Shown here: in pieces, positions 1 to 64,000 of the stretch
Position numbering within the stretch: position 1 is the stretch's first letter
Layout: the number at the start of each line of letters is the position of its first letter
Origin: Candidatus Thorarchaeota archaeon
Lineage (GTDB): Archaea; Asgardarchaeota; Thorarchaeia; Thorarchaeales; Thorarchaeaceae
Length of the DNA: 64,000 nt
Direction of reading: 5' to 3'
Assembly: GCA_004524445.1 (NCBI GenBank)
Contig: SDNP01000011.1
Coordinates: 4,943 to 68,942 of the forward strand
Notes under the pieces: model-generated
Seen by the model: only the letters and a program-made list of their open reading frames with translations
Database searches by the model: none
What the model was told of the DNA's origin: nothing
Translations under genes and position numbers: made by a program

Positions 1-814
1 TGGATTCTTCAGGTATAGCATTGCAGGACTACTGTTTCTCATCTTGCTCAAGTACCAGGGTAAATCCCCTAGAGCCATCCTCGCACCAGGCACAAATCTC
101 AATCTTCTTTTGGCAGGTCTCACAGGAGTCTTTGGATTCATGGTTTTCAGTTTGATTGGTACACAATTCACGACAGCCAGCCAAGCCTCAATTATTGCCG
201 GACTGAATCCGATAACTGTGGGTGTTTTTGCCTATTTTATTCATCAAGAGAGATCCGGTAAACGATGGCAATATTCAGGATTTATTGTAGCATTCATTGG
301 GATCATCTTCGTCATAGGAGTGCAAGCCCTGATAGACTTCAATCCAGATTATCTAATTGGAAATAGTATCATTGTGCTCTCTATGATTTGCTGGGGCATT
401 TATTCATCAGTTGGAAAGTCCTTGATGGGCAGGTTATCTCCAGTTGAGGTGACTGCAGGAAGTGTGTTTGTTGGATGGACGATATTTGCAATTGGAGCGG
501 CATTAGAATCGAACTCAGCAATCGATGCCCTTCTACTGCCAGAATTTTGGATAAATGTAGGATTTCTCGGCGGGCTGTCGGCATTTCTTGGATTCGTCTT
601 CTATTTTCAGGGCATACAGCGAGTTGGTGCAACCCGAGCTGGTGTGTTCATTAGTCTAGTGCCAGTATTCGGTACGATCACTGCTGTTCTGATCCTTGAC
701 GAGCCGATCTATTGGACGTTTTTGGTTGGTTTGACACTAGTTGTAAGTGGAATCCTCATTCTGAATGCACCCGTTGATGAAGAGGAAGAGGAATCTGAGA
801 AATTCTCAAAATAA
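1..814 (+). CDS. EamA/DMT-family transporter, 5'-truncated by the window edge
   Basis: The reading frame is open from position 2. The product is a polytopic hydrophobic protein with an EamA-type segment RVGATRAGVFISLVPVFGTITAVLILDEP and an acidic C-terminal tail. Confidence 0.8.
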   Translation, partial: GFFRYSIAGLLFLILLKYQGKSPRAILAPGTNLNLLLAGLTGVFGFMVFSLIGTQFTTASQASIIAGLNPITVGVFAYFIHQERSGKRWQYSGFIVAFIGIIFVIGVQALIDFNPDYLIGNSIIVLSMICWGIYSSVGKSLMGRLSPVEVTAGSVFVGWTIFAIGAALESNSAIDALLLPEFWINVGFLGGLSAFLGFVFYFQGIQRVGATRAGVFISLVPVFGTITAVLILDEPIYWTFLVGLTLVVSGILILNAPVDEEEEESEKFSK

Positions 815-834
815 CAGCAGGTGACTTTTACAAT

Positions 835-1476
835 TCAGTTTTTCTGGCTCTTGTCCTTGTCCAGAGTTCCAGGATTCTTCACTCGAGGCAAGCAAACGAA
901 CTCGCGTATTTCTAAATCAAAGAAGTTGTTCATATGAGAAGGCCTGATTACAACAGCTGTGTCTGCCCCACCAGCATAACCTGCTATGCACATAACTTCA
1001 ATATCAGGACCACACGGAATGTAACCACTATCAGCAGCCATTATGGCAATTTCCACACAGACCTTTACTCCTACGCCGACTAGCTTACGAATGGCCTCCG
1101 CTATTGCTTCAACACGGGAAACTCCGCCAAGGTGCTTTGTTAGAGACCGCTCTACCCCAGAAAGAACATGAGATTGGGTCATGACCTTTATCCCGAAATC
1201 ATTAAGTCGGGACAAATGCTTCTCTTCCATAAACCAATCACCTTCGTTTTTGTATCCGTAGTGTTCTGACACGACAACTAGTTCTATATCCGTATCGCTA
1301 AAAGCTTCTGCTGCGAGAACACCCGTTCTGCCCTTTGTGCTCGCTACCACAACATGTTTGATTCTCAACTCAAGAGCCCTCTTCTTTGCTAGCTCGATTG
1401 TTTTTTCGGTATTTGCCTTACCAGGCTTTTGGAAATACACAATGTTCTTCTCTTTGTATATACAATCGTTACTCAT
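835..1476 (-). CDS. pyruvate kinase alpha/beta (C-terminal) domain-like protein
   Basis: IVYFQKPGKANTEKTIELAKKRALELRIKHVVVASTKG ... GVKVCVEIAIMAADSGYIP ... GGADTAVVIRPSHMNNFFDLEIREF matches the archaeal stand-alone PK C-terminal-like family. I placed the start at the internal ATG (MSNDCIYKEK). Confidence 0.75.
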   Translation of the reverse strand: MSNDCIYKEKNIVYFQKPGKANTEKTIELAKKRALELRIKHVVVASTKGRTGVLAAEAFSDTDIELVVVSEHYGYKNEGDWFMEEKHLSRLNDFGIKVMTQSHVLSGVERSLTKHLGGVSRVEAIAEAIRKLVGVGVKVCVEIAIMAADSGYIPCGPDIEVMCIAGYAGGADTAVVIRPSHMNNFFDLEIREFVCLPRVKNPGTLDKDKSQKN

Positions 1477-1555
1477 TTTGGCATCACATCTTGTTCCTCT
1501 TGTCAAGCTGCATAGATTTCAATATGTAGCCAACCTTTTTAGATGATATGCAACT

Positions 1556-2041
1556 ATGGCTTCACAGTATAAAAAGGAGTGCATCAGTTTGATTGGCAAA
1601 TTTGACCACGTTGGCATTGTTGTGAAAGATGTAGAAAAGGCGGTCGAGTTCTATTCGGATGTACTGGGGTGGAAACTACCCAAGGAAGGACCCTATTCGG
1701 AGATACTCTCTATTGATGTGCCTGGCGAGAAAATCAGATATGCGATGCTCTCTTCGGGTGACACATATCTGGAACTCATAGAACCGAAGGAGGGTACTTG
1801 GCTTGAGTTTCTTGAAGAGAAAGGAGAAGGCGCAATCTGCGAGCTTTGTGTACTAGTTGATGATATAGAGGAAGCAAGAAAGAGCATTGAAAATCGAGGA
1901 ATCACGCCCATGGACAGATTTAGGCAGCCTCTGAAGGGAGATGTCATGAGTGCGCCATCAGGTTCAAAGTATTTCTATCTGCCAATAGAGGAGACATCCG
2001 GAACGTGGATTGAGATATTGCAACGAGCATGGAAAGAGTAG
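1556..2041 (+). CDS. VOC (glyoxalase) family protein, methylmalonyl-CoA epimerase-like
   Basis: FDHVGIVVKDVEKAVEFYSDVLGW and YLELIEP are typical VOC/epimerase motifs. Confidence 0.75.
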   Translation: MASQYKKECISLIGKFDHVGIVVKDVEKAVEFYSDVLGWKLPKEGPYSEILSIDVPGEKIRYAMLSSGDTYLELIEPKEGTWLEFLEEKGEGAICELCVLVDDIEEARKSIENRGITPMDRFRQPLKGDVMSAPSGSKYFYLPIEETSGTWIEILQRAWKE

Positions 2042-2080
2042 GTATCAGTCATGCGTGATACCGGAGTACAAAAATAGGAG

Positions 2081-3058
2081 ATGAAACAAATGGAAGCCTC
2101 CAAGGAAACACTGGTTGATTTATACAAGACGACCCTCAGGGTACGGCTTTTTGAAGAAAAAGTTTGGGATCTATTTTCTCAGAATCTCATTCCTGGTACA
2201 GTACATCTGTACTTGGGTCAGGAAGCTGTTGCTGCTGGCGTCTGTTGTGCACTGAGAGAAGATGACTGGGTACAAAGCACACATCGAGGTCATGGTCATG
2301 TAATTGCCAAGGGCGCAGATACCAAGGCGGCTATGGCAGAATTGCTTGGGAAGGTCACTGGTTCATGCAAGGGAAAAGGGGGATCGATGCACATAACCGA
2401 GTTCTCAGCTGGAGTCTTGGGAGCCACTGGTGTTGTAGCATCAGGTCTGCCAATTGCTGTAGGAGCCGCCCTCTCCGCGCAGATGCGTGGAACGAAAGAA
2501 GTAGTGGCCTGCTTCTTTGGAGATGGCGCCTCAAATAATGGGACATTCGGAGAATCACTCAATATGTCCAGTATATGGAACTTGCCGGTCATTTGGGTGG
2601 TAGAAAACAATTTGTATGCTATGGGAACACCCATCAAAATGGCCTGTCCCAGCAAAGATATCGCAATCAGAGCGGATGGATACTGTATCCCTTCCGAGGT
2701 AGTTGATGGAAATAATGCCGTTGAGGTGTACGAGGCTGTAGCAAAAGCGGTTTCACGGGCAAGAAATGGAAACGGCCCAACTCTCATTGAATGCAAGACC
2801 TATCGTCACAAGGGACACTCTCGATTCGATCCAGCAAAATATCGTCCCAAAGAAGAAGAGGCAGAGTGGTTAGGACGGGATGCAGTGGAGATCATTCAAG
2901 CCATTGCCATCAATAACGGGGCTCTGACAGAAGAAACGGCTGCTGAAATAAGGTCACATCTTCAGAAGGAGATGGATGATGCTGCTGAATATGCCAAGGT
3001 CTCTGAGTATCCTAGCCCAGAGACTGCACTGGATGATGTGTTTACGGTGGTGAGCTGA
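2081..3058 (+). CDS. thiamine-diphosphate-dependent 2-oxoacid (pyruvate/acetoin/branched-chain) dehydrogenase E1 alpha subunit
   Basis: YLGQEAVAAG, HRGHGH, GKGGSMH and the TPP-binding segment FFGDGASNNGTF..NLPVIWVVENNLYAMGT are present. Confidence 0.9.
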   Translation: MKQMEASKETLVDLYKTTLRVRLFEEKVWDLFSQNLIPGTVHLYLGQEAVAAGVCCALREDDWVQSTHRGHGHVIAKGADTKAAMAELLGKVTGSCKGKGGSMHITEFSAGVLGATGVVASGLPIAVGAALSAQMRGTKEVVACFFGDGASNNGTFGESLNMSSIWNLPVIWVVENNLYAMGTPIKMACPSKDIAIRADGYCIPSEVVDGNNAVEVYEAVAKAVSRARNGNGPTLIECKTYRHKGHSRFDPAKYRPKEEEAEWLGRDAVEIIQAIAINNGALTEETAAEIRSHLQKEMDDAAEYAKVSEYPSPETALDDVFTVVS

Positions 3059-4032
3059 TGCCCGAGATGACATATAGAGAGGCACTTCATTCAGGATTAA
3101 GAGAGGAAATGTTGAGAGATGAGAGTGTCTTCTTGATTGGAGAGGACATAGGCCGGAATTGGGGGGGTGTATTTCAGGTGACCAAGGGTCTCGCGGAGGA
3201 ATTTGGAGAGGAGAGAGTCAGGGATACCCCCATTTCCGAGAATTCATTTGTTGGCGCTTGCGTTGGAGCAGCTATTACCGGAATGCGCCCTGTTGGCGAG
3301 ATTATGTTTGGCGACCTAATTACTCTGGCCATGGACCAGCTGTGCAATCAAGCAGCCAAGATGCGCTACATGTTTGGCGGACAGACCTCTGTTCCAATGG
3401 TCTTACGTACAGTGTTCGGTGAGTTCAGGAATATGGCAGCGCAACACTCACAATCTCTGGAGGCATGGTTCATGCATACGCCAGGGATCAAGATTGCAGT
3501 TCCCGCATTTGCCAGTGATGCAAAGGGTTTGATAAAGATGGCAATTAGAGACCCTGATCCAGTTTTGTTCTTTGAGCACAAAATGCTCTATGATAAGAAA
3601 GGAGCAGTTCCAGATGAGGAGTATGTTGTGAAGTTTGGGAAGGCGGAAGTAAAACGAGAAGGATCTGATATTACAGTCTGGTCTACTCTTTTCATGCTGC
3701 ATAAGGTTATGGAGGTTGCAGATGATCTTGCAAGAGAAGGGATAAGCGTGGAGGTAATCGACCCACGAACACTTGTTCCACTTGATGAAGAAACCCTCCT
3801 TAAGTCAGTGAAGAAGACAGGCAGGCTTGTTGTGGCTACTGAGGAAAACAAGACAGGCGCCACCACGGCGGAGATTGCAGCCAGAGTACAGGAGAAAGCA
3901 TTTGATTGGCTGGATGCCCCTATCATTCGCGTCAATGCACCTGACACGCCAGTGCCATTTAGTCCACCTCTGGAAAAATTCTATGTTCCGTCCAAAGAGC
4001 AAATCGCCAAAGCTATAACTAGTATAGTATGA
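3058..4032 (+). CDS. 2-oxoacid dehydrogenase E1 beta subunit
   Basis: The start overlaps the alpha-subunit stop (TGATG). MTYREAL..FLIGEDIG..GGVFQVTKGL..RVRDTPISE is followed by a transketolase-C-like end. Confidence 0.9.
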   Translation: MPEMTYREALHSGLREEMLRDESVFLIGEDIGRNWGGVFQVTKGLAEEFGEERVRDTPISENSFVGACVGAAITGMRPVGEIMFGDLITLAMDQLCNQAAKMRYMFGGQTSVPMVLRTVFGEFRNMAAQHSQSLEAWFMHTPGIKIAVPAFASDAKGLIKMAIRDPDPVLFFEHKMLYDKKGAVPDEEYVVKFGKAEVKREGSDITVWSTLFMLHKVMEVADDLAREGISVEVIDPRTLVPLDEETLLKSVKKTGRLVVATEENKTGATTAEIAARVQEKAFDWLDAPIIRVNAPDTPVPFSPPLEKFYVPSKEQIAKAITSIV

Positions 4033-4126
4033 CTTGCACTTGATGCAACTTAGAACAATAGCACATGTTTCGTCCAAACAAAGAAATTAAAACCACTAGA
4101 CTACTGACAGATTACTGGTGACTGCA

Positions 4127-4936
4127 ATGCTCAGGCTAGGCGTAGGTCAGATGGAACCCGTGGTTCATGACCAAGATGGCAATATGGAAAAAATGCGGGA
4201 ACTGCTTTCATCTGCCGCAAAGGAAGATGTTGATGTCTTAGTTCTACCTGAACTGCTCAATTCAGGCTATTTCTTTGAGAATCAGGAAGAGGCTATTGAG
4301 ATGTCTGAGCAGATTCCTGGTGGGCGATTCTCATCCGAGCTAAAGAAGTGGAGCAAGAAGAATCGCATGGTTGTTGCAGGCATTGATGAGAAAACCGAAG
4401 AGGGGCTGTACAATTCAGCGGCAGTCTTCGGGAATGGAAAACATCTTGCTACGTATAGGAAAATCCATTTGTTCGATGCAGAAAAAATATGGTTCTTGCC
4501 GGGGCAGGAAGTATCACCCATTATAAATTTCAAGAATTATCGCTTTGGAGTCATCATCTGTTATGACTGGGCATTTCCTGAATTGTCGAGAATTCTTGCG
4601 TTGAATGGTGCTCAAGTAATTCTACACCCCGCAAATCTTCTCTTAAGCTACTGCCCGAGGGCAATGATCACACGCTCAATTGAAAACTGGATATTCACTG
4701 CAACTGCAAGCAGGATTGGAGTGGAACGGGGAACAAAATTTCTGGGGTTCTCACAGGTCACAGACCCAAGAGGGCATATCCTACTGCAAATGGATGCCAG
4801 CGAACATGGTGTTGCATGGGTTGATGTGGATCCCGCAGTTGCTGATGAGAAGATGATTACGAAACAGAATAATGTCTTGAAAGATAGAAGACCAGAGTTG
4901 TATGGATCACTAGCGGAGATTCTCCACAAGGAATAG
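4127..4936 (+). CDS. carbon-nitrogen hydrolase (nitrilase superfamily) protein
   Basis: The Glu-Lys-Cys triad contexts are present: LVLPELLNSGY, YRKIHLF and VIICYDWAFPE. GGTGA lies 5 nt before the ATG at 4127. An alternative GTG start exists at 4118. Confidence 0.85.
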   Translation: MLRLGVGQMEPVVHDQDGNMEKMRELLSSAAKEDVDVLVLPELLNSGYFFENQEEAIEMSEQIPGGRFSSELKKWSKKNRMVVAGIDEKTEEGLYNSAAVFGNGKHLATYRKIHLFDAEKIWFLPGQEVSPIINFKNYRFGVIICYDWAFPELSRILALNGAQVILHPANLLLSYCPRAMITRSIENWIFTATASRIGVERGTKFLGFSQVTDPRGHILLQMDASEHGVAWVDVDPAVADEKMITKQNNVLKDRRPELYGSLAEILHKE

Positions 4937-5016
4937 ATCGATTGATGGAGATGGGGGGTTCTCTCAGCCTCGCGAAAGCCGATGTCATCTATGACAAGCT
5001 TGAAGCAGATGTCTTG

Positions 5017-5241
5017 CTATATTGACACACAAGTTTCTGTGCTCTTAATCCCAGGAATCTCATGGATTGCAAAGACCACTCGACGATAATCTGATTTCTC
5101 TGGCAACTCAACATAAGCGATGACATCATACGGCCCAGTTACCAAGTGAACTATCTCTACCTCATCAATTTCCTTGACTTTCTCATAGACTTGTTCAGCC
5201 TTTCCAACCTCTACATGCATTAGAACAACTGCCGTAACCAT
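5017..5241 (-). CDS. stand-alone Lrp/AsnC ligand-binding (RAM) domain protein
   Basis: A 74-aa product reads MVTAVVLMHVEVGKAEQVYEKVKEIDEVEIVHLVTGPYDVIAYVELP. Confidence 0.7.
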   Translation of the reverse strand: MVTAVVLMHVEVGKAEQVYEKVKEIDEVEIVHLVTGPYDVIAYVELPEKSDYRRVVFAIHEIPGIKSTETCVSI

Positions 5242-5450
5242 ATTGACGACCACGGAATGTGAATTTCTCATACATAGTATGACCCCTATACTGAAAAGGA
5301 TAGCTTAATCGGGTCAAGGTACCTGTATTTCTCACATTTGCTGCTATTCTCTTTTCCTGCAATGCAAGAAGAACTGCTCAACACCCGCTACAATTTGTAC
5401 ATGTGACCAGAATAGAAATAGGCAAAGAAGTAAAATACTCCTTTTGTATC

Positions 5451-5458
5451 TATATATT
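5451..5458 (+). promoter_or_regulatory. TATA-like box upstream of a small membrane-protein gene (possibly leaderless mRNA)
   Basis: tatatatt is centred about 27 nt before the ATG at 5482. Confidence 0.3.
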
Positions 5459-5481
5459 AACTCTCTTGGAGAACACTGAAA

Positions 5482-5703
5482 ATGAGCAAAGGAATTGCGA
5501 TACTTGGATTGCTACTGATTATTGTTGGCCTGCTTCCTATTTGGGCAGTATATCTACAACCGTACGTTGATTTGGCAATGATAGTTGGATACTTCAACCA
5601 AAATATATACTCACTAGATTTGGCCGGCTATGTCTTCACTGAAGTCATGCTTGGGCTAGTAGGCTTTGGAGTTTTACTCCTGATTATTGGTGCAGTCAAA
5701 TAG
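5482..5703 (+). CDS. small 2-TM membrane protein, hypothetical
   Basis: The 73-aa hydrophobic ORF is followed by a T7 run at about 5868. Confidence 0.35.
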   Translation: MSKGIAILGLLLIIVGLLPIWAVYLQPYVDLAMIVGYFNQNIYSLDLAGYVFTEVMLGLVGFGVLLLIIGAVK

Positions 5704-5882
5704 GAATCTCAAGTATTAGGTAGTACAATCTAGCTGCATTGGTTTTATCCAATAATGGATCGCGCCAGTAAGTGGAATTTGAGATTGATACATCAAGGGC
5801 AGGGGAGGCTCTTGATGGGGGCCTTTTGGGAATACTTGAAACCGTACAGAATGGCAGGCTTGGGGGGTTTTTTTGCTCCAGA

Positions 5883-8372
5883 CTATGGCCAGTCATAGGG
5901 CTTTATCTCAGTCCAATCGAATCCCGTAGATGGTCCTGAATGGAGAACAAAATAGTAGAGACCGGTATCATAGCCACGAAGCTGGAGAACAGGACTGCTG
6001 GGAGTCACAAGAAACTCCTCCATTACGGTGAGATTTGAGGAGAGAACCATTCCAGAGAATTCGCCATTATGTAGTGTTTCGGAGATGAAGTCGAAAGCAA
6101 TCCCAGATTCGATGTAAATATACCCCTCAAGAAGCCCTCCAAAGGGGTCCCAAGGATTTGGTTCCCAATGATAGGTGTTACCCGGTTCGATTGGCTCATT
6201 TGCGTTGGTGGGCGACTCGGTGGTTGGAGTAACTCTCATAGTAATTGGAACAGATGTTTCATTTAGATTTTCTTTGATGAAGATGAGTTTGGTTATGGTG
6301 GTGGGACCCGCATCAGGATCTACTGTGTATCCTGGCCATGTACCGTTAACAATCTCAGTTGAGTAGGAATCATTTGTTCCGTCGGACCAAAACCGTAACA
6401 CGGTGATATTCCAATGAGAATATCCATCGCTCCAGTTCAGAAAGACGGAGAATGCCTGAGTGCTGTTCACCTCGATAACCTCATAGACTGACTCTCCGGA
6501 GTTCAACAAAACAGTATCACCAATTGTGTCATTATTGTATGTCATCTCAATGCTAGGAATGATTCGCATCGTTATCCGCCCGTCTATAGGACCTTCTGTC
6601 ACTGACTTGACCACCCAAATTCGAGATATCTGCTTCTCTGTTGATGGGTCGATGAAGATCTCACCACTCATTGTGGTATCATTCAATTGAACTGGAATGC
6701 TTCCATTAGTTCCATCCTCATAGAAGATAAGAACAATCACCGTCCAGTTTTGCGATGCTCCGCTATGATTCAACTGAATTCTGAAGGAGGTTGTATTGGA
6801 CACCTCAATCTCCTCTATGACTGCCCCGCCGCCACCTTGGACGCCCACTGTGTCATTGAGACTGCCGCCAGTATAGTTCAGACGAATGTGGGGCGTATAG
6901 ACCGGTACACCATTAGCTTGGTGCGAGTCAAGAAGAAGCCAACTGAGAAACAGGCTATAAATCTCAGACCATGTCATGTTTAGGGCTTTAGCGAAGGCAT
7001 CTTTCGGGTCCACATTCCGAGGGTCACCCCGGCCATAGTACTTCGTCCGATTGAAGACCTCTAACAGTGTTTCTGTACCAAACGATTCGTTGATGAATTT
7101 CACAAAGAGAAATGCGGCCATATACGAATCCCAAGAATGGTCCCAATCATGAAAGGCACCTGTGCCATTGATATCTCGAAAATGATCCAACCAGCTTAGT
7201 GACCCCAATCGATGAGCCATCTCATTCCATTCAGTCATGGTCATATTGGGATAGTTTCTAAGCATAGAGTAGACTGCCCAGAACTCAGCCATACCCTCAT
7301 CCCACCAATAGTCAGGTTCATGTAGAGGATAGTACGCGCCTCCACTAGAGTCTGTTCTTCGTTTGAACTGGAACAAATGCAGAAGTTCATGCTCACCTAC
7401 AACTTTGAGCTCTTCTTTCGTTGCATCCCTTCCAACTCTGATGACTATCTCACCATTGCTATTCGATGAGCCAGTTGACTCAGAACTCCCGCTTCGTACC
7501 AGTCTGATTTTAATCTCATTACCGGTTGCAGTTGCTGGATCAGTAAAGTTATGCTCCCGGAAGAAATTCAATGAAAAATTGATGTGTTCCTTGACAAGCG
7601 CTACGACAGATGCATTGACACCGGGTCCTGGCGTAATGGTTACGTTCTCACCCCGGTCATTTTCGGGACGTACTAATCCATCTGGCTCTGGGACTATCCT
7701 GATTCCGTTATAGATGAATACTTCTTCACCACCATATGTGCCAGTGGTCGTTAGAATCTCTACGTTTGGCTCACCGGGTGTTGCCATTGTTGATATCCAT
7801 GACTCCGAATAGTCATTTTCGTTCCCCATCAGCGAGATTGAGTCTTCTTCTGAGGAGGGTATATCAATACCTAACTCAGAGTCGGTCCAGTCCCCAAGTA
7901 CTTCGTCACCGTTCCCACCGCCATATCGCATGAAGCTAACAAGTCTTCCTTCAGAGTCGTGAAGGCCAACCTCATCGCCAGAAGAATCAAGTATTTCCGC
8001 TTCGTCAGTATGAATGGTGACTTGCCCATCACTAGCATCCAGATCATCGATGCCCTCACTCCATGAAATCAAAATGAAAAGAGATTCAGAATTGCCGCCA
8101 AAAACAGGAAGAATGATTCGATCCTCATCATAGGTTGTTACAATCCAATCTTCCATGTCGTCATGTCCAGTGGAGGTGTATAGCTCCACATAGGCATTGG
8201 TTGATTCAGTCCCAGGTCGAACTTCATTAATCAGGACATCCTGATAGGAGCTCGATTTTTCATCAACAAGCTCAACAGGGGGACTTATGTGGCCCTGCAT
8301 TAGCAGAATATAACTTACGGCAGCAACCCCGATTACAATGATTATGACAATTGCAGCAGCACGACGATTCAT
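5883..8372 (-). CDS. secreted or membrane-anchored lamin-tail-domain (LTD) plus MA-clan gluzincin-like protein with two C-terminal beta-domains
   Basis: GAGGT lies 7 nt before the ATG at 8372. The N-terminal anchor is AAAIVIIIVIGVAAV. There is an LTD-like VLINEV..AYVELYT segment, HELLH at 7377..7391 and WWDEGMAEFW at 7279..7308. Two paralogous domains of about 105 aa follow, and N-x-S/T sequons are numerous. Confidence 0.75.
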   Translation of the reverse strand: MNRRAAAIVIIIVIGVAAVSYILLMQGHISPPVELVDEKSSSYQDVLINEVRPGTESTNAYVELYTSTGHDDMEDWIVTTYDEDRIILPVFGGNSESLFILISWSEGIDDLDASDGQVTIHTDEAEILDSSGDEVGLHDSEGRLVSFMRYGGGNGDEVLGDWTDSELGIDIPSSEEDSISLMGNENDYSESWISTMATPGEPNVEILTTTGTYGGEEVFIYNGIRIVPEPDGLVRPENDRGENVTITPGPGVNASVVALVKEHINFSLNFFREHNFTDPATATGNEIKIRLVRSGSSESTGSSNSNGEIVIRVGRDATKEELKVVGEHELLHLFQFKRRTDSSGGAYYPLHEPDYWWDEGMAEFWAVYSMLRNYPNMTMTEWNEMAHRLGSLSWLDHFRDINGTGAFHDWDHSWDSYMAAFLFVKFINESFGTETLLEVFNRTKYYGRGDPRNVDPKDAFAKALNMTWSEIYSLFLSWLLLDSHQANGVPVYTPHIRLNYTGGSLNDTVGVQGGGGAVIEEIEVSNTTSFRIQLNHSGASQNWTVIVLIFYEDGTNGSIPVQLNDTTMSGEIFIDPSTEKQISRIWVVKSVTEGPIDGRITMRIIPSIEMTYNNDTIGDTVLLNSGESVYEVIEVNSTQAFSVFLNWSDGYSHWNITVLRFWSDGTNDSYSTEIVNGTWPGYTVDPDAGPTTITKLIFIKENLNETSVPITMRVTPTTESPTNANEPIEPGNTYHWEPNPWDPFGGLLEGYIYIESGIAFDFISETLHNGEFSGMVLSSNLTVMEEFLVTPSSPVLQLRGYDTGLYYFVLHSGPSTGFDWTEIKPYDWP

Positions 8373-8536
8373 ATCTATGACCTCAGATAACAAATCATTA
8401 TTTACTATAGTTAACTTAATATAACACTTCCGCTTCAACTTAGAGTGTGGCTATCTGCTAATGAGATAGAGTTCCAGCAGGAGAGGAGATGAAGAACAAG
8501 GAGTAGATATTGGTCAATCTGGGATTTCTTCAGGAA

Positions 8537-11167
8537 TTACCTACGCCTTTTCTTGATACTCCGCCACAAGCAGAATCGTCGTCGTCTTGCATGATGAATC
8601 ACAATGTTTCCACGCTGTAATTGACCGTATGGGTCAAATCCAGCCTCGTGGAAGAGCATACCATTTGAATCATAGATACGAATCTGAAAGACGTCCGTTC
8701 TTCCACGTCTGCCTTCGTCCCAGACATCTATTCTGAGATAGTAATCATTACCCAGCCACACGAATTGCTTCGTCTTGAAATTCACCTTGAAAATATAGCA
8801 GGTCCCCTCAAAGAACGCATGGTCATCAAGAATTGCCAGGCCAACAATCTTCGATGTCTTGACAAAGAATAGCCAGTCATCTTCCTGATAGATGTACACG
8901 GCATGCCCCCAAGGAGTTCCTGATTTCCTGTACTTAGCAAAGAAGGCAAAATGCCCCCATTCATCCTCCGAGTCCATGATCCATCCCGCCCCAGTTATGA
9001 AGTCACGAGAGGGCTCTGCAATAGTGATGGATACTGGAGAGGAATCCGGACCGGTATAGTACTCGTTGACATCTGACGGAAATACTACAACAACCGAGTA
9101 GTCACCTTCCGGAAGATTCGATATGACTACTGTAACGACTCCTAGTCCGGGGACATCCGTAGTATTGAGTTGATATGGTCCAAATACAATGACACTTTCA
9201 GAACTACTGGAGAAAATTAGAAATGAAACATATGCCTTTGAGATGTTGCCCAAGGATTCATCTTCGTCTTCGATAACTGTGGCACGAAGGGTGATGGTTT
9301 CAGAAGTTGCAGAGGCAACAGTCTGACCCGTATATCTTGCAGCTGCATCCTCTCTTGTGACAAGAAAACCGACAGCATCTGTTGAGCCAAAATAGGCAGA
9401 GTTACCCTCAAAGGAGGAGATCAATGAGTAGTCGCCCGCTGCTACATCTATTACTACTGACACATCAGCAAAGCCTTCAGAGTCAGTAATAGCGGATATG
9501 ATTACACCACCAAGCTCAAAGGATACAACTGCACCAGCAATTGGAGACTCAAGAGCGACATCGACCAATTGTGCTCTCAGATGTGCGATGTCAGAATAGG
9601 TCCCTGATGTATCGCCAATGTATAGAATCTGGGTTGCATTGACAATCAAAGAAACTAACTTTTCATTCTCAATGTTTCCAGCATAGTCTGTGCTTCTATA
9701 TGCAAATGTATGGTTTCCAATCACGGATATATGCAGTGGGTCAATGTAAGATAGCCAGTCCCCTGAGTCTATTTTGTATTCTATTTTCATCACACCGGAA
9801 CCAGATGAACCATCTGTTGCAGACAGAGAGAGTTCGGAGGTTGTTGAGATATAGAGCGGGGCAGTTCCAATAGGTGTCGGTGTTATCGTCAAAATTGTCT
9901 GGGGTGTGGTCTTGTCAATCTTGAGCGTGAATATCTGTACTTCTTCCACGTTTCCAACGAGATCTGTTGAGCAAAAGTGGATCTCAGTTATCCCTTCTAC
10001 AGATATTTCGAATGGCGAATGATACTCAGTCCATGTCACTTCATCGAAGCTGTAGAGAATAGTATCAACACCAGATTCCTCATCACTGGCAGACAGTGTT
10101 ACTGTCACATTTGATGTATACCAGTCATTCAATCCAAGACTGCCTTCAACATCAATGGTTGTGGTTGGCGGAGAGCTGTCGAACTCAATAACCTCGGTCT
10201 TTGTGGATTCAACATTGCCAGCCAAATCAGTCGAGTTGTAGTAGACTGTCACGATACCACTCGCTGCTACCTCGAACGGATCTTTGTAGATGACCCATTC
10301 TTCGCCATCAAGGCTATACATCGTCTGAGCAACACCTGAAATGGAGTCTGTCGCACTCAAGGTGACAATGAGTCCACCCTCCCCATCCTCTTCATAGGAG
10401 AATTCTGTTTGAGGTGCGGTTTTGTCAATTCTGATGAAAACTGTTTCCTCTAAGCGCAGACCCATATGATCTCTGATAATCCATCTTATCTCGTGCTCAC
10501 CTTCAGTTTCGAGGGTGAAGCTGTTTCCTACACGGAATGCATCGTAACTGTCGAAATCAACCGTATACTCAAATTGCGAGAGACCTGAATAATCATCCGT
10601 GGCGTTTAGAGTTACTTCCAGATCAGATAGCCACCAGTCATCGTTTCCCTCCATGCCTGAAATCTGCAAGTCCATCTCAGGAGGGGTAAGGTCTATTCCA
10701 ATGTAATGGACGTTTGTAGGTTCTACGTTTTCAGCACTGTCTGTGGCGTTATATTCCAGTATATGTATACCTTCTCCTTCTATTTCAATAATTGTGCCAT
10801 TTTCATAAGGAAGCCAATCGCCCGAATCCAAGCGATAAGCCCCGGTGGCGACTGATTTGTCTTTAAGCAAAAATTGTACTTCGACAGGCGAATATCCATA
10901 CCAGATATCATACCAAGGGGGTTCAACGTTGAGGCTGCTTTTTGGGGGCTCTTCATCGGGAGGTTCAATTACTTCAGCAGGTTCAACGGTGTATAGATTA
11001 TCTATATAAGAATCGTAAGTGCGCTTTTCGTGGGTTGGTGTAATGACCTCAGTATTTCTATCCGTCAGACCATGAAATGCTGGTGATGCAAGTGAAACTC
11101 CATTGAAAGCAATGATCAACAGGGCAAATGTGAGCAAAATGCTTGACAGTAGACGTCGATTGTTCAT
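8537..11167 (-). CDS. secreted multi-Ig-like-domain surface protein
   Basis: The signal peptide is MNNRRLLSSILLTFALLIIAFNGVSLA. Four repeats carry the motif Y-x-hD-x-x-x-W..Y......G.h.h.Y.StD.AGN.E. A further beta-domain region follows, and the C-terminal domain ends in GNIVIH plus a polybasic tail. Confidence 0.75.
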   Translation of the reverse strand: MNNRRLLSSILLTFALLIIAFNGVSLASPAFHGLTDRNTEVITPTHEKRTYDSYIDNLYTVEPAEVIEPPDEEPPKSSLNVEPPWYDIWYGYSPVEVQFLLKDKSVATGAYRLDSGDWLPYENGTIIEIEGEGIHILEYNATDSAENVEPTNVHYIGIDLTPPEMDLQISGMEGNDDWWLSDLEVTLNATDDYSGLSQFEYTVDFDSYDAFRVGNSFTLETEGEHEIRWIIRDHMGLRLEETVFIRIDKTAPQTEFSYEEDGEGGLIVTLSATDSISGVAQTMYSLDGEEWVIYKDPFEVAASGIVTVYYNSTDLAGNVESTKTEVIEFDSSPPTTTIDVEGSLGLNDWYTSNVTVTLSASDEESGVDTILYSFDEVTWTEYHSPFEISVEGITEIHFCSTDLVGNVEEVQIFTLKIDKTTPQTILTITPTPIGTAPLYISTTSELSLSATDGSSGSGVMKIEYKIDSGDWLSYIDPLHISVIGNHTFAYRSTDYAGNIENEKLVSLIVNATQILYIGDTSGTYSDIAHLRAQLVDVALESPIAGAVVSFELGGVIISAITDSEGFADVSVVIDVAAGDYSLISSFEGNSAYFGSTDAVGFLVTREDAAARYTGQTVASATSETITLRATVIEDEDESLGNISKAYVSFLIFSSSSESVIVFGPYQLNTTDVPGLGVVTVVISNLPEGDYSVVVVFPSDVNEYYTGPDSSPVSITIAEPSRDFITGAGWIMDSEDEWGHFAFFAKYRKSGTPWGHAVYIYQEDDWLFFVKTSKIVGLAILDDHAFFEGTCYIFKVNFKTKQFVWLGNDYYLRIDVWDEGRRGRTDVFQIRIYDSNGMLFHEAGFDPYGQLQRGNIVIHHARRRRFCLWRSIKKRRR

Positions 11168-11515
11168 TATATGGGCCACTACTCCATACGAAGGAGGTAG
11201 TTCTGGTTAATTGGTCTCTGTCTTCATGCATAGATTGGGGGTACCGATGACGTCATTCTCCCTCGTAGTGTTGAATATAATTGTACACTCATGGCTATTA
11301 GTGTTCTGATTTGTTCTAGCTCATAACAGGAAGCCATTGGAGCCTTAGCTGGTGAGTCGTTTTTGCAGTCAGCACCAATCGAGTAATCATTTCTCCAGCG
11401 AACATCTGATGATTCATTCCCGTCACGTGACATGAATTCATCTCAAAAATGGATGAGGTACCTGAAACTAAAGAACTATTGGTCATCAATCCATTATTAA
11501 CAGGAGGAAAGGCAT

Positions 11516-11833
11516 ATGTCTGACAAGAAGCGTAAGAGCACGAAAGTCATAGCAGAACTAGTAATTGCCCCCTACGGAGTGGGAACGAGTCTCAGTGAGT
11601 ATGTTAAGGAATCGGTAAAGGAGATTGATGATTTCCCGGGCATTAGAGTGCAACACACCCCAATGAGTTCCATCATAGAGGCAGACAGTGTTGAAAAGAT
11701 TCTAGAAGTGACTAAAGCCGCTCATGAGCGCATGTTTGACGCAGGTGCTGCAAGGGTTTCAACATTACTGAGAATAGATGACAGGCGAGATAAGCCACGA
11801 GTGATGGAAGATAAGGTCGAGTCAATTTCATGA
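11516..11833 (+). CDS. MTH1187/YkoF family (thiamine-binding-like) protein
   Basis: GGAGG lies 8 nt upstream. The sequence reads VIAELVIAPYGVGTSLSEYVKESVKEI ... ARVSTLLRIDDRRDK. Confidence 0.8.
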   Translation: MSDKKRKSTKVIAELVIAPYGVGTSLSEYVKESVKEIDDFPGIRVQHTPMSSIIEADSVEKILEVTKAAHERMFDAGAARVSTLLRIDDRRDKPRVMEDKVESIS

Positions 11834-11901
11834 ATAGAAAGATGATGTGCATTTCCTCTTTGGTAAATCCTTAATTTGTCTAACCTTTTCCAAAACTGCC
11901 T

Positions 11902-12744
11902 ATGTCCCAAAGGGAGTTCTCTCAAGTGAATTGCCAGAAATATGACACCGTTGACGAATTCCAACAAGAGGTGCTGGAATGGTGGAACGAAAATTCCCGC
12001 CAACTCCCGTGGCGAGAAGATCCAACCCCCTACCATGTTCTCGTATCGGAGGTTATGCTTCAGCAGACACAGGTAAGCCGGGTTGTTCCAAAATACCTAG
12101 AGTTTCTTGAGAAGTTCCCAGATTTCGAGTCACTCGCAAATGCGGATACTAGACACCTCTTACAGGTTTGGAGTGGACTTGGATATAATCGTCGTGCGCT
12201 TTGGTTAAGAAACGCGGCACAGGAGATTCTTAGGAGAGGAGAGTTTCCAAAGGAAGAAGAAGAGCTCAGAGAACTCAAGGGAATAGGGCATTATACGTCA
12301 CGCTCAATACTCATTTTTGCCTTCAATAGAGATTTGGCGACAGTTGATACGAACATACGTAGGGTCCTGATATCCTCGGGTTTTGCCACAGAGGAGATGT
12401 CGAGGTCTGAGGTCCAAGATGTTGCAGAAAGGCTTCTTCCCAAGGGAATGTCGAGAGACTGGCATAATGCTTTGATGGACTACGGTTCCCTAGTGCTCAC
12501 ATCGAATGCAACTGGAATTACTCCGAAATCTACCCAATCGAGGTTCTCTGGATCATCAAGAGAGATTCGTGGAGTAGTGATTCAACTGATGATAGAAAAT
12601 GATGAAATGACAGTGAATCAGCTTTCCTCCGAAATTGAACAGCGAAACCTTGATAGCACTGAACTCATGGAGATAGTTGGTCAACTGGTGGAAGAGGGAT
12701 TCCTTACGTATACGGACTCCGGAACACTATCAATTGCAGGCTAA
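11902..12744 (+). CDS. MutY/EndoIII-type HhH-GPD DNA glycosylase lacking the Fe-S cysteines, with a C-terminal extension
   Basis: LPWREDPTPYHVLVSEVMLQQTQVSRVVPKYLEFLEKFP, GLGYNRRA and the helix-hairpin-helix LKGIGHYTSRSIL with VDTNIRRV are present. The cluster loop reads VLT..PKSTQSRFSGSS. Confidence 0.75.
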   Translation: MSQREFSQVNCQKYDTVDEFQQEVLEWWNENSRQLPWREDPTPYHVLVSEVMLQQTQVSRVVPKYLEFLEKFPDFESLANADTRHLLQVWSGLGYNRRALWLRNAAQEILRRGEFPKEEEELRELKGIGHYTSRSILIFAFNRDLATVDTNIRRVLISSGFATEEMSRSEVQDVAERLLPKGMSRDWHNALMDYGSLVLTSNATGITPKSTQSRFSGSSREIRGVVIQLMIENDEMTVNQLSSEIEQRNLDSTELMEIVGQLVEEGFLTYTDSGTLSIAG

Positions 12745-12892
12745 TTCATCTCTCGAATGCGATATCCATTTGATATCAGAGTTGAATAAAAACAATCCCA
12801 AAATGCGACAATCCCAACAGTATTAGGAGAATCGGAGAACACAATATTGGATTCCATATCATATCTCAAGAATAGAATGGGAAAGGAAAACC

Positions 12893-13099
12893 ATGTTTGA
12901 AGACTATAAGACGACCGATTTTGCAGTCTTTTGGATTGGTGGCATCATACTAATGACAATTGGCGTGCCAGGGATTCTACTTGGCATCATCTGGCATTAT
13001 TTCATATTCGGACTGGGTCTCATATTCCTTTTGCTCGGCCTCATTGGACAACGAAGAGCAGTAGACGAAAACACAGAATATGCACCCAAACCAGCCTGA
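12893..13099 (+). CDS. small 2-TM membrane protein, hypothetical
   Basis: This is a 68-aa hydrophobic ORF. Confidence 0.3.
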   Translation: MFEDYKTTDFAVFWIGGIILMTIGVPGILLGIIWHYFIFGLGLIFLLLGLIGQRRAVDENTEYAPKPA

Positions 13100-13128
13100 T
13101 TATCGGGGTTCTCAATCATAGTATGGAG

Positions 13129-13740
13129 CTATTTATTCCGCTTTATTACAAAGACAGCCAAGGAAACTACCAGTAGAAAGCCGAAGAAAATAGCCATGAT
13201 CGGATTAGCAAGAGTGGCCCCTATCAACAGTCCGTGTACATACGCGAAGAACAACGCGAGATAAATTAGCCCATGGAAATATCTCCAAGCCTTTCTAATA
13301 CGCTGACGCAGGAATGCCGCAAGTACTGCTATGTAGATGACGTAAATTGCCTGACGTCCCGCAAGAGACCAGAATGCGTACCAGGATGAAACATCAGGAA
13401 TAAAGACGGTTAAGCTGGCGACATATATGGCAAAGGTCACGGGATGTGCTGTGGCTAGGATCAGTCCGAGAGCTGCAAACGTATGATGGACAGTCATAAA
13501 GGGCCGGCTGAAATGGGTGCGGATTTCCCGCAGATACATCGAGAAAATTGAGGCGATGACTAGGGACACAAACCCTGACAGAGCAAAAATCCTAATGACC
13601 AATTCGAAGAGATTGTCATACGCAGTGAAAAATGGACCAATCACTGCAACGGAATAGGTGCCAATAATTGCTAGGATGCCCATTAATCCCCATCTTGAAA
13701 GACCTCCAATGTAGCGTTTTTCATCCTGAGAAGAAGCCAT
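13129..13740 (-). CDS. ferric-reductase-like (MsrQ/YedZ-type) transmembrane haem-binding domain protein
   Basis: The protein has six predicted TM segments. Two His pairs are spaced exactly 13 residues apart: HTFAALGLILATAH and HGLIYLALFFAYVH. Confidence 0.55.
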   Translation of the reverse strand: MASSQDEKRYIGGLSRWGLMGILAIIGTYSVAVIGPFFTAYDNLFELVIRIFALSGFVSLVIASIFSMYLREIRTHFSRPFMTVHHTFAALGLILATAHPVTFAIYVASLTVFIPDVSSWYAFWSLAGRQAIYVIYIAVLAAFLRQRIRKAWRYFHGLIYLALFFAYVHGLLIGATLANPIMAIFFGFLLVVSLAVFVIKRNK

Positions 13741-13813
13741 TTAATCACCTTATTGTATTGAAGCTTTTGCTATTTGACTGCGTGGACATATTTCAATTGT
13801 TTGGTATCGAAAC

Positions 13814-14665
13814 TCATGAATAGTAATCCAGCAGAATCCCCAGAAGTCCAAGAAAGATGAAGATAATGAATGCCTTATTCTCCGAACATTCTCCTAGCGT
13901 GCTTTCATGGACACCTATACCTCCGAGGTATGATTTCCAGAATAGCTCAATTAATGTCACCGGCAGTGTAAAGACAATCTGAATCCATGATAGGGTAGCT
14001 ATCTGATTTTCAAGGATAATCATTGCCAACTCAGGATTAGTGGTATCAATAGTGACTGTTGGAACGAACGTCCAAATGATGAAAATTCCTATCAGACTCA
14101 TAAGCAAGCTTGGTGCATAAGAATATCCCGTTACTGAGGCTGCATCCTCAAAATCCCACGAACTGCCACTGTCACACAACAGGTATGCAAGTAGACTCTT
14201 CACGAGCCAGCGAATAATCATTATGATTGGTACTACAAGGAGCAAGAGCATTAAGATTGAATTCGCTGCAAACGCGATCTCTTGCTCATAGGGTCCAGTA
14301 AACTGGAGCTTTTGAAACATTATGGCGGCAGAGAATGTGCCCATAACAGCACTCAGGACAATGATAAAGACAACACCTACATAGTCAGGGGCAGACGCGA
14401 TATTAGTCATAGCCTTGCGTGGGGAGGTGAAGACTTTTTGTAATCTCTTCCAGAACGGCCATTGCTCGTGGCGTTCAAATTTGCCTGTTAGATTCGTTTC
14501 GAAGCGTTCGGTTCTTTTCATAGACTTTGTATCTTCAAATGATGATATTTCTGCGCCACAGCCTTTGCAGAACTTGTCACCTTGTCTTACAGGGTTGCCA
14601 CAGATGTTGCATCTTCTTGCTGCACCCGGCCTCTCATTCCACGAATGGGGGTGATTCATACCCAA
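13814..14665 (-). CDS. zinc-ribbon plus Yip1-domain membrane protein
   Basis: The N-terminal CNICGNPVRQGDKFCKGCGAE is followed by a 5-TM Yip1-like region. Confidence 0.6.
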   Translation of the reverse strand: MGMNHPHSWNERPGAARRCNICGNPVRQGDKFCKGCGAEISSFEDTKSMKRTERFETNLTGKFERHEQWPFWKRLQKVFTSPRKAMTNIASAPDYVGVVFIIVLSAVMGTFSAAIMFQKLQFTGPYEQEIAFAANSILMLLLLVVPIIMIIRWLVKSLLAYLLCDSGSSWDFEDAASVTGYSYAPSLLMSLIGIFIIWTFVPTVTIDTTNPELAMIILENQIATLSWIQIVFTLPVTLIELFWKSYLGGIGVHESTLGECSENKAFIIFIFLGLLGILLDYYS

Positions 14666-14809
14666 TTCACCGTTCTTATCTTCTGTGTGCAGACTTTTTT
14701 GTTTTGCCCTTTTATGTGGAAATTGCAGAATCGTGGGAACCTATCATCGGAATCAGGGTAAGGTTCTGTTGAATCTCATAAATTTCGCAGGACCAGAGAG
14801 CTTTTCTTG

Positions 14810-15940
14810 ATGACATCACACACCTTTGTGGGATGGCAATTGAGTGAAACATTGATAGACCATGAACAACTGCGAGATTTTGTTATTGCCCTAATGAAGA
14901 AACTAGGGGCGCCGGAAGATACCTCGATATGTGTCGCTGATAATTTGGTTACATCCAATCTTCGAGGCATAGATTCGCATGGCGTGGGACGCTTGAAGCG
15001 ATATGTAACGGGAATTCGAGAGGGATATATTGTTCCAGACGCCAAAGTGGATACAGTCATTGAGAACGCTGTGTTAGCAAATGTCAATGGCAATCATGCT
15101 TTAGGCCAAGCTGTAGGAGTGTATAGCATGAGCCTAGCCATCCATAAAGCATTGTCTGAAGGCATTGGCGTGGTGACTGCATTCAATTCTAATCACTACG
15201 GATTTGCTGGGTACTACGCCATGATGGCTCTTGACCAAGGTTTTATTGGAATTTCAATGACAAATTCTGAGCCACTAGTTGTACCGACATTTGGTAGGAA
15301 TGCTAAGCTAGGTACGAATCCCATAGCAATGGCTGTACCAGCATCTGAAAACAATTCATGGGTGATGGATCAGGCAACTAGTGTGGTGCCAAGTGGCAAA
15401 CTGCAAGTCTATGAGCGAGCTGGAGAAGAGATACCTGAGGGGTGGGCAACTGACGAAACTGGGCATAGTACAACTGATCCAACTAGGGTGCTGCAAAACC
15501 TGTATGGAGGTACTGGAGAAGGTGGGATTCTTCCACTCGGTGGTGAAGGTGAAATTCATGGAGGTCACAAGGGGTACGGATTTGCAACAATGGTGGATAT
15601 TCTATGTGGAGTGCTCTCAGGAGCGAACTATGCTGATGATGTAGTTTGGTCGATTGACAACGGAATCAAGCATCCAAATGTAGGACACTTTTTCCTCGCG
15701 ATGGATCCCTCCTTCTTTGGGGATTTGGAGAATTTCAAGAGTAGGATGGATGACATGATTGAGCGCCTTCATCAATCAGAGAAAGCAGACGGAGAAACGA
15801 GGATATTCGTTCATGGAGAGAAGGAGTTTGAAGAGCACGAACGAAGAGAGAAGACGGGCATTCCTCTGGATGCGAGAACCATTGAGAGCTTGGAGCAATT
15901 CGCCGAAGAATTCAACATTGATTTGGAGTTCAAGGAATGA
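14810..15940 (+). CDS. Ldh_2 family (malate/L-lactate/sulfolactate dehydrogenase-type) oxidoreductase
   Basis: GIDSHGVGRLKRYV, SNHYGFAGYY, GTNPIAMAVP and GGHKGYGFA are present. Confidence 0.85.
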   Translation: MTSHTFVGWQLSETLIDHEQLRDFVIALMKKLGAPEDTSICVADNLVTSNLRGIDSHGVGRLKRYVTGIREGYIVPDAKVDTVIENAVLANVNGNHALGQAVGVYSMSLAIHKALSEGIGVVTAFNSNHYGFAGYYAMMALDQGFIGISMTNSEPLVVPTFGRNAKLGTNPIAMAVPASENNSWVMDQATSVVPSGKLQVYERAGEEIPEGWATDETGHSTTDPTRVLQNLYGGTGEGGILPLGGEGEIHGGHKGYGFATMVDILCGVLSGANYADDVVWSIDNGIKHPNVGHFFLAMDPSFFGDLENFKSRMDDMIERLHQSEKADGETRIFVHGEKEFEEHERREKTGIPLDARTIESLEQFAEEFNIDLEFKE

Positions 15941-15997
15941 ACAGACATCTGGTTCTGGTCAGGAATGCATTTGAATCGTCAAAATGAGGAGAAGACC

Positions 15998-16846
15998 ATG
16001 AGCCGAGTTGCACTAGTAAGAACGAATCAGAATCTTCGAGACTCGCTGCAAGATGTCATTCAGCTCAGTGAGGGATTTGGTGCTATCAAATCTCCGGTAT
16101 TGATTAAACCAAACATTTGCACCATATCCGATGGCACGGGACATTCTGTTACAGACCCCGCTTTAGTGCAGAATCTAGTCGAGCTTCTTCTGTCACATGA
16201 TGATAATCTAACAATCAAAATCGTTGAATCGGACAGCCAAAGCAAATATGCCGATGAGGCATACGAGAAGTTTGGGTATACGAATTTTGTAGGCAGGCTA
16301 CGGAAGGATGGCGCCGATGTTCGATTGGTGAATCTCAGCAAATCACAACTCAAAACCCTCACTTTCGAGGGGGCCTATTTCAATAATTCGAAACTACCCG
16401 CAGATATCATTGAGGAGCATCACTTCATTTCAGTGGCCGTAGCAAAGACTCACTATCTGACACAGATTACAGGTTCCTTGAAAAACCAATTCGGTCTTCT
16501 TCCTCAGAAAAATCAAGCATCATATCATTCAGATATCAATGACATCATCTTGGACTTCAATGAAATAGTTCAGCCTAAACTCTGCATAATAGATGCCAGA
16601 GTGGCAGTTGAGGGTTGGAACGGTCCAAAGACGCACCAGATGGATTTACTGATAGCAGGCAAGAAGCCGGCCTCTGTAGACTCGGTAATGGCTCAGCTTA
16701 TGGGACTGCAACCTCAAGATGTGGCCCATCTAGTGGCTGCTGCAAATCAAGGATTGGGAACACTACAGCCCGATACTGTTGGAGAGGACTTTGAGGCTTT
16801 TTCGGGAATATTCAATTCCTCAAAATGGACAGGTGGGCTGACATGA
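15998..16846 (+). CDS. DUF362 domain protein
   Basis: RVALVRT...VLIKPNICT...AKTHYLTQITGSLKNQFG is present. I placed the start at the internal ATG. Confidence 0.75.
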   Translation: MSRVALVRTNQNLRDSLQDVIQLSEGFGAIKSPVLIKPNICTISDGTGHSVTDPALVQNLVELLLSHDDNLTIKIVESDSQSKYADEAYEKFGYTNFVGRLRKDGADVRLVNLSKSQLKTLTFEGAYFNNSKLPADIIEEHHFISVAVAKTHYLTQITGSLKNQFGLLPQKNQASYHSDINDIILDFNEIVQPKLCIIDARVAVEGWNGPKTHQMDLLIAGKKPASVDSVMAQLMGLQPQDVAHLVAAANQGLGTLQPDTVGEDFEAFSGIFNSSKWTGGLT

Positions 16847-17017
16847 TTGTCGCTGGATTTGAAACCCTTCTGAGATTCTTCTCTGTCATGTTGGAAGCAC
16901 ACGCATAATCAGTCCCAACAAAAGGCCTGGGAAAAGCGTCAAGTTCACAATAGAATACCGAGTTCTTTGAAAGACAAGAAGGCATAATAATTCAAAAGGA
17001 ATGAATGTACAGTTTAT

Positions 17018-17041
17018 GGGAGGGGACCCGCCACCCCTCCC
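17018..17041. terminator. perfect 8-bp GC hairpin (gggagggg-N8-cccctccc)
   Basis: The hairpin lies 44 nt downstream of the minus-strand mini-ORF and about 170 nt downstream of the plus-strand DUF362 gene. Confidence 0.35.
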
Positions 17042-17084
17042 TTGTTCTTGATTATCGCAAGGCACAGGAAGTCCAAGATTCTGG

Positions 17085-17150
17085 TTATTTCTTGGGTTTC
17101 TTCTCATTCTTCTTTTTCTGAGTCTTTGCTGGTTTCTTGTCCTTTGCCAT
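17085..17150 (-). CDS. 21-aa lysine-rich mini-ORF (MAKDKKPAKTQKKKNEKKPKK)
   Basis: GAGGTGA (17156..17162) lies 5 nt before the ATG and the GC hairpin lies downstream. The ORF is too short for the ORF track. Confidence 0.15.
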   Translation of the reverse strand: MAKDKKPAKTQKKKNEKKPKK

Positions 17151-17410
17151 TTATTTCACCTCAACTGACGTTCAGAGGCCCTCCACTGTCAGCCAACCGG
17201 TACGACCTGCTCTATATGCAGATGCTTTGACCTAAGAAATTAGGACCTCACGCCCGTATTTTGAATATATTAGGTTAAAAACATATCTTGTAAAAATTAC
17301 GGCGTTCATATCCCTTTATTTATAATTTTGGGTCATCATAAAACCCATAACTACTGCGGTCTAATGAAAAATTTCGTAATGGTCGATTTCTGAAAAAAGA
17401 GAGATAAAAT

Positions 17411-17430
17411 CCTGCTCTGAACGGAGCAGG
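17411..17430 (-). terminator. 7-bp hairpin followed by a T-run on the minus strand, downstream of the DUF1059-like gene
   Basis: The hairpin is cctgctc-tgaacg-gagcagg. On the minus strand it is followed by attttatctctctttttt. Confidence 0.35.
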
Positions 17431-17455
17431 ACAAAACGGTTTTTCGCGTTTATGT

Positions 17456-17626
17456 CTATATTTTTTGAATCATCTTCTTTCTTTTCTGTAGCTCGTCTTC
17501 TGGCATCTCTTCTATGTCATGAGCTCTTGCACCATGCTTTTTTATCTGTTCAACTGTATCCTCCATTGTTTCGGCGGATATTACAGCATCGCACATCTGA
17601 CACTTGAATTCGTATGGCATCATCAT
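17456..17626 (-). CDS. DUF1059-like small metal-binding protein (absent from the ORF track)
   Basis: Hand translation gives MMMPYEFKCQMCDAVISAETMEDTVEQIKKHGARAHDIEEMPEDELQKRKKMIQKI. This fits the F-x-C-x-x-C...E.l...v..H....H pattern of DUF1059. Confidence 0.6.
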   Translation of the reverse strand: MMMPYEFKCQMCDAVISAETMEDTVEQIKKHGARAHDIEEMPEDELQKRKKMIQKI

Positions 17627-17871
17627 TCACTATTGTTATTTTATCGAGGGGGTTTTTAGTCCTTGGGAATCAATACGCGGATTCAAGTCAAGTTTGGGAT
17701 AATACCTATTCAATGTGGAATAGAATAGCAATAACCTACAGAGCACTACCACGGGCGATTCCGAGCAGATGTAGGACATTTCTTTTCTGCACAAATTTTC
17801 AACTCCGGAAACCATATACACAGTTTACTTATCTCCGGAAAAGCTCAATACAGAATTGGTGGACTGAAACG

Positions 17872-20118
17872 ATGCCTAGTTTAAGGCGAGAAGAGGCTAG
17901 AATCGTAGTTGGTATTTTAGTCATAATGGGGTTCTCATATGTCTTCTTCATAAGTGATCCACCCTGGCAGACGCACGGCTCAGCTCTAGCATATCACTCT
18001 ATCTTGGGATTCCTATCTGTTGTAGCAGTTGCATCAGCAACGAACAGAGTCATAATGGATCCTACTCCGGCTCATAGAGTGTTTCTTGCTGCAACAGGAT
18101 TTCTTTCGATTGTACATCTTGGAGCGGCTTTGATACATATGATGCCCGTAACTGAAGCCGTTGCACATACTGAACCAAAGGGAATCTTCGTGGATATTGT
18201 GGAGATGGGCATTCTTGGCCTAATGCTGTTGGTAGCAGCCTATCTGAATAGCGAGCCACTGAAAGAAAGGCCATTATGGAACAAGAGAACCACAACCTTT
18301 GGGCTACTAGTCATTTCCTTGGGCGTATATGGTGCCGCTGCATTTGTATCGGAGCTCCCTGCCCTCTCGGTTTTTCTAGTTGGGGGCGGCATTTCTATCG
18401 GATTTTTGGCTTTAGTAGCATTTGTTCTCTCATGTTTCTTCGCTTTCAAGCGTCCTGCAGACAGTTCTTCTCATGATAGGAAGCGACTGATTGTTTCCTA
18501 TCTCTTTTTCAGCCTATCAACAACCATACTTCTATTGGTGCTACCGTTTCCCAATAGTCTTTGGTTGCTCACAATAATTCTTCAGGCAGGCGCACTCATC
18601 TTCATCCTTTTTGCAACTGGATATCCGTTTCTACTCGATGTTGGACTTCAGGAAAATGTGGCTTACTCCTTCCTCGTTGCACTTGCAGCTCTGGTAGTAA
18701 CGCCTTTCATCCTCGCCCATCTAGTCGAAGCATGGTTACCTGTTTTGTCTTATGAGAATAGACCTCTCGGCCTCATTGCACATGCTTCGGCTGCAATGCT
18801 ATCTGGAATAGCAGCTTATATTTTGACAGAACGACTCAAGGATAAGACACCCTGGTATGACGGCCCAGCTATATTTGCGCTACTCTCATGGACAGTTTTA
18901 GAATCCATTGTTGTTGGCTTACGCATATTTCAGCCAAATGATATTGTTATTGAGTCAGTGCTACCGTATCTGTTTGGAGGGGTCATTACTTCCGTTGCGC
19001 TATTAATTGCCATTCGCCGGACTCTCCAACCACCTCCCGAGGGAACGGCCCAAGAGCACTCGCATGTCAGACATGTTTCATTGCTGGGTATCATGATTGT
19101 GACTTTGTTGGTTGAAGGCACTCTAGTCATGAGTCCATCATTACATACGCAGGTACAGAACTCACCCATCATATTGGCACTTTTACTCGTTGTTGGTTAC
19201 ATTTCTGTCCTAGGGATTATCGTCTTTGGTATGTTGCGGACTGCACAGACCGGAGGAATATATTCAGTTGAAATCATAGCAGTAGGATCTCTAACACTCT
19301 GGGCGATTTCTCAAATATTGAGAGTCAACTTCTCGATTTTTACTGCCGGGTGGTGGGCTGCAGAACTCCTGCTATTCGTAGTCTTCTTATTCCTTCCCCC
19401 TCTGATCACTCAACTGTATGTTGAAAAGTACCATCTGGAGAAACGCTTGGAAACTGCTGCAAAAATCTATACGAATCTTCTAGTTGATAAGATTGACCAC
19501 CACCATAGACAATCTTTGGATTCTCTCAGTGGAATACTAAGTCATGTGGGGCTCAAAGGCAAGGAGATGGAAGGGATTTCCAGGGCCATGACCGAGGTTT
19601 CCCGTGCAAATGACATAGCTCAAAGGTATGATACCATAGTCAAAGGTGGGGTACCCGATATTAAGGAAACGGGGACCATCGGTTTACATGATGCATTGCA
19701 GACTGCCTTCGAACAAGTGTGTCAGATTCATCCTCATGTGCCAAAATTAATGCTAGGCGCCTGCTCAGGAGATTGTAAGGTATGGGGAGAGAAAATAGTT
19801 GTTGACCTATTCTACAATCTGCTGGAAGGGCTTCTAACGAGGATTCATGCGAATTCTATTTCTGCAAAGATCGAGAGATGCACATCTGATATGTGGTGTG
19901 CTACTATTCAGATAGGCATTGAATCTGATATTCAGGGTTCTTTGAGCCATCTTATCAGTCGATATCTGTTTCAAGTCAGAGAAAGCAATATTGAGTTTCT
20001 TCTGGTTAATGAATACATACGACTACTAGGAGGGGATGTGGTTGTGGTCGATCCCAAGAAAGAAGACATCCATAATGCAATCATCATGACGGTAAGACTG
20101 CCAGCAGTCAATCCGTAA
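17872..20118 (+). CDS. polytopic membrane sensor with a HisKA-like H-box and a degenerate HATPase-like C-terminal domain
   Basis: GGTGGA lies 8 nt before the ATG at 17872. About 14 or more hydrophobic helices are followed by DHHHRQSLDSLSG (H-box-like), then VVDLFYNLLEGLL and a terminal alpha/beta region without G1/G2 glycine boxes. Confidence 0.7.
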   Translation: MPSLRREEARIVVGILVIMGFSYVFFISDPPWQTHGSALAYHSILGFLSVVAVASATNRVIMDPTPAHRVFLAATGFLSIVHLGAALIHMMPVTEAVAHTEPKGIFVDIVEMGILGLMLLVAAYLNSEPLKERPLWNKRTTTFGLLVISLGVYGAAAFVSELPALSVFLVGGGISIGFLALVAFVLSCFFAFKRPADSSSHDRKRLIVSYLFFSLSTTILLLVLPFPNSLWLLTIILQAGALIFILFATGYPFLLDVGLQENVAYSFLVALAALVVTPFILAHLVEAWLPVLSYENRPLGLIAHASAAMLSGIAAYILTERLKDKTPWYDGPAIFALLSWTVLESIVVGLRIFQPNDIVIESVLPYLFGGVITSVALLIAIRRTLQPPPEGTAQEHSHVRHVSLLGIMIVTLLVEGTLVMSPSLHTQVQNSPIILALLLVVGYISVLGIIVFGMLRTAQTGGIYSVEIIAVGSLTLWAISQILRVNFSIFTAGWWAAELLLFVVFLFLPPLITQLYVEKYHLEKRLETAAKIYTNLLVDKIDHHHRQSLDSLSGILSHVGLKGKEMEGISRAMTEVSRANDIAQRYDTIVKGGVPDIKETGTIGLHDALQTAFEQVCQIHPHVPKLMLGACSGDCKVWGEKIVVDLFYNLLEGLLTRIHANSISAKIERCTSDMWCATIQIGIESDIQGSLSHLISRYLFQVRESNIEFLLVNEYIRLLGGDVVVVDPKKEDIHNAIIMTVRLPAVNP

Positions 20119-20213
20119 GATGACAACAAAAATTCGTGAAAAGTATTCATGGCCGGAATGCCATTTGGAAGATGTTATCAATATCCTTTGACAACGATTC
20201 AATGTAGATTACC

Positions 20214-20609
20214 ATGGTTAAAACTGATAAGGAATGGAAGAAAAAACTCACTCCCGAGCAATTCAAAGTCCTAAGACAATGTGGCACAGAGCCGCCATTT
20301 AGCGGGAAATATGTCCATCACAATGAGGAGGGAAAATATGTCTGTGCAGCTTGCGGGAATGAGCTGTTTTCTTCAGAAACAAAATTCAAGTCTGGAAGTG
20401 GTTGGCCTAGCTTTTGGGATAAAGTTGATGAAGATGCAGTTGAAACAAGAGTTGACACAAGTCATGGAATGAGAAGGACCGAGGTCATCTGTGCAAATTG
20501 CGGCGGTCATCTAGGACATATCTTCCAAGACGGCCCCCAGCCGACGGGGCTAAGATACTGTATAAACTCAGTCGCACTTGATTTCAAGAAAGAAGATACT
20601 GAGGAATAA
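20214..20609 (+). CDS. msrB: peptide-methionine (R)-S-oxide reductase
   Basis: [45 protein letters not shown] and RYCINS are present. Confidence 0.95.
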
Positions 20610-20661
20610 TATCACAACGTAGTATAGCATTTGTACTATATTCAGAGCTAATGTGAAAGCC

Positions 20662-21552
20662 ATGCGAATTGGATACGCCTGCATGAATAACTCCGTTGGA
20701 TGCACATCCGCCAGCACATTCCGACTATCTTCGTGGTCAGAAAACCGTTTCAAAGAGACCGTCAGACACAATCTTGCATGCTTAGGACGCATCTTGCAGT
20801 GGAATATCGAGAATGGCATCTACTTCTTTCGAATAACATCAGATCTTGTCCCTTTCGCAAGCCATCCAATTTGCTCGGTTGACTGGCAATCTGTTTTCTC
20901 TGAAGAATTCGCTCGGATAGGGAGATTTCTTACTGACAATCGGATCAGGGTTTCTATGCATCCTGGTCAGTACACTGTCCTGAACTCAAACAGAGTGGAT
21001 GTTGTGCAGCGGAGCATCCTGGAACTTGAATACCATGCTGACGTATTGGACCTAATAAATCAAGGTACAGATGCCAAAATCGTTCTCCATGTTGGTGGAG
21101 TCTACGGAGATAAACCCAAGGCCATAGATCGGTTTGTTCAAACCTACCAGAATCTATCCGATTCAATCCAATGCCGCTTGATTATTGAGAACGATGAGAG
21201 AAGCTACACGGTTCAAGACTGCCATACCATCTATGAGAGCACAGGAATCCCGATCGTGGTTGATAATCTACACCACGAGGCAAACAACTCGGGAGAGAGC
21301 TTCATTTCCGCTTTTGATATAGTAAAGGAAACTTGGAGGACAAAAGATGGTGTCCCCATCATCCACTACAGCTCTCAGGAATATGACGGACGACTAGGAA
21401 AACACGCGGAAGCAATTGATGCCCGGCATTTCAAATCCTTCCTTCATTCTCTAAGAAAATATGAGATAGATGTGATGCTGGAGGTCAAGGACAAAGAGAA
21501 GTCCGCAATCAAAGCCATGCAGATAGCCAAGCAGATAGAGAACTCAAGCTGA
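20662..21552 (+). CDS. uvdE: UV damage endonuclease
   Basis: MRIGYACMN, FRITSDLVPFASHP, SMHPGQYTVLNS, LHVGG, IIENDE and VDNLHH are present. An alternative GTG start exists at 20653. Confidence 0.85.
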   Translation: MRIGYACMNNSVGCTSASTFRLSSWSENRFKETVRHNLACLGRILQWNIENGIYFFRITSDLVPFASHPICSVDWQSVFSEEFARIGRFLTDNRIRVSMHPGQYTVLNSNRVDVVQRSILELEYHADVLDLINQGTDAKIVLHVGGVYGDKPKAIDRFVQTYQNLSDSIQCRLIIENDERSYTVQDCHTIYESTGIPIVVDNLHHEANNSGESFISAFDIVKETWRTKDGVPIIHYSSQEYDGRLGKHAEAIDARHFKSFLHSLRKYEIDVMLEVKDKEKSAIKAMQIAKQIENSS

Positions 21553-21765
21553 AAAATCAGCTAGTTTCTCTTTCAATTCCATCATTAGGGCTTCTTCATC
21601 CTTACTCCTCAATTCCTTGAATCTCTTCCAAGTTGCAGAGCAGTTTTTGTACTCAATGCCCGCAATATCATGTATTCGCTTGTCAATCTCTCTCTTGTTG
21701 CTGTCTGTCACTTCCACACCAATTGAGTCAAATACAGGGCGAATGTGTCTGAAATAGCAGGTCAA
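21544..21765 (-). CDS. hypothetical 73-aa protein
   Basis: The ORF is clean and its 3' end overlaps the convergent uvdE by 9 nt. I did not recognise a family with confidence. Confidence 0.4.
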   Translation of the reverse strand: MTCYFRHIRPVFDSIGVEVTDSNKREIDKRIHDIAGIEYKNCSATWKRFKELRSKDEEALMMELKEKLADFSA

Positions 21766-21949
21766 TTTTGTTGCAGCTCCTTTTGGTTAATCATGATATC
21801 AGATAGTATTCTTGATGAAAAGCCTTTGTTACGGGAAAGGTATGGTGATATATACCCAACTAGATGATTGAGCCCTCTGGTGAAAGAAGAAAGGGAATCG
21901 AAACTTTTGAATCAATAGAATTGGGCCAACATGAATTCTTTTTCTTCAT

Positions 21950-22801
21950 TTATGTCGAAGTCTTCACAAAGGTACCTTGCCTGTATTCCATGAAGGCTGT
22001 TCGGATTTCCTCTTGAGTATTCATCACAATTGGTCCACGCCAGGCAATTGATTCATTTAGTGGTTTGCCAGAAACGAGTATGAATCGCGCTTCTTCTGGA
22101 CCGGTTTGTACTCTTACTTGGTCGCCATCAGTAAGAACCACCAAGTTACCTTTACTAACTCTATCTTGATTGGACCCAAAGACTGCTTCACCTTCGACAA
22201 CGTATGCTAATACTGTATGTTCTTCATCTACCGGATGGTTGAAATCAGAGTTTGCGGGCATCTTCACATCAAGGTATTCTGGATCTACAGCTATCCCCTC
22301 TACAGGACCCTTCATTCCCCCGACCTCTCCCGCTATGATTTTTATTCGGATTCCATCATCGAGTTCAACTTCCGGCATATCATCTCTTGATAGACCTCGA
22401 TATTTTGGGTCAGTCATCTTTTTGGATGACGGCAGATTCACCCAGAGCTGAAGACCTCTTATACTGTCTTCCTTGGGGTCAGGCATCTCCTGATGGATTA
22501 TGCCACTTCCAGCTGTCATCCATTGAACTTCACCGGGGCGAATAACTCCGGAACCACCCGTACTGTCTTCGTGTGCCACCTTCCCTTCAAGCATATAGGT
22601 CACGGTTTCGATGCCTCGATGCGGGTGCCAAGGAAAGCCTGCTTTGAACTCATCAGGGTTGTCGGATCCAAAGTCATCAAGAAGCAAGAACGGGTCCATT
22701 ACATCTGTATCAATATGGCCCATAGCGCGCCGAACTGTCACTCCTGCGCCTTCTTTCATCTCTCGACTTTGTTGAACTCTGAATACTCGTCTAATAGTCA
22801 T
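21950..22801 (-). CDS. pirin family protein
   Basis: GFPWHPHRGIETVTYMLEG..HEDS.GGSG.I..GEVQWMTAGSGIIHQEMP is present. Confidence 0.9.
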   Translation of the reverse strand: MTIRRVFRVQQSREMKEGAGVTVRRAMGHIDTDVMDPFLLLDDFGSDNPDEFKAGFPWHPHRGIETVTYMLEGKVAHEDSTGGSGVIRPGEVQWMTAGSGIIHQEMPDPKEDSIRGLQLWVNLPSSKKMTDPKYRGLSRDDMPEVELDDGIRIKIIAGEVGGMKGPVEGIAVDPEYLDVKMPANSDFNHPVDEEHTVLAYVVEGEAVFGSNQDRVSKGNLVVLTDGDQVRVQTGPEEARFILVSGKPLNESIAWRGPIVMNTQEEIRTAFMEYRQGTFVKTST

Positions 22802-22921
22802 CTAATAGGCAACTCCACGATGCTATAGTTAACAATAGTAAACTAATAAGGGCATTGCTTTGTGTCAATTCGCAAACATCCAGTAGAAGATGTAAAGTAG
22901 CTGCTAGGAGAACAACATGAA

Positions 22922-23680
22922 TTATTCTTCATAAGGTCGAAATAGGTCAGAAAGAGCGGAGGCGAGTTGAGCCTTTGTAGTTCTTACCAAATTGCTTCTG
23001 AAACCTCTATTCCATTCAAGCTGGTATAGCTCATCAGTAATCACAAGGATGGCAGCGAAATCAATCCCACGATACATAGCCACTGCCATTAGAGCTGTAC
23101 ATTCCATTTCGACTGCAATAGCACCCTGTTTGGAGTATCGGAGTATCTTATCTCTAGTTTCTCTGAGTCCAGCATCAGTAGTCCATACTCCACCATATTT
23201 TGGGTGAAGTGCCTGCAGGCCAATTTTCATTTCATTGAGTATTTCTCCACGCGGCCGGCACTGAGCTTCGGGCGGAAGATAGTGGTAAGAAGTGCCTTCC
23301 TCGCGAATTCCCCACTCAGGTATTACGAGGTCACCAATATGACAGTCATCTGAGATTGAACCCGCCTCTCCTATCATCAAGACAGACTCTACTCCTGAGG
23401 CAATCAGGGCTTCCATGTGTAGTGCAGCAGCAGGAGCTCCAAAGAAGCATCTGCTCACAATCATTCCCGGCTTTGATTTGGTTTCTAGGGCACCCGCGAT
23501 TGTTGGGCGCTCAGTGGATTTCCCTAAATCCAATGCGTCAGTCACTAGTTCATATGACACTCTCTCAAAACACATTATTGCATGACTGGCATCTATGTCC
23601 ACTGAAAAGACACTTGGGTCCGTGATTGCAGTGTCATGTGAAAGCCAATCTACTGGAGTTATCGATGTTCCATCCTTCAT
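22922..23680 (-). CDS. nucleoside phosphorylase family (PNP/UDP type 1) protein
   Basis: FGAPAAALHMEALIASGVESVLMIGEAGSI and AVEMECTALMAVAMYRGIDFAAILVITD are present. Confidence 0.75.
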   Translation of the reverse strand: MKDGTSITPVDWLSHDTAITDPSVFSVDIDASHAIMCFERVSYELVTDALDLGKSTERPTIAGALETKSKPGMIVSRCFFGAPAAALHMEALIASGVESVLMIGEAGSISDDCHIGDLVIPEWGIREEGTSYHYLPPEAQCRPRGEILNEMKIGLQALHPKYGGVWTTDAGLRETRDKILRYSKQGAIAVEMECTALMAVAMYRGIDFAAILVITDELYQLEWNRGFRSNLVRTTKAQLASALSDLFRPYEE

Positions 23681-23859
23681 CCTCTTTCTTCCTCGTTCAC
23701 TGGTACACTATCGGGCCAGTTACTTAAGCGGGCATGCCCTTAGCGTTAGCTATGACTAACCCATCAAGCATGGCTTGATTAGCTCTTACAACAGTATGAA
23801 CTTAAGAGAGCTCCAATCAGCAAGAACTGTTGTCAACTTGCAGGATGAGGGCCAAAAGA

Positions 23860-24510
23860 ATGAACATATCTATTCTCTATGACAATATGGCAAGAGAGGG
23901 GTATCGAGCAGACTGGGGGTTCTCATGTTTGATAGACGAGTCACTTCTGTTTGATACAGGGCGTGATTTGAACATCCTTCTCCACAATATGAATTCTCTT
24001 GGCGTTGATTTTAGCAAAATTAAGAGGGTTGTTCTTTCTCATCAACATAGAGACCATGTGGGTGGGATAGGCATTTTGGAGAAACTTGGTGAGGTAGAAG
24101 TATTTCTTCCCTCATCAATATCGAAACCACTTAAAAAATCCATAGAACGATTTGAGGGGATCAGAGTTGTCGAGGTGTCCGAACCCCAAGATATCACTGA
24201 CGATGTGATGACTCTTGGCGAATTAGGTACACGAATCAAGGAGCAATCGATTGTTGTTCAAACAGAAAAGGGAAATTCTCTGATTTGTGGGTGTGCCCAT
24301 CCCGGACTTGAAGTCATAATGGATAACGCACTTGAGTATGGGCCCCTCTACGGTGTCATAGGTGGGTTTCATGATTTTGACCGGCTTCTAGCTCTGGAAT
24401 ACTCGCGTCTTATTGTTCCTTGCCATTGTACTTCAAAGAAGGAAGAAATCAGGACCCTCTACAAACTGACAAGCAAAGAGTGTGCTGTAGGCAAAGTCAT
24501 TGAGATATGA
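23860..24510 (+). CDS. MBL-fold metallo-hydrolase
   Basis: VVLSHQHRDHVGG is present. I placed the start at MNISILYDN; earlier in-frame TTG and ATG codons are possible. Confidence 0.8.
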   Translation: MNISILYDNMAREGYRADWGFSCLIDESLLFDTGRDLNILLHNMNSLGVDFSKIKRVVLSHQHRDHVGGIGILEKLGEVEVFLPSSISKPLKKSIERFEGIRVVEVSEPQDITDDVMTLGELGTRIKEQSIVVQTEKGNSLICGCAHPGLEVIMDNALEYGPLYGVIGGFHDFDRLLALEYSRLIVPCHCTSKKEEIRTLYKLTSKECAVGKVIEI

Positions 24511-24526
24511 GGTTGAAGACGCATAT

Positions 24527-24868
24527 CTAGCAAGTAAGATGCAAGGCGGCTACAACCCTTTGCTGTGATTCTTTTTCGTTATATAGAGTGCATGCCTCTT
24601 CTGTCTTCCGCGCTATTAGCTGGCAACCAATTTCCTCTATCTTTCTCTTGGTTGCATCCAAGACTTTCATCCGCCCGTAGTATCCCTTTCCAACAAGCAG
24701 CAGATTGGGCTTTGCTTCAACTATTTTGGAGAGGTCATCCGGATGAAGTTCGTGTCCCTTTTGGCGCCACCAATCAGAATAGACCTGACCAGGCAGAATT
24801 ATCACATCATTTTGGTATTCTTTTCCATCAATCCGGATTCTTCCGAAGGCGTATTCATCGATATGCAT
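24527..24868 (-). CDS. Mth938-like (DUF498/NDUFAF3-like) domain protein
   Basis: IDEYAFGRIRIDGKEYQNDVIILPG...LLLVGKGYYGRMKV is present. Confidence 0.75.
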   Translation of the reverse strand: MHIDEYAFGRIRIDGKEYQNDVIILPGQVYSDWWRQKGHELHPDDLSKIVEAKPNLLLVGKGYYGRMKVLDATKRKIEEIGCQLIARKTEEACTLYNEKESQQRVVAALHLTC

Positions 24869-24942
24869 ACTAGAGATTAAAGAAGCGTCCCTGTTAAGAG
24901 CTCGCAAATAGAAGATTGACCGGAGTACGGGAGAAGGGATTA

Positions 24943-26379
24943 TTAATCCGGGAGAGTTTTGGCTTCGATGGCGCTATCTTGGGAAACATCTTCGTCTTGA
25001 TTCTCATCCTCAGTTTGTGTTTTTGATGCGCGTTCTTTAGCTATTTTTTCCAAGTTCATGACCGACGGGACAAAGAAGGCAGAAACGCTGAGAGATGCAG
25101 TCACTAGACCCGAAATAATGAACCAAATTGGTACGCCAAATGCGTCAGCCACGGGTCCCGCGAATGCCAATCCAATTGGAGTCATGGCAGTAGCACCGCT
25201 GATTATAAGCGAGAAGACTCGGCCCTGCATTTCTGGAGGGATAGTAGCCTGCATGATAGCTATGACTGATCCATTGAATATGGGGTTCATAAACCCAGCA
25301 ACGAGCAGCAATAAGAAGGCTATTTCTACAAAGTCACTTGGCAGGGTACCAACGAAGAACAGAGCAGCTCCTTGAATTGCTAGAGCTCCCATTCCGGTTT
25401 TTACTCGGTTCTCAGTTCCCCCCCAAATACCAAGAATCGCGCCTCCGGTTACCATGCCCAAAGCAAAGGCCGACTGCATAAAGGCCAGAGTAGTTGCGTC
25501 CCCTCCAAAGTAATTTATTACAAGCAAAGGGAGCAATGAGAACGCAGGGGTTGCTATGAGGTTGAGAATCATCGCGAAGACAATCAATAAGAGCGCCCCA
25601 GTCCATCCCTTGAGAAAACGTAGCCCATCTGCCATATCAGATAAGGGAGATTGTTTCTCTGAATCGGGGGCCGCCTCCGGTTGCGGAATGTGTATTGCTG
25701 CTACGGAAACCACAGCAAAGAATGCAGTCACTATATCGATTGCGAGAATACTCTCTAGCGGAAATAGAACATAAAGAACCGCTCCGATGGGAGGAGCAAG
25801 CACATTGATAACGCCTTGGAGGGATTGGTTTATGCCACCAATTCTAGAATAATGTTCCTCAGGGACCATAAGCGTCGTTGAGGCTTGCATAGCTGGAAAA
25901 TGGAAGGAACCTAGGAACGAAGAGACAAGCATTATCAAGTAGATATGCCAAACCTCTTGGATATTGAGATAGAATAGCAGAGCGAGAATCCCGATTGTTG
26001 CTGCAATCAGCGTATCAGAGACCATCATTACCCGCTTTCGATTCCAACGGTCTACATATGAGCCAGCAAACGGGCCAACTATAATTTGGGGCAACAAGAA
26101 CATAATAGACGCAGTCGCCAAAACGGTGGCGGACCCGGTGGCGAGGGTTATCCACCAAATCACTGCAAAGCGAACAAGCCTGCTCCCAAATAGAGACACA
26201 GCTTGACCGCCCCACATAACAGCAAACGAACGAAGCGATTTTTGTTGTGCATCGGTCTCCAACTCCGGTTCCTCAATAGCAGATCCAACTGTTTTCAACG
26301 ACAACGACCTCTCTTTCATCGGAAGGCAGACTTCATTTAAGGCATAAGAAATATGCAATGTCTGCTGTATTGAGGACAT
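24943..26379 (-). CDS. MFS transporter (EntS/MFS_3-like)
   Basis: The protein has 12 predicted TM segments plus FAVMWGGQAVSLFGSRLVRFAVIWW and GSYVDRWNRKRVM. The start is uncertain; an internal ATG lies at 26319. Confidence 0.85.
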   Translation of the reverse strand: MSSIQQTLHISYALNEVCLPMKERSLSLKTVGSAIEEPELETDAQQKSLRSFAVMWGGQAVSLFGSRLVRFAVIWWITLATGSATVLATASIMFLLPQIIVGPFAGSYVDRWNRKRVMMVSDTLIAATIGILALLFYLNIQEVWHIYLIMLVSSFLGSFHFPAMQASTTLMVPEEHYSRIGGINQSLQGVINVLAPPIGAVLYVLFPLESILAIDIVTAFFAVVSVAAIHIPQPEAAPDSEKQSPLSDMADGLRFLKGWTGALLLIVFAMILNLIATPAFSLLPLLVINYFGGDATTLAFMQSAFALGMVTGGAILGIWGGTENRVKTGMGALAIQGAALFFVGTLPSDFVEIAFLLLLVAGFMNPIFNGSVIAIMQATIPPEMQGRVFSLIISGATAMTPIGLAFAGPVADAFGVPIWFIISGLVTASLSVSAFFVPSVMNLEKIAKERASKTQTEDENQDEDVSQDSAIEAKTLPD

Positions 26380-26432
26380 ATATCTGCTTCTCTGGGGAGC
26401 ATCATTTTTACAACTAAGATAAACGCGACCGC

Positions 26433-26708
26433 TTATTCTAAGCGAGGGGATGCAATATCATCGAATTTTGTTTGCTTAAGGGGAGAGAGTCGGTCATGGC
26501 TCCATAGTAGAATCACAATCACGACTATAATCACGTTGACGGTCATTGTACAAATGGATGGAATTGACAAACCTGATAGAATCAATAATGGGCCCAAGGC
26601 ATTTACTCCTGCGTGGTATAGCGTTACAGCACGTAGGCTTCCGTTAGTGGAGTTGTATAACCAAGTGTACATCGTTGTGGCGATGATTATGTCATACCAA
26701 ATACATAA
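26433..26708 (-). pseudogene. possible remnant of a CPBP (CAAX/Abi-type) intramembrane protease C-terminus
   Basis: YTWLYNSTNGSLRAVTLYHAGVNAL resembles the last CPBP motif (H-x-x-x-N). The frame closes at a stop at 26709..26711, and the upstream motifs are absent. Confidence 0.2.
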
Positions 26709-27219
26709 TCAATGGATTGGAGGAAGGAAGTTCGGTGCAAACGTGTTGAGTTCATTTGCTTTCCTCAGATCATGGTCATGGATTTTGAGATACTGGCTAG
26801 TAGTCTATGCGACCCTCACAATAATCGGAATAATAGGAACAGCATTCTATGGACCCCTAATGTACCTCATTCCCTTTCTGTTTGGTGTTCCCCTAGTGAT
26901 AATTCCAATGACCTATAGAAACCTTGTTGGAGGAGGTTGTAGTCTAAAATTCGGCATTTGTGCATTAGTAAAAGGGATTCTAGCTGGAGTGGTCTTTGCG
27001 GGGCTTTCGCTGTTTGCCAATTATGTTATCTTTTCTACGATTCATCTCGCACAGGGCCTCAATTTGATGCCCTCCATCCAATCCATTACTCCTACATATC
27101 AGATTTGGTTAGTTAGTGCTGCAATAGGTGGTTTTGCTGCGAGAATAGCAGAAGTGAGAGGCCATACCGCTGATTATCACTACATGGTTGATGCTTTAGT
27201 GGAGCATTCTAAGGATTGA
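26683..27219 (+). CDS. 4-5-TM membrane protein, hypothetical
   Basis: This is a long hydrophobic ORF. The start is uncertain, between TTG 26536 and ATG 26683. Confidence 0.45.
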   Translation: MIMSYQIHNQWIGGRKFGANVLSSFAFLRSWSWILRYWLVVYATLTIIGIIGTAFYGPLMYLIPFLFGVPLVIIPMTYRNLVGGGCSLKFGICALVKGILAGVVFAGLSLFANYVIFSTIHLAQGLNLMPSIQSITPTYQIWLVSAAIGGFAARIAEVRGHTADYHYMVDALVEHSKD

Positions 27220-27372
27220 GTTAAATCCATGTCCAATCAAGGAGCAAGAAATCCGTCCCCACATGACCCAGAATTCCCGTTTCAAGTACATCATGATAGA
27301 ATATCGCCAATTCCAATCCTAATTTTGGAATTACTGACGATAAATCCTATAGAAAAGACAGGAAGAAGCTCT

Positions 27373-27382
27373 ATATATTTAA
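27373..27382 (+). promoter_or_regulatory. TATA-like box upstream of the giant surface-protein gene
   Basis: tatatattta lies about 65-70 nt before the TTG start. GGAG at 27432..27435 lies 10 nt before the start. Confidence 0.3.
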
Positions 27383-27445
27383 GAATCAATTTGCTCAAGT
27401 TCGTAACTGATGGAATCGGATTCAGACCTTTAGGAGAATAGACAA

Positions 27446-30400
27446 TTGATAGTCCGTAGGCGGTTCTTTGCCGTCACTATTATGGCTCTACTCTCGCTTT
27501 ATGCTGTGGGGAGTATAGCTAAAAGTTTCGTGAATACGGGACAATCTGAGAGTATTACGCCGAGTTCCGAATTCTTTGATGAAACTCGCTTACGAAAGGA
27601 AGATGATTCTTCTGATTCTTTGTCGAAATACTCATTGTCTGACTCTGCACTCACCGGCACTCTGGACCCTGTAGAAGTTGAACAATCTGGATTCATAGCG
27701 ACAGGAAGCACATTTGCAAGAACAGACAATAGTTTCAATACAAATACTACACTCGGGATTGATAGGGCAAATGGATGGTTGGCTAGCCAAGCAGAAGCAC
27801 AAGTGTGGGGTCTTGAGAGAAGGTACGCTATTAACGGGACATTTGACGATGGCATACCTGGAACGTACGCTATGGTAAATGAAACTCCTGTCTACTATCC
27901 GTATGGTTGGAGCCCGAGCTACACCACTACAAACACTGGCCAAGCACAAGTAGCCGGATACGATGATTCAGGATATGCAATCTTGGAAAATCAAGGAAAT
28001 AAGGAGGGCCCGAGTGGGAACAAGTATACACATTATGCTGGCACGAAGATTCTCTGGAATCAAGAAATCACCAATCAGCCCTACACAAAGAACTTCACAC
28101 TAAACCTGAGATATCTGTACTCAAGAGGCCCCTTGGGTTCAGGAGTTCCTGGAGATTGTTCACTATCAGTGTTTGTCAATGATTCAGTAGTCTGGAGTCA
28201 GGCACTCCCTGATGTCGCAGGAAGGGGAATATGGATAGAAACTGGTGAAATTCCAATCAATATAGCAGATGCAGGAAATACCCTAGAATTTGCAGTTGGT
28301 ATTGTGATAGATGAAACAATGGCTTTGAATGCCGAGGAGGATTATAACGGGGATGAAATGGCAGAGGGGATCTCAAATACAGTCTATGTCACCGTCAATA
28401 TCGATGAAATCTCCTTTGTGGGCCTAAATCCCCCCTCATTTGAAGAAGTTGATTTTAATTTTTCCGCGGGCAATCAAACCACTTCGGTCACAGGTGCGTC
28501 TGGCAATGGAACTGCACTCATTTCCAAGAGTGACTATTGGTCTGTCGAGCAGTTGGACATTGCCTTTACTTCTAATGTCAGCGTATCTTTCAATTATGAT
28601 GCCTATTTACTCGAGCACAGGTTCCTCAACTCCAGCTTCACAACTAACACACATCAATTTGGTGTGAAGTACAGCATCTCGCATAATCAAAGTGCAAACC
28701 TCGAGTTATTCACATATGTTGGAACACAAGGCGAGTTTTTGGAATTCAACGTAACGATCAGGTATCCTACAGATTGGGAAAATGCAACTATCTACTCCCC
28801 GTTCTCAATCGATGTGACGACACAATGTCAAATAACGGAGGGTGAAGTGCGTATTCCAACAAGCCTTCTGGAAGATTTGGGTTGGTGGGATGTGGAGCTT
28901 CAGTCGCCAAATTATGCAAAATCTCTCAAAACCCAGATATATGACGATTCGACAGGCTGGACGGATGCTGTACTATTTAGGCCAGGAAACACAACCAGAA
29001 CATCAGTAGAGATAGGTACAACAGTAGAAACACCATCCATCTCTAATCCTGTAAATCTAACATGGTATCTGCCTAATGGTACTATTTGGTGGGATGAATC
29101 GACTACATCCGGAACTGCGGGATCTTTGAATTCTAGTCCAGTAGCGTTCGGCCCGACCAATACGACAGCCGGACCATGGAGCATTGAGATAGTTTGGTCA
29201 AACGGAACAGAAGTGGCTTATTCTTCCATTTCGTTTGCACTATATCATCAAGCCACCTTGACCCCCGTTTATAGCTTAATCGAGGGCGACGTTGATGAAA
29301 CAATCACCAACGTTCTGCGATTTGAAGACATATATTCTGGAGATTATCTGATGGCCGATGATGCTAACGTAATCGGCAATTGGTCTGGCACTTGGGTAGA
29401 TTTCATCCCCAACGTTGTAAAGAATTGGTGGGAGGGAGATTTCGATACTACAATTGTTGGCGGCGGGAACTTTACCGTACTTGTAAATGCGTCAAAGCCA
29501 TTCTATGATGATACAAGTTGCTTGTTCCAAATCACTTCCATATATGCCACTGAAATGCAAACTGATGCTCCCTCTGATGTCCCAGCAGAAATCAATTTCA
29601 ATGAACACTATTTGGTCAATATATCGTACAATCTCTCAAATGGCACTGGCATTGTAGATGCGACGATTGGTGTTGATTATACCGGACCAACGGGTGGACT
29701 GGACATAGATTCTCCAGTTCCTCAAACAACAGGAGAATACCAGCTAGAAATAACAGGACGCCAAACAGGAACGTATGTCATATCAATCGAGGCGTCAAAG
29801 GATTTCCACCACAGTCAAACTGATTCATTCACCCTAGAGGTATTAGAGGCGCCTACCACGCTCACTCAATTGAATGGTACAGCGGATTCTGTCAGATATG
29901 GTCAGGATTACAGATATGTCGTCAAATATGAGAATTCATCAGGAATCGGTCTAGAGAGTGCAGATATTAGTATAAGTAGCATAGACCCCTCAGTGGGCCT
30001 TGGTTTCAGTCCCACATCTGAGATCGGCGGGGGTTACTACTCTATATTGTTTAGCCCAACAGATACCTCAACATTCACAATTGTAGTCAAAGCAAACTTA
30101 TCAAACCATCAGACTCGCTTTGTCACTTTTACACTAACGGTATCCACTGTGCCAACTACATTGGCTTTGAATGCTACAAGCGAAACAATCTCCATTCAAG
30201 AGGTATTCGTTTTAGGACTAACCTTCATGGATGATTCTGGAGCTGGCATTCCTGGTGCGACTATCACAGCCCAAAACCCACCGGCCGACCTTCATATTTC
30301 ATCGGCGACTGATTATGGTGATGGAAACTATTCGATAGTCATAGATCCATTCTATTTCGGGACCTATCTACTCACTTTCTCTGCGTCCAAAACAAACCAT

Positions 30401-33304
30401 CAAACTGCAGCAAACTCCTTTTCGCTGATTGTTGACTCTGTCGGAACATCTTTGCTTCGACCAAACGGAACTGCAGACTCAATTTCATTTGGCGAAGACT
30501 ACCACCTCTTTGTAAGATATGTCAATAGTTCTGGATACGGCATAGAGGGCGCCAGTATTTCGGTGGTAGATACATCTCCTGAAACAGGGCTTGCCATAGG
30601 GGCTACCCAGGACGAAGGCGATGGATTTTACTCGATTCTTCTCTCGCCTAGCTTAACAGATACCTATAATCTGGTGATTGAAGCTAATTACACCAATCAC
30701 AAAGTGCAATATGTTACCTTCACTCTAACCGTCAACGATATACCAACTTCATTATTCCTGAACATATCGAGTATAACCATCTCCGTAAATGATCAGCTCG
30801 TAGTTGGGCTTATATTTGAGGACGAGTCCGGGACAGGCGTTCCAGGGGCGGTCATCACTCCACAGAGTCCTCCATCTGAACTTTCATTCTCCGCCACCAC
30901 TGACTATGGTGATGGTAACTACTCATTGGTTATCAATCCGATTTATTTTGGAAATTACCTACTAACGTTTTCAGCATCTAAAGCAAATTATCTAACGGGA
31001 TATGACTCATTCTCACTAACCGTTGATGAAGTAAACACAGTTTTGTTGCGGCAAAACGGAACAGCGGATTCCATCAAGTTTGGTGAAACCTATAATCTTG
31101 TTGTGAGATACGAAAATAGCTCGGGATATGGTATAGAGGGCGCATCTATCTCAATCTCCAGCATATCACCCGAGGAAGGCTTAGAAATTGGAATCACAGA
31201 TGATCTCGGCGATGGCTACTACTCCATTCTGCTAACTCCCACAACCGCTGATACATATACACTTGTAGTCAAAGCAAATATTACAAATCATAAGGTTCAG
31301 TTCGCCACGTTTTCCCTAACTATTAGTGAAATCCCAACTAGTCTAACTCCCTCACCGTCGAGCGCAACAATTGCTGTTGATTTGATGCAGACGGTTCTAC
31401 TCACATTCGAGGATGAGGAATCCAATGAGATAGAAGGTGCTACGATAACTGTACTGAACCTTCCTGATGGCCTGACCGTTTCGCAAATCGAAGAGGTGGA
31501 TAATGGGGTCTACCGTGTCATTCTTGACCCCAATGATGTCGGCACCTATTCGCTATCACTAAGGGCGACTCTCGTCAACTATCAAAACTCGACAGTTGGG
31601 TTCAGCCTGACGGTAAGAGAGATTCCAACTGACTTGTTGTTCATGGGTGGTGGTTCAGCAGCATCCGTAAACTTCTCTGACCCCTACACGCTAGAGCTGA
31701 TTTATGCAAGAACAGACCTTGGGGAGAATGTAACTGGAGCGACCATCAATATCACAATAAGCCAAGCAAATGGACCAGATTTCACTCTCACAACTCTTGG
31801 TGAGCTATACGCGATAACATTTGATACTTCAATTACTGGTTCTTGGACCATCACTATCCAAGCCGGTAAAGAGAATCATGAGAAGAAGAGTCGTGAATTC
31901 CAGTTGGCCATCGAAGCTGTTGAAACTAGCATTACAGATATCACATTGCAGGATGAGCTACTCTACGACCATACGTATGTATTCGATTACTATTACCTCA
32001 TTGATTGGAATAACACGGGCATCGACCAAGCTCATGTGACAGTGTCCGGAATTGATGCTGATTGGGTAGAGGTAATACCCAAGGGAGACGGACTTTACAC
32101 CATTAGTCTGACACCAACAAGCCTAGGACGACACTCGGCAGCCTTTCTTTTTGATAAGCCAGGTTATGTCAAGCAAAGAACAACTCTTCGTTTTGATGTG
32201 GAACAGGTAACAATCGGTATCGAAATCCTTAGTGAGCTCTCAGGCAATGCCGAATCTACCAAGACGTTAGAGCTCAGAATATACGAAATTGATAGCGGAA
32301 ACGCAGTTTTGAATGCCACCGCAACGTATCTTGTTATAGGATCTGAGAGTGGTTTGCTGGAACAGGGATTATTTACTGAAATGGGAGATGGTATCTACCG
32401 CGCCACATTCGCGATGCCTCCGGCAGATGATGAGGGTTATAGCTTAGAAGTCACCGTCAATAAGCCAAATCATGTGTTGGGTGCTTCGTTTGGCACATAT
32501 TCATTGAATCCCTATCTTAGTCAGGACCAAGTCTTGAATCAAATCATTCGAACATATGTTATTCCGCCAGCGGTGTTGGTGGTAGGTCTTATAGTTGCTT
32601 ATGGGGGATATCTTATCTACAGGAGAAGGAGAAGGGATGAAATCATCAAGCAGAATATTATCAAGAATATATTCAAGGATGCACAGAATCTCCTTGGAGC
32701 CTTGATACTCCATAGGAAGAGCGGAGTTCCTCTATATTCACGCATTATTAAAGGAGGCTTGGATGAAACGGTTGTTTCTGCATTTATTACCGCCATAACC
32801 CAGTTCAAGGCAGAATTCGACTTGGAAACAATTGGTGATGAATATGATGTTACCCCCATCTCAGATTTGATACGAATTGTACCCACAAGGAATTTGATAT
32901 GCGCATTCATCGTATTGAGAGACCCCAGTGAGCGACAGAAGCAAATGATGAAGGAATTCGCTCGGCAAATTGGATTCATTTGGGATGACATATATCAAGA
33001 CACACCATCCGAAATTCTTGATGATGCATCCAAGCGTCAATTCGATGAGTTATTCGATAACCTGTTAGATGGATCATTATTGAAGACTCACAAAATTGTT
33101 GATGAAAATGAGTTGCCTAGGCGAATGAAGTGTGTGCAAGAGGGTCTGGATAGAATTGATGAGGATCAATTCGAATTGCATGACTTGGCACAAGAGATTA
33201 CAGCTTGTGGACTTGAAGAGGGAAAGGCCTACAGCGTAATCATGGACGCATTACAAAACAATGTGATAATAGAGAAAGACGATGGGTCCTCCTCCAGTGA
33301 GTAG
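27446..33304 (+). CDS. giant (1952 aa) type-I surface protein: signal peptide, N-terminal beta-rich region, Ig-like repeats, one TM helix, and a cytoplasmic longin/roadblock-like plus winged-helix-like tail
   Basis: The signal peptide is MIVRRRFFAVTIMALLSLYAVG. Sequons are very abundant. Two-domain units of 197 aa occur in tandem. The TM helix VIPPAVLVVGLIVAYGGYLIY is followed by RRRRRD (32558..32640), then a cytoplasmic tail of about 225 aa. Confidence 0.85.
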   Translation: MIVRRRFFAVTIMALLSLYAVGSIAKSFVNTGQSESITPSSEFFDETRLRKEDDSSDSLSKYSLSDSALTGTLDPVEVEQSGFIATGSTFARTDNSFNTNTTLGIDRANGWLASQAEAQVWGLERRYAINGTFDDGIPGTYAMVNETPVYYPYGWSPSYTTTNTGQAQVAGYDDSGYAILENQGNKEGPSGNKYTHYAGTKILWNQEITNQPYTKNFTLNLRYLYSRGPLGSGVPGDCSLSVFVNDSVVWSQALPDVAGRGIWIETGEIPINIADAGNTLEFAVGIVIDETMALNAEEDYNGDEMAEGISNTVYVTVNIDEISFVGLNPPSFEEVDFNFSAGNQTTSVTGASGNGTALISKSDYWSVEQLDIAFTSNVSVSFNYDAYLLEHRFLNSSFTTNTHQFGVKYSISHNQSANLELFTYVGTQGEFLEFNVTIRYPTDWENATIYSPFSIDVTTQCQITEGEVRIPTSLLEDLGWWDVELQSPNYAKSLKTQIYDDSTGWTDAVLFRPGNTTRTSVEIGTTVETPSISNPVNLTWYLPNGTIWWDESTTSGTAGSLNSSPVAFGPTNTTAGPWSIEIVWSNGTEVAYSSISFALYHQATLTPVYSLIEGDVDETITNVLRFEDIYSGDYLMADDANVIGNWSGTWVDFIPNVVKNWWEGDFDTTIVGGGNFTVLVNASKPFYDDTSCLFQITSIYATEMQTDAPSDVPAEINFNEHYLVNISYNLSNGTGIVDATIGVDYTGPTGGLDIDSPVPQTTGEYQLEITGRQTGTYVISIEASKDFHHSQTDSFTLEVLEAPTTLTQLNGTADSVRYGQDYRYVVKYENSSGIGLESADISISSIDPSVGLGFSPTSEIGGGYYSILFSPTDTSTFTIVVKANLSNHQTRFVTFTLTVSTVPTTLALNATSETISIQEVFVLGLTFMDDSGAGIPGATITAQNPPADLHISSATDYGDGNYSIVIDPFYFGTYLLTFSASKTNHQTAANSFSLIVDSVGTSLLRPNGTADSISFGEDYHLFVRYVNSSGYGIEGASISVVDTSPETGLAIGATQDEGDGFYSILLSPSLTDTYNLVIEANYTNHKVQYVTFTLTVNDIPTSLFLNISSITISVNDQLVVGLIFEDESGTGVPGAVITPQSPPSELSFSATTDYGDGNYSLVINPIYFGNYLLTFSASKANYLTGYDSFSLTVDEVNTVLLRQNGTADSIKFGETYNLVVRYENSSGYGIEGASISISSISPEEGLEIGITDDLGDGYYSILLTPTTADTYTLVVKANITNHKVQFATFSLTISEIPTSLTPSPSSATIAVDLMQTVLLTFEDEESNEIEGATITVLNLPDGLTVSQIEEVDNGVYRVILDPNDVGTYSLSLRATLVNYQNSTVGFSLTVREIPTDLLFMGGGSAASVNFSDPYTLELIYARTDLGENVTGATINITISQANGPDFTLTTLGELYAITFDTSITGSWTITIQAGKENHEKKSREFQLAIEAVETSITDITLQDELLYDHTYVFDYYYLIDWNNTGIDQAHVTVSGIDADWVEVIPKGDGLYTISLTPTSLGRHSAAFLFDKPGYVKQRTTLRFDVEQVTIGIEILSELSGNAESTKTLELRIYEIDSGNAVLNATATYLVIGSESGLLEQGLFTEMGDGIYRATFAMPPADDEGYSLEVTVNKPNHVLGASFGTYSLNPYLSQDQVLNQIIRTYVIPPAVLVVGLIVAYGGYLIYRRRRRDEIIKQNIIKNIFKDAQNLLGALILHRKSGVPLYSRIIKGGLDETVVSAFITAITQFKAEFDLETIGDEYDVTPISDLIRIVPTRNLICAFIVLRDPSERQKQMMKEFARQIGFIWDDIYQDTPSEILDDASKRQFDELFDNLLDGSLLKTHKIVDENELPRRMKCVQEGLDRIDEDQFELHDLAQEITACGLEEGKAYSVIMDALQNNVIIEKDDGSSSSE
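29845..31617 (+). repeat. three in-frame tandem copies of a 591-nt (197-aa, two Ig-like domains) coding unit
   Basis: The N codon of the (L/P/Q)-NGTADS motif sits at 29873, 30464 and 31055. That is an exact 591-nt period, and the protein units are clearly alignable. Confidence 0.85.
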
Positions 33305-33336
33305 GACGTAACATACTCCACACAGGAATGGTTCTA

Positions 33337-33591
33337 CTCCGCCCATTGAGTTTTTGAGAATTCTATTGCATCTGTGACTCCCTGTGTGAAATCCTCAGAC
33401 TCGCATTCCAAGGTGTACATCACGAATCCGTCATAAGCAAAGAAATGCATTCATCGTACGTGATAGACTATATCTGGTTGCGCAATCTGGATGAGGTCAA
33501 GGAACTCTCTTTTTCTGAGTTTTACGCGATAAGAACTGGTATGTGCCATTGCAGCTGCTGTTACTCCTGCACCACCTCCTGAATACGCCAT
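33337..33591 (-). other. small ORF (46 aa) continued in frame after a single TGA by a further 38 aa
   Basis: GGTGA lies 9 nt before the ATG at 33591. Hand translation gives MAYSGGGAGVTAAAMAHTSSYRVKLRKREFLDLIQIAQPDIVYHVR-TGA-MHFFAYDGFVMYTLECESEDFTQGVTDAIEFSKTQWAE-TAG. Confidence 0.3.
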
Positions 33592-33744
33592 GTTCTGGGT
33601 TCACCTTCTGAATGAGGTTGCGTTTCGATAGACAATAATTGCTGTCAGCGTAAAGTGGCAATTAACGAATTAGGTGTGGGATTATGGTGGGGGTTATCCT
33701 AAAATCTAAATTCCCCTGAAATAAGGTGATAGTGAGGAAAGGAT

Positions 33745-34809
33745 TTGGTCAGCAAAAAACAACTCGATACTCTTGATGCCCGCATGATCCATGATGCGCT
33801 TTTACAGCAACAAGAAGATCGCGGCATCAGATGTCTCACCTGCAGTCATCGTTGTGTAATTCCCGAGGGTAAAACTGGAATCTGTGATACCCGTGCAAAT
33901 ATCGATGGTACAATCAAGACCTTAGTTCATGGAAACATATCTTCTCTGAGCAGTAATCCTGTTGAAAAGAAACCTTTCTTTCACTTTGCACCAGGTACGA
34001 CAGCGTTTACCGTGGGAAGCTGGGGGTGCAACGCATCTTGTGAGTTCTGCCAGAATTACTCAATATCCCGTGCTTCACCCGTTTCCAAGTCATCACGCTA
34101 CCTGAGTCCAGAGGGGTTCATAGATGCAGCTCAACAGGAAGGAGCGGAGGGTATCTCCGTTTCATTCAATGAAGCGGCAACCCTTATGCTGGAGTGGAAT
34201 ATGGAGGCCTTCAAAATCGCACATGAAAGAGGGTTGTATAACACCATAGTATCCAATGGTTACATGACAACACAGGCACTTGATGCGTTGATTGATACGG
34301 GTCTAGATGCTGCAAATGTGGATATGAAAGGATGTGGACCCGCAGTCAGAGAGATATGTGGCATCACAACCGAACCAGTTTGGGAAAATATCATCCACAT
34401 GAAGGAAAGAGGAGTGCATACAGAAGTCACTACACTGGTTGTGCCTGGACTCAGCAATGATGAGGAATGCTTGGAGAGTATTGCGTCACGTATCAAAGAT
34501 GATGTTGGCAAGGAAACACCATGGCATTTGAGCAAATATTTTCCTACGTATAAATACGATGAACCGCCAACCCAACTTAGCACTCTGCTAGCAGCTCGGA
34601 ACAACGGACGAGATATCGGGCTGGAACACGTCTATATTGGAAATGTTAGGGAACCAGGTCTCGAAGACACAATCTGTCCCAGTTGTGGAAAAATCTGTTA
34701 TGAAAGAAGAGGGTATCTCTCAAGAAACACCGGAACGGATCAATCTGGACAGTGTGACAAATGTGGCTATGACCTTGGTATTAAATTCTGGCCGTCCGAA
34801 GAAGAATGA
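33745..34809 (+). CDS. AmmeMemoRadiSam system radical SAM enzyme
   Basis: CLTCSHRCVIPEGKTGICDTRAN and the radical-SAM cluster motif GCNASCEFCQN are present. There is also a C-terminal CPSCG...CDKCG. Confidence 0.9.
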   Translation: MVSKKQLDTLDARMIHDALLQQQEDRGIRCLTCSHRCVIPEGKTGICDTRANIDGTIKTLVHGNISSLSSNPVEKKPFFHFAPGTTAFTVGSWGCNASCEFCQNYSISRASPVSKSSRYLSPEGFIDAAQQEGAEGISVSFNEAATLMLEWNMEAFKIAHERGLYNTIVSNGYMTTQALDALIDTGLDAANVDMKGCGPAVREICGITTEPVWENIIHMKERGVHTEVTTLVVPGLSNDEECLESIASRIKDDVGKETPWHLSKYFPTYKYDEPPTQLSTLLAARNNGRDIGLEHVYIGNVREPGLEDTICPSCGKICYERRGYLSRNTGTDQSGQCDKCGYDLGIKFWPSEEE

Positions 34810-34832
34810 AGCCGTAAGAATGGTGTCGAGTA

Positions 34833-35444
34833 ATGTGGTTCATCATATCGTTAATTGGTGCTCTAGTTCTCATGCCGTTGCATTTCATCTCGGTTGAGCA
34901 TCAGAAGCTTGAGAAGCGATTTGGAGAACATAGGGGCCGAAGATTGGGAAATATTATGGGAATCATATCAGGATGGGGGTACTTCATATTTCTCTCTGGT
35001 CTATGGTTATCTCCTCAACCGAGGTTATTCCTGCCAATGGAAGTAATAGGCAGATTCTCAATTCCCATAGTTGGCATAGAAACCTCATTGGTCAGTATTA
35101 TTCTTGGTTTCCTATTTCTGTTGCCCGGTGCATGGCTTGGGTTGCGTGGCGTCATAGATCTAGGGCTGTATGTGTCAGAAACCCACAGACCAGAGAAACT
35201 TGTCACAACAGGGATATATCAGAAAATAAGGCATCCACAATATCTGGGTGCAATTCTCTCTCATATAGGGATTAGTATAATGCTCTCATCCTTATACTCC
35301 ATTCTAGTGACACCTGCTCTCATGATTCGAGACTTTCTCATATGTAAGAAGGAAGATAGTGAGCTGGCTAAAGAGTTCGGGACGGAATATGAGGACTATC
35401 AAGACAAAGTCCCCATGTTTCTCCCGAACAAGAGCTCAGAGTAG
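34833..35444 (+). CDS. isoprenylcysteine carboxyl / phospholipid methyltransferase family membrane protein
   Basis: LVTTGIYQKIRHPQYLG ... EDSELAKEFGTEYEDYQDKVPMFLP is present. Confidence 0.8.
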   Translation: MWFIISLIGALVLMPLHFISVEHQKLEKRFGEHRGRRLGNIMGIISGWGYFIFLSGLWLSPQPRLFLPMEVIGRFSIPIVGIETSLVSIILGFLFLLPGAWLGLRGVIDLGLYVSETHRPEKLVTTGIYQKIRHPQYLGAILSHIGISIMLSSLYSILVTPALMIRDFLICKKEDSELAKEFGTEYEDYQDKVPMFLPNKSSE

Positions 35445-35479
35445 CACAAACCTGGATGCCTATTGGCAGCCATTATAGG

Positions 35480-35845
35480 CTAGTCTATGCCAATTTTGGA
35501 CGCCACTTTTACCAACACAAATGCAACAAATGCGATTATGATGAAAGTGACTAACTCACCAGCGAATGCACCAACTCCGAATGGCCCAATGGCAATCGCT
35601 TGCCAATCAACCTCGGGAAGTACGAGTTCAACTATTGGCATGACAATGTGGTCAACCAAAGCGCTAACGACATTTCCTAAGTAAATTGCAAGGATGAAAG
35701 CTACAGCAAGCCCAAGAACCTTGTACTTCTTCAGAAATGTCACAAATTCGTCTACGAAGTTGTCAGGGGGTTCTGGAGGAGGTGCGGGAGTGAGGAGTTT
35801 CCGTATTTCTCTCAATTCTTCTAAAATCTGGTCGTCTGTTGCCAT
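35480..35845 (-). CDS. mscL: MscL-like large-conductance mechanosensitive channel
   Basis: FVDEFVTFLKKYKVLGLAVAFILAIYLGNVVSALVDHIVMPIV is present, followed by a second TM segment. Confidence 0.6.
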   Translation of the reverse strand: MATDDQILEELREIRKLLTPAPPPEPPDNFVDEFVTFLKKYKVLGLAVAFILAIYLGNVVSALVDHIVMPIVELVLPEVDWQAIAIGPFGVGAFAGELVTFIIIAFVAFVLVKVASKIGID

Positions 35846-35922
35846 GACATTCCACCGCGAATACTAGGGAAACATAATGGGTATTAACTTAGATATAGTT
35901 CTTCTGCACAAAAAACATCTGT

Positions 35923-36213
35923 CTAGAGGAGATACTGTATAGGCAACAGCCCGATGATAGCTAGAATAGTCCCGAATAGAAGATGTTTTCTGTTTCCTGT
36001 CTTCCTTCCCCATCTTAGAAGCGCGCCACCTACACCGATGCATAATGAAAGAGTGGCATAGAGCCATACCAATCTAACCAGCGGAATGCCATACAGAATA
36101 AAACGTAGAAAGATGCCTAGAAGCGTATAGATTGAAACATCTCTCACAATCATGTCTTCGATCTCGGGCATTCTTAACAGCACACTCATTTGTTTTGCCT
36201 TAGTAGTAGTCAA
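35923..36213 (-). CDS. small membrane protein, hypothetical
   Basis: This is a 96-aa ORF with three hydrophobic segments. Confidence 0.3.
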   Translation of the reverse strand: MTTTKAKQMSVLLRMPEIEDMIVRDVSIYTLLGIFLRFILYGIPLVRLVWLYATLSLCIGVGGALLRWGRKTGNRKHLLFGTILAIIGLLPIQYLL

Positions 36214-36265
36214 AAGGATTGCCTTGTAACACCAATATAGTTGTCGTTTTTTAATAGAAACAAAG

Positions 36266-36284
36266 GAGGGCCAGCGAGGCCCTC
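36266..36284 (-). terminator. 7-bp perfect hairpin (gagggcc-agcga-ggccctc) just downstream of the 36302..37129 gene
   Basis: The inverted repeat was read directly. T-rich sequence follows on the minus strand. Confidence 0.3.
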
Positions 36285-36301
36285 ATGTTGCATGACCAGA
36301 A

Positions 36302-37129
36302 CTACTGACTCGTTCGCATCAGATAGTAATCGATTATACTCTCTTTCTTGATAATTGGAATGGCAAGTATTGCAATCAATACTAGGACTGCTGTGGCAAT
36401 GGCAGTGTAGCTGATCAACGCAATTGCAGCCTGTTTAATGGCAATTCCAACACTTGCCCAAATCACAACCAGACCATATGCAAAATCGTGCCGTAAGAAT
36501 ATCATCGATAGTGTAATGACCAATGCAATGATGATGACTGCAACCGTCCATAGTTCCTGAATCATTTGAGGAATTCCAGGAATCAAGACATTGAGTACGG
36601 ATGCGGTGCTGGCAATAGTGGCAAGCGAAATCCATCCAACATAGACGCTGACTGGCAAATGCACTGCTAGCTTCACACCAAGGGGAACCTCCGTTTCACC
36701 AATGCCAAGTCGCACATAGGTGAATAGAAGTGTAACCAGTAGGAGGACTATTGGCAACTCGGATAATACAAATAATGTTGGGTTACCAAACGAATAGTGG
36801 AATACTATCAGCCAAGAAATATTGAAAATTGCACCCACCAAATATAGGAAACTGATATCCTGAAGATACTCTTTTCCTCGTTCACTAGGTCTAACCTGGT
36901 AGATTGCGAAAGTAGCTAGAAGGATGTAGATAACTCCCCAAATCGCAAATACATAACCAGGGGGTGTGAATAGATTAGGATAAGAGTCTGCTACTTGACC
37001 AGTATTGACCCCGTTGAGAGGTAAAATGTTGGCCAGTGAATTGAAAACTATGGTTCCAAATATTGACACAATGTTAATAATCTGAAGGACCAGAGGGTTC
37101 GTTCTTGAAGACATGGAATCATTAACCAT
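36302..37129 (-). CDS. TspO/MBR-related polytopic membrane protein
   Basis: LPLNGVNTGQVADSYPNLFTPPGYVFAIWGVIYILL resembles the TspO-related family motif as I remember it. About 8 TM segments are predicted. Confidence 0.5.
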   Translation of the reverse strand: MVNDSMSSRTNPLVLQIINIVSIFGTIVFNSLANILPLNGVNTGQVADSYPNLFTPPGYVFAIWGVIYILLATFAIYQVRPSERGKEYLQDISFLYLVGAIFNISWLIVFHYSFGNPTLFVLSELPIVLLLVTLLFTYVRLGIGETEVPLGVKLAVHLPVSVYVGWISLATIASTASVLNVLIPGIPQMIQELWTVAVIIIALVITLSMIFLRHDFAYGLVVIWASVGIAIKQAAIALISYTAIATAVLVLIAILAIPIIKKESIIDYYLMRTSQ

Positions 37130-37309
37130 GGTTAATGCATAAAAGGGTAACGCTTGAATTCCTCATTTCTAAGAGTAAGCAAAAATTCTCGTGCATTCGC
37201 CTCAATCATGCTAGGAAGTAAATAATCTTCATGATGACAGAATAAAGGATAAAACATGCGCTCCTTTAAGAAGTGATAAGATTCTAAGATAAAACGGAGC
37301 AAGTGTGGC

Positions 37310-38371
37310 ATGGCAACTGAGCCGATAAGAAATGACGAATCAATGTTGAAGGAGGTCTTCTTGATAGATGAGGGCCTACTTCAGTTTCATTATAGCAACG
37401 ATTCTTCGGCCAGCGAGGATGATAAGGCGGTTCTTTCTTCGGGGCTGCTCACCGCGTTGCAGGACTTTAGCAGCCAAGCAAGATCTGGATCTCTGGAATC
37501 TTTTCTGACAGGTGATGAGTACTTTCTGTTTACAAAATGCCCAGAAACCGACAGAGTAGTTGTGGGAGTTTTTCATCGATTGGCTCCAGAAGAATTAGCT
37601 CGCGAGTCTCTTGAGAGGATTCAAGAGGTATTCAAGAGCGCTGATATCCCTGATGCATCCGGAAAACAACTGCCGGGTGATGAAAAACAAAGGCTCAGGA
37701 ACCTCATAAAAGAGATAGGCATTCATCTATTTGACAAAGAGTATTTCGAACTGCATATTGAAGAGCTGTTGAAAAATAGAAGCGACATCCCCTTGGCATT
37801 TCTTGTAGATACTACAGACAATTCGCTAGTTACACACTTTGCCCGACCCAAGCCACTCTTTCGGAAGAGCCAGCTGGATGATTTCCGTCTACTCTATTCA
37901 ACTCTAGAAAAATCTCTAACAAGCCTTGGTATTGCCACTGAGTATTCCTATTTCATAATCAAATCACAAGGCTATTCAGCTGCTTCATACAACTCAGTTC
38001 GATTTGCAAGCGTCGCTAGTGGAGCTATGAGAATCGATTCTGATGCGGTATTAGATGTCGCCATAAAAATGTGTGTTCCATCCGGTGAAATCCCGGATAT
38101 GGCAGATTTAGACCAAGGAGAAATAGAAGGCGTTTCGCTGTTATTCAATAATGGAATCCTGAAGCATGAGAGGGGAGAAAGACTTCCGTCTATGAGCCAA
38201 GTATATCTCTCGACTCTTGTCAATAATGCTGATGCGTTCTTCAAATCAGTCAATCGACGGGTCTTTACGAGATTCGATGTGTTCGGAGGAATAGCCCAAC
38301 CAAAGAGCATATCATTAATCCGAGAAGGGGATGGTAAGTCTCTAAGAGTCGAAATCAGACGTTTTCAATGA
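37310..38371 (+). CDS. protein with three tandem longin/roadblock-like modules
   Basis: GGAG lies 10 nt upstream. Three consecutive segments (aa 13-110, 158-255, 270-350) each show the order strand-strand-helix-strand-strand-strand(-helix). See the findings for detail. Confidence 0.6.
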   Translation: MATEPIRNDESMLKEVFLIDEGLLQFHYSNDSSASEDDKAVLSSGLLTALQDFSSQARSGSLESFLTGDEYFLFTKCPETDRVVVGVFHRLAPEELARESLERIQEVFKSADIPDASGKQLPGDEKQRLRNLIKEIGIHLFDKEYFELHIEELLKNRSDIPLAFLVDTTDNSLVTHFARPKPLFRKSQLDDFRLLYSTLEKSLTSLGIATEYSYFIIKSQGYSAASYNSVRFASVASGAMRIDSDAVLDVAIKMCVPSGEIPDMADLDQGEIEGVSLLFNNGILKHERGERLPSMSQVYLSTLVNNADAFFKSVNRRVFTRFDVFGGIAQPKSISLIREGDGKSLRVEIRRFQ

Positions 38372-38430
38372 AGCGAATGGCAATCCATTTTAGTAAGCAA
38401 TACTCTAGTCTATTGACGGACGAGTAGCTC

Positions 38431-39171
38431 ATGGAACAGACACCTAAGAAAATGACTTCAGATGATGAAGGCTCGCAGTTGGACGCTGTATTCCTTTACA
38501 TGGGGATTCTCGATGCGTATGAAGCTGTGGGAGTTGAGTTGATAGGGCCGGATGTCCTCGAGAATCATGTTCTCCCTCGAATGGTATACTATGTTAGAGA
38601 GTTCTTACCTGAGGTGTTCTCGGATCGTGCCAACGAACAGGATTTAGCTGCTGAACTACAGGCATTCTTGACGAACTTTCGTCAACGCGTTGATGATGCA
38701 CGTGGATCTGGAACAGCTGAGGGTTTGAACATGGAAGGCATATGGAAATTGAGAGCTGCCATTTTTGGCTATGAGAGTGTCTTCATCAACATTCTGGGTG
38801 AGGCAGCAATCAGGGATTATGTGTTCATACGAATAGCCGACATTCTTTCGGCCTATTTACCCGATAACCTTTTGGATCCGAATAGCCCCTTGGAAAACAA
38901 ACTGCGAGAGTATGCCAAATTTCTAACGGATCATGATTTTGTAAAATTTGCACGGGTAGAATCCAAGGGAGATACTATAGTAGTTGCAACCAACAACTGT
39001 GCATTTTCAAGAATCCACGATTCAGAAGCATACACAAACCTGAATGTGCGATTCTGTCCGTGGGGGATGATTGGTTCAGCAATCGTAGCAGCCCACGAAG
39101 GCAAAGAAACAGTTCTTGAGTCGAGCTTGTTCACCACAAGAGGAAGTGTAAGTAATATCGCAAAGAAATGA
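38431..39171 (+). CDS. V4R / Bet3(TRAPP)-like domain protein
   Basis: A helical N-terminal part is followed by DTIVVATNNCAFSRIHDS..NLNVRFCPWGMIGSAIVAAHEGKETVLESS. This is V4R-like but lacks the distal Cys pair. Confidence 0.5.
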   Translation: MEQTPKKMTSDDEGSQLDAVFLYMGILDAYEAVGVELIGPDVLENHVLPRMVYYVREFLPEVFSDRANEQDLAAELQAFLTNFRQRVDDARGSGTAEGLNMEGIWKLRAAIFGYESVFINILGEAAIRDYVFIRIADILSAYLPDNLLDPNSPLENKLREYAKFLTDHDFVKFARVESKGDTIVVATNNCAFSRIHDSEAYTNLNVRFCPWGMIGSAIVAAHEGKETVLESSLFTTRGSVSNIAKK

Positions 39172-39189
39172 GATAGGAGTGGAAAGATA

Positions 39190-39618
39190 ATGCAAATGAT
39201 AACTGGTGACCAAATCGCTACAATAGTATTTGTAATAGAAACCATTGTATTCATTTCCATAATGATTGGATGGATATATGGCTCTAAACGGATGGATTAT
39301 GACACCCACCACAGGATGATTTATCCAGCTGTGTTGATTCATCTGATCACCGTAAGCGCATGGATGATACCGCGTGCTATGCAGCTCGCCGAAGAAGGAC
39401 TATTCGCAGACCCTATAGCCAATTGGTATCAGATTGTCCATGATGTAGTGGGCTTTGTCGCAATAGGCCTGGGAGTAGTATTAGCAGTGACTTTTCTTGT
39501 CAAGTCGGGAATGCCACTAAATATTCTGCAAAAAGCCAAACCATTGATGTGGTTGACACTTGCTTTATGGTTGGTATCGTTTATTCTGGGTATTATTGCG
39601 TACCTAGCTCGGTTTTGA
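39190..39618 (+). CDS. 4-TM membrane protein (weakly DUF420-like)
   Basis: The gene starts 18 nt after the V4R-like gene, with GGAG upstream. Conserved-looking His residues occur in TM2 and TM3 (THHRMIYPAVLIH, IVHDVVG). Confidence 0.5.
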   Translation: MQMITGDQIATIVFVIETIVFISIMIGWIYGSKRMDYDTHHRMIYPAVLIHLITVSAWMIPRAMQLAEEGLFADPIANWYQIVHDVVGFVAIGLGVVLAVTFLVKSGMPLNILQKAKPLMWLTLALWLVSFILGIIAYLARF

Positions 39619-39702
39619 TACCACAAAAGCAGTCAAAATGTAAATGGTGCAATAGCTCTGGTGCCACAAAACGTATAATCAGAAATGGACTATTGAGTAC
39701 CG

Positions 39703-40035
39703 GTGCATGTTTTGGCCTCTACTACCTACGGACGGCTGTCCCCCATCCAACTTGATGAATTGAAAAAGCTCAAAGAGATCAAAGAAGCTTTAGATAGGCT
39801 GAAACGAAAAGGTATCTCTGCGGATATCCCCATCTGCCCCGTCTGCAAGAACCATAGACTTGTCAGGCTAACATCATATTATGACTTGGGCTATATTGGA
39901 AGCTTCCATCCAGCTTACTACTGTCTTGATTGTGGTTGGTATGGCAGGACAACTATCGTCATGTCCAATAGACCTGAGAAGAATGAAGTTCTTGAAGACA
40001 TGATATTTGCCTTCTCAGACCTAATGGAAGAGTAG
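39703..40035 (+). CDS. zinc-ribbon protein, hypothetical
   Basis: CPVCKN...CLDCGW (C-x2-C...C-x2-C) follows a short coiled segment. The GTG start is uncertain. Confidence 0.45.
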   Translation: MHVLASTTYGRLSPIQLDELKKLKEIKEALDRLKRKGISADIPICPVCKNHRLVRLTSYYDLGYIGSFHPAYYCLDCGWYGRTTIVMSNRPEKNEVLEDMIFAFSDLMEE

Positions 40036-40057
40036 TTCAATAGTTCTGCGACCGGCT

Positions 40058-40354
40058 TTATTCTTCATCGATTCGAGTTAGCTCGAAAATTACGGGGTTG
40101 AAGCCATCTGGACAAGCATGTGTTGCTGAACATTGATCTTCTAGCCATGGAAATCTTGCATTGTATGTCATGGCGTACACTTTAGGCATCATTGAATAGA
40201 GGGCACTTAGACATATTTTGCCCTTCACTTCTTCACCTGTGAAGATTATCTCATCCCCAACTTTGTGTCCCGCTGCACACTCACCCTCTTGAGAAATGAC
40301 GCTACACCGAATCTGCCAGGGTTTCTGTCTAATGCATTCTTCATTCATGGGGTT
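40058..40354 (-). CDS. TIGR04076 family protein
   Basis: CAAGHKVGDEIIF...CLSALYSMMPKVYAM..ARFPW...CPDGFNPVIFELTR is present. I placed the start at the internal ATG. Confidence 0.7.
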   Translation of the reverse strand, partial: NPMNEECIRQKPWQIRCSVISQEGECAAGHKVGDEIIFTGEEVKGKICLSALYSMMPKVYAMTYNARFPWLEDQCSATHACPDGFNPVIFELTRIDEE

Positions 40355-40607
40355 CATCTCTTTCGAATTATATTCTGAGCTCCCATATAGACTTTGTACC
40401 TGCGGTGAACTAGCATTCAAACCATGATTGTACTTCTGTCTTTACGAGGTCGGATTTCTCCCTATCCACCAACGGGTAAATGCCATAACAATCTATTGTG
40501 GTCATTTCTTTGGGATGAAACTCTCTCTATGCTATTCCATTTCGCTGATCCTCTAAGGAAATGGCTAGTTCTATGATGACGCCCTCGTGTCCGTGAAGCC
40601 TATTTGT

Positions 40608-41228
40608 TTAACTAGATGATTCAGGCCTCTTGGTTTTTTTGTAGTAGTCACAAATTGAGCGTAGAAAGCAAATATCACATTTTGGTGATCGAGCCTTACA
40701 AATTTCTCTTCCGTGTTTCACAAGATTGTGATTTAGAGAATAGATGCAGTTTTCGGGAATAATCTCCTCAAGGAGAGGCTGGGCCTGCTCTCGGGAAGTA
40801 TTGTGGGAAATCAGACCCAGTCTTTTTGTAACTCTCCAAACGTGCGTATCAACAGGAAGGGTGGGTTTCCCAAAGCAGAATAATAGCACAATAGAGGCAG
40901 TCTTTGGGCCTACTCCATGAAGCGAAGTCAACCAGTCCAAGGCCTCATCTCTATCCATGTGGTCTAGAAGGCCGATATCGAGTCCACCTACACGCTGTTT
41001 AATTTCTCCTAAAGATGCCTGGATCCGTTCTGCCTTGATGCGGAAGAACCCCGAAGAACGAATCGTATCTGCAACTTCTGATTGAGGAGCCTCTAGGACT
41101 TCCTCCCACGTGTCATAGGCTTCCTTCAGGGCGTGGTAACCTCTATACATATTCACATTGGATGTGTTCTGGCTAAGAATTGTCAAAACCAACTCGTCAA
41201 TGGGAGGCAGGTTTCTTTCTACAACCAC
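40608..41228 (-). CDS. nth: endonuclease III (HhH-GPD with a 4Fe-4S loop)
   Basis: LHGVGPKTASIVL, VDTHVWRV and C-x6-C-x2-C-x5-C (CKARSPKCDICFLRSIC) are present. The real start is probably upstream of the GTG at 41228; see the finding. Confidence 0.8.
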   Translation of the reverse strand: MVVERNLPPIDELVLTILSQNTSNVNMYRGYHALKEAYDTWEEVLEAPQSEVADTIRSSGFFRIKAERIQASLGEIKQRVGGLDIGLLDHMDRDEALDWLTSLHGVGPKTASIVLLFCFGKPTLPVDTHVWRVTKRLGLISHNTSREQAQPLLEEIIPENCIYSLNHNLVKHGREICKARSPKCDICFLRSICDYYKKTKRPESSS

Positions 41229-41377
41229 ATCACCATAATGGTCTATGAGTTGTCTACATACGGTTTCTGCCTTGGATTTGAAATCGATACTAGGTTCCTC
41301 CTTTACTCCATGCTATCGTCAGATGTCTATTCAGAAACGTTTAGTTAAGGGTAATATCAGTTATCTTTTGATTCACG

Positions 41378-41794
41378 ATGACAGTTCTTGTAATTTACGA
41401 AACTACCAGGGGCCGAACAAGAGCAATGGCGGAAGCAATATGCAAAGGCGTTGAGTCGGAGGGCAAAACCTGCAATCTGGTGGAGTCCAAGAATTTTCGG
41501 AGCCTTGGAGAGCCATGCGCCATTGCGATGGGGAGTTCAACGAGGATGAAACGGATTCTACCAAAATTACGAAGGGTTCTTGCGGAATTGCCAGATCTTC
41601 CCGGCACTCCTGCGGCAGCATTTGGCTCTTACGGCTGGAGTGGAGAGGCACCTGATACAATTGCAGAGGAATTGAAAAAATCGGGCGCCGTATTGGTTGA
41701 AGATCAGCCCATAAAAGCAAAAGACTACCCCAGCGAGGAAAGCCTCGAAAGATGCAAAGAACTGGGTGTTGTTCTAGCTAAACACTGTGACTGA
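41378..41794 (+). CDS. flavodoxin-domain protein
   Basis: VLVIYETTRGRTRAMAEAI ... AAAFGSYGWSGEA is present. Confidence 0.8.
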   Translation: MTVLVIYETTRGRTRAMAEAICKGVESEGKTCNLVESKNFRSLGEPCAIAMGSSTRMKRILPKLRRVLAELPDLPGTPAAAFGSYGWSGEAPDTIAEELKKSGAVLVEDQPIKAKDYPSEESLERCKELGVVLAKHCD

Positions 41795-41865
41795 TTGATA
41801 TTCTTTTGATGTCGATGTCACAACTCTTATCATTCAAAGCCTGATTTCCAAGGGAGAGCGGCAAA

Positions 41866-43758
41866 ATGCAGTATATTAGAAGGCTAACTGGATATGCCTT
41901 AAGGTATAAACCACTATTTTTCGGATTCCTAGCGTGTGCTGGGATTGGTACCTTATTCAATATATTGAGCCCACTTGTTCTTGCCAATATCATTGATGTC
42001 GTGATTTACCAGGGCCAATATGACCAACTTGCCGCTAATGTCATTCTCTATGTCATACTAATGGGACTATATGCGATATTTGATATCGCGGGTCGGTACG
42101 GTGCGGCTATCACATCTCAAAAGATCATCTACGACCTGAGGAAAGAGCTATACGACGCCTTGATGGAAAAGGACCTCTCGTTTTATGATCAGGAGGAAAC
42201 AGGTCAACTGCTCGCAAGGGTCACAACCGATGTCAATCAAATGAAACGGTTCCTCTTTTGGGGATATCGGGTGATATTCATAGGGTTTGCCACCATTGTG
42301 GGTGTCTACTTTGTCATGTACACACTGAGTGTCAGCTTAACGCTGTTCATGCTATTGCTTGTTCCGATAATCATCACTTTTGTCTATGTATTTGCACGGA
42401 AGGTTAGGCCCGTCTTTATTGCTGCAAGGGACCAATTTGGTGACCTTAGTTCAGTTCTATCGGAAAATATTGTAGGAATGAAGGTAGTAAAGAGCTATGC
42501 CGCGGGGAATCGTGAAACAGAGAGAGTGAGAGAGGAGAACAAAAAATTCTTGGATTTGCGCGTGGAAGCATTCAAGCTTTTCGCATTTTATAGACCATTG
42601 CTTCCAACCCTCTTTGGTGTGGTCACTGGGATTCTGATTTTCATCGGCGGATACTCATTCATTCTGGGAGACCTCTCATATGGCGTCTTTGTTGGCTTTG
42701 TGACCTTGGTGGGAATGCTCATGTTGCCTGCTCGGTTCCTCAGTTGGGGGGTTGGAATGTATCAGAGAGCCTCAGCAGCAGGTGAGCGCTCGTTCTATAT
42801 TCTTGACCACAAAGATGAAGTTGTAAGTCCCGAGAACCCAGTCACAAAAGAAATCGAAGGAAAAATAGAATTCGAGAACGTCTATTTCAGTTACGGTAGA
42901 GATACGTACATTCTCAAGGGAATCACAATGAAGGCGAATCCTGGGAATGTGGTGGCATTACTAGGAGGCACAGGTTCGGGGAAGACAACTCTCATGAATC
43001 TGATTCCAAGGTTCTATGATGCCGACACAGAGAGAAATGTTTCCTATCAGGGTGAAACTTACAAGGTGATTGATGGTTTTGTAAAAATAGTGGACAAAGA
43101 ATACGAAGTAGACAACGGAACAGTCACAATCGAAGGCGAGCAGTTGGAAGTTGTCGAGCCCGGTAGGCTCTATATCGATGGAGTGGATGTACGTGACTAT
43201 AATCTAGATGTGCTGAGAGGGAGTATCGGGATGGTCCATCAAGACCCCTTCTTATTCTCAGCCACAATACGAGAGAATATTGCATTCGCGAAACCCAATG
43301 CGCCTCTTGAGGAAGTAATAGATGCGGCCAAGGCCGCCATGATTCATGATTTCATTGAAACTCTTGACGAAGGGTATGATGCGCCAGTGGGAGAGAGAGG
43401 AGTAACTTTGAGTGGAGGGCAAAAACAGCGCATAGCAATTGCGAGAGCTCTCTTGGCGAATCCAAGGATTTTGATACTGGACGACTCGACTAGCTCTGTC
43501 GATGCCAATACTGAGATGAAGATTCAGATGGCTCTAGAGAATCTGATGGTAGGCAGAACCACCTTCATCATCACCCATAGATTAAGCACAGTTAGAAATG
43601 CAGATCAAATAGTCATGTTAGAGAGGGGCAAAATTGTAGAAAAGGGCAGTCATGAAGAGCTCATGAAAGAAGAAGGGCTGTATGCAGGAATACATGATAC
43701 ATTGTTTGAGATGGAACTTGCTGCTTCTGCGATAGAAGGAGGTGCATCTGGTGAGTAG
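41866..43758 (+). CDS. ABC exporter fused permease/ATPase (ABCB-type, subunit 1)
   Basis: A six-TM domain is followed by Walker A GGTGSGKTT, the signature LSGGQKQR and Walker B ILILDD. The NBD carries an insertion of about 44 aa. Confidence 0.9.
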   Translation: MQYIRRLTGYALRYKPLFFGFLACAGIGTLFNILSPLVLANIIDVVIYQGQYDQLAANVILYVILMGLYAIFDIAGRYGAAITSQKIIYDLRKELYDALMEKDLSFYDQEETGQLLARVTTDVNQMKRFLFWGYRVIFIGFATIVGVYFVMYTLSVSLTLFMLLLVPIIITFVYVFARKVRPVFIAARDQFGDLSSVLSENIVGMKVVKSYAAGNRETERVREENKKFLDLRVEAFKLFAFYRPLLPTLFGVVTGILIFIGGYSFILGDLSYGVFVGFVTLVGMLMLPARFLSWGVGMYQRASAAGERSFYILDHKDEVVSPENPVTKEIEGKIEFENVYFSYGRDTYILKGITMKANPGNVVALLGGTGSGKTTLMNLIPRFYDADTERNVSYQGETYKVIDGFVKIVDKEYEVDNGTVTIEGEQLEVVEPGRLYIDGVDVRDYNLDVLRGSIGMVHQDPFLFSATIRENIAFAKPNAPLEEVIDAAKAAMIHDFIETLDEGYDAPVGERGVTLSGGQKQRIAIARALLANPRILILDDSTSSVDANTEMKIQMALENLMVGRTTFIITHRLSTVRNADQIVMLERGKIVEKGSHEELMKEEGLYAGIHDTLFEMELAASAIEGGASGE

Positions 43759-45565
43759 TGGACTTGATACTCAAGATGATCCGGATGCTAGGACCTACGA
43801 ATATTCTGATTCAACTCTCCTTAGGAGGATGGTTGGGTACCTGCTTGTATATGGAAAGGAATTCGCGTTTGTATCGGTACTTGTTGCAATAAGTATCGTT
43901 TTTGATATTGCTATCCCCTTCGTCATGAAACAAGCTATCGATGTAGACTTCCCCAGTGGTGACCTGCAAGCACTTGCAACAACAGCCGGGTTATACGTTG
44001 CTTTGCGACTTGGTGTCTGGGCAACTACCTACGGAACAGAATACATCACATCAAGAATGGGAGAGAATGCCATTTACGATATTCGGCAAGAGCTCTATGA
44101 ACACTTACAGAACCTCTCTCAAGACTTCTATGATCAGTCTTCATCAGGACGTGTTATCAGCCGCTTGACAAATGACATAGAAAAGATGAGCGAACTACTA
44201 AATGGTGGACTCATCACTACGTTCGCACAGATATTCATCGTCATAGCAATAGGTGGTGTCATCTTCTCGGTTGATTTCCAACTGGCATTGGTCTCGCTGG
44301 GCGTAGTCCCACTATTGCTAATCTCCACCATATACTTCAGAAAGAAGCTGCGGGAGGCATATCGCAGTACGCGAAAGACAATTTCTAGTGTGACTTCGAA
44401 TTTTGCAGAGAGTATCTCGGGAGCAAAGGTCACCAAGAGCTTTGCAAGAGAGGACACGAACGTTGAGATCTTTGACGAGGTCAATAAAGCGGATTATGAA
44501 TCAAATATTGATGCTGGAAAAGCGCAATCCACCTTTTTCCCCACAATTCGGTTTATCGGCGGCCTCGGAATCATTCTCATCTTATGGTTCGGTGGTTTCA
44601 GGCTTATTGAAGGAACCATATCATTGGGAACCGTTGTTCTCTTCCTTCAGTTCAATGACAGGTTCTTCAGGCCAATCCTCATCATCTCAAACTTTTACAC
44701 ATCCGTTCAAAGTGCATTTGCCGGTGGAGAACGAGTATTCTCGGTTCTTGATGAAGAACCGTCGATTGTAGATAGGGAAGACGCCATTGTGATGCCCCCC
44801 GTAAGGGGACATGTGGAATTCAATGATGTGACGTTTGGATATGTAGAAGATAAGCCCGTTCTCGAAGATTTCAATCTTGAGATAAAACCAGGTGAATCTA
44901 TTGCTCTGGTGGGAGATACAGGTGCAGGAAAATCAACTGTGGTCAACCTCCTAAATCGGTTCTATGATGTCTGGGAAGGCACAGTAGAAATAGATGACAT
45001 GGATATCAGAAACTTCACCCTCGAGTCCTTGAGAGAAAACATTGGACTTGTTCTTCAAGATCCTTTCCTCTTTATGGGCACCGTCTTGGAAAACATTCGA
45101 TACGGAAAGCCAGACGCAACAAAGGAAGAAGTAATCAAAGCAACTGAAGCAATCGGAGCAAAGAGAGTACTAAAGACTCTCAAGAATGGATTCGAAACGG
45201 AGGTAGGTGAGAGAGGAGGGATGCTATCGGAGGGAGAACGCCAGCTCGTTAGCTTTGCGCGTGCGCTGCTTGCAGATCCACGCATCCTCGTTTTAGACGA
45301 AGCTACAAGCTCTATTGATGTATATACTGAATATGCGATCCAGAAGGGAATGAAAGCACTCCTAGAAGGAAGAACCTCCATCGTGATAGCTCACAGACTG
45401 TCGACCATAGTGAATGCAGATCGAATACTTGTGCTTGAAGATGGTAAGATTGTTGAAACCGGTACACATGCAGAACTAATCGAGAAGAGAGGTAAGTACT
45501 TCTCGCTTTATGAGCTGCAAATCAAACCTCGTGCAATGCAAAAAGCGGCTCAGGCAAAAACATAG
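43751..45565 (+). CDS. ABC exporter fused permease/ATPase (ABCB-type, subunit 2)
   Basis: Walker A GDTGAGKST, LSEGERQ and ILVLDEATS are present. GGAGG lies 9 nt before the GTG at 43751. The track start at 43742 directly abuts that motif. Confidence 0.9.
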   Translation: MSSGLDTQDDPDARTYEYSDSTLLRRMVGYLLVYGKEFAFVSVLVAISIVFDIAIPFVMKQAIDVDFPSGDLQALATTAGLYVALRLGVWATTYGTEYITSRMGENAIYDIRQELYEHLQNLSQDFYDQSSSGRVISRLTNDIEKMSELLNGGLITTFAQIFIVIAIGGVIFSVDFQLALVSLGVVPLLLISTIYFRKKLREAYRSTRKTISSVTSNFAESISGAKVTKSFAREDTNVEIFDEVNKADYESNIDAGKAQSTFFPTIRFIGGLGIILILWFGGFRLIEGTISLGTVVLFLQFNDRFFRPILIISNFYTSVQSAFAGGERVFSVLDEEPSIVDREDAIVMPPVRGHVEFNDVTFGYVEDKPVLEDFNLEIKPGESIALVGDTGAGKSTVVNLLNRFYDVWEGTVEIDDMDIRNFTLESLRENIGLVLQDPFLFMGTVLENIRYGKPDATKEEVIKATEAIGAKRVLKTLKNGFETEVGERGGMLSEGERQLVSFARALLADPRILVLDEATSSIDVYTEYAIQKGMKALLEGRTSIVIAHRLSTIVNADRILVLEDGKIVETGTHAELIEKRGKYFSLYELQIKPRAMQKAAQAKT

Positions 45566-45571
45566 AGAGAG

Positions 45572-45589
45572 CCCCGTGAAATCACGGGG
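45572..45589. terminator. 7-bp hairpin (ccccgtg-aaat-cacgggg) between convergent genes
   Basis: The inverted repeat was read directly. It is flanked by agagag/ctctct. Confidence 0.35.
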
Positions 45590-45614
45590 AAAGAAATCTC
45601 TCTGTTTCGACGCA

Positions 45615-46376
45615 CTACTCGTCATCTTCCCAGTCGAAATCATCCACATCGTCAAAGGCATGAGGCATCTTTTTCATGGTATGGCGTAATCCCTTCAGAC
45701 TCTTCAAGTGCTTCAGGTTGCTCATCGCAGATGCTACAGCTTGGGAGATTTGAGGACCAATATTCGCCAACCCAGGAATTCCTGAAATACCGCCTGGGCC
45801 CACTCTCAAGGTCCGTCTGCCCTTCCCGCCAATCTCAACCCCCGAATCAGTGACATGTACTAGCTTATCATCTGATAACACAGAAACTAGCTCATCTCTG
45901 ACAAACACCAACTTGTCAGTTTCCACAACCAGTATGATTTCTTTGTGCTGGTCGGATTTTCCTAGAAAGACCATTCCCCTTTTCAGAGAGATGTCAGATT
46001 TGCCGCCATTGATTGAGAAATGTATTCTTGATTTAGCGTGCTCTAAGAAGCCTTCAGCAGAATCGTGTCCAGCGATAGGAAAGTCGTTTTGTGATGCCTC
46101 CCTAGAGAGGTCTTGGAGACCACCGCTGCCTAGTAGAATTTGAATGCCTGAGAGGGTACCAGTGGTTGATTCGCCCATGGCACCATCTTCAGTTTCAATG
46201 ATTGCATCCACTGCGTAGCTGCTTGCTCCTCCAAACGCTATCCCAACTCTCTTGTCATCATCAAGAAGATAACACCAAAGAGAATTTTTCTCCAACAGTA
46301 CATAGGCCTTCTTATGGTCTAAGACGTTGTAATCCTGATTTGTAACGTATACTTTGCTGTCAGTTGTTAAGGTCAT
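45615..46376 (-). CDS. hypothetical 253-aa protein with an acidic C-terminal tail
   Basis: The start overlaps the stop of the upstream ArsR-like gene (TAATG). The protein ends in FDDVDDFDWEDDE. I did not recognise a family. Confidence 0.55.
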   Translation of the reverse strand: MTLTTDSKVYVTNQDYNVLDHKKAYVLLEKNSLWCYLLDDDKRVGIAFGGASSYAVDAIIETEDGAMGESTTGTLSGIQILLGSGGLQDLSREASQNDFPIAGHDSAEGFLEHAKSRIHFSINGGKSDISLKRGMVFLGKSDQHKEIILVVETDKLVFVRDELVSVLSDDKLVHVTDSGVEIGGKGRRTLRVGPGGISGIPGLANIGPQISQAVASAMSNLKHLKSLKGLRHTMKKMPHAFDDVDDFDWEDDE

Positions 46377-47182
46377 TAGAATTCCTCCTCGTCAGAAAAA
46401 TCAATTTCTACTTCGCCTTCACGAGTTTCAGAATTTTCTACAGACTCCTCATCATCCTCAGGCGGAGAGTCTTTGGCTTTTCCATTCTTATTCCGTTCTT
46501 GTTCCAAGCGACTCGTCAACCATTGAGCTAGGCGGTATGCCAGACGTCCCTCCACCGTCACGTAGTAGGTACCGCGGACTTCGCCCTTTATCACATATCC
46601 AGCATCCAAGAGCGGATTCAGGTGATGTGTCAGAGAGCTTCCTGTTTTACCGGTATAATTCTCCAACTCATTGAAGGTCTTGCTTCCATCTTTGAGAAAT
46701 TTCAGGATGTTCAGTCGCTCTTCACTACCTAGAGGACTGATCACCTCTGCAACCCTGTCGGGAGGAATGTTCTCAATATCCTTTCTCCTAGCGCTTCTGC
46801 CGCGCCTTCGCATGGATATTTGAGGAAACTTGAAACTGGCATCGATTCCCTCTATGCCCCGCATAGACGCTTCGATCTGCTCTCCAAGACCCTCCATCAT
46901 GTGCTCAAGGCTCTCGGTTAACCCCGAAAGATCAACATAAGGATTGGGAGGATGTGGAGGCCTTGGCGCTTTATGATGTCTTCTTGTCTTCGCTATTCGT
47001 TCACGCCGAGTCTTTTGGCTCCGCACTTCATCTATTTCTTCCTTCAAGGTCTCCTTGAGGCGTCTTACCTCTTCGAGCTCCTTCTTTATTTCGTCAACGC
47101 TTGAAGAAGTGGTATTCTCTTGTTGGGATTCAAAATCCTCCGAGCGTGAGCCATTTTCTTCATCATTATTCCGTCCAAACAT
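46376..47182 (-). CDS. ArsR-type winged-helix regulator with a long charged/coiled N-terminal extension and an acidic tail
   Basis: SEERLNILKFLKDGSKTFNELENYTGKTGSSLTHHLNPLLDAGYVIKGEVRGTYYVTVEG is present. Confidence 0.7.
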   Translation of the reverse strand: MFGRNNDEENGSRSEDFESQQENTTSSSVDEIKKELEEVRRLKETLKEEIDEVRSQKTRRERIAKTRRHHKAPRPPHPPNPYVDLSGLTESLEHMMEGLGEQIEASMRGIEGIDASFKFPQISMRRRGRSARRKDIENIPPDRVAEVISPLGSEERLNILKFLKDGSKTFNELENYTGKTGSSLTHHLNPLLDAGYVIKGEVRGTYYVTVEGRLAYRLAQWLTSRLEQERNKNGKAKDSPPEDDEESVENSETREGEVEIDFSDEEEF

Positions 47183-47207
47183 GTGTGTTCACTAACTGTA
47201 TTAATGT

Positions 47208-47226
47208 ACATTTACCATATAAATGT
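47208..47226. promoter_or_regulatory. 7-bp inverted repeat (acattta-ccata-taaatgt) in the divergent promoter region
   Basis: The repeat lies 26-44 nt upstream of the ArsR-like start at 47182 and overlaps a TATA-like ataaat. Confidence 0.3.
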
Positions 47227-47389
47227 ATCTTTTTACACCAAACTCCGGAACGCTTCGTGATGATTTAATGAAAGTACGGTTAGAAATAGAGAAACCTATG
47301 TTGTGTCCAGGTGTTTAATCTGCCGAAAATATTCTTAAAAGCAACTGAAAACACTGAAAGAGCCTCGAATTTTGAGGAGTGTGTAAACA

Positions 47390-47590
47390 CTGGCTAAAAA
47401 GAAAAAGAAAGTAGAATATCCAACCTTCATTGTGAAGAGTGCAATAAAGGAATTTGCAAAAATGAATGATATGATGGTGGGCTCTGACGCTTATGACGCC
47501 ATCAATGAGAGACTTGGGGAGATGCTCACAGAGGCAGCAAACCGAACAAAGGAGAACGGAAGAAAGACTCTCAAGGGCTACGACGTATAG
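47390..47590 (+). CDS. DUF1931-like histone-fold protein with a lysine-rich N-terminal tail (apparent CTG start; absent from the ORF track)
   Basis: Hand translation gives (L/M)AKKKKKVEYPTFIVKSAIKEFAKMNDMMVGSDAYDAINERLGEMLTEAANRTKENGRKTLKGYDV. GAGGAG (47374..47379) lies 10 nt before the CTG. The first canonical start in frame is GTG 47432, which has no SD motif. Confidence 0.55.
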   Translation: MAKKKKKVEYPTFIVKSAIKEFAKMNDMMVGSDAYDAINERLGEMLTEAANRTKENGRKTLKGYDV

Positions 47591-47671
47591 GCCTGCTAAG
47601 TACATACTGAATGGCAGCAGGGAAACTTGCTGCCGCCACTTTCTAATTCTGTTTAATTATCCCCTAGTGAC

Positions 47672-48595
47672 CTACGATTGTTCGATGCCTGCTTTTTTCA
47701 GAAGATAGTCAAATACGCTCTTCCATATCTTAGCATCATCGCGGGCCTTATTCTCGAAATTGTTGATATTAACGAACCTCTCTAGTGCTCTTTCCGCTTC
47801 TTCAGGAAACTCATCCTTACTAATCGACGAAAGGTAGTCCAATTCAACCAGCGCCTCTTGAATCTTCTTGGACACATGCCCCTCGATATCTAAGAGATCA
47901 CTTGGGTCTTCTCTACTCAGGAGCGTCATATCGTAGAGGTCAAAGATTCGCTCTAGCTCGCGAATGGGGTGCGGATGGTCGTCCACTCGAACATCAACAT
48001 ATCTATCATTGCCCCCTTCATAGCCTCCGGCCTCTCTAACCACCAAAATGGCAGCAGATTGTTTTCCCCTTCTATCACCGCCGGCAGCTTGCCCCGCTTT
48101 AAGAGCTGCGAAGAGTTTGTCAATGAGATCTCCAGACTTGCGCTCATACGCCTTGCTCATATCACCAACCACATCTCGGCCGGCGAGAATGTTTCCTTGG
48201 CAGCAGTATCCATCACCAATGATGTGTCCAGCCCATTCCATACATTCGGACCCTGTATGAACAGCAACGTTGCCTGATGTGTCAACAATTCCGACCTGTC
48301 TGTGTTCCGACCCTTGGTCTTGACCCAGCAACAGATTGAGGGTTTCTTGTGCAGACTTCCCTTCTGACAAATACTGCAACCCATCAGGACCATAAGCTGC
48401 ATTAGCCCATGCCTGAGTTGCAATGGCGCCGACATTGGCTTTTGCCCATGGTACTATTGCACCTACAGCAGGGAATTTGGACTGGACAATAATACCTAGG
48501 TCTCCATTGTCCGGGTCTCTTGCCACTAGAGAAAACGTAGACGGTCTTGCAGATGCATTATGGGGGATTCTTTTGTCCATCATCATAGTCTCCAA
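47672..48595 (-). CDS. DUF1028 (Ntn-hydrolase-like) protein with a C-terminal helical domain
   Basis: TFSLVARDPDNGDLGIIVQSKFPAVGAIVPWAKANVGAIATQAWAN is present. Confidence 0.85.
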   Translation of the reverse strand: METMMMDKRIPHNASARPSTFSLVARDPDNGDLGIIVQSKFPAVGAIVPWAKANVGAIATQAWANAAYGPDGLQYLSEGKSAQETLNLLLGQDQGSEHRQVGIVDTSGNVAVHTGSECMEWAGHIIGDGYCCQGNILAGRDVVGDMSKAYERKSGDLIDKLFAALKAGQAAGGDRRGKQSAAILVVREAGGYEGGNDRYVDVRVDDHPHPIRELERIFDLYDMTLLSREDPSDLLDIEGHVSKKIQEALVELDYLSSISKDEFPEEAERALERFVNINNFENKARDDAKIWKSVFDYLLKKAGIEQS

Positions 48596-48670
48596 ATCAC
48601 ACCAAGCATACTTGCATTAATCAACCTAAAGCTTGGAAATAAATGTGTGGTACAGATGATAAGCAGTTCA

Positions 48671-48964
48671 TCACTTCTTCTGCATATGTGAGGAAAAAGA
48701 CTCGTCTTTGCCGTGACGAGTAAAGATCCTATCCGAGGGAATTGCTTTTCCAGGACCGAATGCGTACTTGGCGGGTTCGTATTCGCAATCAAGAAGTGAC
48801 GCCTTCCACATGTCGCGCCTTGCATTAGTTCTGAAAATACGTTGACGTTCTAATTGTTTTACTTCGATATACGTGCCATATGCAATTACGGCTAAGACAA
48901 TGACTACAATGCCACCCAGCAAGTACGATATCAACATAGCAATTAACAATAGTTTATTATGCAT
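48671..48964 (-). CDS. membrane-anchored small protein, hypothetical
   Basis: MHNKLLLIAMLISYLLGGIVVIVLAVIAY is followed by a soluble tail of about 65 aa. Confidence 0.35.
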   Translation of the reverse strand: MHNKLLLIAMLISYLLGGIVVIVLAVIAYGTYIEVKQLERQRIFRTNARRDMWKASLLDCEYEPAKYAFGPGKAIPSDRIFTRHGKDESFSSHMQKK

Positions 48965-49089
48965 ATAATTCTTGCGGGATTGGCGCAAATGCAATCCCAA
49001 TGAGGGCTTGAATGAGGGAAGTGAAGTAAATACCCCCAAGGGATAGACAGCAAAAAGATAATTATCATGAGAAGTGAATCATTTCCATC

Positions 49090-50061
49090 ATGAGGGTATT
49101 AGTAACTGGGGCCTTCGGTAATGTCGGTGAGAGTGCGTTACTAGAGTTATTGCCCCGAGGAATGGATGTAATTGCATTTGATTTGCCGACCAAACAGAAC
49201 AAAGAGGTCTATGAAGGCATGGAACACAAGTCGAATCTCGACGTCGTTTGGGGAGACATAAGAGACCGGGAATTGGTTTCACGGACTATATCGAATGGTT
49301 TGGATTGCATAATTCATCTCGCGGCGATAATACCTCCGCAAAGTGAAGCCAATCCCGAACTTGCCTATGAGGTGAATATTGGTGGTACTCGAAACCTGTT
49401 AGATGGGGTTGCATTCAGCACCTCGAAACCAAAATTCGTCTATGCTAGTTCAATTGCCACCTATGGCCATTGTGACGGAACTGGCCCTCCTCGGTCAGCT
49501 TCGGACCCGCAGATTGCTACAGACAATTATACGTCTCATAAGATTGAGAGCGAGCGCCTAGTGAAAGAGAGTGGTTTGCCTTGGACCATTCTTCGGTTTG
49601 GGGTTGTGACACCTCTGACACTAGATAGCGATGTCGGCCCCATCATGTTTGACATCCCACTTGAGCAACGTATTGAATTCGTCCATACTAGGGATATCGG
49701 CCTTGCTGTAGCAAATGCAGTTACTGCAGCATCAGAGGGGAAAATATTGCTCCTTGGAGGCGGGGAGGACTGCAGAATGCATTACCGTGATTTTGTGGAG
49801 GCGCTCTTAGAAGCTATGGGCGTTGGAATGCTACCCGAGTCCGCCTTCAAGCAACCAACTTGCCAAGAGGATTATTTCCATACAGATTGGATGGATAGTC
49901 GAGAAGCGCAAGAGATTCTACAATACCAGACCAGAAGCTTTGAACAATTTTTGGAGGACTATCGAAGATTGCTTGGACACGGCAGGTATCTAGTAAGACT
50001 GCTGCGGCCACTGATAAGATGGCGGTTGCTATCACAATCTCCATACCATAAGAAGGATTGA
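49090..50061 (+). CDS. NAD(P)-dependent epimerase/dehydratase (extended SDR) family protein
   Basis: MRVLVTGAFGNVG is present, along with the Y-x-x-x-K context YTSHK. Confidence 0.85.
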   Translation: MRVLVTGAFGNVGESALLELLPRGMDVIAFDLPTKQNKEVYEGMEHKSNLDVVWGDIRDRELVSRTISNGLDCIIHLAAIIPPQSEANPELAYEVNIGGTRNLLDGVAFSTSKPKFVYASSIATYGHCDGTGPPRSASDPQIATDNYTSHKIESERLVKESGLPWTILRFGVVTPLTLDSDVGPIMFDIPLEQRIEFVHTRDIGLAVANAVTAASEGKILLLGGGEDCRMHYRDFVEALLEAMGVGMLPESAFKQPTCQEDYFHTDWMDSREAQEILQYQTRSFEQFLEDYRRLLGHGRYLVRLLRPLIRWRLLSQSPYHKKD

Positions 50062-50072
50062 ATTTGGACCTT

Positions 50073-50192
50073 TCACTCTGATGTGAATTCCTGTGCACAA
50101 TTCTGGCAGATCAGTGTTGGCGCCCCATTCTCTGTGATGTCGTAATGATATCCCGTACCACCATGCATGCATGCGATTTGATGATTATTCAT
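50073..50192 (-). CDS. 39-aa Cys/His-rich small protein (MNNHQIACMHGGTGYHYDITENGAPTLICQNCAQEFTSE)
   Basis: The ATG overlaps the upstream stop (ATGA at 50189..50192). C-x-H...C-x-x-C is present. Confidence 0.3.
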   Translation of the reverse strand: MNNHQIACMHGGTGYHYDITENGAPTLICQNCAQEFTSE

Positions 50193-50473
50193 CCTAGTTT
50201 GAGATACTTCCCATCCATGACACGGGCAACATATTTGCGTCCCTTCAGTACCCACATGATCTCATGCCCCTCTCGCGCCTTCTCTGCCCAGTGGGAGTCC
50301 TTCTCGGGATTTTGCTCAAGAAACGTATAGCCATCGATAGAGAATTTTCGTAGGTTGCTTCGTGATGTCCGCTTCATCTCATACACGTCTCCATCTATCT
50401 CGACCGATTCGTTATCCTTGAAGATTGCATCGAAAACTACGGGGGCAACTCTCTCAAGGTCCTCTTTATTCAA
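50189..50473 (-). CDS. hypothetical 94-aa protein
   Basis: This is a clean ORF. I did not recognise a family with confidence. Confidence 0.5.
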   Translation of the reverse strand: MNKEDLERVAPVVFDAIFKDNESVEIDGDVYEMKRTSRSNLRKFSIDGYTFLEQNPEKDSHWAEKAREGHEIMWVLKGRKYVARVMDGKYLKLG

Positions 50474-50630
50474 GATTAGTCACCGGATATGCAGGGGTTT
50501 TCTAAGACATAGGTCTTTTGCAAAATGGATGAACAAAACTGGTCCAGCTCGGGCGACCCATTTGGGCACTGGATTGGAGTCAGCTATACTGGATGATTCC
50601 TCCATTTGACTGATATACTGATAGACCAAA

Positions 50631-51920
50631 ATGAACCACAAGATGAATGAAGCTAGTGCCCCAGAGAATCTTGAACGCCTAGGCTTGATTCTCGCATTCA
50701 TAGCTGGGTTCCTTCTGTTTATTAACGGACTCAGATTTGCAGTCTTTGGCGCTATGCTAGCAACTATTATGCCCGTTTCAGGAGCTATTCTAATTATTGC
50801 AGGACTCTTTCTTGGGTCAGCGGTTCTGTTGAGTCTCTTCATTTATTGGAAAGTGGGCATGCTAGGCGCCGTAGCAATGTTGCTCTCGTCAGCATGGGGA
50901 ACATTGGTTGTGGATTATCCATATCTTGCCCCCGTGATGGGAGTTGTCGCAGCACTTATCCTTCTGTATAATTGTGGCCCCGCCATTAGCAAGAAACAAG
51001 GCATAACTATTGTCATCACAGTCGTTCTTGTTTTGGTGCCCTTATTTGGAGTACTGGCATCTCGCTCAGAAGGGTATCGTTACTTGACAGTTGATGGCAT
51101 GCAGCGGCAGTATCTGCTTCATATCCCTGATAGCTATGATGGATCCGAGCCAGTACCTCTCTTGGTAGCTCTCCACGGAGGAGGAGGGGATGCAAGAAAC
51201 ATGAAACGCTCTTATGGATTGGATACGGTTGCGGAGCGATACGGGTTCATCATAGCATATCCAGATGGCACGGGAGACCTGCAATACTCACTGCATACCT
51301 GGAACTCAGGGTATGCGGATGTCTATGCTTTCAGAAACAACGTGAGTGATGTCGAGTTTCTATATGATCTGATTGAGCAACTTATAGATGCATACAATGT
51401 TAATTCATCGGCAGTCTATATGACCGGACATTCCAATGGAGCGATGATGACATACAGGTTTGCTGCTGAACACGCAGAGATGGTGAGCGGTATAGCTCCA
51501 GTCTCAGGCAGCGTTGGAGGCAAAATGACTGAGGATAGCGAGTTGTATGTAATACCGGACCCAGAGCATCCTCTATCCGTAGTGCATGTTCATGGAAAAC
51601 AAGACAAGCAGGTTCTCTATGAGGGTGGCAAGGGGGAGAAGGGGTTCCTCGTGGATCGGGTGGATTTATCCGCTAATGACTCGGTTGAGTTCTGGGTGGA
51701 AAACAACAACTGCTCTTCAAATCCAATTATCGAGATGTCGCCTAATGGGAGAATTGAGATTTGGAGATACGCAGATGGGATTGATGACACGCAAGTTCTC
51801 TTAGTGACTCTCAATGAGGGCAGCCATGCTTGGGCGAATATGAGTTCAGAGGTTTCAAATGAGGAATTCTATGGCTCAAGCCTAGCGGAGATGATATGGC
51901 TTCTCCTCGAGAGAATCTGA
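50631..51920 (+). CDS. PHB-depolymerase-family (LpqC-type) esterase fused to an N-terminal polytopic membrane region
   Basis: YLLHIPDSYDGSEPVPLLVALHGGGGDARNM and GFIIAYPDG are present, with the nucleophile elbow GHSNGAMM. The first 150 aa or so contain about 5 hydrophobic helices. Confidence 0.8.
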   Translation: MNHKMNEASAPENLERLGLILAFIAGFLLFINGLRFAVFGAMLATIMPVSGAILIIAGLFLGSAVLLSLFIYWKVGMLGAVAMLLSSAWGTLVVDYPYLAPVMGVVAALILLYNCGPAISKKQGITIVITVVLVLVPLFGVLASRSEGYRYLTVDGMQRQYLLHIPDSYDGSEPVPLLVALHGGGGDARNMKRSYGLDTVAERYGFIIAYPDGTGDLQYSLHTWNSGYADVYAFRNNVSDVEFLYDLIEQLIDAYNVNSSAVYMTGHSNGAMMTYRFAAEHAEMVSGIAPVSGSVGGKMTEDSELYVIPDPEHPLSVVHVHGKQDKQVLYEGGKGEKGFLVDRVDLSANDSVEFWVENNNCSSNPIIEMSPNGRIEIWRYADGIDDTQVLLVTLNEGSHAWANMSSEVSNEEFYGSSLAEMIWLLLERI

Positions 51921-52045
51921 TGTAGAGATTGATTACTTCTTGAAACAGCAACAGAAAGACATTCTGAAACATAGGAGTTTCTCCACACAAAAAGAATTCA
52001 CTTGGTGAATCTCCAAAGCCACAGAAATCAATATGAGAAATCAAA

Positions 52046-52624
52046 TCATATCTCGTATTTGCCGAAGAAGAAATTCTCCTCAGGATTCTTTCTCGTTCTG
52101 GCCCGTGTGATTTTTTCTTTTATCTTGTCCATGAGTTTATCCTGGACTCTTTCAACATCACCCTCGTATCCGACGGCGAATAGCACAACTACTCTGAAGT
52201 CCTCGGGGAAGTATAGGGCCTTCTTGACCTTGGATTCATTATATCCTGCCATCTGATGAACACGTAACCCTTGATGTTCCGCTTCGATAACCAGATTCAT
52301 CACACTGAGTCCAAGATCGTAAGCATAGTATGGAATACCATTCGTATTGCATCCCTTTTCTGGGTCGGCAGCAACAGCAACAAGATACGGAGCTGACTTC
52401 GCCCATCCGTTTCCAATATTCAGAGCGCCGTCCAGCTCGCGTCTAGTCGCATCAGATTTGCCCACAAAGACGTAGTTCCATTCTTGATTGTTGAAGCAGG
52501 AGGGGGCCCACCTTGCAGCCTCTATCAGAAGGTCGATTTTTTCTTTCTCAACCTCTCTGTCTTCAAATACAATGACACTCTTCCTGTTTTGTATCTCTGG
52601 CAGAATCTCCATGGGGTAGTGCAT
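52046..52624 (-). CDS. nitroreductase family protein
   Basis: RKSVIVFEDREVEKEKIDLLIEAARWAPSCFNNQEW is present. Confidence 0.85.
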   Translation of the reverse strand: MHYPMEILPEIQNRKSVIVFEDREVEKEKIDLLIEAARWAPSCFNNQEWNYVFVGKSDATRRELDGALNIGNGWAKSAPYLVAVAADPEKGCNTNGIPYYAYDLGLSVMNLVIEAEHQGLRVHQMAGYNESKVKKALYFPEDFRVVVLFAVGYEGDVERVQDKLMDKIKEKITRARTRKNPEENFFFGKYEI

Positions 52625-52780
52625 TCAATGGACAGTAATAATCCTGTTGACCCACCATGACGGTGTTGTTTAGGAACAGAAATGAACTACATCCATTGCG
52701 TTAATCTGAGAGGTATTAATGGCAGAGTCCTCATTACTTGCACCAGTCTATAGGAAGAAAGGACCTTGAATAAACAAACA

Positions 52781-54454
52781 ATGGAGCGAAGCCTATTTCT
52801 ATTCCTGCTGATTTCATCCATGGTTTTTCCACTTTTTCTTTTGCCAATCGAAACTAAGGCACTCACACCGGTATTTTCTGCAATTGAAACACCTTCAATT
52901 GAGCGTACATGGGATGATGTTTCTCTTCTCTATCCCGACCAATATCTGAACAACACAATGGTAATAGAAGAAGTGGACAACATCCATACGGCCGCCCCTG
53001 ACTTGATTGATGTTGACATAATTGGACAGAGCTATGAGGGTCGAGATATCCTTAGCATTAGAATCACCAATGAGGATGCGGCAAGGCAGAAGGCAAAGAC
53101 CTTGCTCGTCGCACACCATCACGGTCGAGAGATGGTTACCGTGAACCATGCCATCTTCTTCATTCAGTGGTTGGTAAACAGCTACGGCGAGGACACTCAG
53201 CTAACGGAATATGTCGATACACAAGAGATCTATGTCATCCCAACCATGAACCCGGATGCCCTTGATTACATATTCAACAATAGCGATTATTGGCTAAGGA
53301 AGAATCTCAGGCCCTATGATGATGATGGGGATGGATTGTTCGACGAGGATACGTATGACGATGAAAATGGTGATGGGCACATAACTCAGTATGAGGTCTG
53401 GGAGAAGGGATCCGGTGGCCGCAATACCTATCTCTACGCATACTATGAGGGCATCGATGATGACGGAGATGGTCAGGTCAACGAGGATTGGGTTGGACAC
53501 ACCGACCTAAATCGAAACTATGATGCCAACTGGGGAATTGAACCAAGTGCCTCGCTGGATTCAATGAGCCAGGCATTTGCAGGCACTGCGCCATTTTCAG
53601 AACCCGAAACACGAGCTTTCAGGGATTTTGCCCAAGACCATAGATTCGGAATGGCATACTCTTTACATACAGGAACTAACGCTACATTCTTCGTCACTGG
53701 ATTTAGTGGAAACTGGATTGAAGGGCAGCTCTATTCGCAGATGTGGAATGACTACGAAGAGTTTCTCCCTGAAGGCTTCAACTACTATCTTGACTATTCT
53801 GCAAAGGAAAATGCTGAAGCTAGACCAGCCATACTCTCTGGCGGGTGGGACGAATACATGTACCATGAACTTGATTGTCTTGCACCCATCACGTTTGAGA
53901 TATATCACAATGCATCAGCAGAGTCCGAAGAACTCTATTATCTTCACGAGGAAAATTCGACTCATTATATTATGGCGTTCAATGGCATTTACGAGTACTT
54001 CAGTCCAGATACAGACTACATTGAGGACCTTTGGCTGGAACTCATTCCTGCATACGAGTATCTCCTTGAACAAACGCCCCGCATAAGCCTATCTTTCTCT
54101 GGTGGGTCTGTAAGTGGAACAAGTGTTTCGGCCACCATGATGACAACGTGCCTGAGTCCAAGAATAGAAACAGTTGAAGCGATTAAGATACAATTGGATG
54201 ATGGAACTCTCCTCGACTCAACCGAGCCTGTCGATGCAGATACAACATACAACGCACCAATAACTCTTCAATTCACTTCTCTAGATGTGAATGCGAGCAT
54301 TCGAATAAGAGTAGGGAATGAGTTCTCTGGATATGCCCAATTCGAGATCTCGTTCCGTGAAACCACTTTCATTGAACCTGTCCTTGTTGGTGTTGTTACT
54401 ATAGCAATTATTGCAGTTGTGATTGTCTTAGTCTTTGTGTTGAAGAAAAGGTAG
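52781..54454 (+). CDS. M14 zinc carboxypeptidase with Asp-rich inserts and a C-terminal TM anchor
   Basis: IIGQSYEGRDILSIRI and the zinc ligand context HHHGRE are present, with DLNRNY. DDDGDG-type inserts occur, and the C-terminus is VLVGVVTIAIIAVVIVLVFVLKKR. Confidence 0.85.
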   Translation: MERSLFLFLLISSMVFPLFLLPIETKALTPVFSAIETPSIERTWDDVSLLYPDQYLNNTMVIEEVDNIHTAAPDLIDVDIIGQSYEGRDILSIRITNEDAARQKAKTLLVAHHHGREMVTVNHAIFFIQWLVNSYGEDTQLTEYVDTQEIYVIPTMNPDALDYIFNNSDYWLRKNLRPYDDDGDGLFDEDTYDDENGDGHITQYEVWEKGSGGRNTYLYAYYEGIDDDGDGQVNEDWVGHTDLNRNYDANWGIEPSASLDSMSQAFAGTAPFSEPETRAFRDFAQDHRFGMAYSLHTGTNATFFVTGFSGNWIEGQLYSQMWNDYEEFLPEGFNYYLDYSAKENAEARPAILSGGWDEYMYHELDCLAPITFEIYHNASAESEELYYLHEENSTHYIMAFNGIYEYFSPDTDYIEDLWLELIPAYEYLLEQTPRISLSFSGGSVSGTSVSATMMTTCLSPRIETVEAIKIQLDDGTLLDSTEPVDADTTYNAPITLQFTSLDVNASIRIRVGNEFSGYAQFEISFRETTFIEPVLVGVVTIAIIAVVIVLVFVLKKR

Positions 54455-54458
54455 ACCC

Positions 54459-54995
54459 TTAGTAGGTGAATTCGATTTCGCTTGGTTCTGTAGTCAGAGT
54501 GTACCAGTTCATGTTATTCCACGTAAAGGAGACCCTGGCATAGAAATAGGTGCCCTCTTCAAGATTGGGGGAGAATATCTCGTCATCTCTATCTGAGTAG
54601 TGTAAAATGACACTCTCTCCAGGTTCAACGCTATAGGGTAGCTCTTGTGAGGGCGATAAGAAAAGCGAGAGGGTCACTAGCGCCTCGGAGGTGTTATTGT
54701 AGTAAATCGTCATTGTGATTGCGCTGAAATTGTGGAAATCGAGTATACTCTGTCCGGTGTTTGTGACGTTGATTCTGACGGATGAAAAAAATGGTGGTCC
54801 TTCTTCCGGGATGATAGGCATGAAGTCTTGCGCGAACGATGCCTCTGCACGAATCAGGAAATCGCCCCACATCATTTGGTCAGCCTTTTCGTCGGGCGGA
54901 GACGAGGGCGGAGGGCTCAACAAAAGGGCAGTAGCAACGATTCCAACAGCCACTATCAAGACGATTCCCGCAGCAAGTATGTTCCTTTGATTCAT
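54459..54995 (-). CDS. membrane-anchored extracytoplasmic protein, hypothetical
   Basis: MNQRNILAAGIVLIVAVGIVATALLL is followed by a beta-rich region of about 150 aa. Confidence 0.45.
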   Translation of the reverse strand: MNQRNILAAGIVLIVAVGIVATALLLSPPPSSPPDEKADQMMWGDFLIRAEASFAQDFMPIIPEEGPPFFSSVRINVTNTGQSILDFHNFSAITMTIYYNNTSEALVTLSLFLSPSQELPYSVEPGESVILHYSDRDDEIFSPNLEEGTYFYARVSFTWNNMNWYTLTTEPSEIEFTY

Positions 54996-55135
54996 TTCCT
55001 TACGCCTTACAGTAGGGAATGAAAGAATATGATTCTGATGGTTAGAGTGTCGCATAGTGATGTCCAGATAACGATAGGATTCGGAAACCCCTTATTCGAG
55101 TTCTCAGTGGGATAATTCGCACCTTTCTGCAATAA

Positions 55136-55912
55136 TCAATGGTCTATAGTCCCGTTGAACTCCTCGGGGATAACAAAGATACCTCCAGAGTACTCAATAG
55201 TATTGACTTTCACATTGTACACAAACTCGATTGCCTCTGGAGTCAAAACCTCCAAGCCACCCTGTACGAAGATTTCTCCGTCATTCAACATCACAATCCG
55301 ATCACAGAATTTCAAAGCCAGGTTCAGATTATGGAGAGCCATCACTGCTGAGAGACCGTCACGAGTCTGGTTTCTTATCAGCTTCAGCACCTCCAGCTGA
55401 TGTTTCAGGTCCAAATTGGAGGTTGGTTCATCCAAAAGGAGGATATTTGGCTGTTGAGCGAGTGCTCGACCTATTACAACCTTCTGTCTTTCGCCCCCAC
55501 TCAATTCAGTGATATTTCGTAACGCAAATTGTTCGAGATTCAGCATTTCTAATAATTGCGAAACAACCCGCAAATCCTTGCTTGTTGGTGCCCATTGAAT
55601 ATGTGGCTTTCGACCCAATAACAGAGTGTCAAACACCGTGTTCGGAAAAATACGTCCGTTGTGTTGCGGGACATAGCCCATGATTCTTGCAATGTCGTTG
55701 CGCCCATATTCTTGCATGGATTTTCCGTCTATCAGTATGCTACCGTTTTGGGGCTGAAGGATACCATTGATACATTTTAGCAGCGTTGTCTTTCCTGACC
55801 CATTAGGCCCGAGAATTGCAAGGAATTCGCCTGCCTTGAGATTGAATGTGATGTCATTCAGTATAGGTTTGTTATTGTAACGAAATGATATACTATTAAC
55901 TTCGAGTTTCAC
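55136..55912 (-). CDS. ABC transporter ATP-binding protein (iron-siderophore/cobalamin FepC/BtuD type)
   Basis: GPNGSGKTT, LSGGERQKV and ILLLDEPTSNLD are present. The start overlaps the permease stop by 4 nt. Confidence 0.9.
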   Translation of the reverse strand: MKLEVNSISFRYNNKPILNDITFNLKAGEFLAILGPNGSGKTTLLKCINGILQPQNGSILIDGKSMQEYGRNDIARIMGYVPQHNGRIFPNTVFDTLLLGRKPHIQWAPTSKDLRVVSQLLEMLNLEQFALRNITELSGGERQKVVIGRALAQQPNILLLDEPTSNLDLKHQLEVLKLIRNQTRDGLSAVMALHNLNLALKFCDRIVMLNDGEIFVQGGLEVLTPEAIEFVYNVKVNTIEYSGGIFVIPEEFNGTIDH

Positions 55913-56925
55913 CAGTATCTCCTCCCAACGATTACAAGGTACAGAAACAAAGGCGCACCCAAAAATGATGTCAGAATTCCAACAGGCAGAATGACAGGGG
56001 AGAGAATAGTCCTAGCGACACTGTCAGATACTAGCAATAAGATAGAACCCACAATACAGGATGCGGGCATCAAGAATCTGTCATCGCCCCCGATTGTCTT
56101 ACGAATGATATGAGGGACCACCAATCCGATGAAGCCAATTATACCTGTGAATGAAACGATTAGTGCGGTCACTAAGGAAGCGACAAACAGGCTCGTGATT
56201 CTGACTCTTTCTACATCTACTCCTAGGCTCTTTGCGGTGGCATCTCCACTGACTAGTGCCTTGTAATTCCAGACGTTATAAAGAAAGAAGATGATAGACG
56301 GTAGCACAACTATTGCCATAATCGACAGCTCATTCCAGGATACTCTGCTTAAATCACCAAACATCCAAAAGACAATAGCAGAGAGCTGCAGATCTTCAGC
56401 GAAGTATTTCAAGGATGCGAGTCCTGCGGTAAATAAGGAGCCAAGAGCAACACCCGATAGAATCATGGTCTCCGGCGATGCCCCCCTATATTTTGCAAGC
56501 AGAATGATTATTGCTACCGCAACTAATGAAAATCCAAAAGCACAGATAGACACTAGGTACGGAATGCTCTGCAAAGTAGGATTTGTTCCCACCCCTAGCA
56601 CCACGAATGCGAATGCGGCCCCAAAGCCTGCAGAATGAGAGATTCCAAGTGTATAAGGAGACCCCAACGGATTCATGAGAATACTCTGCATGACTGCGCC
56701 GGCCACTGCCAGACCCATTCCTGCAAGAATAGCAGCGATTACCCGAGGAAGACGGATATGCCAGATAATGATGCTAGTGGGTCCACTGTCCTGCCCCAAT
56801 AATATCAGGAAGACCTCGTAGGGATCGATTTGGACTGTCCCTATGCAAATGGATGCAATAGCGACTACAATGAGAATAATGAAGCAGAGGAGTAGGAAGA
56901 GGGTCTTCTTTCGAATCTGCCCCAA
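55909..56925 (-). CDS. FecCD/BtuC-family ABC permease
   Basis: RLPRVIAAILAGMGLAVAGAVMQ and GIIGFIGLVVPHIIR are present. Confidence 0.9.
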   Translation of the reverse strand: MGQIRKKTLFLLLCFIILIVVAIASICIGTVQIDPYEVFLILLGQDSGPTSIIIWHIRLPRVIAAILAGMGLAVAGAVMQSILMNPLGSPYTLGISHSAGFGAAFAFVVLGVGTNPTLQSIPYLVSICAFGFSLVAVAIIILLAKYRGASPETMILSGVALGSLFTAGLASLKYFAEDLQLSAIVFWMFGDLSRVSWNELSIMAIVVLPSIIFFLYNVWNYKALVSGDATAKSLGVDVERVRITSLFVASLVTALIVSFTGIIGFIGLVVPHIIRKTIGGDDRFLMPASCIVGSILLLVSDSVARTILSPVILPVGILTSFLGAPLFLYLVIVGRRYW

Positions 56926-56933
56926 GTAAGCAT

Positions 56934-58088
56934 CTATGGTTTTATTGTTGGAGCCCAGAAAAGTTCACCTACTGTATCCAATTGAATCTTTTTGAATCCG
57001 CCCATCGCATCCGCCATCTGGTCATATACCGCCTCGCCAACTAAGAAGGAAAAAATCTCATCAGCTTTGGCCTCGGGGTCTATGTCGCTGAATTTTGTTG
57101 AATTGAGTGTCTTTCCAACATAGTAAGCATCTGCAAATACAACACCATGGTTTAACCCGTACCTTGGATAGGGAAACAGACCATAGACCTCACCAGACAC
57201 GATGGCACTCAAGTTGCTGAATTTGGGATCCGTGATATCTTCAAGAACTAAAGGCAGGTTGACCTCATCAACGAAGATTATGTCGGGATCCCAATCTATC
57301 AGCTGTTCTGCGTCAATCTCAACAGTATTTGACAACGAGTCAATATCGCCAGCCACGTTCTTAGATTTGGTGAGAACAAAAGGCGGATACGCCCTCTGGG
57401 TCATGGTCAATCCAAATGAACCCTTTCTCGACAGTCCACCAACATACACTGTTGGCTTGGTGTTGTCTGGAATCTCATCTGTTCTCTCTTTGAGATCCTC
57501 AGCAAGAGATTTTACGTAGGATATCACGTTCCCAGCCCGATTTTCTTTACCCATGATAGCTCCGACAATCCGTAATGACTCATAGAAATCATTGCGGTCA
57601 TCGCTATAGTTGAGAGGTTCCGACGCTCCTTCGCCTGGGCGGACTACTACAACGGGAATGAGGGTATTCTCTTGAATCCTATTGGCGTCCTCGGCGGTGT
57701 AATATGATGCAACTATCACATCCGGGGCAAGACTGATAATGACCTCCATATTCACGCTATCGCTGGATTCTATCTCCGTAAGATTGGTCAAGGAAGGCTC
57801 AGCAAGCAGATACGGGAGAACATATCTCAGTTTAAGGTCAGTTGCACCTCGCCCCACTATCATCTCCGAGCACTCAAGATATACTAAAGTCCGGAGAGCA
57901 CCAATACCAATCCCCGCAACTCGCTCAACCTGTTGAGGAACTTCTACTTCTCTTTCCAGAATGTCCGTTATCTGGCGTGGGTCGCCAACCGGATTTGCAC
58001 TCTGAAGGAGAAGTCCAACACTGAGAACTGAGATGATAACTATGGACATGATTACTACTGTGGCGGTCAACCCTTTTTTGGTCATCAT
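56934..58088 (-). CDS. ABC substrate-binding protein (class III, BtuF/FepB-like), membrane-anchored
   Basis: The N-terminal anchor MMTKKGLTATVVIMSIVIISVL is followed by LAPDVIVA and DPDIIFV motifs. The track start at 58166 is probably too early. Confidence 0.8.
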   Translation of the reverse strand: MMTKKGLTATVVIMSIVIISVLSVGLLLQSANPVGDPRQITDILEREVEVPQQVERVAGIGIGALRTLVYLECSEMIVGRGATDLKLRYVLPYLLAEPSLTNLTEIESSDSVNMEVIISLAPDVIVASYYTAEDANRIQENTLIPVVVVRPGEGASEPLNYSDDRNDFYESLRIVGAIMGKENRAGNVISYVKSLAEDLKERTDEIPDNTKPTVYVGGLSRKGSFGLTMTQRAYPPFVLTKSKNVAGDIDSLSNTVEIDAEQLIDWDPDIIFVDEVNLPLVLEDITDPKFSNLSAIVSGEVYGLFPYPRYGLNHGVVFADAYYVGKTLNSTKFSDIDPEAKADEIFSFLVGEAVYDQMADAMGGFKKIQLDTVGELFWAPTIKP

Positions 58089-58597
58089 GAACGTGTCTTT
58101 CTCCTGCGCGATGCAAATTATACCGTAGCAACTTTTTGAGATTCGTGTTACTCGGCTTGGTGTCAACTATATATTCTTTTGCAATGCTCAGCTAAAGGGA
58201 CAAAAACTGGTATTTCTTCTTACTAATGGTTGAAATCATTCAAACTGTATCTTGATTGATTTGACAGAATGAGCCTGACAATCGTTGGATTGCCTAACTC
58301 AAACTCCATCGGACTCATCATTTGGTTCAGCAGAGAATTCACAAATTCTGAAACCACTGTATATTATCTTGGCTCCATCCTACTCACCATAATCATTGGT
58401 ATGCCTACACCCTTCTTACTCTTGATTTCATTGGTAGTGATCAAGTTCTATCACCCGCCAAGAACAGAGGGCAGAGGGCTTAATGAAGAAGGCTGAACTT
58501 GTAAGGATGTGAGAGATGATAATGAAAAAACAGATAGAAGGGAGAGAATAACGGATTACCCATCTCGATTTTGTCGCCCTGACTGAATTCGTTCAAC

Positions 58598-58774
58598 CTA
58601 TTCACCAATTTCAGGGACTACATTGAATAGGTCGCCAATAAAGCTGAAGTTTGCTACGCCAAAGATTGGTACATCGCAGTCCAAGATCCAGAGATTTGAT
58701 GAGGGCAAGACTTGCTTCATGAGAGGATATGCCGGATTTATATCCAAAGACTGTACATAGACTACCGTACTCAT
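58598..58774 (-). CDS. 58-aa small ORF (MSTVVYVQSLDINPAYPLMKQVLPSSNLWILDCDVPIFGVANFSFIGDLFNVVPEIGE), paralogous to the fragment at 59797..59949
   Basis: The sequence is a hand translation. The ORF is too short for the ORF track and has no clear SD motif. Confidence 0.25.
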   Translation of the reverse strand: MSTVVYVQSLDINPAYPLMKQVLPSSNLWILDCDVPIFGVANFSFIGDLFNVVPEIGE

Positions 58775-58796
58775 TTAGCTTAGGAGTTGTCAGAAC

Positions 58797-59687
58797 GTGC
58801 AGACATGTCCAAAATGTGGGAGAGCAAACGATGTGACGAGGAAGTTCTGCGTTCGTTGCGGGGCCTCTCTGCTAAAGAAAAAAGAACAACCGACACAAGA
58901 ACCTGCCAAGGTTCCCGAACCTGAACCAGTGCCGTTAGAAACTGCTGAATCTGAAGAAGCTAGCGTAAAGCATCCAAGTGGGGTTCCCCCCGATTTAGTG
59001 AAACCTGAAGAAGCTGAGCCGGCCGAGTCATATGTGCTGGACCAGGAGAGCGGTAAGGCAGTCGTCAAGGATATCCTTGAGCGGGTAAGGGCAGCAAAGG
59101 CGGGTTCAGAGGCAGAACCTGAAGAAATCGAGCCCGAAGCAAAGGTAGAGGCCGTTAAGGAACGACCCGTTGAGGAGCCAAGGGCTGAGCAAGAGATTGA
59201 GCCCCCCTCACCTAAGCCGGCGCCCCCGCAACCTAAAGAGGCCAAGATTCCTGATGATGTTCCGACTGCGCCTCCAGCAGCTGTTCCAGAACCTGTCGAT
59301 GAAGTCGCAAGAGATGAGAAGATCAGAAGTATTGACTCGGACCTCAAGACATACAACATTGAACTAGGACAACTGAATTCTGAGCTGGATAGTCTGCGGG
59401 CTCGCCTTAACGATGAGGTTGACCGCTATCTCACTGTTGCCGAAACCAAACGAACTCGCTTTGAGGGTCTGAAGAGAGAGCTTGACCTCGCAAAGAAGGA
59501 GCATAAAGAAGCAAATAAACAGCACAAGAAGGCGGAGAAACGTCGGAAGAAGGAACTGTCAACGGCGGAGAAGCGTATCCGGGACGTAGAAAAACGAATC
59601 AAGAAGGCGAAGAAGGCCAGAAAGAAACGAGTTGAAAAACTGGAGAAGGAGAAACGAAAACGAGAAGAAGAGGCAGCCAAGGACTAG
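58797..59687 (+). CDS. zinc-ribbon protein with a Pro/Glu-rich linker and a Lys/Arg-rich coiled-coil C-terminus
   Basis: AGGAG lies 10 nt before the GTG. CPKCGRANDVTRKFCVRCG is followed by a PE-rich low-complexity stretch, then heptad-like KKELSTAEKRIRDVEKRIKKAKKARKKRVEKLEKEKRKREEE. Confidence 0.65.
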   Translation: MQTCPKCGRANDVTRKFCVRCGASLLKKKEQPTQEPAKVPEPEPVPLETAESEEASVKHPSGVPPDLVKPEEAEPAESYVLDQESGKAVVKDILERVRAAKAGSEAEPEEIEPEAKVEAVKERPVEEPRAEQEIEPPSPKPAPPQPKEAKIPDDVPTAPPAAVPEPVDEVARDEKIRSIDSDLKTYNIELGQLNSELDSLRARLNDEVDRYLTVAETKRTRFEGLKRELDLAKKEHKEANKQHKKAEKRRKKELSTAEKRIRDVEKRIKKAKKARKKRVEKLEKEKRKREEEAAKD

Positions 59688-59796
59688 AGGTTTCTTTCCG
59701 ATATACATGGATATACTTCGCCCTATTACACCATTTCTCGATGGTATAGGCATTGAAGGATCGAGAAGGGAGAATAACAGCTCTGCCCTTTCGATT

Positions 59797-59949
59797 CTAT
59801 TGCTTTAATTGAATTCTTTCAGTTTTCTTAGTGATTTCAGAAACTTCATCATACAGGTCGACTATGATGCTGAAATCGCCCACATTATGAATTAGGACAT
59901 CAGATTTGTTTTGGTGATAACGATGGAATCCGATGCCATATACTTGATA
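59797..59949 (-). pseudogene. start-less 50-codon fragment paralogous to the 58598..58774 ORF
   Basis: The frame reads YQVYGIGFHRYHQNKSDVLIHNVGDFSIIVDLYDEVSEITKKTERIQLKQ-stop. It has no start codon after the upstream in-frame stop. Confidence 0.25.
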
Positions 59950-60018
59950 TTAAATATCCCTATTTAACAGGAATATTAAATAGAGAACGTCAATTTTGAA
60001 AATAGTTCAAATTTCAAA

Positions 60019-60498
60019 GTGAGGCAGATTGCGTTGACTAAGAGTGTTGACTTGGATGACCTAGATATTGCAATTCTACGAGAACTGCAAGAAGATTGTA
60101 GAACACCGCTGCAGGAAATCGGCAAGAGAAATGAAGTATCTATGTCCACTATTCATTATCGAGTTAAACGACTTGAGCGGGAAGGCGTAATCGAGGGATA
60201 CCATGCCAAAATTAACCCTGAGAAAATGAATCTTGAGTATATAACAGCAATAAGAGTTTGTGCTGATTACTCAACAGGGTACTATGAGCAGATGGCTGAA
60301 GAATTAGCAGAAATTCCTGGAGTATGGGCGGTATACTTTGTGCTAGGTGACTATGATTTCCTAGTGTTAACTCGGTCAGGAGATAGAGAAGCTTTTCTGG
60401 AGATAATCCATAATATCCTCAAGATGAAAAGCGTGAGGAAAACATCAACTCAAGTTGTGGCAAAACTAATCAAAGAGGACTCGCATTTGGAGTTCTAA
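60019..60498 (+). CDS. Lrp/AsnC family transcriptional regulator
   Basis: LDDLDIAILRELQEDCRTPLQEIGKRNEVSMSTIHYRVKRLEREGVIEGYHAKINPEKM is followed by a RAM domain. Confidence 0.85.
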   Translation: MRQIALTKSVDLDDLDIAILRELQEDCRTPLQEIGKRNEVSMSTIHYRVKRLEREGVIEGYHAKINPEKMNLEYITAIRVCADYSTGYYEQMAEELAEIPGVWAVYFVLGDYDFLVLTRSGDREAFLEIIHNILKMKSVRKTSTQVVAKLIKEDSHLEF

Positions 60499-60650
60499 TA
60501 GCACGGAGATTCTACATGCGGCATAGGTTACACGCATATTTTGCAGCGACTAAATAGTGTCCGTCCGAAAATGACATTACTCCTTCCATTTATTAGCAAG
60601 CAAACACACAAAAAGGCTAGGTCACTGTAAGTCAGACGGAAGCTCTATTG

Positions 60651-61787
60651 ATGTCATCGGCTGATAGAAGTCGCGTTCTTAATCTTGCAAAATCGCTGAT
60701 AATGACAAAATCGGAGAATCCACCTGGCCATGAGCATGAGGTTGCTTCTATAATTCGCAATCATCTGGAATCTTATGGAATAAGCTGCAAGCAAGTTGGC
60801 AATCCCAAAAGGCCCAATCTAATATTTTCTACCAGTGAAAATATCAACGGAAAGCTGCTTTTACACGGTCATATGGATACAGTACCTGCAGGAAGTCTCA
60901 AAGAATGGAATATGGACCCTTTTGGTGCTGTTATGGAGGGCAATTCCCTTTATGGGCGAGGATCTTGCGACATGAAGGGGCCACTATCTGCGCTTGCAGA
61001 AACAATGATTCTTTATTCTCAGGAACGCCACAAAGAGCCGCTTATGATGCTTGCAACTTCAGAAGAGGAAACCACATGCGGTGGTGCAGAAGCAGCTGCT
61101 AAGAGCGATCTGCTAGAAAGTGTCAAGTACGGGATATGTGCTGAACCAACATCCTTGAATGTGCTGATTGGGGAGAAAGGTCTGTTGTGGTTAAGGCTCT
61201 CCACAAAAGGAAGAGCTGCTCATGGTTCGACTCCTGAGTTGGGCAAAAACGCAATCAAACTATGCATGAAAGCGTTGGAAGTCATATTGCAGTATGACTA
61301 TTCATTTGTAAAGAACAAAATTCTTGGAGAACCAACTATTAACCTCGGAAAGATAAGTGGTGGCAATAAGATCAATATCGTGCCTGAGGAATGCGAAGCT
61401 GAATTGGATATGCGACTAGTAAAGGGTCAAATCCCTCAAGAAATCGTAAATCAAATGAATAGCGTTTTGAAACAGCATGGAATTGAAGACGGCGTTTGTA
61501 TTGATACAATGCGATCAAAGCCTACAATTCTCACGCCAAAAGATTCAGAAATAGTCACAATGACATTAGATGCAGTGGAGAATATTTTAGGGAGCAGGCC
61601 GCCACTGGAGGCGGCTACATACGGCACTGACTGTTCTGTGTTACAACCAAAGCTCGGAATTGAGAACGTGATTTGTGGACCAGGATCAATAAAGCTAGCG
61701 CACCAGCCAAATGAGCATATCAATATTGATGAGCTCTTGAGAGCTGTCGAGATATATCAGTCAATAGCTCGAAATCTATTGGACTAG
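60651..61787 (+). CDS. M20 family metallopeptidase (ArgE/DapE-type deacylase)
   Basis: LLLHGHMDTVPAG..W..DPF and GRGSCDMKG are present. So are EEETTCGG and the dimerisation domain. Confidence 0.85.
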   Translation: MSSADRSRVLNLAKSLIMTKSENPPGHEHEVASIIRNHLESYGISCKQVGNPKRPNLIFSTSENINGKLLLHGHMDTVPAGSLKEWNMDPFGAVMEGNSLYGRGSCDMKGPLSALAETMILYSQERHKEPLMMLATSEEETTCGGAEAAAKSDLLESVKYGICAEPTSLNVLIGEKGLLWLRLSTKGRAAHGSTPELGKNAIKLCMKALEVILQYDYSFVKNKILGEPTINLGKISGGNKINIVPEECEAELDMRLVKGQIPQEIVNQMNSVLKQHGIEDGVCIDTMRSKPTILTPKDSEIVTMTLDAVENILGSRPPLEAATYGTDCSVLQPKLGIENVICGPGSIKLAHQPNEHINIDELLRAVEIYQSIARNLLD

Positions 61788-61873
61788 CGATGTTTGTTGT
61801 ATCACAGAGTGCAGGAGGTTAGAAACTAGCTACCAAATCATAGCAGCTCTCTGCCCGAAAATAAGAAAAATAA

Positions 61874-61910
61874 GGCCCGAATGAAGCTCTCTTGAGCATT
61901 CTCTCGGGCC
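61874..61910. terminator. extended imperfect hairpin (about 14 bp) between convergent genes
   Basis: In ggcccgaatgaagctc-tctt-gagcattctctcgggcc, the outer 7 bp and inner 4+3 bp were paired by hand. Confidence 0.35.
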
Positions 61911-61930
61911 AAGAGGCAAACGGAGAACGA

Positions 61931-62929
61931 TTATTCGCTTGGCGACTCACCTGATAGTTCATCAAAGCCGTATCCGAAGAACCACCAGCCTATTGTGAAG
62001 CCTACTATGAACTCCCAGAGAACAAAAACTGCCCATAGTATTAGTGCAAAGAACCAATCCACCCCGAAAAGTGGAAGAACCATTGCAGTCACGTAATATG
62101 TAGCTATAGCAGCAACTATGGATATTGCAGTACTCACTAATCCTTTAGCAGGTTGTGATACTTTTCTGAGAGGCCACATGTTTCCATAGACTACGAAGGC
62201 TAGTGTCCAGAATACTAGAATCACTGTGAAGGTGGGTCCCTGCAAGGTTGTGAAGAATGATATTCCAAACCAGTCAAGAATTATGGCATATAGCCAAGTA
62301 AAGAATCCAGCAATTGGCAAAAGCACTATTCCTTTGCCGGGTTGTTCTAGTTCTTGAAATGGCCATGTTTCAAAGAGTAGCAATTGCGAAATTGAAATCG
62401 GGAACCAAATCCAAGGGATGTCAGTACCTGTATCCAGAACCAGAAAACCTGCAACAACTGAGAAAGTCAAAATGGCTAGTCCCATCCACGGTTGCTTGAT
62501 GGGCTCTTCTCGGTTCATCTTGCCAGGCCAATAATCTAGCCAGAAAATCCACACGCCAAACATGAAAATTACATTGGTAACAAAAGGTGTGCTTACCACT
62601 ATACCTGCCATAGTTGAGATGCCATTTACGAGCATATAGACGTAAACAGCAAGAGCCATGTAGATTATTCCCAAAATCGTCATTATTACTCCTTGAGCGT
62701 ATCGATTATCCGTAATGCGATTCGCTGGCCACAGCTGAAAAACATGTCCAGTTGTGAACCACAGAAAGGCAAAACCGAAAAAGGCCCAAGCTCCAGTGAT
62801 TGCCAAGTCATACATCAGGATGTTCTGAAAGACAAACCAATAAACAGCAGTGAGTATCACTGTCACAACGACACCCACGATCCATTTGATTGGCTGTTTC
62901 CACATTGTAGGACGTTCGGTCAAATTCAT
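61931..62929 (-). CDS. Trp-rich polytopic membrane protein with a four-fold internal repeat, hypothetical
   Basis: Four copies of the motif W-P-x(4-10)-(Q)P-x-(K/Q)G-hydrophobic helix are present. The start is uncertain among 62944, 62929 and 62905. Confidence 0.6.
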   Translation of the reverse strand: MNLTERPTMWKQPIKWIVGVVVTVILTAVYWFVFQNILMYDLAITGAWAFFGFAFLWFTTGHVFQLWPANRITDNRYAQGVIMTILGIIYMALAVYVYMLVNGISTMAGIVVSTPFVTNVIFMFGVWIFWLDYWPGKMNREEPIKQPWMGLAILTFSVVAGFLVLDTGTDIPWIWFPISISQLLLFETWPFQELEQPGKGIVLLPIAGFFTWLYAIILDWFGISFFTTLQGPTFTVILVFWTLAFVVYGNMWPLRKVSQPAKGLVSTAISIVAAIATYYVTAMVLPLFGVDWFFALILWAVFVLWEFIVGFTIGWWFFGYGFDELSGESPSE

Positions 62930-63222
62930 CTCCCAACACAACATTTGTTAACAAACAGAATATATACTTTTCGCACAAATGACCAAAAAATTAGGATTTG
63001 ATTCGATTTTTGTGTCTTTGATATGAATATAATTCAATAACCGGCCGTTTAGTGGCACTAAAAGACCAATTAACGGAAGAATATATCATAGAAAGGCCTC
63101 CATAATGAATTTTATTTATTTATTGTGTCAAAATACCTAATAATAATCTAAAATGATGGGTAAAGTTTAAATCTTGTTTAGTTCAAATACAAGCTCACTA
63201 ACTTATTGGAGTTGGAGAAAAA

Positions 63223-64000
63223 GTGACGTTTAAAGTTCTTGCTGTTCTATGTAGTCGAAAAGACGGTTATACGGCATCAGTTCTTTCCCATGCGATTGAA
63301 GGTGTCAAAGAGGTAGATGGTGCTGAAGTCGATGTGGTGCGCATTCATGATTTCAGTGTCAAGCCATGTATCAGCTGTTTTGCCTGTGTCAAGAAACCAG
63401 GGAGCGGTTGCATCATCAAAGATGACATGGGTGAGAAAGGAAAAGGTGAGTTGTGGGTTAAGACAACAAAGGCAAATGGGATGATTATAGCTGACCCGGT
63501 TCATATGTGGTCTTCGAGTGCAGGAGCACATGCCTTTATTGAGAGACTTTATCCATATCTCTGGACGGGCGAGATGAATGGAATGCCATTCTTCTATTTC
63601 TCATGTGCCTCAAATCAAGGTATGCAACGCTTTTCAGCAAAGGAGATGAACCGAAGAATGATCCCCTGGGGGGTCCGAATGATTGGTCCGTTAGATGTGC
63701 ATACCGCTTTCCTAAAGGATGCGTTTAAAGAGGCGCGGAAACTCGGTAAGAAGCTAGCATTGGAGGCCAAGAAAGATGCCGAAGAGGGAAGAAATGCCTT
63801 TGAGGATGAATATGAAAAATTCAAGTATTATCAAAAAACGATTATGCCCGCTTTAGACATATACATGGAAAATCTCTCTCAAGGGACAAACACGTACGAA
63901 AAATCGTTGTTCCCTGATGCCCTAGATGCATTTGAAAATGAAGAGGCAATACCTATTCTAGAAAAGGCTGCCAAGGAATTCAAAGAGGCACTAAAGCATT
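63223..64000 (+). CDS. flavodoxin-like / NADPH-dependent FMN reductase (iron-sulfur flavoprotein-like), 3'-truncated by the window edge
   Basis: GGAG lies 6 nt before the GTG at 63223. Hand translation gives VTFKVLAVLCSRKDGYTASVLSHAIEGVKEVDGAEVDVVRIHDFSVKPCISCFACVKKPGSGCIIKDDM...ANGMIIADPVHMWSSSA. The frame stays open to the window end and is not in the ORF track. Confidence 0.75.
   Translation, partial: MTFKVLAVLCSRKDGYTASVLSHAIEGVKEVDGAEVDVVRIHDFSVKPCISCFACVKKPGSGCIIKDDMGEKGKGELWVKTTKANGMIIADPVHMWSSSAGAHAFIERLYPYLWTGEMNGMPFFYFSCASNQGMQRFSAKEMNRRMIPWGVRMIGPLDVHTAFLKDAFKEARKLGKKLALEAKKDAEEGRNAFEDEYEKFKYYQKTIMPALDIYMENLSQGTNTYEKSLFPDALDAFENEEAIPILEKAAKEFKEALKH

Follow-up and report, generated by a model that had tools for sequence, protein, structure and literature searches.

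A giant surface glycoprotein of Thorarchaeota with a conserved cytoplasmic tail predicted to contain a longin/roadblock-superfamily domain

A 64-kb stretch of DNA from Candidatus Thorarchaeota archaeon (GCA_004524445.1 SDNP01000011.1:4943-68942), hereafter the window, was examined in the current study. Its ORF list places on the forward strand (27446..33304) a gene encoding 1952 aa plus a stop codon, the product of which is predicted to be a type-I membrane protein. The gene is a syntenic ortholog across Thorarchaeota MAGs, being present once in each of 18 loci with an identity of 33–39% and with MscL, PEMT, TspO-like, EndoIII, flavodoxin and ABC genes as common neighbours; the related-locus search used a narrow alignment, and these loci represent the closest ortholog group sampled in the reference genomes. 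The protein is a conserved Asgard surface glycoprotein, and the sequence strings quoted for it in the initial annotation were all located at the positions given.

Hydropathy analysis revealed only two hydrophobic segments in the protein. The first, at residues 6–25 (MIVRRRFFAVTIMALLSLYAVGSIA), is preceded by RRR and lies within a signal-peptide-like N-terminus (residues 1–26, MIVRRRFFAVTIMALLSLYAVGSIAK; 27446..27523, forward strand), while the second, at residues 1705–1725 (VIPPAVLVVGLIVAYGGYLIY; 32558..32620, forward strand), is predicted to form the single transmembrane helix and is directly followed by a +5 charge cluster, RRRRRDE. An equivalent helix is found approximately 31 residues (interquartile range 30–34) upstream of the tail module in 109 of the 111 family members that could be judged, and the median net charge behind it across the family is +4. 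Hydropathy and charge thus indicate an N-terminal signal, one transmembrane helix and an internal C-terminus, in agreement with the type-I topology initially proposed, and the tail of 227 residues compares well with the approximately 225 that had been estimated. The predicted layout is that of a signal peptide, some 1680 extracellular residues, one transmembrane helix and a 227-residue cytoplasmic module.

Concerning the ectodomain, the N-terminal region (residues 27–504; 27524..28957, forward strand) belongs to no recognisable family, searches of Pfam, NCBIfam and PDB sequences having returned no match. The region that follows (28958..32473, forward strand) was defined as β-sandwich/Ig-like repeats from Pfam matches, internal repeats and sequons; it includes an MG2-like stretch (residues 505–590) and, at residues 716–1676, approximately ten modules of about 98 aa which are arranged as 197-aa double units. 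The Pfam matches (CarboxypepD_reg, 3.8e-17; Invasin_D3, 2.4e-9; Filamin, 2.9e-9; MG2, 1.7e-4) and the internal protein repeats, which are 26–65% identical to one another, bear out the Ig-like repeat ectodomain of the initial annotation. These repeats are seen only at the protein level, as a DNA tandem-repeat finder detected none in the ectodomain. In the ectodomain 44 NxS/T sequons were counted, where composition-preserving shuffles predict 20.9 ± 3.8 (a 2.1-fold enrichment), and none of 2000 such shuffles reached this number. The cytoplasmic tail has no sequon, which is uninformative because only 0.8 would be expected.

An AlphaFold2 (AF2) model of the tail, built from a shallow alignment of 29 fairly close sequences, attained a pLDDT of 81.9 and a pTM of 0.81, with all five models at 80–82 and the weakest stretch in the β2-α region (pLDDT 60–66). 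Single-sequence prediction of the tail yielded a pLDDT of 45 and is not usable, and the Foldseek matches obtained from it are meaningless. The tail begins with the RRRRRDE stop-transfer sequence and a juxtamembrane helix (residues 1726–1748; 32621..32689, forward strand; AF2 helix 2–23, pLDDT 86–93), which bears the family motif K/R-R-F-D-D-x-x-N-x-x-G, its D, N and G being 82–96% conserved, and which in the model runs directly into strand 1 of the core. This conserved helix (RFDDxxNxxG) had been overlooked as part of the domain in the initial annotation. The core itself (residues 1749–1846; 32690..32983, forward strand) is modelled in the order β-β-α-β-β-β-α, with strands at 1749–1756 (LLGALILH) and 1762–1767 (PLYSRI), a helix at 1774–1790 (ETVVSAFITAITQFKAE), a short strand at TP 1803–1804, further strands at 1809–1813 (IRIVP) and 1817–1823 (LICAFIV), and a closing helix at 1829–1846 (ERQKQMMKEFARQIGFIW); the family motifs of the core are HKxSG-x-P-x-YS, SAFITAIxxF(R/K)xEF, PISD and LxCAFIT. 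Behind the core lie an acidic helical linker (residues 1847–1891; 32984..33118, forward strand; net charge −9) with a conserved LFDxxLDGxLL, the F, D and L of which are 86–93% conserved across the family and which the model resolves into helices 135–148 and 151–154 and a strand 156–159 (model numbering), a small winged-helix-like end, and a disordered acidic/Ser C-terminus, KDDGSSSSE, with the stop codon (33275..33304, forward strand; pLDDT below 50 at model residues 222–227).

In Foldseek searches of the PDB, all 50 matches listed for the tail were roadblock or longin proteins, 49 of them at a probability of 0.87–1.00 and the remaining one at 0.63, and they included the Gtr1 C-terminal domain, Asgard roadblocks, Sec22b, AP sigma, TRAPP, LAMTOR and DYNLRB. 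The best E-value (2.7e-4) was obtained with the Gtr1 C-terminal domain, MK-D1 Roadblock2/3 also being matched, while the highest TM-scores were to Sec22b (0.66–0.69 over approximately 125 columns, RMSD 3.4–3.8), with the VAMP7 longin also among the best. In BFVD, a library of viral structures, the top matches were giant-virus longin SNAREs, and profilin was also returned. The modelled order and these matches agree with the roadblock fold, α-β-β-α-β-β-β(-α) with a five-stranded sheet; as for the longin order, β-β-α-β-β-β-α-α, the best TM-scores are to longins, yet the additional conserved helix at the N-terminus resembles that of roadblocks.

At the sequence level, the tail, 32 family members and the family consensus gave no significant match in Pfam, NCBIfam or the PDB. 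The tail matched none of the Pfam roadblock, longin and NPR2 models at E ≤ 1, and the Robl_LC7 and MAPKK1_Int profiles did not match the tail, the consensus or 31 of the 32 members, a single member matching MAPKK1_Int at E 0.031. Using hhalign, nothing was found between the tail family and NPRL2, LAMTOR2 or the DDRGK/PCI-like repeats of P0152, and human DYNLRB1 gave a weak in-register alignment (5%) over α1-β1-β2 including the G-x-P hairpin. A free-standing Asgard protein of 136 aa (L026:19354-19761) was aligned with the tail profile over 95 columns (hhalign 78%, E 1.9e-5), and this protein in turn fell just short of the Pfam Fuz_longin_1 cutoff (25.3 bits, where 26.1 is required; E 1.9e-5) and matched Pfam Longin at E 0.0048; the sequence link from tail to longin is transitive, through the 136-aa protein, with no direct Pfam match.

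The modest Foldseek E-values, the high RMSD of many matches, the lack of a Pfam or PDB sequence match and the shallow alignment beneath the model could be taken to mean that the longin/roadblock fold is an artefact of modelling and the tail an unrelated α/β domain. We consider this very unlikely: the five AF2 models agree, the searches of the PDB and of BFVD converge on one superfamily with nothing else near the top, the Fuz_longin_1-like protein offers independent sequence-profile support, and the seven strands and helices that had been derived from sequence alone coincide in order with those of the model. Structure prediction, structure comparison and the sequence bridge thus support the initial proposal that the predicted cytoplasmic core is a domain of the longin/roadblock superfamily.

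The small end of the tail (residues 1892–1943; 33119..33274, forward strand), which had been thought to resemble a winged helix, fits that description in its H-β-H-H-β order (pLDDT 84–90) and HTH-like sequence pattern, but not in profile comparisons, where HTH proteins including the AsnC type gave hhalign probabilities of 2% or less, which are not significant. It is highly improbable, in our judgement, that the protein is a transcription regulator tethered to the membrane, with a winged helix at its C-terminus that would contact DNA either in place or once freed by proteolysis. While the order of elements in the last 50 or so residues and a weak match of one of 32 family members to the Crp HTH model (E 0.029) might suggest such a role, the winged-helix fold is itself putative, HTH profiles gave no significant match, and the region is acidic, with a net charge of −7 (family median −3; putative recognition helix median −2). 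This acidic end probably binds protein and not DNA.

Searches for proteins sharing the tail identified at least 158 cluster representatives at E ≤ 1e-3, including 88 at E ≤ 1e-30, and those members that carry a name all belong to Thorarchaeota or unclassified Promethearchaeota. The feature is far beyond chance. Databases now label the members of this family ‘hypothetical’ or ‘carboxypeptidase regulatory-like’. Identity to the orthologs is 44–47% in the tail and 37–40% in the ectodomain, the tail being, by this comparison of sequences, the best-conserved part of the protein. A 205-aa ‘standalone’ homolog (L001) was considered as a free soluble form of the module and rejected: it and L021 are truncated derivative copies, since they share one context and differ in their internal deletions of the longin core. 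No support was obtained for a link to the 353-aa protein encoded at 37310–38371. The resemblance that had been noted between its ‘module 1’ and the tail consists of four identical residues of ten between the helices SAFITAITQF (tail) and SGLLTALQDF, and was not significant by BLASTP (E 0.66 or worse), HMM search (no match) or hhalign (0.35% for single sequences, 3% family against family); in addition, other Thorarchaeota lack this gene and its 246-aa neighbour at the syntenic loci.

The tail may be compared with several known systems. Like the roadblock/LC7 proteins (MglB, LAMTOR2/3, Rag/Gtr C-terminal domains, MK-D1 Roadblock 1–3), it has the predicted order α-β-β-α-β-β-β-α, N-terminal helix included, a G-x-P hairpin in register with DYNLRB1 (a weak match) and its best Foldseek E-values, to Gtr1 and MK-D1; in contrast to them, its ortholog group encodes no cognate GTPase nearby. 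Ragulator is similarly held at the membrane, although it is anchored by lipidated LAMTOR1, whereas the tail would be anchored by its own transmembrane helix behind an ectodomain of some 1680 residues. Among the longins compared (which also comprised the first longin of Mon1/Fuzzy/HPS1, AP sigma, zeta-COP and TRAPP sedlin/sybindin), the longin domains of the SNAREs Sec22b, VAMP7 and Ykt6 are, like the longin-like tail, cytosolic and membrane-anchored. These SNAREs are tail-anchored, with an N-terminal longin, a C-terminal transmembrane segment and no ectodomain, while in the giant protein the order is reversed, a SNARE motif is lacking and a further conserved helix precedes the core.

The GAP longins (NPRL2/NPRL3 of GATOR1; FLCN/SMCR8) resemble the tail in having a longin-type domain with, behind it, a small C-terminal domain that is helical and may be a winged helix, and conserved Gly and Pro at the β1-β2 hairpin. 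In FLCN, NPRL2, SMCR8 and C9orf72 a GP motif starts strand 2 and is accompanied by an arginine finger (PMC12290439). The tail family instead has the hairpin motif S-G-[LVI]-P, in which one residue separates G and P, and its candidate arginine, which follows the helix (FRxEF) and is 88% conserved in the family, is Lys in the giant protein; no sequence relation to NPRL2 was seen, and the giant protein differs further in being membrane-anchored with an ectodomain. An NPRL2-like family has been reported from most Thorarchaeota MAGs (Liu et al. preprint, 10.1101/2020.10.19.343400). A conceptual parallel is offered by the actinobacterial conservons, in which a membrane sensor kinase (CvnA) is coupled to a roadblock protein (CvnB), CvnC and a small GTPase (CvnD) (PMC4316618; PMC13343842). 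Conservon parts are separate proteins of one operon with a histidine-kinase sensor, whereas the giant protein would unite a sensor-like ectodomain and a longin/roadblock domain in one polypeptide; none of the conservon families (kinase, DUF742 protein, GTPase, roadblock protein) was detected by Pfam in the window. A literature search found no description of the tail family or of an ectodomain-TM-longin/roadblock architecture, in keeping with the initial suggestion that the latter is undescribed, and the combination of a giant surface ectodomain and a cytoplasmic longin/roadblock tail, as predicted from sequence, would appear to be new.

Roadblock and longin dimers serve as GTPase platforms in MglB, Ragulator, Mon1-Ccz1, TRAPP and GATOR1/FLCN (PMC10933270; PMC12290439; PMC4316618). 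The search for adjacent small GTPases was negative at the locus itself: by motif, phmmer and Pfam no GTPase, roadblock or longin gene was found in the window, nor did the 18 orthologous loci of Thorarchaeota show one within 10 kb. In two divergent members of the tail family a GTPase gene is adjacent, a Rab/Ras-like gene divergently adjoining that of P0110 (L025) and a Ras/Roc gene lying directly upstream of that of P0105 (L028); this weak link represents two of approximately nine independent contexts, with a rough chance estimate of 0.05 if 2% of genes are GTPases.

These contexts bear on a rival reading, in which the protein is a structural surface coat or adhesin and its tail, without a role for any GTPase, only anchors it, oligomerises it, spaces it or links it to the cytoskeleton. 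Consistent with it are the position of a single syntenic ortholog amid housekeeping membrane genes (MscL, PEMT, TspO-like) with no signalling genes, the GTPase-free orthologous contexts, the readiness with which longin and roadblock domains dimerise, and the likeness to archaeal S-layer-type surface glycoproteins in signal peptide, very large, repeat-rich, heavily N-glycosylatable β-sandwich ectodomain and C-terminal transmembrane anchor. To our knowledge, however, archaeal surface glycoproteins terminate either in a short tail or with a PGF-CTERM signal and not in a folded module of 227 aa, such as is predicted and conserved here; moreover, the tail is more conserved than the ectodomain, its invariant polar or surface-type motifs (SGxPxYS, FRxEF, PISD) exceed the needs of a spacer, and GTPase genes do adjoin the two divergent members. 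The structural reading retains a real, though lesser, likelihood.

We infer instead, with belief and doubt about evenly balanced, that the protein is a conserved surface glycoprotein whose longin/roadblock tail acts as a membrane-fixed platform for a cytoplasmic partner. The tail would be kept near the inner face of the membrane, would probably dimerise as longin and roadblock domains do, and could recruit most plausibly an Asgard small GTPase or another longin/roadblock protein; if it does, the surface protein would therefore be coupled to intracellular organisation, either transmitting a signal as a receptor or merely positioning a GTPase module beneath a surface adhesin. GTPase coupling and receptor function are conjectural. 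More speculative, and in our opinion rather unlikely, is an Asgard-specific outside-in device in which a giant adhesin-like protein would, through a membrane-proximal longin/roadblock dimer, directly recruit or regulate a Rab/Arf/Rag-like small GTPase; if true, it would represent a one-polypeptide prokaryotic forerunner of the Ragulator and Mon1-Ccz1 platforms and of receptor-to-GTPase signalling.

In Asgard archaea, longin/roadblock proteins and small GTPases have undergone a large expansion that is little understood, and their targets and membrane route are not known. Asgard Rabs lack prenylation tails, and those proteins that were tested were not directed to membranes in eukaryotic cells (PMC10933270). 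The tail family would offer a concrete and testable route by which a longin/roadblock platform may be anchored at the plasma membrane and tied to the cell surface. Residues 1726–1952 constitute a defined bait for a GTPase or other partner, and the tail adds to the databases a so far unannotated family of domains comprising at least 158 clusters.

The giant gene of the window, an ORF of 5859 nt (27446..33304, + strand) in the ORF list, encodes a surface protein of 1952 aa, the last 227 residues of which (1726-1952, here termed the tail) are specified by its 3′ end; all of the amino acid strings quoted in the initial annotation were confirmed. Hydropathy analysis revealed only two hydrophobic segments, namely residues 6-25, which are preceded by MIVRRR and resemble a signal peptide, and the transmembrane (TM) segment at residues 1705-1725 (VIPPAVLVVGLIVAYGGYLIY), which is followed by RRRRRDE. 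Since there are only these two segments and the second is followed by this basic stretch, the 227-residue C-terminal tail is predicted from sequence to be located inside the cell. The ectodomain is rich in Ser, Thr and Asn, low in Lys and Arg, and contains 44 NxS/T sequons, compared to 20.9 ± 3.8 in shuffled sequences (at least 44 in 0 of 2000 shuffles); the tail contains none, which is uninformative as only 0.8 would be expected. Outside the membrane, Pfam matches were confined to beta-sandwich families (CarboxypepD_reg, Invasin_D3, Filamin, MG2 and Big_1), and residues 716-1676 form approximately ten modules of about 98 aa, paired into 197-aa double units, of which the central pair are 65% identical to each other.

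Concerning the fold of the tail, no match was obtained with the tail alone against Pfam, NCBIfam or PDB sequences. AlphaFold2 reached a pLDDT of 45 for the single sequence and of 81.9 (pTM 0.81; all five models at 80-82) when supplied with a 29-sequence alignment. In the model (protein numbering), a helix at 1727-1748 is followed by strands at 1749-1756 and 1762-1767, a helix at 1774-1790, a short strand at 1803-1804, strands at 1809-1813 and 1817-1823, a helix at 1829-1846, and two helices and a strand within 1860-1884; the C-terminal portion comprises a helix at 1892-1903, a short strand at 1909-1910, helices at 1911-1920 and 1925-1937, and a strand at 1941-1943. The seven secondary structure elements recognised initially correspond one-to-one to elements of this model; the conserved juxtamembrane helix (1727-1748) was absent from that list. 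The proposed longin/roadblock-like nature of the tail was borne out by Foldseek, as the 50 PDB matches listed were exclusively proteins of the roadblock/longin superfamily. They include the Gtr1 C-terminal domain (2.7e-4), Roadblock 1-3 of the Asgard strain MK-D1, LAMTOR and dynein LC7 on the roadblock side, and AP sigma, AP mu, zeta-COP, a TRAPP subunit, VAMP7 and Ykt6 on the longin side. Sec22b was aligned over approximately 125 columns (TM to target 0.66-0.69, RMSD 3.4-3.8), and the viral library returned giant-virus longin SNAREs and profilin.

A free-standing 136-aa protein (L026:19354-19761), whose gene is separated by a few kb from that of a divergent member of the family, provides a bridge at the sequence level: the profile of the tail family can be aligned with it from strand 1 through the last core helix, over 95 columns (hhalign 78%, E 1.9e-5). 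This protein matches the Pfam families Fuz_longin_1 (E 1.9e-5; 25.3 bits, below the cutoff of 26.1) and Longin (0.0048), and its top PDB sequence match, Mon1, is not significant. Human DYNLRB1 (sequence checked against 1z09_A) gives a weak match to the tail profile (hhalign probability 5%) that is in register over a1-b1-b2, including the G-x-P hairpin. Taking model and profiles together, assignment of the tail to the longin/roadblock superfamily is sound; its N-terminal helix and the best Foldseek E-values favour roadblock, whereas longin is favoured by the TM-scores and by the bridge at the sequence level, a choice that would require coordinates.

A profile of five close homologs, searched against 1.84 billion proteins, recovered 158 cluster representatives (88 at E<=1e-30), in which the module is nearly always located at the extreme C-terminus of proteins of 1000-2300 aa. 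Among the 111 representatives with sufficient upstream sequence, the distance between membrane and domain is short and fixed, the TM helix ending approximately 31 residues ahead of strand 1 in 109 of them; the median net charge following this helix is +4, and a median of only 16 residues lies beyond the module. The tail is strongly conserved, and on sequence identity to five full-length orthologs more so than the ectodomain (44-47% versus 37-40%), its strongest motifs being RFDDxxNxxG, HKxSGxPxYS, SAFITAIxxFRxEF, PISD, LxCAFIT, LFDxxLDGxLL and CGxEE. The family is restricted to Asgard archaea: all named members, labelled ‘hypothetical protein’ or ‘carboxypeptidase regulatory-like domain-containing protein’ at NCBI, and all 18 of the 18 loci recovered from species-representative genomes derive from Candidatus Thorarchaeota or Promethearchaeota (MAGs in the case of the loci), so that the DNA of the window can be ascribed to an Asgard archaeon of Thorarchaeota type. 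A 124-aa antisense ORF (32617-32991, - strand) lying wholly within the conserved tail-coding region most probably represents a spurious shadow ORF.

With a broader HMM based on 106 tails, the entire module was detected in divergent subfamilies of Promethearchaeota that bear an extra C-terminal extension of about 90 aa. It also occurs complete (residues 367-574) in P0152, a soluble distant homolog of 605 aa on a 2.1-kb ENA contig, which lacks a TM helix and in which four or five winged-helix repeats (PCI, DDRGK and E3_UFM1_ligase matches) precede the module and a zinc ribbon follows it. Short ‘standalone’ homologs in two assemblies (L001 10001-10618; L021 2070-2669), flanked by genes for an ArsR-type HTH protein and a P-type ATPase, were considered as free modules and rejected, as their differing internal deletions in the longin core mark them as truncated derivative copies. 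P0171 retains the TM end and juxtamembrane helix and lacks b1-b2-a, while P0002 lacks four helix residues. A third contig, L022 (truncated copy at 1-260), shares 83% nucleotide identity with window 32795-34811, and its homology ends at the same helix, ITQFKAEF, which may reflect either a breakpoint that recurs or a chimeric assembly.

The last 50 or so ordered residues of the tail had been likened to a winged helix, a suggestion with which an H-b-H-H-b order at pLDDT 84-90 and an HTH-like hydrophobic pattern agree, but profile comparisons with HTH proteins yielded no significant match. The net charge of this region is -7 in the giant protein (family median -3) and that of the putative recognition helix has a family median of -2; the acidic end, if a winged helix at all, would argue for protein binding and against DNA binding. 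For the same reason, it is unlikely that the giant protein is a membrane-tethered transcription factor. Elsewhere in the window, an HhH-GPD DNA glycosylase (11902-12744, + strand) carries a 45-aa HTH-like C-terminal extension (residues 231-275) with weak similarity to the last tail helices (hmmsearch E 0.03-0.07; hhalign probability 1.8%).

The giant gene is a syntenic ortholog across the 18 loci, with which the window shares an upstream multi-TM ORF, genes for MscL, a PEMT-like methyltransferase, EndoIII, flavodoxin and an ABC transporter, and a TspO-like gene on the opposite strand. The order in other Thorarchaeota (L003-L019) is MscL(-), PEMT(+), giant gene(+), TspO-like(-). Within the window, the region between the giant and TspO-like genes (33745-35845) is occupied by a radical-SAM gene (33745-34809) and by the PEMT/MscL pair, downstream rather than upstream of the giant gene, and this gene order indicates a local rearrangement. 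Three further large ORFs, of 851 aa (5883-8438, -), 880 aa (8537-11179, -) and 834 aa (17614-20118, +), carry scant annotation at best (weak matches to Lamin-tail and Big_13, or none) and may encode additional surface proteins; none contains the tail module.

A helix resemblance between the tail and a 353-aa protein encoded about 4 kb downstream (37310-38371) did not hold up as a relationship, with no link by BLASTP or the tail HMM and hhalign values of 0.35% (single sequence) and 3% (family against family). The neighbour is a member of a distinct conserved family of hypothetical proteins of about 340 aa (59 matches) from Thorarchaeota, Hodarchaeota and Hermodarchaeota MAGs. Its N-terminal 100 residues follow a b-b-a-b-b-b-a-like pattern with a profile that shows no relation to the tail, and may nonetheless be longin-like in structure. 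Together with a 246-aa gene (38431-39171; both +) it forms a pair without Pfam, NCBIfam or PDB match, which is absent from the syntenic loci of other Thorarchaeota.

Adjacent small GTPases, for which the initial annotation suggested a search, were encountered only beside two divergent members. Pfam analysis of all window ORFs of at least 120 aa and several shorter ones identified no gene for a small GTPase or for a roadblock or longin protein, and a motif scan and phmmer with two Asgard GTPases revealed none up to 10 kb away in any of the 18 orthologous loci. In L025 (3692-5327), the thorarchaeotal P0110 gene divergently adjoins a gene for a 182-aa Rab/Ras-like GTPase, co-oriented with a PAS-HATPase kinase gene, and in L028 (5637-7681) the gene immediately upstream of the P0105 gene encodes a 399-aa Ras/Roc protein and has an LRR gene beside it. 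A GTPase is located 4 kb from the divergent member in L029, and none was found near the divergent full-length members in L020, L023, L024, L026 and L027; in L027 an LRR protein gene (12805-13917) lies immediately downstream. To meet two such direct neighbours among some nine independent contexts has, by rough estimate, a chance probability of about 0.05 if about 2% of genes encode GTPases, which is suggestive rather than proof. L028 is also flanked by other giant surface protein genes (4769 aa with Laminin_G; 2660 aa with faint FG-GAP matches). Directly downstream of the divergent P0155 gene, L023 encodes a 190-aa zinc ribbon protein (16022-16594, +) with a weak match to HTH_NPRL3, the C-terminal HTH of GATOR1 NPRL3 (E 0.0017). 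Eukaryotic Yip1 proteins interact with Rab GTPases; the window encodes a membrane protein (13814-14665, -) that has a Yip1 domain and, at its N-terminus, a zinc ribbon, for which no link to the giant gene was seen.

No account of a longin/roadblock domain that is anchored by a TM helix and preceded by a giant ectodomain was found in full-text literature searches or in the main Asgard roadblock/longin/GTPase papers. Liu et al. (10.1101/2020.10.19.343400) reported 130 asCOGs belonging to the roadblock/LC7 superfamily, among which domains are extensively shuffled, and found that most Thorarchaeota MAGs encode an NPRL2-like family in which a longin is combined with a C-terminal domain; hhalign against NPRL2 gave no link between the tail and that family. 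The main rival explanation is that the tail serves a purely structural role in anchoring or oligomerisation. Based on the roles of longin/roadblock domains in MglB, Ragulator, Mon1-Ccz1, TRAPP and GATOR1/FLCN (PMC10933270, PMC12290439, PMC4316618), we propose that the tail may instead act as a platform fixed at the membrane, probably dimeric, which would recruit either a small GTPase or a further protein of the longin/roadblock type under the surface adhesin.

Follow-up and report, generated by a model that had tools for sequence, protein, structure and literature searches.

Three adjacent genes, g1, g2 and g3, form a conserved unit of Asgard archaea: of 41 non-redundant loci, drawn from Thor-, Frey-, Hod-, Kari-, Heimdall-type and other lineages, 38 have them side by side. 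The first of them encodes a protein whose predicted structure has a tri-longin architecture, of which eukaryotic Rab activators (Mon1-Ccz1, Fuzzy-Inturned and BLOC-3) have been the only described examples. An earlier note on the 64-kb stretch of DNA analysed here (the window) had regarded the genes as its most likely undescribed system, and no description of the g1-g2-g3 cluster, or of an archaeal tri-longin protein, was found in the literature searched.

Table 1. Genes and putative regulatory elements in and around the cluster.
Feature	Position	Strand	Description
TspO/MBR gene	36302-37129	-	divergent from g1
Divergent intergenic region	37130-37309		180 nt, common to g1 and the TspO/MBR gene; presumed promoter region
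g1	37310-38371	+	353 aa; soluble tri-longin/roadblock protein (predicted)
g2	38431-39171	+	246 aa; soluble; N-terminal three-helix extension and V4R/Bet3-superfold domain (predicted)
g3	39190-39618	+	142 aa; integral membrane protein with four TM segments
BRE/TATA-like box CAAAACGTATAAT	39667-39679	+	upstream of g4; predicted promoter
g4	39703-40035	+	110 aa, GTG start; zinc-ribbon protein with N-terminal helix and acidic tail
TIGR04076-family gene	40058-40420	-	convergent; closes the four-gene run

The earlier note had described a four-gene operon that follows an AT-rich divergent intergenic region and is ended by a convergent gene. The four open reading frames, the gaps of 59, 18 and 84 nt between them and both flanking genes were confirmed from the sequence (Table 1). 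The intergenic region has the length that was claimed, but at 36.7% GC, against 44.4% for the window, it is just moderately AT-rich. It is presumed to hold the promoter of the g1-g2-g3 unit, and upstream of g1 there are a TATA-like TTTAAG at 37265, an ATAAAA at 37289 and a GGAG 10-13 nt before the ATG at 37310. All four are genuine genes, because each has many conserved orthologues. The orthologues of g1 begin at the residue equivalent to M12 (ATG 37343) and those of g4 align from TTG 39712, so the true start of one or both genes may lie a little further downstream than Table 1 gives it. A search of the cluster with PADLOC gave no defence-system matches, and a defence role was rejected for that reason; Pfam, NCBIfam and PADLOC assigned neither g1 nor g2 to a family.

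Conservation of gene order in relatives was the test to which the earlier note had tied its proposal, and g1-g2-g3 are kept together in all 38 informative loci, the three exceptions being contig ends. The gap between g2 and g3 is -8 to +18 nt in 35 of 35 same-strand loci, and in Heimdall-type loci g3 is inverted, yet still abuts g2. An apparent truncation of g2 in genome CP070658 (L042) proved to be a masked run of N and was rejected as biology. Within Thorarchaeota the genes downstream (TIGR04076, HhH-GPD, flavodoxin and two ABC exporters) are also syntenic, so that part of the conservation in that lineage is inherited. This shared synteny is what speaks for the four genes being unrelated neighbours, held together by nothing more than recent common ancestry, whose fold resemblances arose by chance, a reading that is effectively refuted: flanks are unrelated between Asgard lineages and the triplet persists with completely different ones in Frey, Hod, Heimdall, Kari and other lineages; it survives the inversion of g3; at every locus g2 and g3 either overlap or leave almost no gap; and the best 24 fold matches of g1 come from one protein class. 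The conserved unit is three genes, not four.

The AlphaFold2 model of g1 (pLDDT 84.8, pTM 0.76) has three ββαβββ(α) units: LD1 at roughly aa 12-112, LD2 at roughly 158-258 and LD3 at roughly 266-353, with a helical linker at 123-154. Three consecutive longin-fold domains are thus predicted in one polypeptide, as in the TLD family. The best 24 Foldseek matches in the PDB are all Mon1, Ccz1, Fuzzy, Inturned or HPS1/4. Their E-values run from 4.7e-10 to 2e-4, with ~400 columns aligned, and surpass those of the next class of matches by some four orders of magnitude or more. Single domains match the MK-D1 Roadblock3 protein (TM 0.73), MglB and the VAMP7 longin domain, and one also matches 2j3t_C, a chain of the bet3-trs33-bet5-trs23 TRAPP subcomplex. 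The global TM-score to TLD proteins is 0.22-0.30, which indicates that the domain arrangement of g1 differs from theirs.

Sequence profiles did not detect this relationship. The g1 protein of the window has no Pfam match, and the longin, roadblock, Mon1 and Fuz models gave no meaningful E-value; Fuz_longin_3 touched two of 50 family members (E 0.19), and a PDB profile search reached E 0.49 at best. Homology to the Mon1, Ccz1, Fuz, Intu and HPS families was therefore not found at sequence level, and the description of g1 as triple longin-like, as originally proposed, holds for the predicted structure but has no counterpart in sequence profiles. When LD1, LD2 and LD3 were aligned with each other by hhalign no similarity was detectable, so a triplication, if there was one, must be ancient. 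The most conserved element in all clades, the GTPase-linked clade included, is the LD1 helix motif SSGxxxAxQxF. The family is compact: of 1.84 billion cluster representatives, an exhaustive profile search recovered 56. Of these, 54 have at most 357 aa, and the other two (460 and 1,617 aa) match in stretches of only ~40-50 residues, at E>1e-5. A giant receptor encoded upstream had been credited with a cytoplasmic module related to the operon; profile comparison of the tail with g1 detected no such relation (hhalign probability 0.1).

For g2, the AlphaFold2 model (pLDDT 87, pTM 0.84) has an N-terminal extension of three helices (aa ~10-93) and, at aa ~100-246, a putative domain of the V4R/Bet3 superfold. 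That superfold is a two-layer α/β fold of a four-stranded sheet and about four helices, and the C-terminal half of the model has the order α-α-α-β-β-α-β-β. Foldseek matches are the V4R sensor domains of PoxR, MopR and DmpR, BcsD, and the TRAPP core chain 7b6d_G, with probabilities of 0.9-1.0, weak E-values (0.02-0.3) and TM-scores of 0.37-0.48 over ~150 columns. The earlier V4R-like label therefore applies, as a weak structural match, to the C-terminal ~150 residues; no sequence profile backs it, as none of 50 members matches Pfam V4R or TRAPP_Bet3 at E up to 10, and a PDB profile search found no significant relatives. Between Asgard classes the g2 proteins are 55-70% identical, and an alignment of 50 sequences has 54 invariant columns. 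C190, H196, C209 and H222 are invariant, and the first three, in a C-x5-H-x12-C pattern, sit in the region that corresponds to the Cys-rich Zn site tethering the V4R sheet to a helix, with a spacing that differs from that of described sites.

Hydropathy gives four hydrophobic segments in g3, in agreement with the four-TM protein proposed previously; its orthologues have 135-171 aa, and the size and topology are those of DUF420/CtaM proteins (four TM, about 130-160 aa). There is a weak full-length match to DUF420 (PF04238), with 20.3 bits against a gathering score of 30.5, and one of six orthologues matches at all. A 94%-identical homologue is named 'YozB (DUF420 family)' by JGI. A PDB profile search gave no significant relatives, and tblastn against plasmids gave one irrelevant match. 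The invariant residues are E17, H40/H41, W58-M59, H84, G88 and M120, with M59, H84 and G88 present in 65 of 65 orthologues and H40 and M120 in 64 of 65; M59, H84, H40 and M120 are located at membrane boundaries. This pattern of invariant intramembrane His and Met suggests that g3 is more than a plain anchor and may have a cofactor or metal role, and together with the weak DUF420 resemblance it opens a reading of the cluster in which no GTPase takes part, one that the earlier note had left aside.

The g4 protein carries the motif CPVC-X25-CLDC, as expected of the zinc-ribbon protein that it had been called, and all four Cys are invariant in 13 orthologues (62% mean column identity). In a subset of Thor-type loci g4 lies downstream of g3 or upstream of g1 (the latter in three), and it is absent from Frey, Hod, Heimdall and Kari loci. 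The BRE/TATA-like box CAAAACGTATAAT is centred ~27 nt before the GTG at 39703, a distance that implies a separate, leaderless or nearly leaderless g4 transcript. It has been kept in all 10 of the orthologous regions upstream of g4, three of which belong to loci where g4 precedes g1. A loose form of the pattern matches once on the plus strand and once on the minus strand of the whole window; we infer that the box acts as a promoter. With its restriction to Thor and its own box, g4 would be best described as a separately promoted, lineage-specific accessory gene beside a three-gene core, and of the proposed four-gene operon only that core is retained. Against TIGR00340 (ZPR1-type finger) g4 scores 16.8 bits (E 0.0034), below the cut-off of 117.95; the alignment covers the finger alone (47 of 163 profile positions), where the Cys spacing agrees. 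Neither TIGR00340 nor TIGR00310 above cut-off, together with an A/B domain, was found, and g4 is not assigned to the ZPR1 family.

The lack of a small GTPase in the 64 kb was verified by a Walker A survey and by phmmer with three Asgard Ras/Arf-like queries, which gave nothing at E<1. Walker A motifs are confined to ABC-type ATPases, as the earlier note had it, apart from two degenerate non-P-loop matches. No GTPase is linked to the triplet in ~40 loci, except for isolated genes 2-6 kb away in two of them (L042 and L043). The triplet operon holds a single TLD gene, and a Kariarchaeota assembly with the triplet also has a second, divergent g1 paralogue (L044 against L048). One divergent g1 paralogue, P0240, has a Rab-like GTPase gene 120 nt downstream on the same strand, and a second has an Arf/Ras-like gene 4.5 kb away. 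Direct adjacency occurs in one of four clade-C loci; roughly 5-10% would be expected by chance on our estimate, given the many GTPases in Asgard genomes. A metagenome scan for the GTPase-linked paralogue clade recovered one short locus, without a GTPase. The TLD GEFs use a switch-I Tyr-Lys/Arg motif of the Rab (PMC12383261), and the switch I of the P0240-linked GTPase reads HNLTVGADF, without Tyr-Lys.

Our tentative reading, held at somewhat less than even confidence, is that the cluster encodes a membrane-anchored longin/V4R platform which regulates a GTPase encoded elsewhere. The three proteins would assemble into a single conserved complex, associated with the membrane and restricted to Asgard archaea, with g3 as the four-helix membrane subunit, g2 as a V4R/Bet3-fold protein translationally coupled to g3, and g1 as a tri-longin scaffold with the domain architecture of eukaryotic TLD Rab-GEF subunits. 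At the membrane the platform may bind a small Ras-superfamily GTPase and act on it as a GEF or GAP, and its activity could be coupled to a bound ligand or metal by the conserved His/Met sites in g3, together with the g2 pocket and Cys/His site; g4 would be a Thor-specific zinc-ribbon accessory with its own promoter. Points for the platform are the tight linkage, the folds of g1 and g2, the adjacency of P0240 to a GTPase gene and the conserved LD1 motif. Those against it are the lack of a triplet-linked GTPase, of sequence homology and of the switch-I Tyr-Lys motif, the low TM-scores and the direct adjacency of a paralogue to a GTPase gene in just one of four clade-C loci; in addition, prokaryotic V4R domains are typically small-molecule binders, and the invariant His and Met of g3 point to a role with a cofactor or metal, not to a passive anchor. 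The missing GTPase is not disqualifying, because Asgard small GTPases generally share no operon with longin, roadblock or TRAPPC3 genes (Tran 2024, PMC10933270).

The main rival, a membrane module for metal or cofactor handling, or for redox sensing, unrelated to GTPases, is in our view rather unlikely. Here g3, as a distant, DUF420/CtaM-like four-helix protein, would use its invariant His/Met pairs to bind or translocate copper or to ligate heme; g2 would be a cytosolic partner with a metal or hydrophobic ligand at the Cys/His site in its V4R pocket, and g1 a regulatory scaffold. The membrane-boundary His and Met residues of g3, its full-length DUF420 match and the JGI name, the invariant C190, H196 and C209 of g2 and the lack of a linked GTPase are all in keeping with such a module. 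So is the context in Hodarchaeales, where the triplet lies directly upstream of DOMON-COX3-COX2-COX1-COX4-SCO1 (L005/L006 and L037), and in locus L052, where it adjoins an NrfD-4Fe4S-DOMON unit. However, COX genes are absent from all loci other than L005/L006 and L037, and COX assembly was rejected as a general function on this ground. The triplet is best conserved in Thor and Frey lineages, which are generally regarded as anaerobes, and none of ~30 such loci has COX or DOMON genes; moreover, the DUF420 match is below cut-off and a metal module leaves no role for a 350-aa tri-longin protein that is linked as tightly as g2 and g3. In favour of such a module, V4R/TRAPPC3 proteins bind Zn and ligands (PMC10933270), and a role of CtaM/DUF420 in exporting copper for oxidase assembly has now been proposed (PMC13344008). 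Against it, reports of CtaM are confined to genomes with aa3-type oxidases (PMC4958251), whereas lineages that lack this context conserve g3 as well. If the cluster did handle a metal or cofactor, the longin and V4R 'trafficking' folds would have had a different job in the archaeal ancestor, which would temper eukaryote-like trafficking inferences drawn from fold inventories alone.

Improbable, in our judgement, is a ligand-gated signalling module without a GTPase, in which g2 would sense a small hydrophobic molecule at a g3 membrane receptor, in the manner of the V4R domains of XylR, DmpR and PoxR, the signal would reach a non-GTPase target, such as a transcription or translation factor, by way of the g1 longin domains, and the g4 zinc ribbon would be a Thor-specific output. 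In structure, g2 has its best consistent neighbours among ligand-binding V4R sensor domains; Liu et al. note that fusions of Asgard longin domains with two-component signalling domains are frequent; and the conserved zinc ribbon of g4, with Cys spaced as in ZPR1, is linked to the triplet whether it lies before or after it. However, no kinase, receiver or DNA-binding domain was found in the four proteins; most lineages with the triplet lack g4; and g2 is far more conserved across classes than expected of a ligand-specific sensor, which gives the impression of a structural or complex-forming role.

Among the closest known systems are the eukaryotic TLD ('HerMon') Rab-GEF subunits Mon1, Ccz1, Fuzzy, Inturned, HPS1 and HPS4, which like g1 have three consecutive longin-type α/β domains and are its best and exclusive top structural matches over the full length. 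To reach membranes, eukaryotic TLD complexes likewise depend on accessory subunits or recruiters (PMC12383261). There are also differences: there is no sequence-level homology and the domains pack differently; g1 has ~340 aa, against 400-600 or more in TLD subunits; the operon holds one such gene, where TLD subunits form a heterodimeric pair of paralogues joined through LD1; its partners are a V4R-fold protein and a 4-TM protein; no cognate Rab is linked to the triplet, and the Rab-like neighbour of P0240 lacks Tyr-Lys. GEF activity is hypothetical here.

Sanchez-Pulido and Ponting predicted a single-gene, homodimeric tri-longin ancestor of these proteins (PMC7703760), which is the architecture seen in the g1 model. 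The TLD literature searched treats TLD Rab-GEFs as eukaryotic, does not mention Asgard archaea and reports no single homodimeric tri-longin ancestor of the TLD GEFs. The Asgard-wide ~340-aa tri-longin family is a concrete candidate for it, and since g1 is locked in a cluster with a Bet3-fold and a membrane protein, there is a defined, putative three-protein complex to work with. It is unlikely, though worth stating, that g1 is the surviving single-gene ancestor-type of Mon1-Ccz1, BLOC-3 and Fuzzy-Inturned, with the Bet3-fold and membrane subunits as a primordial GEF platform. If true, this would be a precursor-like state common to the TLD and TRAPP machineries, and a membrane-anchored GEF platform would have been present across Asgard archaea before eukaryogenesis.

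The TRAPP core is built of longin-fold and Bet3-fold subunits. The same point has been made for Asgard proteins (Tran 2024, PMC10933270), and the combination of V4R/Bet3 and longin folds in our cluster recalls both the TRAPP core (Bet3-family proteins with the longin proteins Bet5, Trs23 and Trs20) and Thor-TRAPPC3. The match of g2 to 7b6d_G and of a g1 domain to 2j3t_C adds to this likeness. The invariant Cys/His residues of g2 lie in the region corresponding to the Zn site near the sheet and D helix of Thor-TRAPPC3/V4R (PMC10933270). Nevertheless, the Thor-TRAPPC3 of Tran et al. is a different protein from g2: by sequence g2 matches no PDB chain, the Thor-TRAPPC3 structure is absent from its top 50 fold matches, it has an extra three-helix N-terminal domain, and its pattern is C-x5-H-x12-C, not a four-Cys site. 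The longin domains are fused in one g1 chain, where TRAPP has separate subunits.

The V4R sensor domains of PoxR, MopR, DmpR and XylR are nearest to g2 (probability ~1.0, TM 0.37-0.45, ~150 columns), and they bind small molecules and Zn; g2 is a stand-alone protein, not the N-terminal module of a σ54 activator. DUF420/CtaM (YozB) proteins are, like g3, four-TM proteins, of about 140-160 aa, with a collinear weak match, and in Hodarchaeales a cluster of heme-copper oxidase and SCO1 genes lies next to g3; we know of no CtaM context with a constant coupling to g2 and g1 such as g3 has. The operon of Liu et al. (LAMTOR1-like roadblock, Rab-like GTPase and DENN) is likewise Asgard, Roadblock/longin-based and a proposed GEF module, but it contains a GTPase and a DENN protein, whereas g1-g2-g3 has neither and has instead a V4R-fold protein and a membrane protein.

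The run of genes described in the earlier note as four co-directional ORFs was confirmed at exactly the same positions (see the table), with intergenic gaps of 59 nt between g1 (tri-longin-like) and g2 (V4R/Bet3-fold-like), 18 nt between g2 and g3 (a membrane protein), and 84 nt between g3 and g4 (a zinc ribbon). The 180-nt region 5' of g1 has a GC content of 36.7%, compared with 44.4% window-wide, and a TspO/MBR gene is the divergent neighbour across it; the run ends at a convergent gene of the TIGR04076 family. Scans of the window for tRNA genes and Rfam families gave zero matches. Judged from the names of its homologues, the organism belongs to the Thorarchaeota-type Asgard archaea, and a downstream block is syntenic in about 15 Thor-type loci, so that part of the local gene order in Thorarchaeota is simply inherited.

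Features of the gene cluster, its surroundings and homologous loci
Feature	Locus	Position	Strand	Description
g1	window	37310-38371	+	ORF, 353 aa
g2	window	38431-39171	+	ORF, 246 aa
g3	window	39190-39618	+	ORF, 142 aa
Box 5' of g4	window	39667-39679		CAAAACGTATAAT, BRE/TATA-like
g4	window	39703-40035	+	ORF, 110 aa, GTG start
Syntenic block	window	40058-45565		TIGR04076 family, HhH-GPD glycosylase, flavodoxin, two ABC exporters
Giant repetitive surface protein	window	27446-33304		1952 aa
g1-type genes, Kariarchaeota	L047 / L048	4387-5397 / 3714-4724
g1-type locus, Kariarchaeota	L044	218-2455
Tri-longin paralogue and Rab-like GTPase	L053	5001-6706		338 aa and 189 aa
Triplet and oxidase genes, Hodarchaeales	L005	7364-12738
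Triplet and oxidase genes, Hodarchaeales	L037	9277-13761
Triplet and redox unit	L052	3609-10939
Sec23/24-like VWA protein, Freyarchaeia	L003	8838-10382
Arrestin-like protein, a Thor genome	L001	2794-3654
Longin-like protein, Heimdall-type	L051	7085-9391	-	768 aa

The core of the cluster is a triplet, g1-g2-g3, which encodes three proteins of defined (predicted) fold and whose gene linkage is kept across deep Asgard divergence. Gene order was compared in 41 non-redundant loci encoding a g2 homologue, from metagenome-assembled genomes labelled Thor, Hermod, Frey, Hod, Kari, Heimdall and several uncultured lineages. Both g1 and g3 were also present in 38, and the remaining three loci are contig ends; what looked like a truncated g2 in one locus is masked sequence, a run of N. 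The genes on either side of the triplet are mutually unrelated outside Thorarchaeota, and its conservation is therefore not inherited synteny. Where g2 and g3 lie on the same strand they overlap or are no more than 18 nt apart (35/35 loci), a spacing suggestive of translational coupling. An inverted, convergent g3 occurs in three complete Heimdall-type loci and also in L041, a cut locus; it nevertheless adjoins g2 there, and in the complete loci the gaps are -8 to +4 nt, so that linkage outlives the loss of co-transcription. The close g2-g3 spacing and this persistence despite inversion argue for functional coupling of the triplet.

The view of the cluster as a four-gene operon does not hold for g4, which is confined to a Thor subset and lies mostly 3' of g3, but 5' of g1 in three loci. 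Whatever its position, a BRE/TATA-like CAAAAC-GTGTATAAT box precedes g4 in all 10 aligned regions; in the window it stands about 27 nt ahead of the GTG, and a loose pattern for it matches one site on each strand of the whole 64 kb. From this conserved box g4 is probably transcribed separately as a leaderless message, and the unit is thus best described as a core of three genes joined by an accessory gene that is lineage-specific, has a putative promoter of its own and is probably leaderless. The zinc ribbon itself is conserved, with all four Cys invariant and a CX2C-X25-CX2C spacing equal to that of the ZPR1-type finger; against the ZPR1-type profile the finger alone aligned, with a score far under the cut-off. 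Eukaryotic ZPR1 is a partner of the GTPase eEF1A.

Neither g1 nor g2 matched Pfam, NCBIfam or PADLOC models, and profile searches of PDB sequences with both returned nothing significant. When family members were scanned singly, 'Fuz_longin_3' was touched by 2 of 50 g1 proteins (E 0.19) and the V4R model by none of 50 g2 proteins. The fold assignments come from structure prediction only, and on the predicted structures those of the earlier note are largely right, with sequence profiles matching neither protein. The g1 model (pLDDT 84.8, pTM 0.76) consists of three successive ββαβββ(α) units at residues of about 12-112, 158-258 and 266-353, here called LD1 to LD3; a linker of two helices joins LD1 to LD2. 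Its best 24 Foldseek PDB matches are all subunits of eukaryotic Rab-GEFs with a tri-longin domain (TLD), namely Mon1 and Ccz1 (best E 4.7e-10), Fuzzy and Inturned, and HPS1 and HPS4 of BLOC-3. The next class, phytochrome PAS-GAF-PHY modules, lies at least about four orders of magnitude below the best TLD matches. Alignments to TLD proteins span about 400 columns at global TM-scores of only 0.22-0.30, so that domain order is common to g1 and these proteins and packing is not. Single domains matched MK-D1 Roadblock3 (TM 0.73), MglB (0.72), the VAMP7 longin domain and a chain of the bet3-trs33-bet5-trs23 TRAPP subcomplex (2j3t_C). No sequence similarity among the three domains was detectable, and the LD1 helix motif, SSGxxxAxQxF, is conserved family-wide.

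The window also encodes a giant repetitive surface protein with a C-terminal TM segment and a cytoplasmic tail in which a ββα stretch (…VSAFITAITQF…) resembles the LD1 motif of g1 (SSGLLTALQDF). The earlier note took this module to be related to g1, but in a profile comparison the similarity of the tail to g1 was not significant.

In the predicted structure of g2 (pLDDT 87, pTM 0.84), three additional helices at the N-terminus precede an α-α-α-β-β-α-β-β domain. The structures that resemble it consistently are V4R sensor domains (PoxR, MopR and DmpR), BcsD, and a TRAPP core subunit, matched with a Foldseek probability of 0.9-1.0 but E of only 0.02-0.3 and TM of 0.37-0.48. The same neighbour set was reported for the solved structure of Thor-TRAPPC3 by Tran et al. 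(PMC10933270). By sequence, g2 matched neither the Thor-TRAPPC3 structure nor any PDB chain, and that structure falls outside its top 50 fold matches. Conservation of g2 is unusually high: Thor proteins share 55-70% identity with those of Hod, Frey and Heimdall lineages, and 54 alignment columns, C190, H196, C209 and H222 among them, do not vary.

For g3 the earlier reading as a membrane protein with four hydrophobic segments stands, and is incomplete in that it left out invariant His and Met residues and a weak resemblance to DUF420. Across 65 orthologues M59, H84 and G88 occur in all, H40 and M120 in 64, and W58 and E17 in 63. By the positive-inside rule, H40/H41 and M120 would face the cytoplasmic boundary of the membrane, and W58-M59 and H84 the outer one. 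The collinear match to DUF420 is below threshold (20.3 vs 30.5 bits) and only one of six g3 orthologues matched this family; 'YozB (DUF420 family)' is the JGI label of a homologue with 94% identity.

An exhaustive search of 1.84 billion cluster representatives with the g1 profile found only 56 proteins, 54 of them of 357 aa or less; the other two, of 460 and 1,617 aa, matched over stretches of about 40-50 residues only, at E>1e-5. As far as sequence comparison goes, the g1 family is a compact archaeal one with no bridge to eukaryotic proteins. A rough NJ tree separates the operonic clades (Thor/Frey/Hod/Kari; Heimdall), in which g1 lies beside g2-g3, from a divergent clade whose genes are not beside g2 or g3. 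The Kariarchaeota assembly GCA_016839545 carries both forms, at loci L044 and L048: an operonic g1 with g2-g3 and a stand-alone paralogue. These two TLD-like proteins could in principle heterodimerise. At one divergent-clade locus (L053) the gene for a Rab-like GTPase lies 120 nt 3' of the tri-longin paralogue on the same strand; this GTPase carries the motifs GDGATGKT, WDLAGQQRF, GNKSDL and ETSAK, and its switch I (HNLTVGADF) has no Tyr-Lys motif such as TLD-GEF substrates possess. In a second member an Arf/Ras-like gene lies 4.5 kb off, and no GTPase was seen at two other divergent-clade loci. Since Asgard genomes encode many GTPases, direct adjacency in one of four loci, against an estimated chance expectation of 5-10%, is suggestive only; for Rab-like adjacency of the divergent paralogue as such, 2-3% would be expected by chance. 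As the earlier note had found, there is no small GTPase within the 64 kb: all Walker A motifs except two degenerate matches are those of ABC-type ATPases, and phmmer with three Asgard Ras/Arf-like proteins found nothing. Across the loci collected no conserved GTPase lies near the operonic form, which is not unusual, as Asgard GTPases are generally outside the operons of roadblock, longin and TRAPPC3 genes (Tran et al., PMC10933270).

We tentatively prefer a reading, held at somewhat less than even odds, in which the g1, g2 and g3 proteins would form one membrane-associated complex, a membrane-anchored longin/V4R platform regulating a small GTPase encoded elsewhere. The TRAPP core is built from longin and Bet3 folds together, and this precedent, the TLD-only top fold matches of g1, the conservation of the LD1 motif and the single paralogue-Rab adjacency all point to such a platform. 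The main rival, a metal or cofactor module, which we consider somewhat less likely, would account for the invariant His/Met of g3 and Cys/His of g2, and it fits the weak DUF420 resemblance of g3, the recent proposal of a role for CtaM/DUF420 in copper export (PMC13344008), and the position of the triplet directly 5' of DOMON-COX-SCO1 in Hodarchaeales and beside NrfD-4Fe4S-DOMON in L052. It would leave the tri-longin protein without explanation, however; CtaM has been reported in aa3-oxidase organisms only (PMC4958251), and lineages with the best-conserved triplet show no COX linkage. Speculatively, the two readings could be combined as a 'transceptor', with a membrane subunit that binds a metal or ligand and would gate the longin platform.

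Among known kinds, the TLD Rab-GEFs and the TRAPP core come nearest to the cluster. The predicted structure of g1 has the three-longin architecture of the former, sequence homology to them was sought and not found, and dimerisation and GEF activity are only putative; for these reasons g1 is regarded as an archaeal protein with TLD architecture and is not filed as a TLD family member. Sanchez-Pulido and Ponting (PMC7703760) inferred that the six eukaryotic TLD proteins derive from one homodimeric tri-longin ancestor, and the single tri-longin protein predicted there has the architecture seen in g1. The roadblock operon of Liu et al., with a LAMTOR1-like protein, a Rab-like GTPase and a DENN protein, differs from g1-g2-g3. 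In the literature searched, Asgard archaea are not mentioned in work on TLD proteins, no paper combines 'tri-longin' with 'Asgard', and papers naming both Asgard and Mon1 describe no such tri-longin protein; g1 may already be catalogued by Liu et al. as an unnamed 'Roadblock/longin' core asCOG. We place the cluster among longin/V4R platforms, as a variant; the triplet provides a conserved module of three proteins, amenable to experiment and of direct relevance to how the eukaryotic Rab-GEF machinery arose.

Several neighbours of the triplet were recorded in single lineages or loci. In the two Hodarchaeales loci it is followed on the same strand by DOMON, COX3, COX2 and COX1, and in L005 by COX4 and SCO1 as well, a heme-copper oxidase cluster adjoining the DUF420-like g3. 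L052, from another lineage, has TatA/TatC upstream and a convergent NrfD / 4Fe-4S / DOMON unit downstream, the second case of a redox cluster with DOMON beside the triplet. Two further eukaryote-like genes, for a Sec23/24-like VWA protein (Freyarchaeia) and an arrestin-like protein (a Thor genome), lie near the triplet in one lineage each, neither being conserved across loci. Near a Heimdall-type triplet lies the gene for another large protein with a longin-like N-terminus (…TSSLSAIMTF…).

Follow-up and report, generated by a model that had tools for sequence, protein, structure and literature searches.

The 353-aa product of a gene in a 64,000-nucleotide stretch of Asgard archaeal DNA (the window) has, in our estimate, an even chance of being a minimal archaeal tri-longin-domain (TLD) protein, encoded in a three-gene module and akin to the TLD exchange factors as a pre-eukaryotic relative. 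In the predicted structure one chain combines, in the order seen in each TLD subunit, a canonical longin, a roadblock-type and a helix-less lamtor-type domain, the first two being joined by a helical linker. A comparison of 28 loci, which bear Thor-, Heimdall-, Hod- and Freyarchaeal labels, shows that the gene belongs to a constant module of three genes. Since the domain order is the same and the two partner genes are constant, the protein is a plausible prokaryotic forerunner of the Mon1-Ccz1-type Rab activators.

The TLD RabGEFs (Mon1-Ccz1, BLOC-3, Fuzzy-Inturned) control the identity of endosomes, lysosomes and cilia. In the literature searched they are treated as eukaryotic only, their duplications being dated earlier than the last eukaryotic common ancestor, and no report of an archaeal TLD protein was found there; single longin, roadblock and TRAPPC3-like proteins are already known in Asgard archaea (PMC10933270). 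If the relationship is true, the compact archaeal version would be useful as an outgroup to the TLD GEF family and as its minimal model. It would make testable which Asgard GTPase is acted on, whether the ancestral form was a homodimer, and whether the longin/Bet3-fold partnership is older than eukaryotes, and its fixed operon would bring in two unstudied partner proteins.

The gene and its family

The open reading frame for the 353-aa protein, with an ATG start on the plus strand (37310..38371), is present in the ORF listing exactly as initially described. In the alignment of homologues, most of them start at the residue corresponding to M12, and hence the ATG at 37343 may be the true start of the gene. 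The promoter and terminator scan was of the bacterial type and is uninformative for an archaeon.

When its members are clustered at 90% identity, the family has no fewer than 59 clusters, and at 50% identity it has 43. Most of the named homologues are labelled Thorarchaeota, and the distant ones, Heimdallarchaeota. As to the phyletic distribution, which the preliminary description had proposed to determine, the host is an Asgard archaeon, and the loci with relatives carry Thor-, Heimdall-, Hod- and Freyarchaeal labels. A profile search to widen the family yielded, among the matches listed, no new lineages, domain fusions or eukaryotic proteins. The protein from the window has no Pfam match at E up to 1 and no NCBIfam match. 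Sequence searches of the PDB by phmmer and hmmsearch, with the protein itself, two family profiles and one relative (P0071) as queries, produced nothing significant, the top matches being the dynein light chain roadblock (E 0.49, at the third domain) and a spurious match to ribosomal uL24 (E 0.04). Neither NCBIfam nor PADLOC assigned a known annotation or a defence system to the main genes of the module.

Predicted domain structure

The AlphaFold2 model of the protein was constructed from the 53-sequence family alignment (mean pLDDT 83.4, pTM 0.71), and the secondary structure elements were assigned by DSSP. Three consecutive modules with the same element order had been read from the sequence in the preliminary description, and all 20 of its 20 element strings fall on DSSP elements of the predicted type. 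The first module has strands at residues 13-20 and 23-29, a helix at 44-56, strands at 64-67, 70-76 and 82-89, and a helix at 94-110. The second one has strands at 162-167 and 172-178, a helix at 186-205, strands at 212-219, 222-228 and 232-237, and a helix at 244-255, and the third, strands at 271-279 and 284-289, a helix at 296-315, and strands at 321-326, 332-339 and 344-351. Based on these elements, the bounds of the modules are aa 13-110, 162-255 and 271-351. Thus, on the plus strand, the longin module LD1 occupies 37346..37639, the linker that joins LD1 to LD2 (aa 111-161), 37640..37792, the roadblock-type LD2, 37793..38074, and the helix-less lamtor-type LD3, whose subtype was set by comparison with the published TLD description, 38120..38362. 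The linker comprises two helices, 123-141 and 143-154; in the model, the former may correspond to alphaX of the TLD subunits, and the latter may be the N-terminal helix of the roadblock-type LD2.

The pLDDT exceeds 90 in the second and third modules (LD2, 91-96; LD3, 87-97) and is 48-66 at residues 31-70 of the first one, its helix included. LD1 is the best-conserved module (2.35 bits, with 3.1 bits in its helix, versus 1.6-1.9 elsewhere); the helix carries the motif LSSGLLSAIQxFSxxARS, and A49 and R58 are invariant in the family alignment. In the linker, I133 is conserved to at least 90% over the whole family. Since hhalign found no similarity among the three modules (probabilities <1%), the repeat is structural and not sequence-level. 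The suggested longin/roadblock fold is borne out, as the model contains three such modules in one chain and these have longin/roadblock Foldseek matches at probability 1.0. Family conservation, together with this probability, shows that the signal exceeds chance.

Similarity to the eukaryotic TLD subunits

We considered two alternatives for the resemblance to Mon1, Ccz1 and their kin. The protein could be related to the TLD subunits by descent, or else it could be a convergent scaffold of the MglB/LC7-like superfamily, with three domains forming a dimeric platform and not an ancestor of Mon1/Ccz1. In the latter case, the Foldseek likeness would arise because TLD chains are the only solved ones in which three such domains follow one another.

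In the Foldseek search of the PDB, ranks 1-22 are held by TLD subunits only, namely Mon1, Ccz1, Fuzzy, Inturned, HPS1 and HPS4, with E from 1.1e-9 to 2.8e-4, full-length alignments of 369-496 columns and probability about 1.0. As these are exactly the subunits named in the preliminary description, its claim of a TLD-like architecture holds at the fold level. The 22 TLD chains are followed by VAMP7, Bet5/Trs23 (2j3t_C), AP sigma subunits and the C-terminal domains of Rag; the Asgard (Prometheoarchaeum) Roadblock3 matches one module of the protein with TMt 0.74. Single-domain longin/roadblock proteins being equally at probability 1.0, this part of the result also fits a convergent scaffold.

In TLD subunits LD1 is of the longin type, LD2 is of the roadblock type, and LD3 is of the lamtor type and is completed by a linker helix; the family is defined by the alphaX-betaX motif, which lies between LD1 and LD2 and whose alphaX completes LD3, and the catalytic site of TLD GEFs is carried by LD1 (PMC8833172). 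That LD1 is also the best-conserved module of the archaeal family counts in favor of the TLD reading. The archaeal order agrees with this one at the secondary-structure level (DSSP versus the published description): LD1 closes with the helix 94-110, LD2 follows the helix 143-154 and closes with the helix 244-255, and LD3 finishes on a strand at 351, without a terminal helix. The linker of the AlphaFold2 model contains no betaX strand, and the helix 123-141 is present and conserved. The order longin/roadblock/lamtor with a helical LD1-LD2 linker is the specific TLD pattern, which argues against convergence.

The Pfam comparisons point in both directions. Only one of the 43 family members (P0071) reaches the borderline of Intu_longin_1 (PF19031) by its LD1 (E 6.5e-5; 23.6 bits, the cut-off being 23.7). 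This sole near-threshold match of LD1 is to a TLD-specific family and not to a generic longin one. Another of the 43 members has a match to Fuz_longin_1 (PF19036) at E 0.079 and is not among the 30 members scanned one by one. The LD2 of a further relative (P0085), vice versa, is closest to the generic Robl_LC7 (PF03259; E 1.1e-4; 22.4 bits, cut-off 23; 87 of the 91 profile positions), as would be expected of a convergent scaffold, and the LD2 of P0079 has a weak MAPKK1_Int/LAMTOR3 match. The protein from the window belongs neither to the TLD families PF19031 and PF19036 nor to PF03259, to which it has no match.

TM-scores versus the TLD subunits are 0.22-0.30, with rmsd of 17-21 Å (about 20 Å) over the full-length Foldseek alignments; hence, the modelled three-domain layout does not superpose on the TLD triangle. 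The domain arrangement in the monomer model is just moderately reliable, because pTM is 0.71. These low TM-scores in spite of good E-values favor convergence, as do the lack of mutual sequence similarity of the modules, the position of the window protein outside the TLD Pfam families and the single tri-longin gene per genome found in a scan of 17 genomes of limited sensitivity. Still, the presence of the family in loci labelled Heimdall and Hod, which have been described as the groups nearest to eukaryotes, speaks for common descent, and we regard a convergent scaffold as rather unlikely. Homology to the TLD subunits, which had been put forward as unproven, is therefore upheld in part: the fold, the subtype order and two near-threshold Pfam matches in relatives are for it, while the Pfam result for the window protein and the global TM-scores of 0.22-0.30 are not.

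The three-gene module and its neighbourhood

In all 28 loci the tri-longin gene is directly followed by the gene of a 246-aa partner protein, which in the window lies 59 bp downstream of it (38431..39171, plus strand). In 27 of them a gene for a DUF420-like protein read as having four transmembrane helices (4-TM) is situated beside this pair, the remaining locus (L012) ending too early. In the window this third gene encodes a 142-aa membrane protein and starts 18 bp downstream of the partner gene (39190..39618, plus strand); in three Heimdall-type loci it is on the opposite strand. The module is kept even where the identity of the tri-longin protein falls to 21-26%. A frequent fourth gene of the Thor-type loci, encoding a 110-aa zinc-ribbon-like protein (39703..40035, plus strand; weak zinc-ribbon Pfam matches only), follows the three others in 9 of the 28 loci, and it is uncertain whether it belongs to the module. 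The neighbouring protein of 1952 aa has a cytoplasmic tail that was considered as a fourth, LD1-related longin-like domain; the match was not significant.

The AlphaFold2 model of the partner (pLDDT 85.6, pTM 0.83) has a helical N-terminal half and an alpha/beta C-terminal half. The preliminary description had called the neighbour TRAPP-like, and this stood only as a weak structural likeness. The Foldseek matches (E 0.03-0.4) are BcsD (E 0.034), DmpR/PoxR/MopR (0.07-0.2; probability up to 0.99) and Bet3-Trs33 (0.37), so that the predicted C-terminal half seems weakly V4R/Bet3/BcsD-like. At the sequence level the likeness fell, since none of the 45 members matched Pfam V4R or TRAPP, and no match to solved structures, Thor-TRAPPC3 included, was observed. 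Thor-TRAPPC3 is described as a Zn-binding, cavity-forming dimer, its structural relatives being V4R, H-NOX and BcsD (PMC10933270).

The partner and the 4-TM protein allow for a reading of the module in which no GTPase takes part. In that case the module would be a membrane-associated unit sensing or delivering a hydrophobic cofactor, be it heme or another tetrapyrrole, a lipid or a metal. The ligand would be bound by the V4R/H-NOX-like Cys/His protein and accepted at the membrane by the DUF420/CtaM-like one, with the tri-longin protein serving as a structural adaptor. The partner would suit this role, as its residues C190, H196, C209 and H222 are invariant and its conservation (43-91% identity across lineages) is far above that of the tri-longin protein. 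The 142-aa protein, in turn, is read from its sequence as having four transmembrane helices and being DUF420-like. Its match to DUF420 (PF04238; E 7.3e-4) is full-length (127 of the 130 profile positions) though below the gathering score (20.3 versus 30.5 bits), so that by this score it is not a member. All 7 of the sequences compared keep a His, read as lying in the third membrane helix, and 6 of these 7 keep an HH pair. DUF420 includes CtaM, an assembly factor required for active cytochrome oxidase (PMC8239418).

The gene neighbourhood is in line with the same reading in some of the loci. In two Hod-labelled loci the module is directly upstream of DOMON-COX3-COX2-COX1-COX4-SCO1 on the same strand, and in another locus (L023) it is beside DOMON-cytochrome b561. 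The divergent neighbour in the window is a gene of TspO/MBR, a tetrapyrrole-binding family, and it recurs in four other loci. The lack of GTPase genes near the module in the window and the 28 loci also agrees with this role. However, no oxidase genes adjoin the module in most loci, the window included, and neither TspO nor COX neighbours are conserved across the tri-longin family. Moreover, the DUF420 and V4R assignments are both sub-threshold, and we know of no cofactor-assembly system with longin domains. Hence, we consider a cofactor or redox module unlikely. A tandem PAS/GAF/Cache-like small-molecule sensor, such as phytochrome PAS-GAF-PHY or double-Cache proteins, is hardly credible, as the Foldseek matches to phytochrome photosensory modules and tandem PAS/dCache (E 4e-4 to 2e-3) reach probabilities of 0.33-0.85 and TM of 0.13-0.23 and come after the 22 TLD chains, the order of the strands and the position of the helices agree with longin/roadblock, none of the 43 members matches a PAS, GAF or Cache family in Pfam at E up to 1, and the tri-longin protein has no output domain.

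Linkage to GTPases and a possible mechanism

The preliminary description had proposed to check co-occurrence with Ras-superfamily GTPases, and as gene linkage this check was negative for both the 64-kb window and the 28 related loci. The Pfam search of the window, which took in all ORFs of 110 aa or more other than those in the giant surface-protein gene, revealed no Ras-superfamily GTPase genes. With H-Ras and Arf1 as tblastn queries (E < 1e-4), no Ras- or Arf-like genes came up there or, in the 28 loci, in the 6-10 kb around the module. Nor was a second tri-longin gene observed in any of the 28 loci; family-specific peptide patterns, which would miss a divergent paralogue, gave one match per genome in 17 genomes. 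Given that no GTPase gene lies nearby, that no second TLD gene was found and that the protein superposes poorly on the TLD subunits (TM about 0.25), a role as a GEF is inferred.

With the tri-longin protein taken as a relative of the TLD exchange factors, the module may operate as follows. The protein would dimerise edge-to-edge via its beta-sheets, like longin/roadblock proteins, likely as a homodimer, because just one tri-longin gene was found. The dimer would bind the 246-aa product of the adjacent gene, and the 4-TM protein would hold the complex at the cytoplasmic membrane. One of the small GTPases, in which Asgard archaea abound, could dock or be regulated at the strongly conserved face of LD1, and the V4R-like pocket of the partner could supply a small-molecule, lipid or metal input. 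In a bolder version, which we think improbable as a whole, the module would be a surviving pre-eukaryotic longin-based Rab exchange factor: a homodimer predating the Mon1-type/Ccz1-type duplication, with a Bet3/V4R-fold partner, the pair later being split between TLD GEFs and TRAPP, and with a heme- or ligand-binding 4-TM anchor, coupling the membrane or redox state to the activation of an Asgard small GTPase.

Comparison with known systems

The 4-TM protein shares with DUF420/CtaM its length, the full-profile alignment and, in the Hod-labelled loci, the adjoining heme-copper oxidase operon. It differs in the sub-cut-off score, in the absence of oxidase genes nearby in most module loci and in the link to a longin protein, which is unprecedented.

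The basic fold of the tri-longin protein is shared with single-domain Roadblock/LC7 and longin proteins (MglB, Asgard RB/RBLC7, LAMTOR-like), and the LD2 of one relative is nearly a member of Pfam Robl_LC7. MglB-type genes usually adjoin a GTPase gene, whereas no GTPase gene is close to the tri-longin gene. Asgard archaea are rich in roadblock and longin domains, and the known proteins are single-domain or GTPase-fused (PMC10933270). The tri-longin gene, in contrast, encodes three different subtypes in one chain.

With the TRAPP core the module shares the pairing of longin-fold modules with a weakly V4R/Bet3/BcsD-like protein bearing a Cys/His cluster, Bet5/Trs23 (2j3t_C) being among the Foldseek matches of the tri-longin protein. 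In TRAPP, however, the longin subunits are separate proteins. The partner, unlike members of the Thor-TRAPPC3, V4R and TRAPP families, has no sequence match to them, its Foldseek E-values being 0.03-0.4, and compared with V4R/TRAPPC3 proteins its N-terminal half, which is helical and some 120 residues long, is an addition.

The TLD subunits themselves differ from the archaeal protein in size, having roughly 400-600+ aa, while the latter has about 340 aa and no long loops. They form heterodimers of paralogues, whereas one archaeal gene per genome was found and any dimer would be a homodimer. The archaeal model has no betaX strand, and its modelled layout does not superpose (TM about 0.25); TLD GEFs, in turn, are not encoded in an operon with genes for V4R-like and 4-TM proteins. 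What is shared with the TLD subunits is three longin-type domains per chain in the order longin/roadblock/lamtor, a helical LD1-LD2 linker, and LD1 as the most conserved domain, which in one relative is at the Intu_longin_1 threshold.

Gene and family

The open reading frame at 37310..38371 (+) is present as it had been described, beginning with ATG and encoding 353 aa. Most homologues of this tri-longin protein start at the residue matching M12, and ORF codons 1-11 (window 37310..37345) are missing in almost all of them; hence, the true start of the gene may be the ATG at 37343, the annotated one being 33 nt too far upstream. The protein has no match in Pfam at E up to 1, and a sequence search against solved structures yielded none of significance. 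The family comprises at least 59 clusters at 90% identity, the named ones being mostly hypothetical proteins, from MAGs labelled Thorarchaeota (taxon names throughout are the labels on the MAGs). An exhaustive HMMER search gave 43 representatives at 50% identity, among them relatives of full length that are 21-29% identical, and some of these representatives carry the Heimdallarchaeota label. Judged by its sequence relatives, the protein is a member of a real, conserved family.

Three modules in one chain

The preliminary description had read the protein as three tandem longin/roadblock-like modules, and these are present in a single chain in the AlphaFold2 model (input alignment of 53 sequences; mean pLDDT 83.4, pTM 0.71). 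The first module, LD1, spans aa 13-110 and ends in helix 94-110; LD2 (aa 162-255) has helix 143-154 before and helix 244-255 after; LD3 (aa 271-351) has no terminal helix; and an additional helix (aa 123-141) lies within the first linker. As all 20 strings assigned by eye fall on an element of the predicted type in the model, that reading of the secondary structure was correct. The fold and the three-module architecture are close to certain, with LD1 residues 31-70 modelled at pLDDT of just 48-66. No sequence similarity among the three modules is detectable.

LD1 is the best-conserved module (2.35 bits per column, 3.1 bits in its helix, vs 1.6-1.9 bits elsewhere), its helix carrying the motif LSSGLLSAIQxFSxxARS with invariant A49 and R58. 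To the distant group, identity is 34% in LD1 vs 15-17% in LD2 and LD3. The linker residue I133 is conserved in at least 90% of the family.

The suggested likeness to Mon1/Ccz1-type subunits is seen in the Foldseek search against PDB, where ranks 1-22 are all tri-longin-domain (TLD) RabGEF subunits of eukaryotes: Mon1-Ccz1 (fungi, fly, human), Fuzzy-Inturned/CPLANE and BLOC-3 HPS1/HPS4 (E 1.1e-9 to 2.8e-4, probability ~1.0, 369-496 aligned columns). Among solved structures, the closest are thus TLD subunits. The next matches are the VAMP7 longin, TRAPP Bet5/Trs23, adaptor sigma subunits, Rag C-terminal domains and SRX, and the single-domain ones likewise include Asgard Roadblock3 (TMt 0.74).

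A conserved three-gene operon

The tri-longin gene is followed at 59 bp by the gene of a 246-aa partner (38431..39171, +) and, 18 bp beyond it, by the gene of a 142-aa membrane protein (39190..39618, +). We collected 28 related loci from the homologue-encoding contigs, a scan of GTDB species genomes and the contigs encoding partner homologues. The partner gene directly follows the tri-longin gene in all of them, and a membrane-protein homologue adjoins the pair in 27, the sequence of the remaining locus ending too early. The module is kept in three Heimdall-type loci (L005, L024, L025), where tri-longin identity is just 21-26% and the membrane-protein gene is on the flipped strand, still adjacent; it is also found in two loci labelled Hodarchaeales (L021, L027) and in the complete Freyarchaeum deiterrae genome (L026). 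In the same loci the partner is 43-57% identical, vs 21-40% for the tri-longin protein. Thus, the tri-longin protein, the Cys/His protein and the 4-TM protein form an operon conserved across several Asgard lineages, as labelled.

Around the module, a zinc-ribbon-like gene (39703..40035, +; 110 aa) comes next in 9 of the 28 loci. In the window, the gene at 40058..40420 (-), convergent with the module, encodes a small Cys-rich protein that belongs to TIGR04076 (74.5 bits), an uncharacterised family. A Sec23/24-like gene (Sec23_BS and a weak Sec23_trunk) is situated ~2 kb downstream of the module in F. deiterrae (CP147778.1, 8838..10382), and an arrestin-N-like gene ~6 kb upstream in L003.

The partner had been called TRAPP-like. 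With its 45 relatives it has no Pfam match at E up to 1, nor does it match solved structures by sequence, the published Thor-TRAPPC3 included. Its model (pLDDT 85.6, pTM 0.83) is helical in the N-terminal half and combines helices with four strands in the C-terminal half; it weakly matches BcsD (Foldseek E 0.034, probability 0.99), the V4R sensor domains of DmpR, PoxR and MopR (E 0.07-0.2) and Bet3-Trs33 (E 0.37). These matches are consistent with a single fold group, the one given for Thor-TRAPPC3, whose relatives by fold are V4R, H-NOX and BcsD according to Tran et al. (PMC10933270); in Thor-TRAPPC3 a metal site links the sheet to a helix (PMC10933270). Given these weak fold matches and the invariant C190, H196, C209 and H222 of the partner, its TRAPP-like identity is plausible at the level of the fold class only.

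The membrane protein aligns with DUF420 over its full length, at 20.3 bits, below the cut-off of 30.5. DUF420 includes CtaM, a heme-copper oxidase assembly factor (PMC8239418). In seven of these 4-TM proteins (window, L001, L003, L005, L023-L025) one His, in the third membrane helix as read, is kept in all, and six of them have two adjacent His (HH) close to where the second helix begins; these His could possibly be heme ligands.

Possible function and alternatives

The reading we prefer, for and against which the balance is about even, is that of a TLD-type archaeal protein that would dimerise via its sheet edges, probably as a homodimer, form a complex with the neighbouring gene products, dock at the membrane and present its conserved LD1 face as a platform to a small GTPase of the Asgard host. 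One copy of the gene per genome was found in 17 genomes (pattern-limited scan). A GEF-type function is putative and rather doubtful. Convergent origin of a multi-roadblock scaffold is unlikely.

A cofactor or redox module not involving a GTPase is distinctly unlikely, yet it has several neighbours on its side. Linkage to small-GTPase genes was not seen: no GTPase domain was found in window ORFs of at least 110 aa (C-terminal 301 residues for the giant surface-protein gene), and tblastn with H-Ras and Arf1 gave nothing in the window or the 28 loci. In L027 (7364..12738) and L021 (~8455..12879), labelled Hodarchaeales/Hodarchaeota, the module immediately precedes, in the same orientation, a DOMON gene and a heme-copper oxidase operon (DOMON-COX3-COX2-COX1-COX4-SCO1); a DOMON-cytochrome b561 gene adjoins it in L023; and a TspO/MBR membrane-protein gene (36302..37129, -; Pfam 26.7 bits, cut-off 24) is divergent from the tri-longin gene, with TspO genes no more than a few kb away from the module in four other loci (L006, L009, L019, L028). 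Such a setting is suggestive of redox or cofactor biology and counts against a GTPase role. However, these neighbours vary across the family, and most loci have no oxidase genes near the module; hence we place the cofactor reading below the preferred one, either as its rival or as an input complementary to it. A tandem PAS/GAF-like sensor is extremely improbable, as PAS/GAF/Cache sensors appear after the TLD chains, at Foldseek E of just 4e-4 to 2e-3 (probability 0.3-0.85).

Elsewhere in the window, a zinc-ribbon and Yip1-domain membrane protein is encoded at 13814..14665 (-; Pfam Yip1 49.6 bits); eukaryotic Yip1-family proteins interact with Rab GTPases. The tail of a 1952-aa repetitive surface protein (27446..33304, +), a possible further longin-like domain tethered to the membrane, contains VSAFITAITQF, resembling SSGLLTALQDF of the conserved LD1 helix; the resemblance falls short of significance (hhalign E 0.15), and the tail has no Pfam or PDB match. 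Large proteins of 851 aa (5883..8438, -) and 880 aa (8537..11179, -) are likely secreted or surface-located, the former with a sub-threshold Lamin Tail Domain match (25.2 bits vs cut-off 34.3).

Comparison with eukaryotic TLD subunits

Our literature search on tri-longin proteins in Asgard or other archaea, covering subscription papers and supplementary tables incompletely, found no report; papers that name Asgard archaea together with Mon1 describe no TLD protein from archaea, the TLD structure literature does not mention archaea, and a 2026 review has longins and TRAPPC3 only. An earlier mention in a large ESP catalogue is possible. The TLD kind being already known, what is new here is a minimal version from a prokaryote, which is probably a homodimer and has new partners in its operon.

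Near-threshold or weak Pfam matches fall on the corresponding domains. LD1 of P0071, a relative 34% identical to the window protein, reaches 23.6 bits (E 6.5e-5; gathering score 23.7) with PF19031, "First longin domain of INTU, CCZ1 and HPS4", a borderline attained by just one of the 43 family members; LD2 of the relative P0085 matches Robl_LC7 at 22.4 bits (cut-off 23; 87 of 91 profile positions), the same domain of P0079 has a weak match to LAMTOR3/MAPKK1_Int, and a single member matches Fuz_longin_1 at E 0.079. These matches are supportive of a TLD link, not conclusive; in our estimate it is somewhat probable that the protein is homologous to the TLD lineage specifically.

According to the Mon1-Ccz1 cryo-EM paper, each TLD subunit comprises a canonical longin domain (LD1), a roadblock-type domain that has an additional N-terminal helix (LD2) and a lamtor-type domain (LD3) with one helix missing, which is provided by alphaX of the LD1-LD2 linker; this alphaX-betaX linker is termed the defining feature of the family, and the catalytic layer of TLD GEFs is formed by the two LD1 domains (PMC8833172). 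The archaeal model differs in having no strand in the LD1-LD2 linker and in full-chain TM-scores of 0.22-0.30 (rmsd ~20 Å), so that the domains match in series, whereas their relative arrangement, as modelled, does not superpose. The subtypes nevertheless follow in identical order, and the linker helix is conserved.
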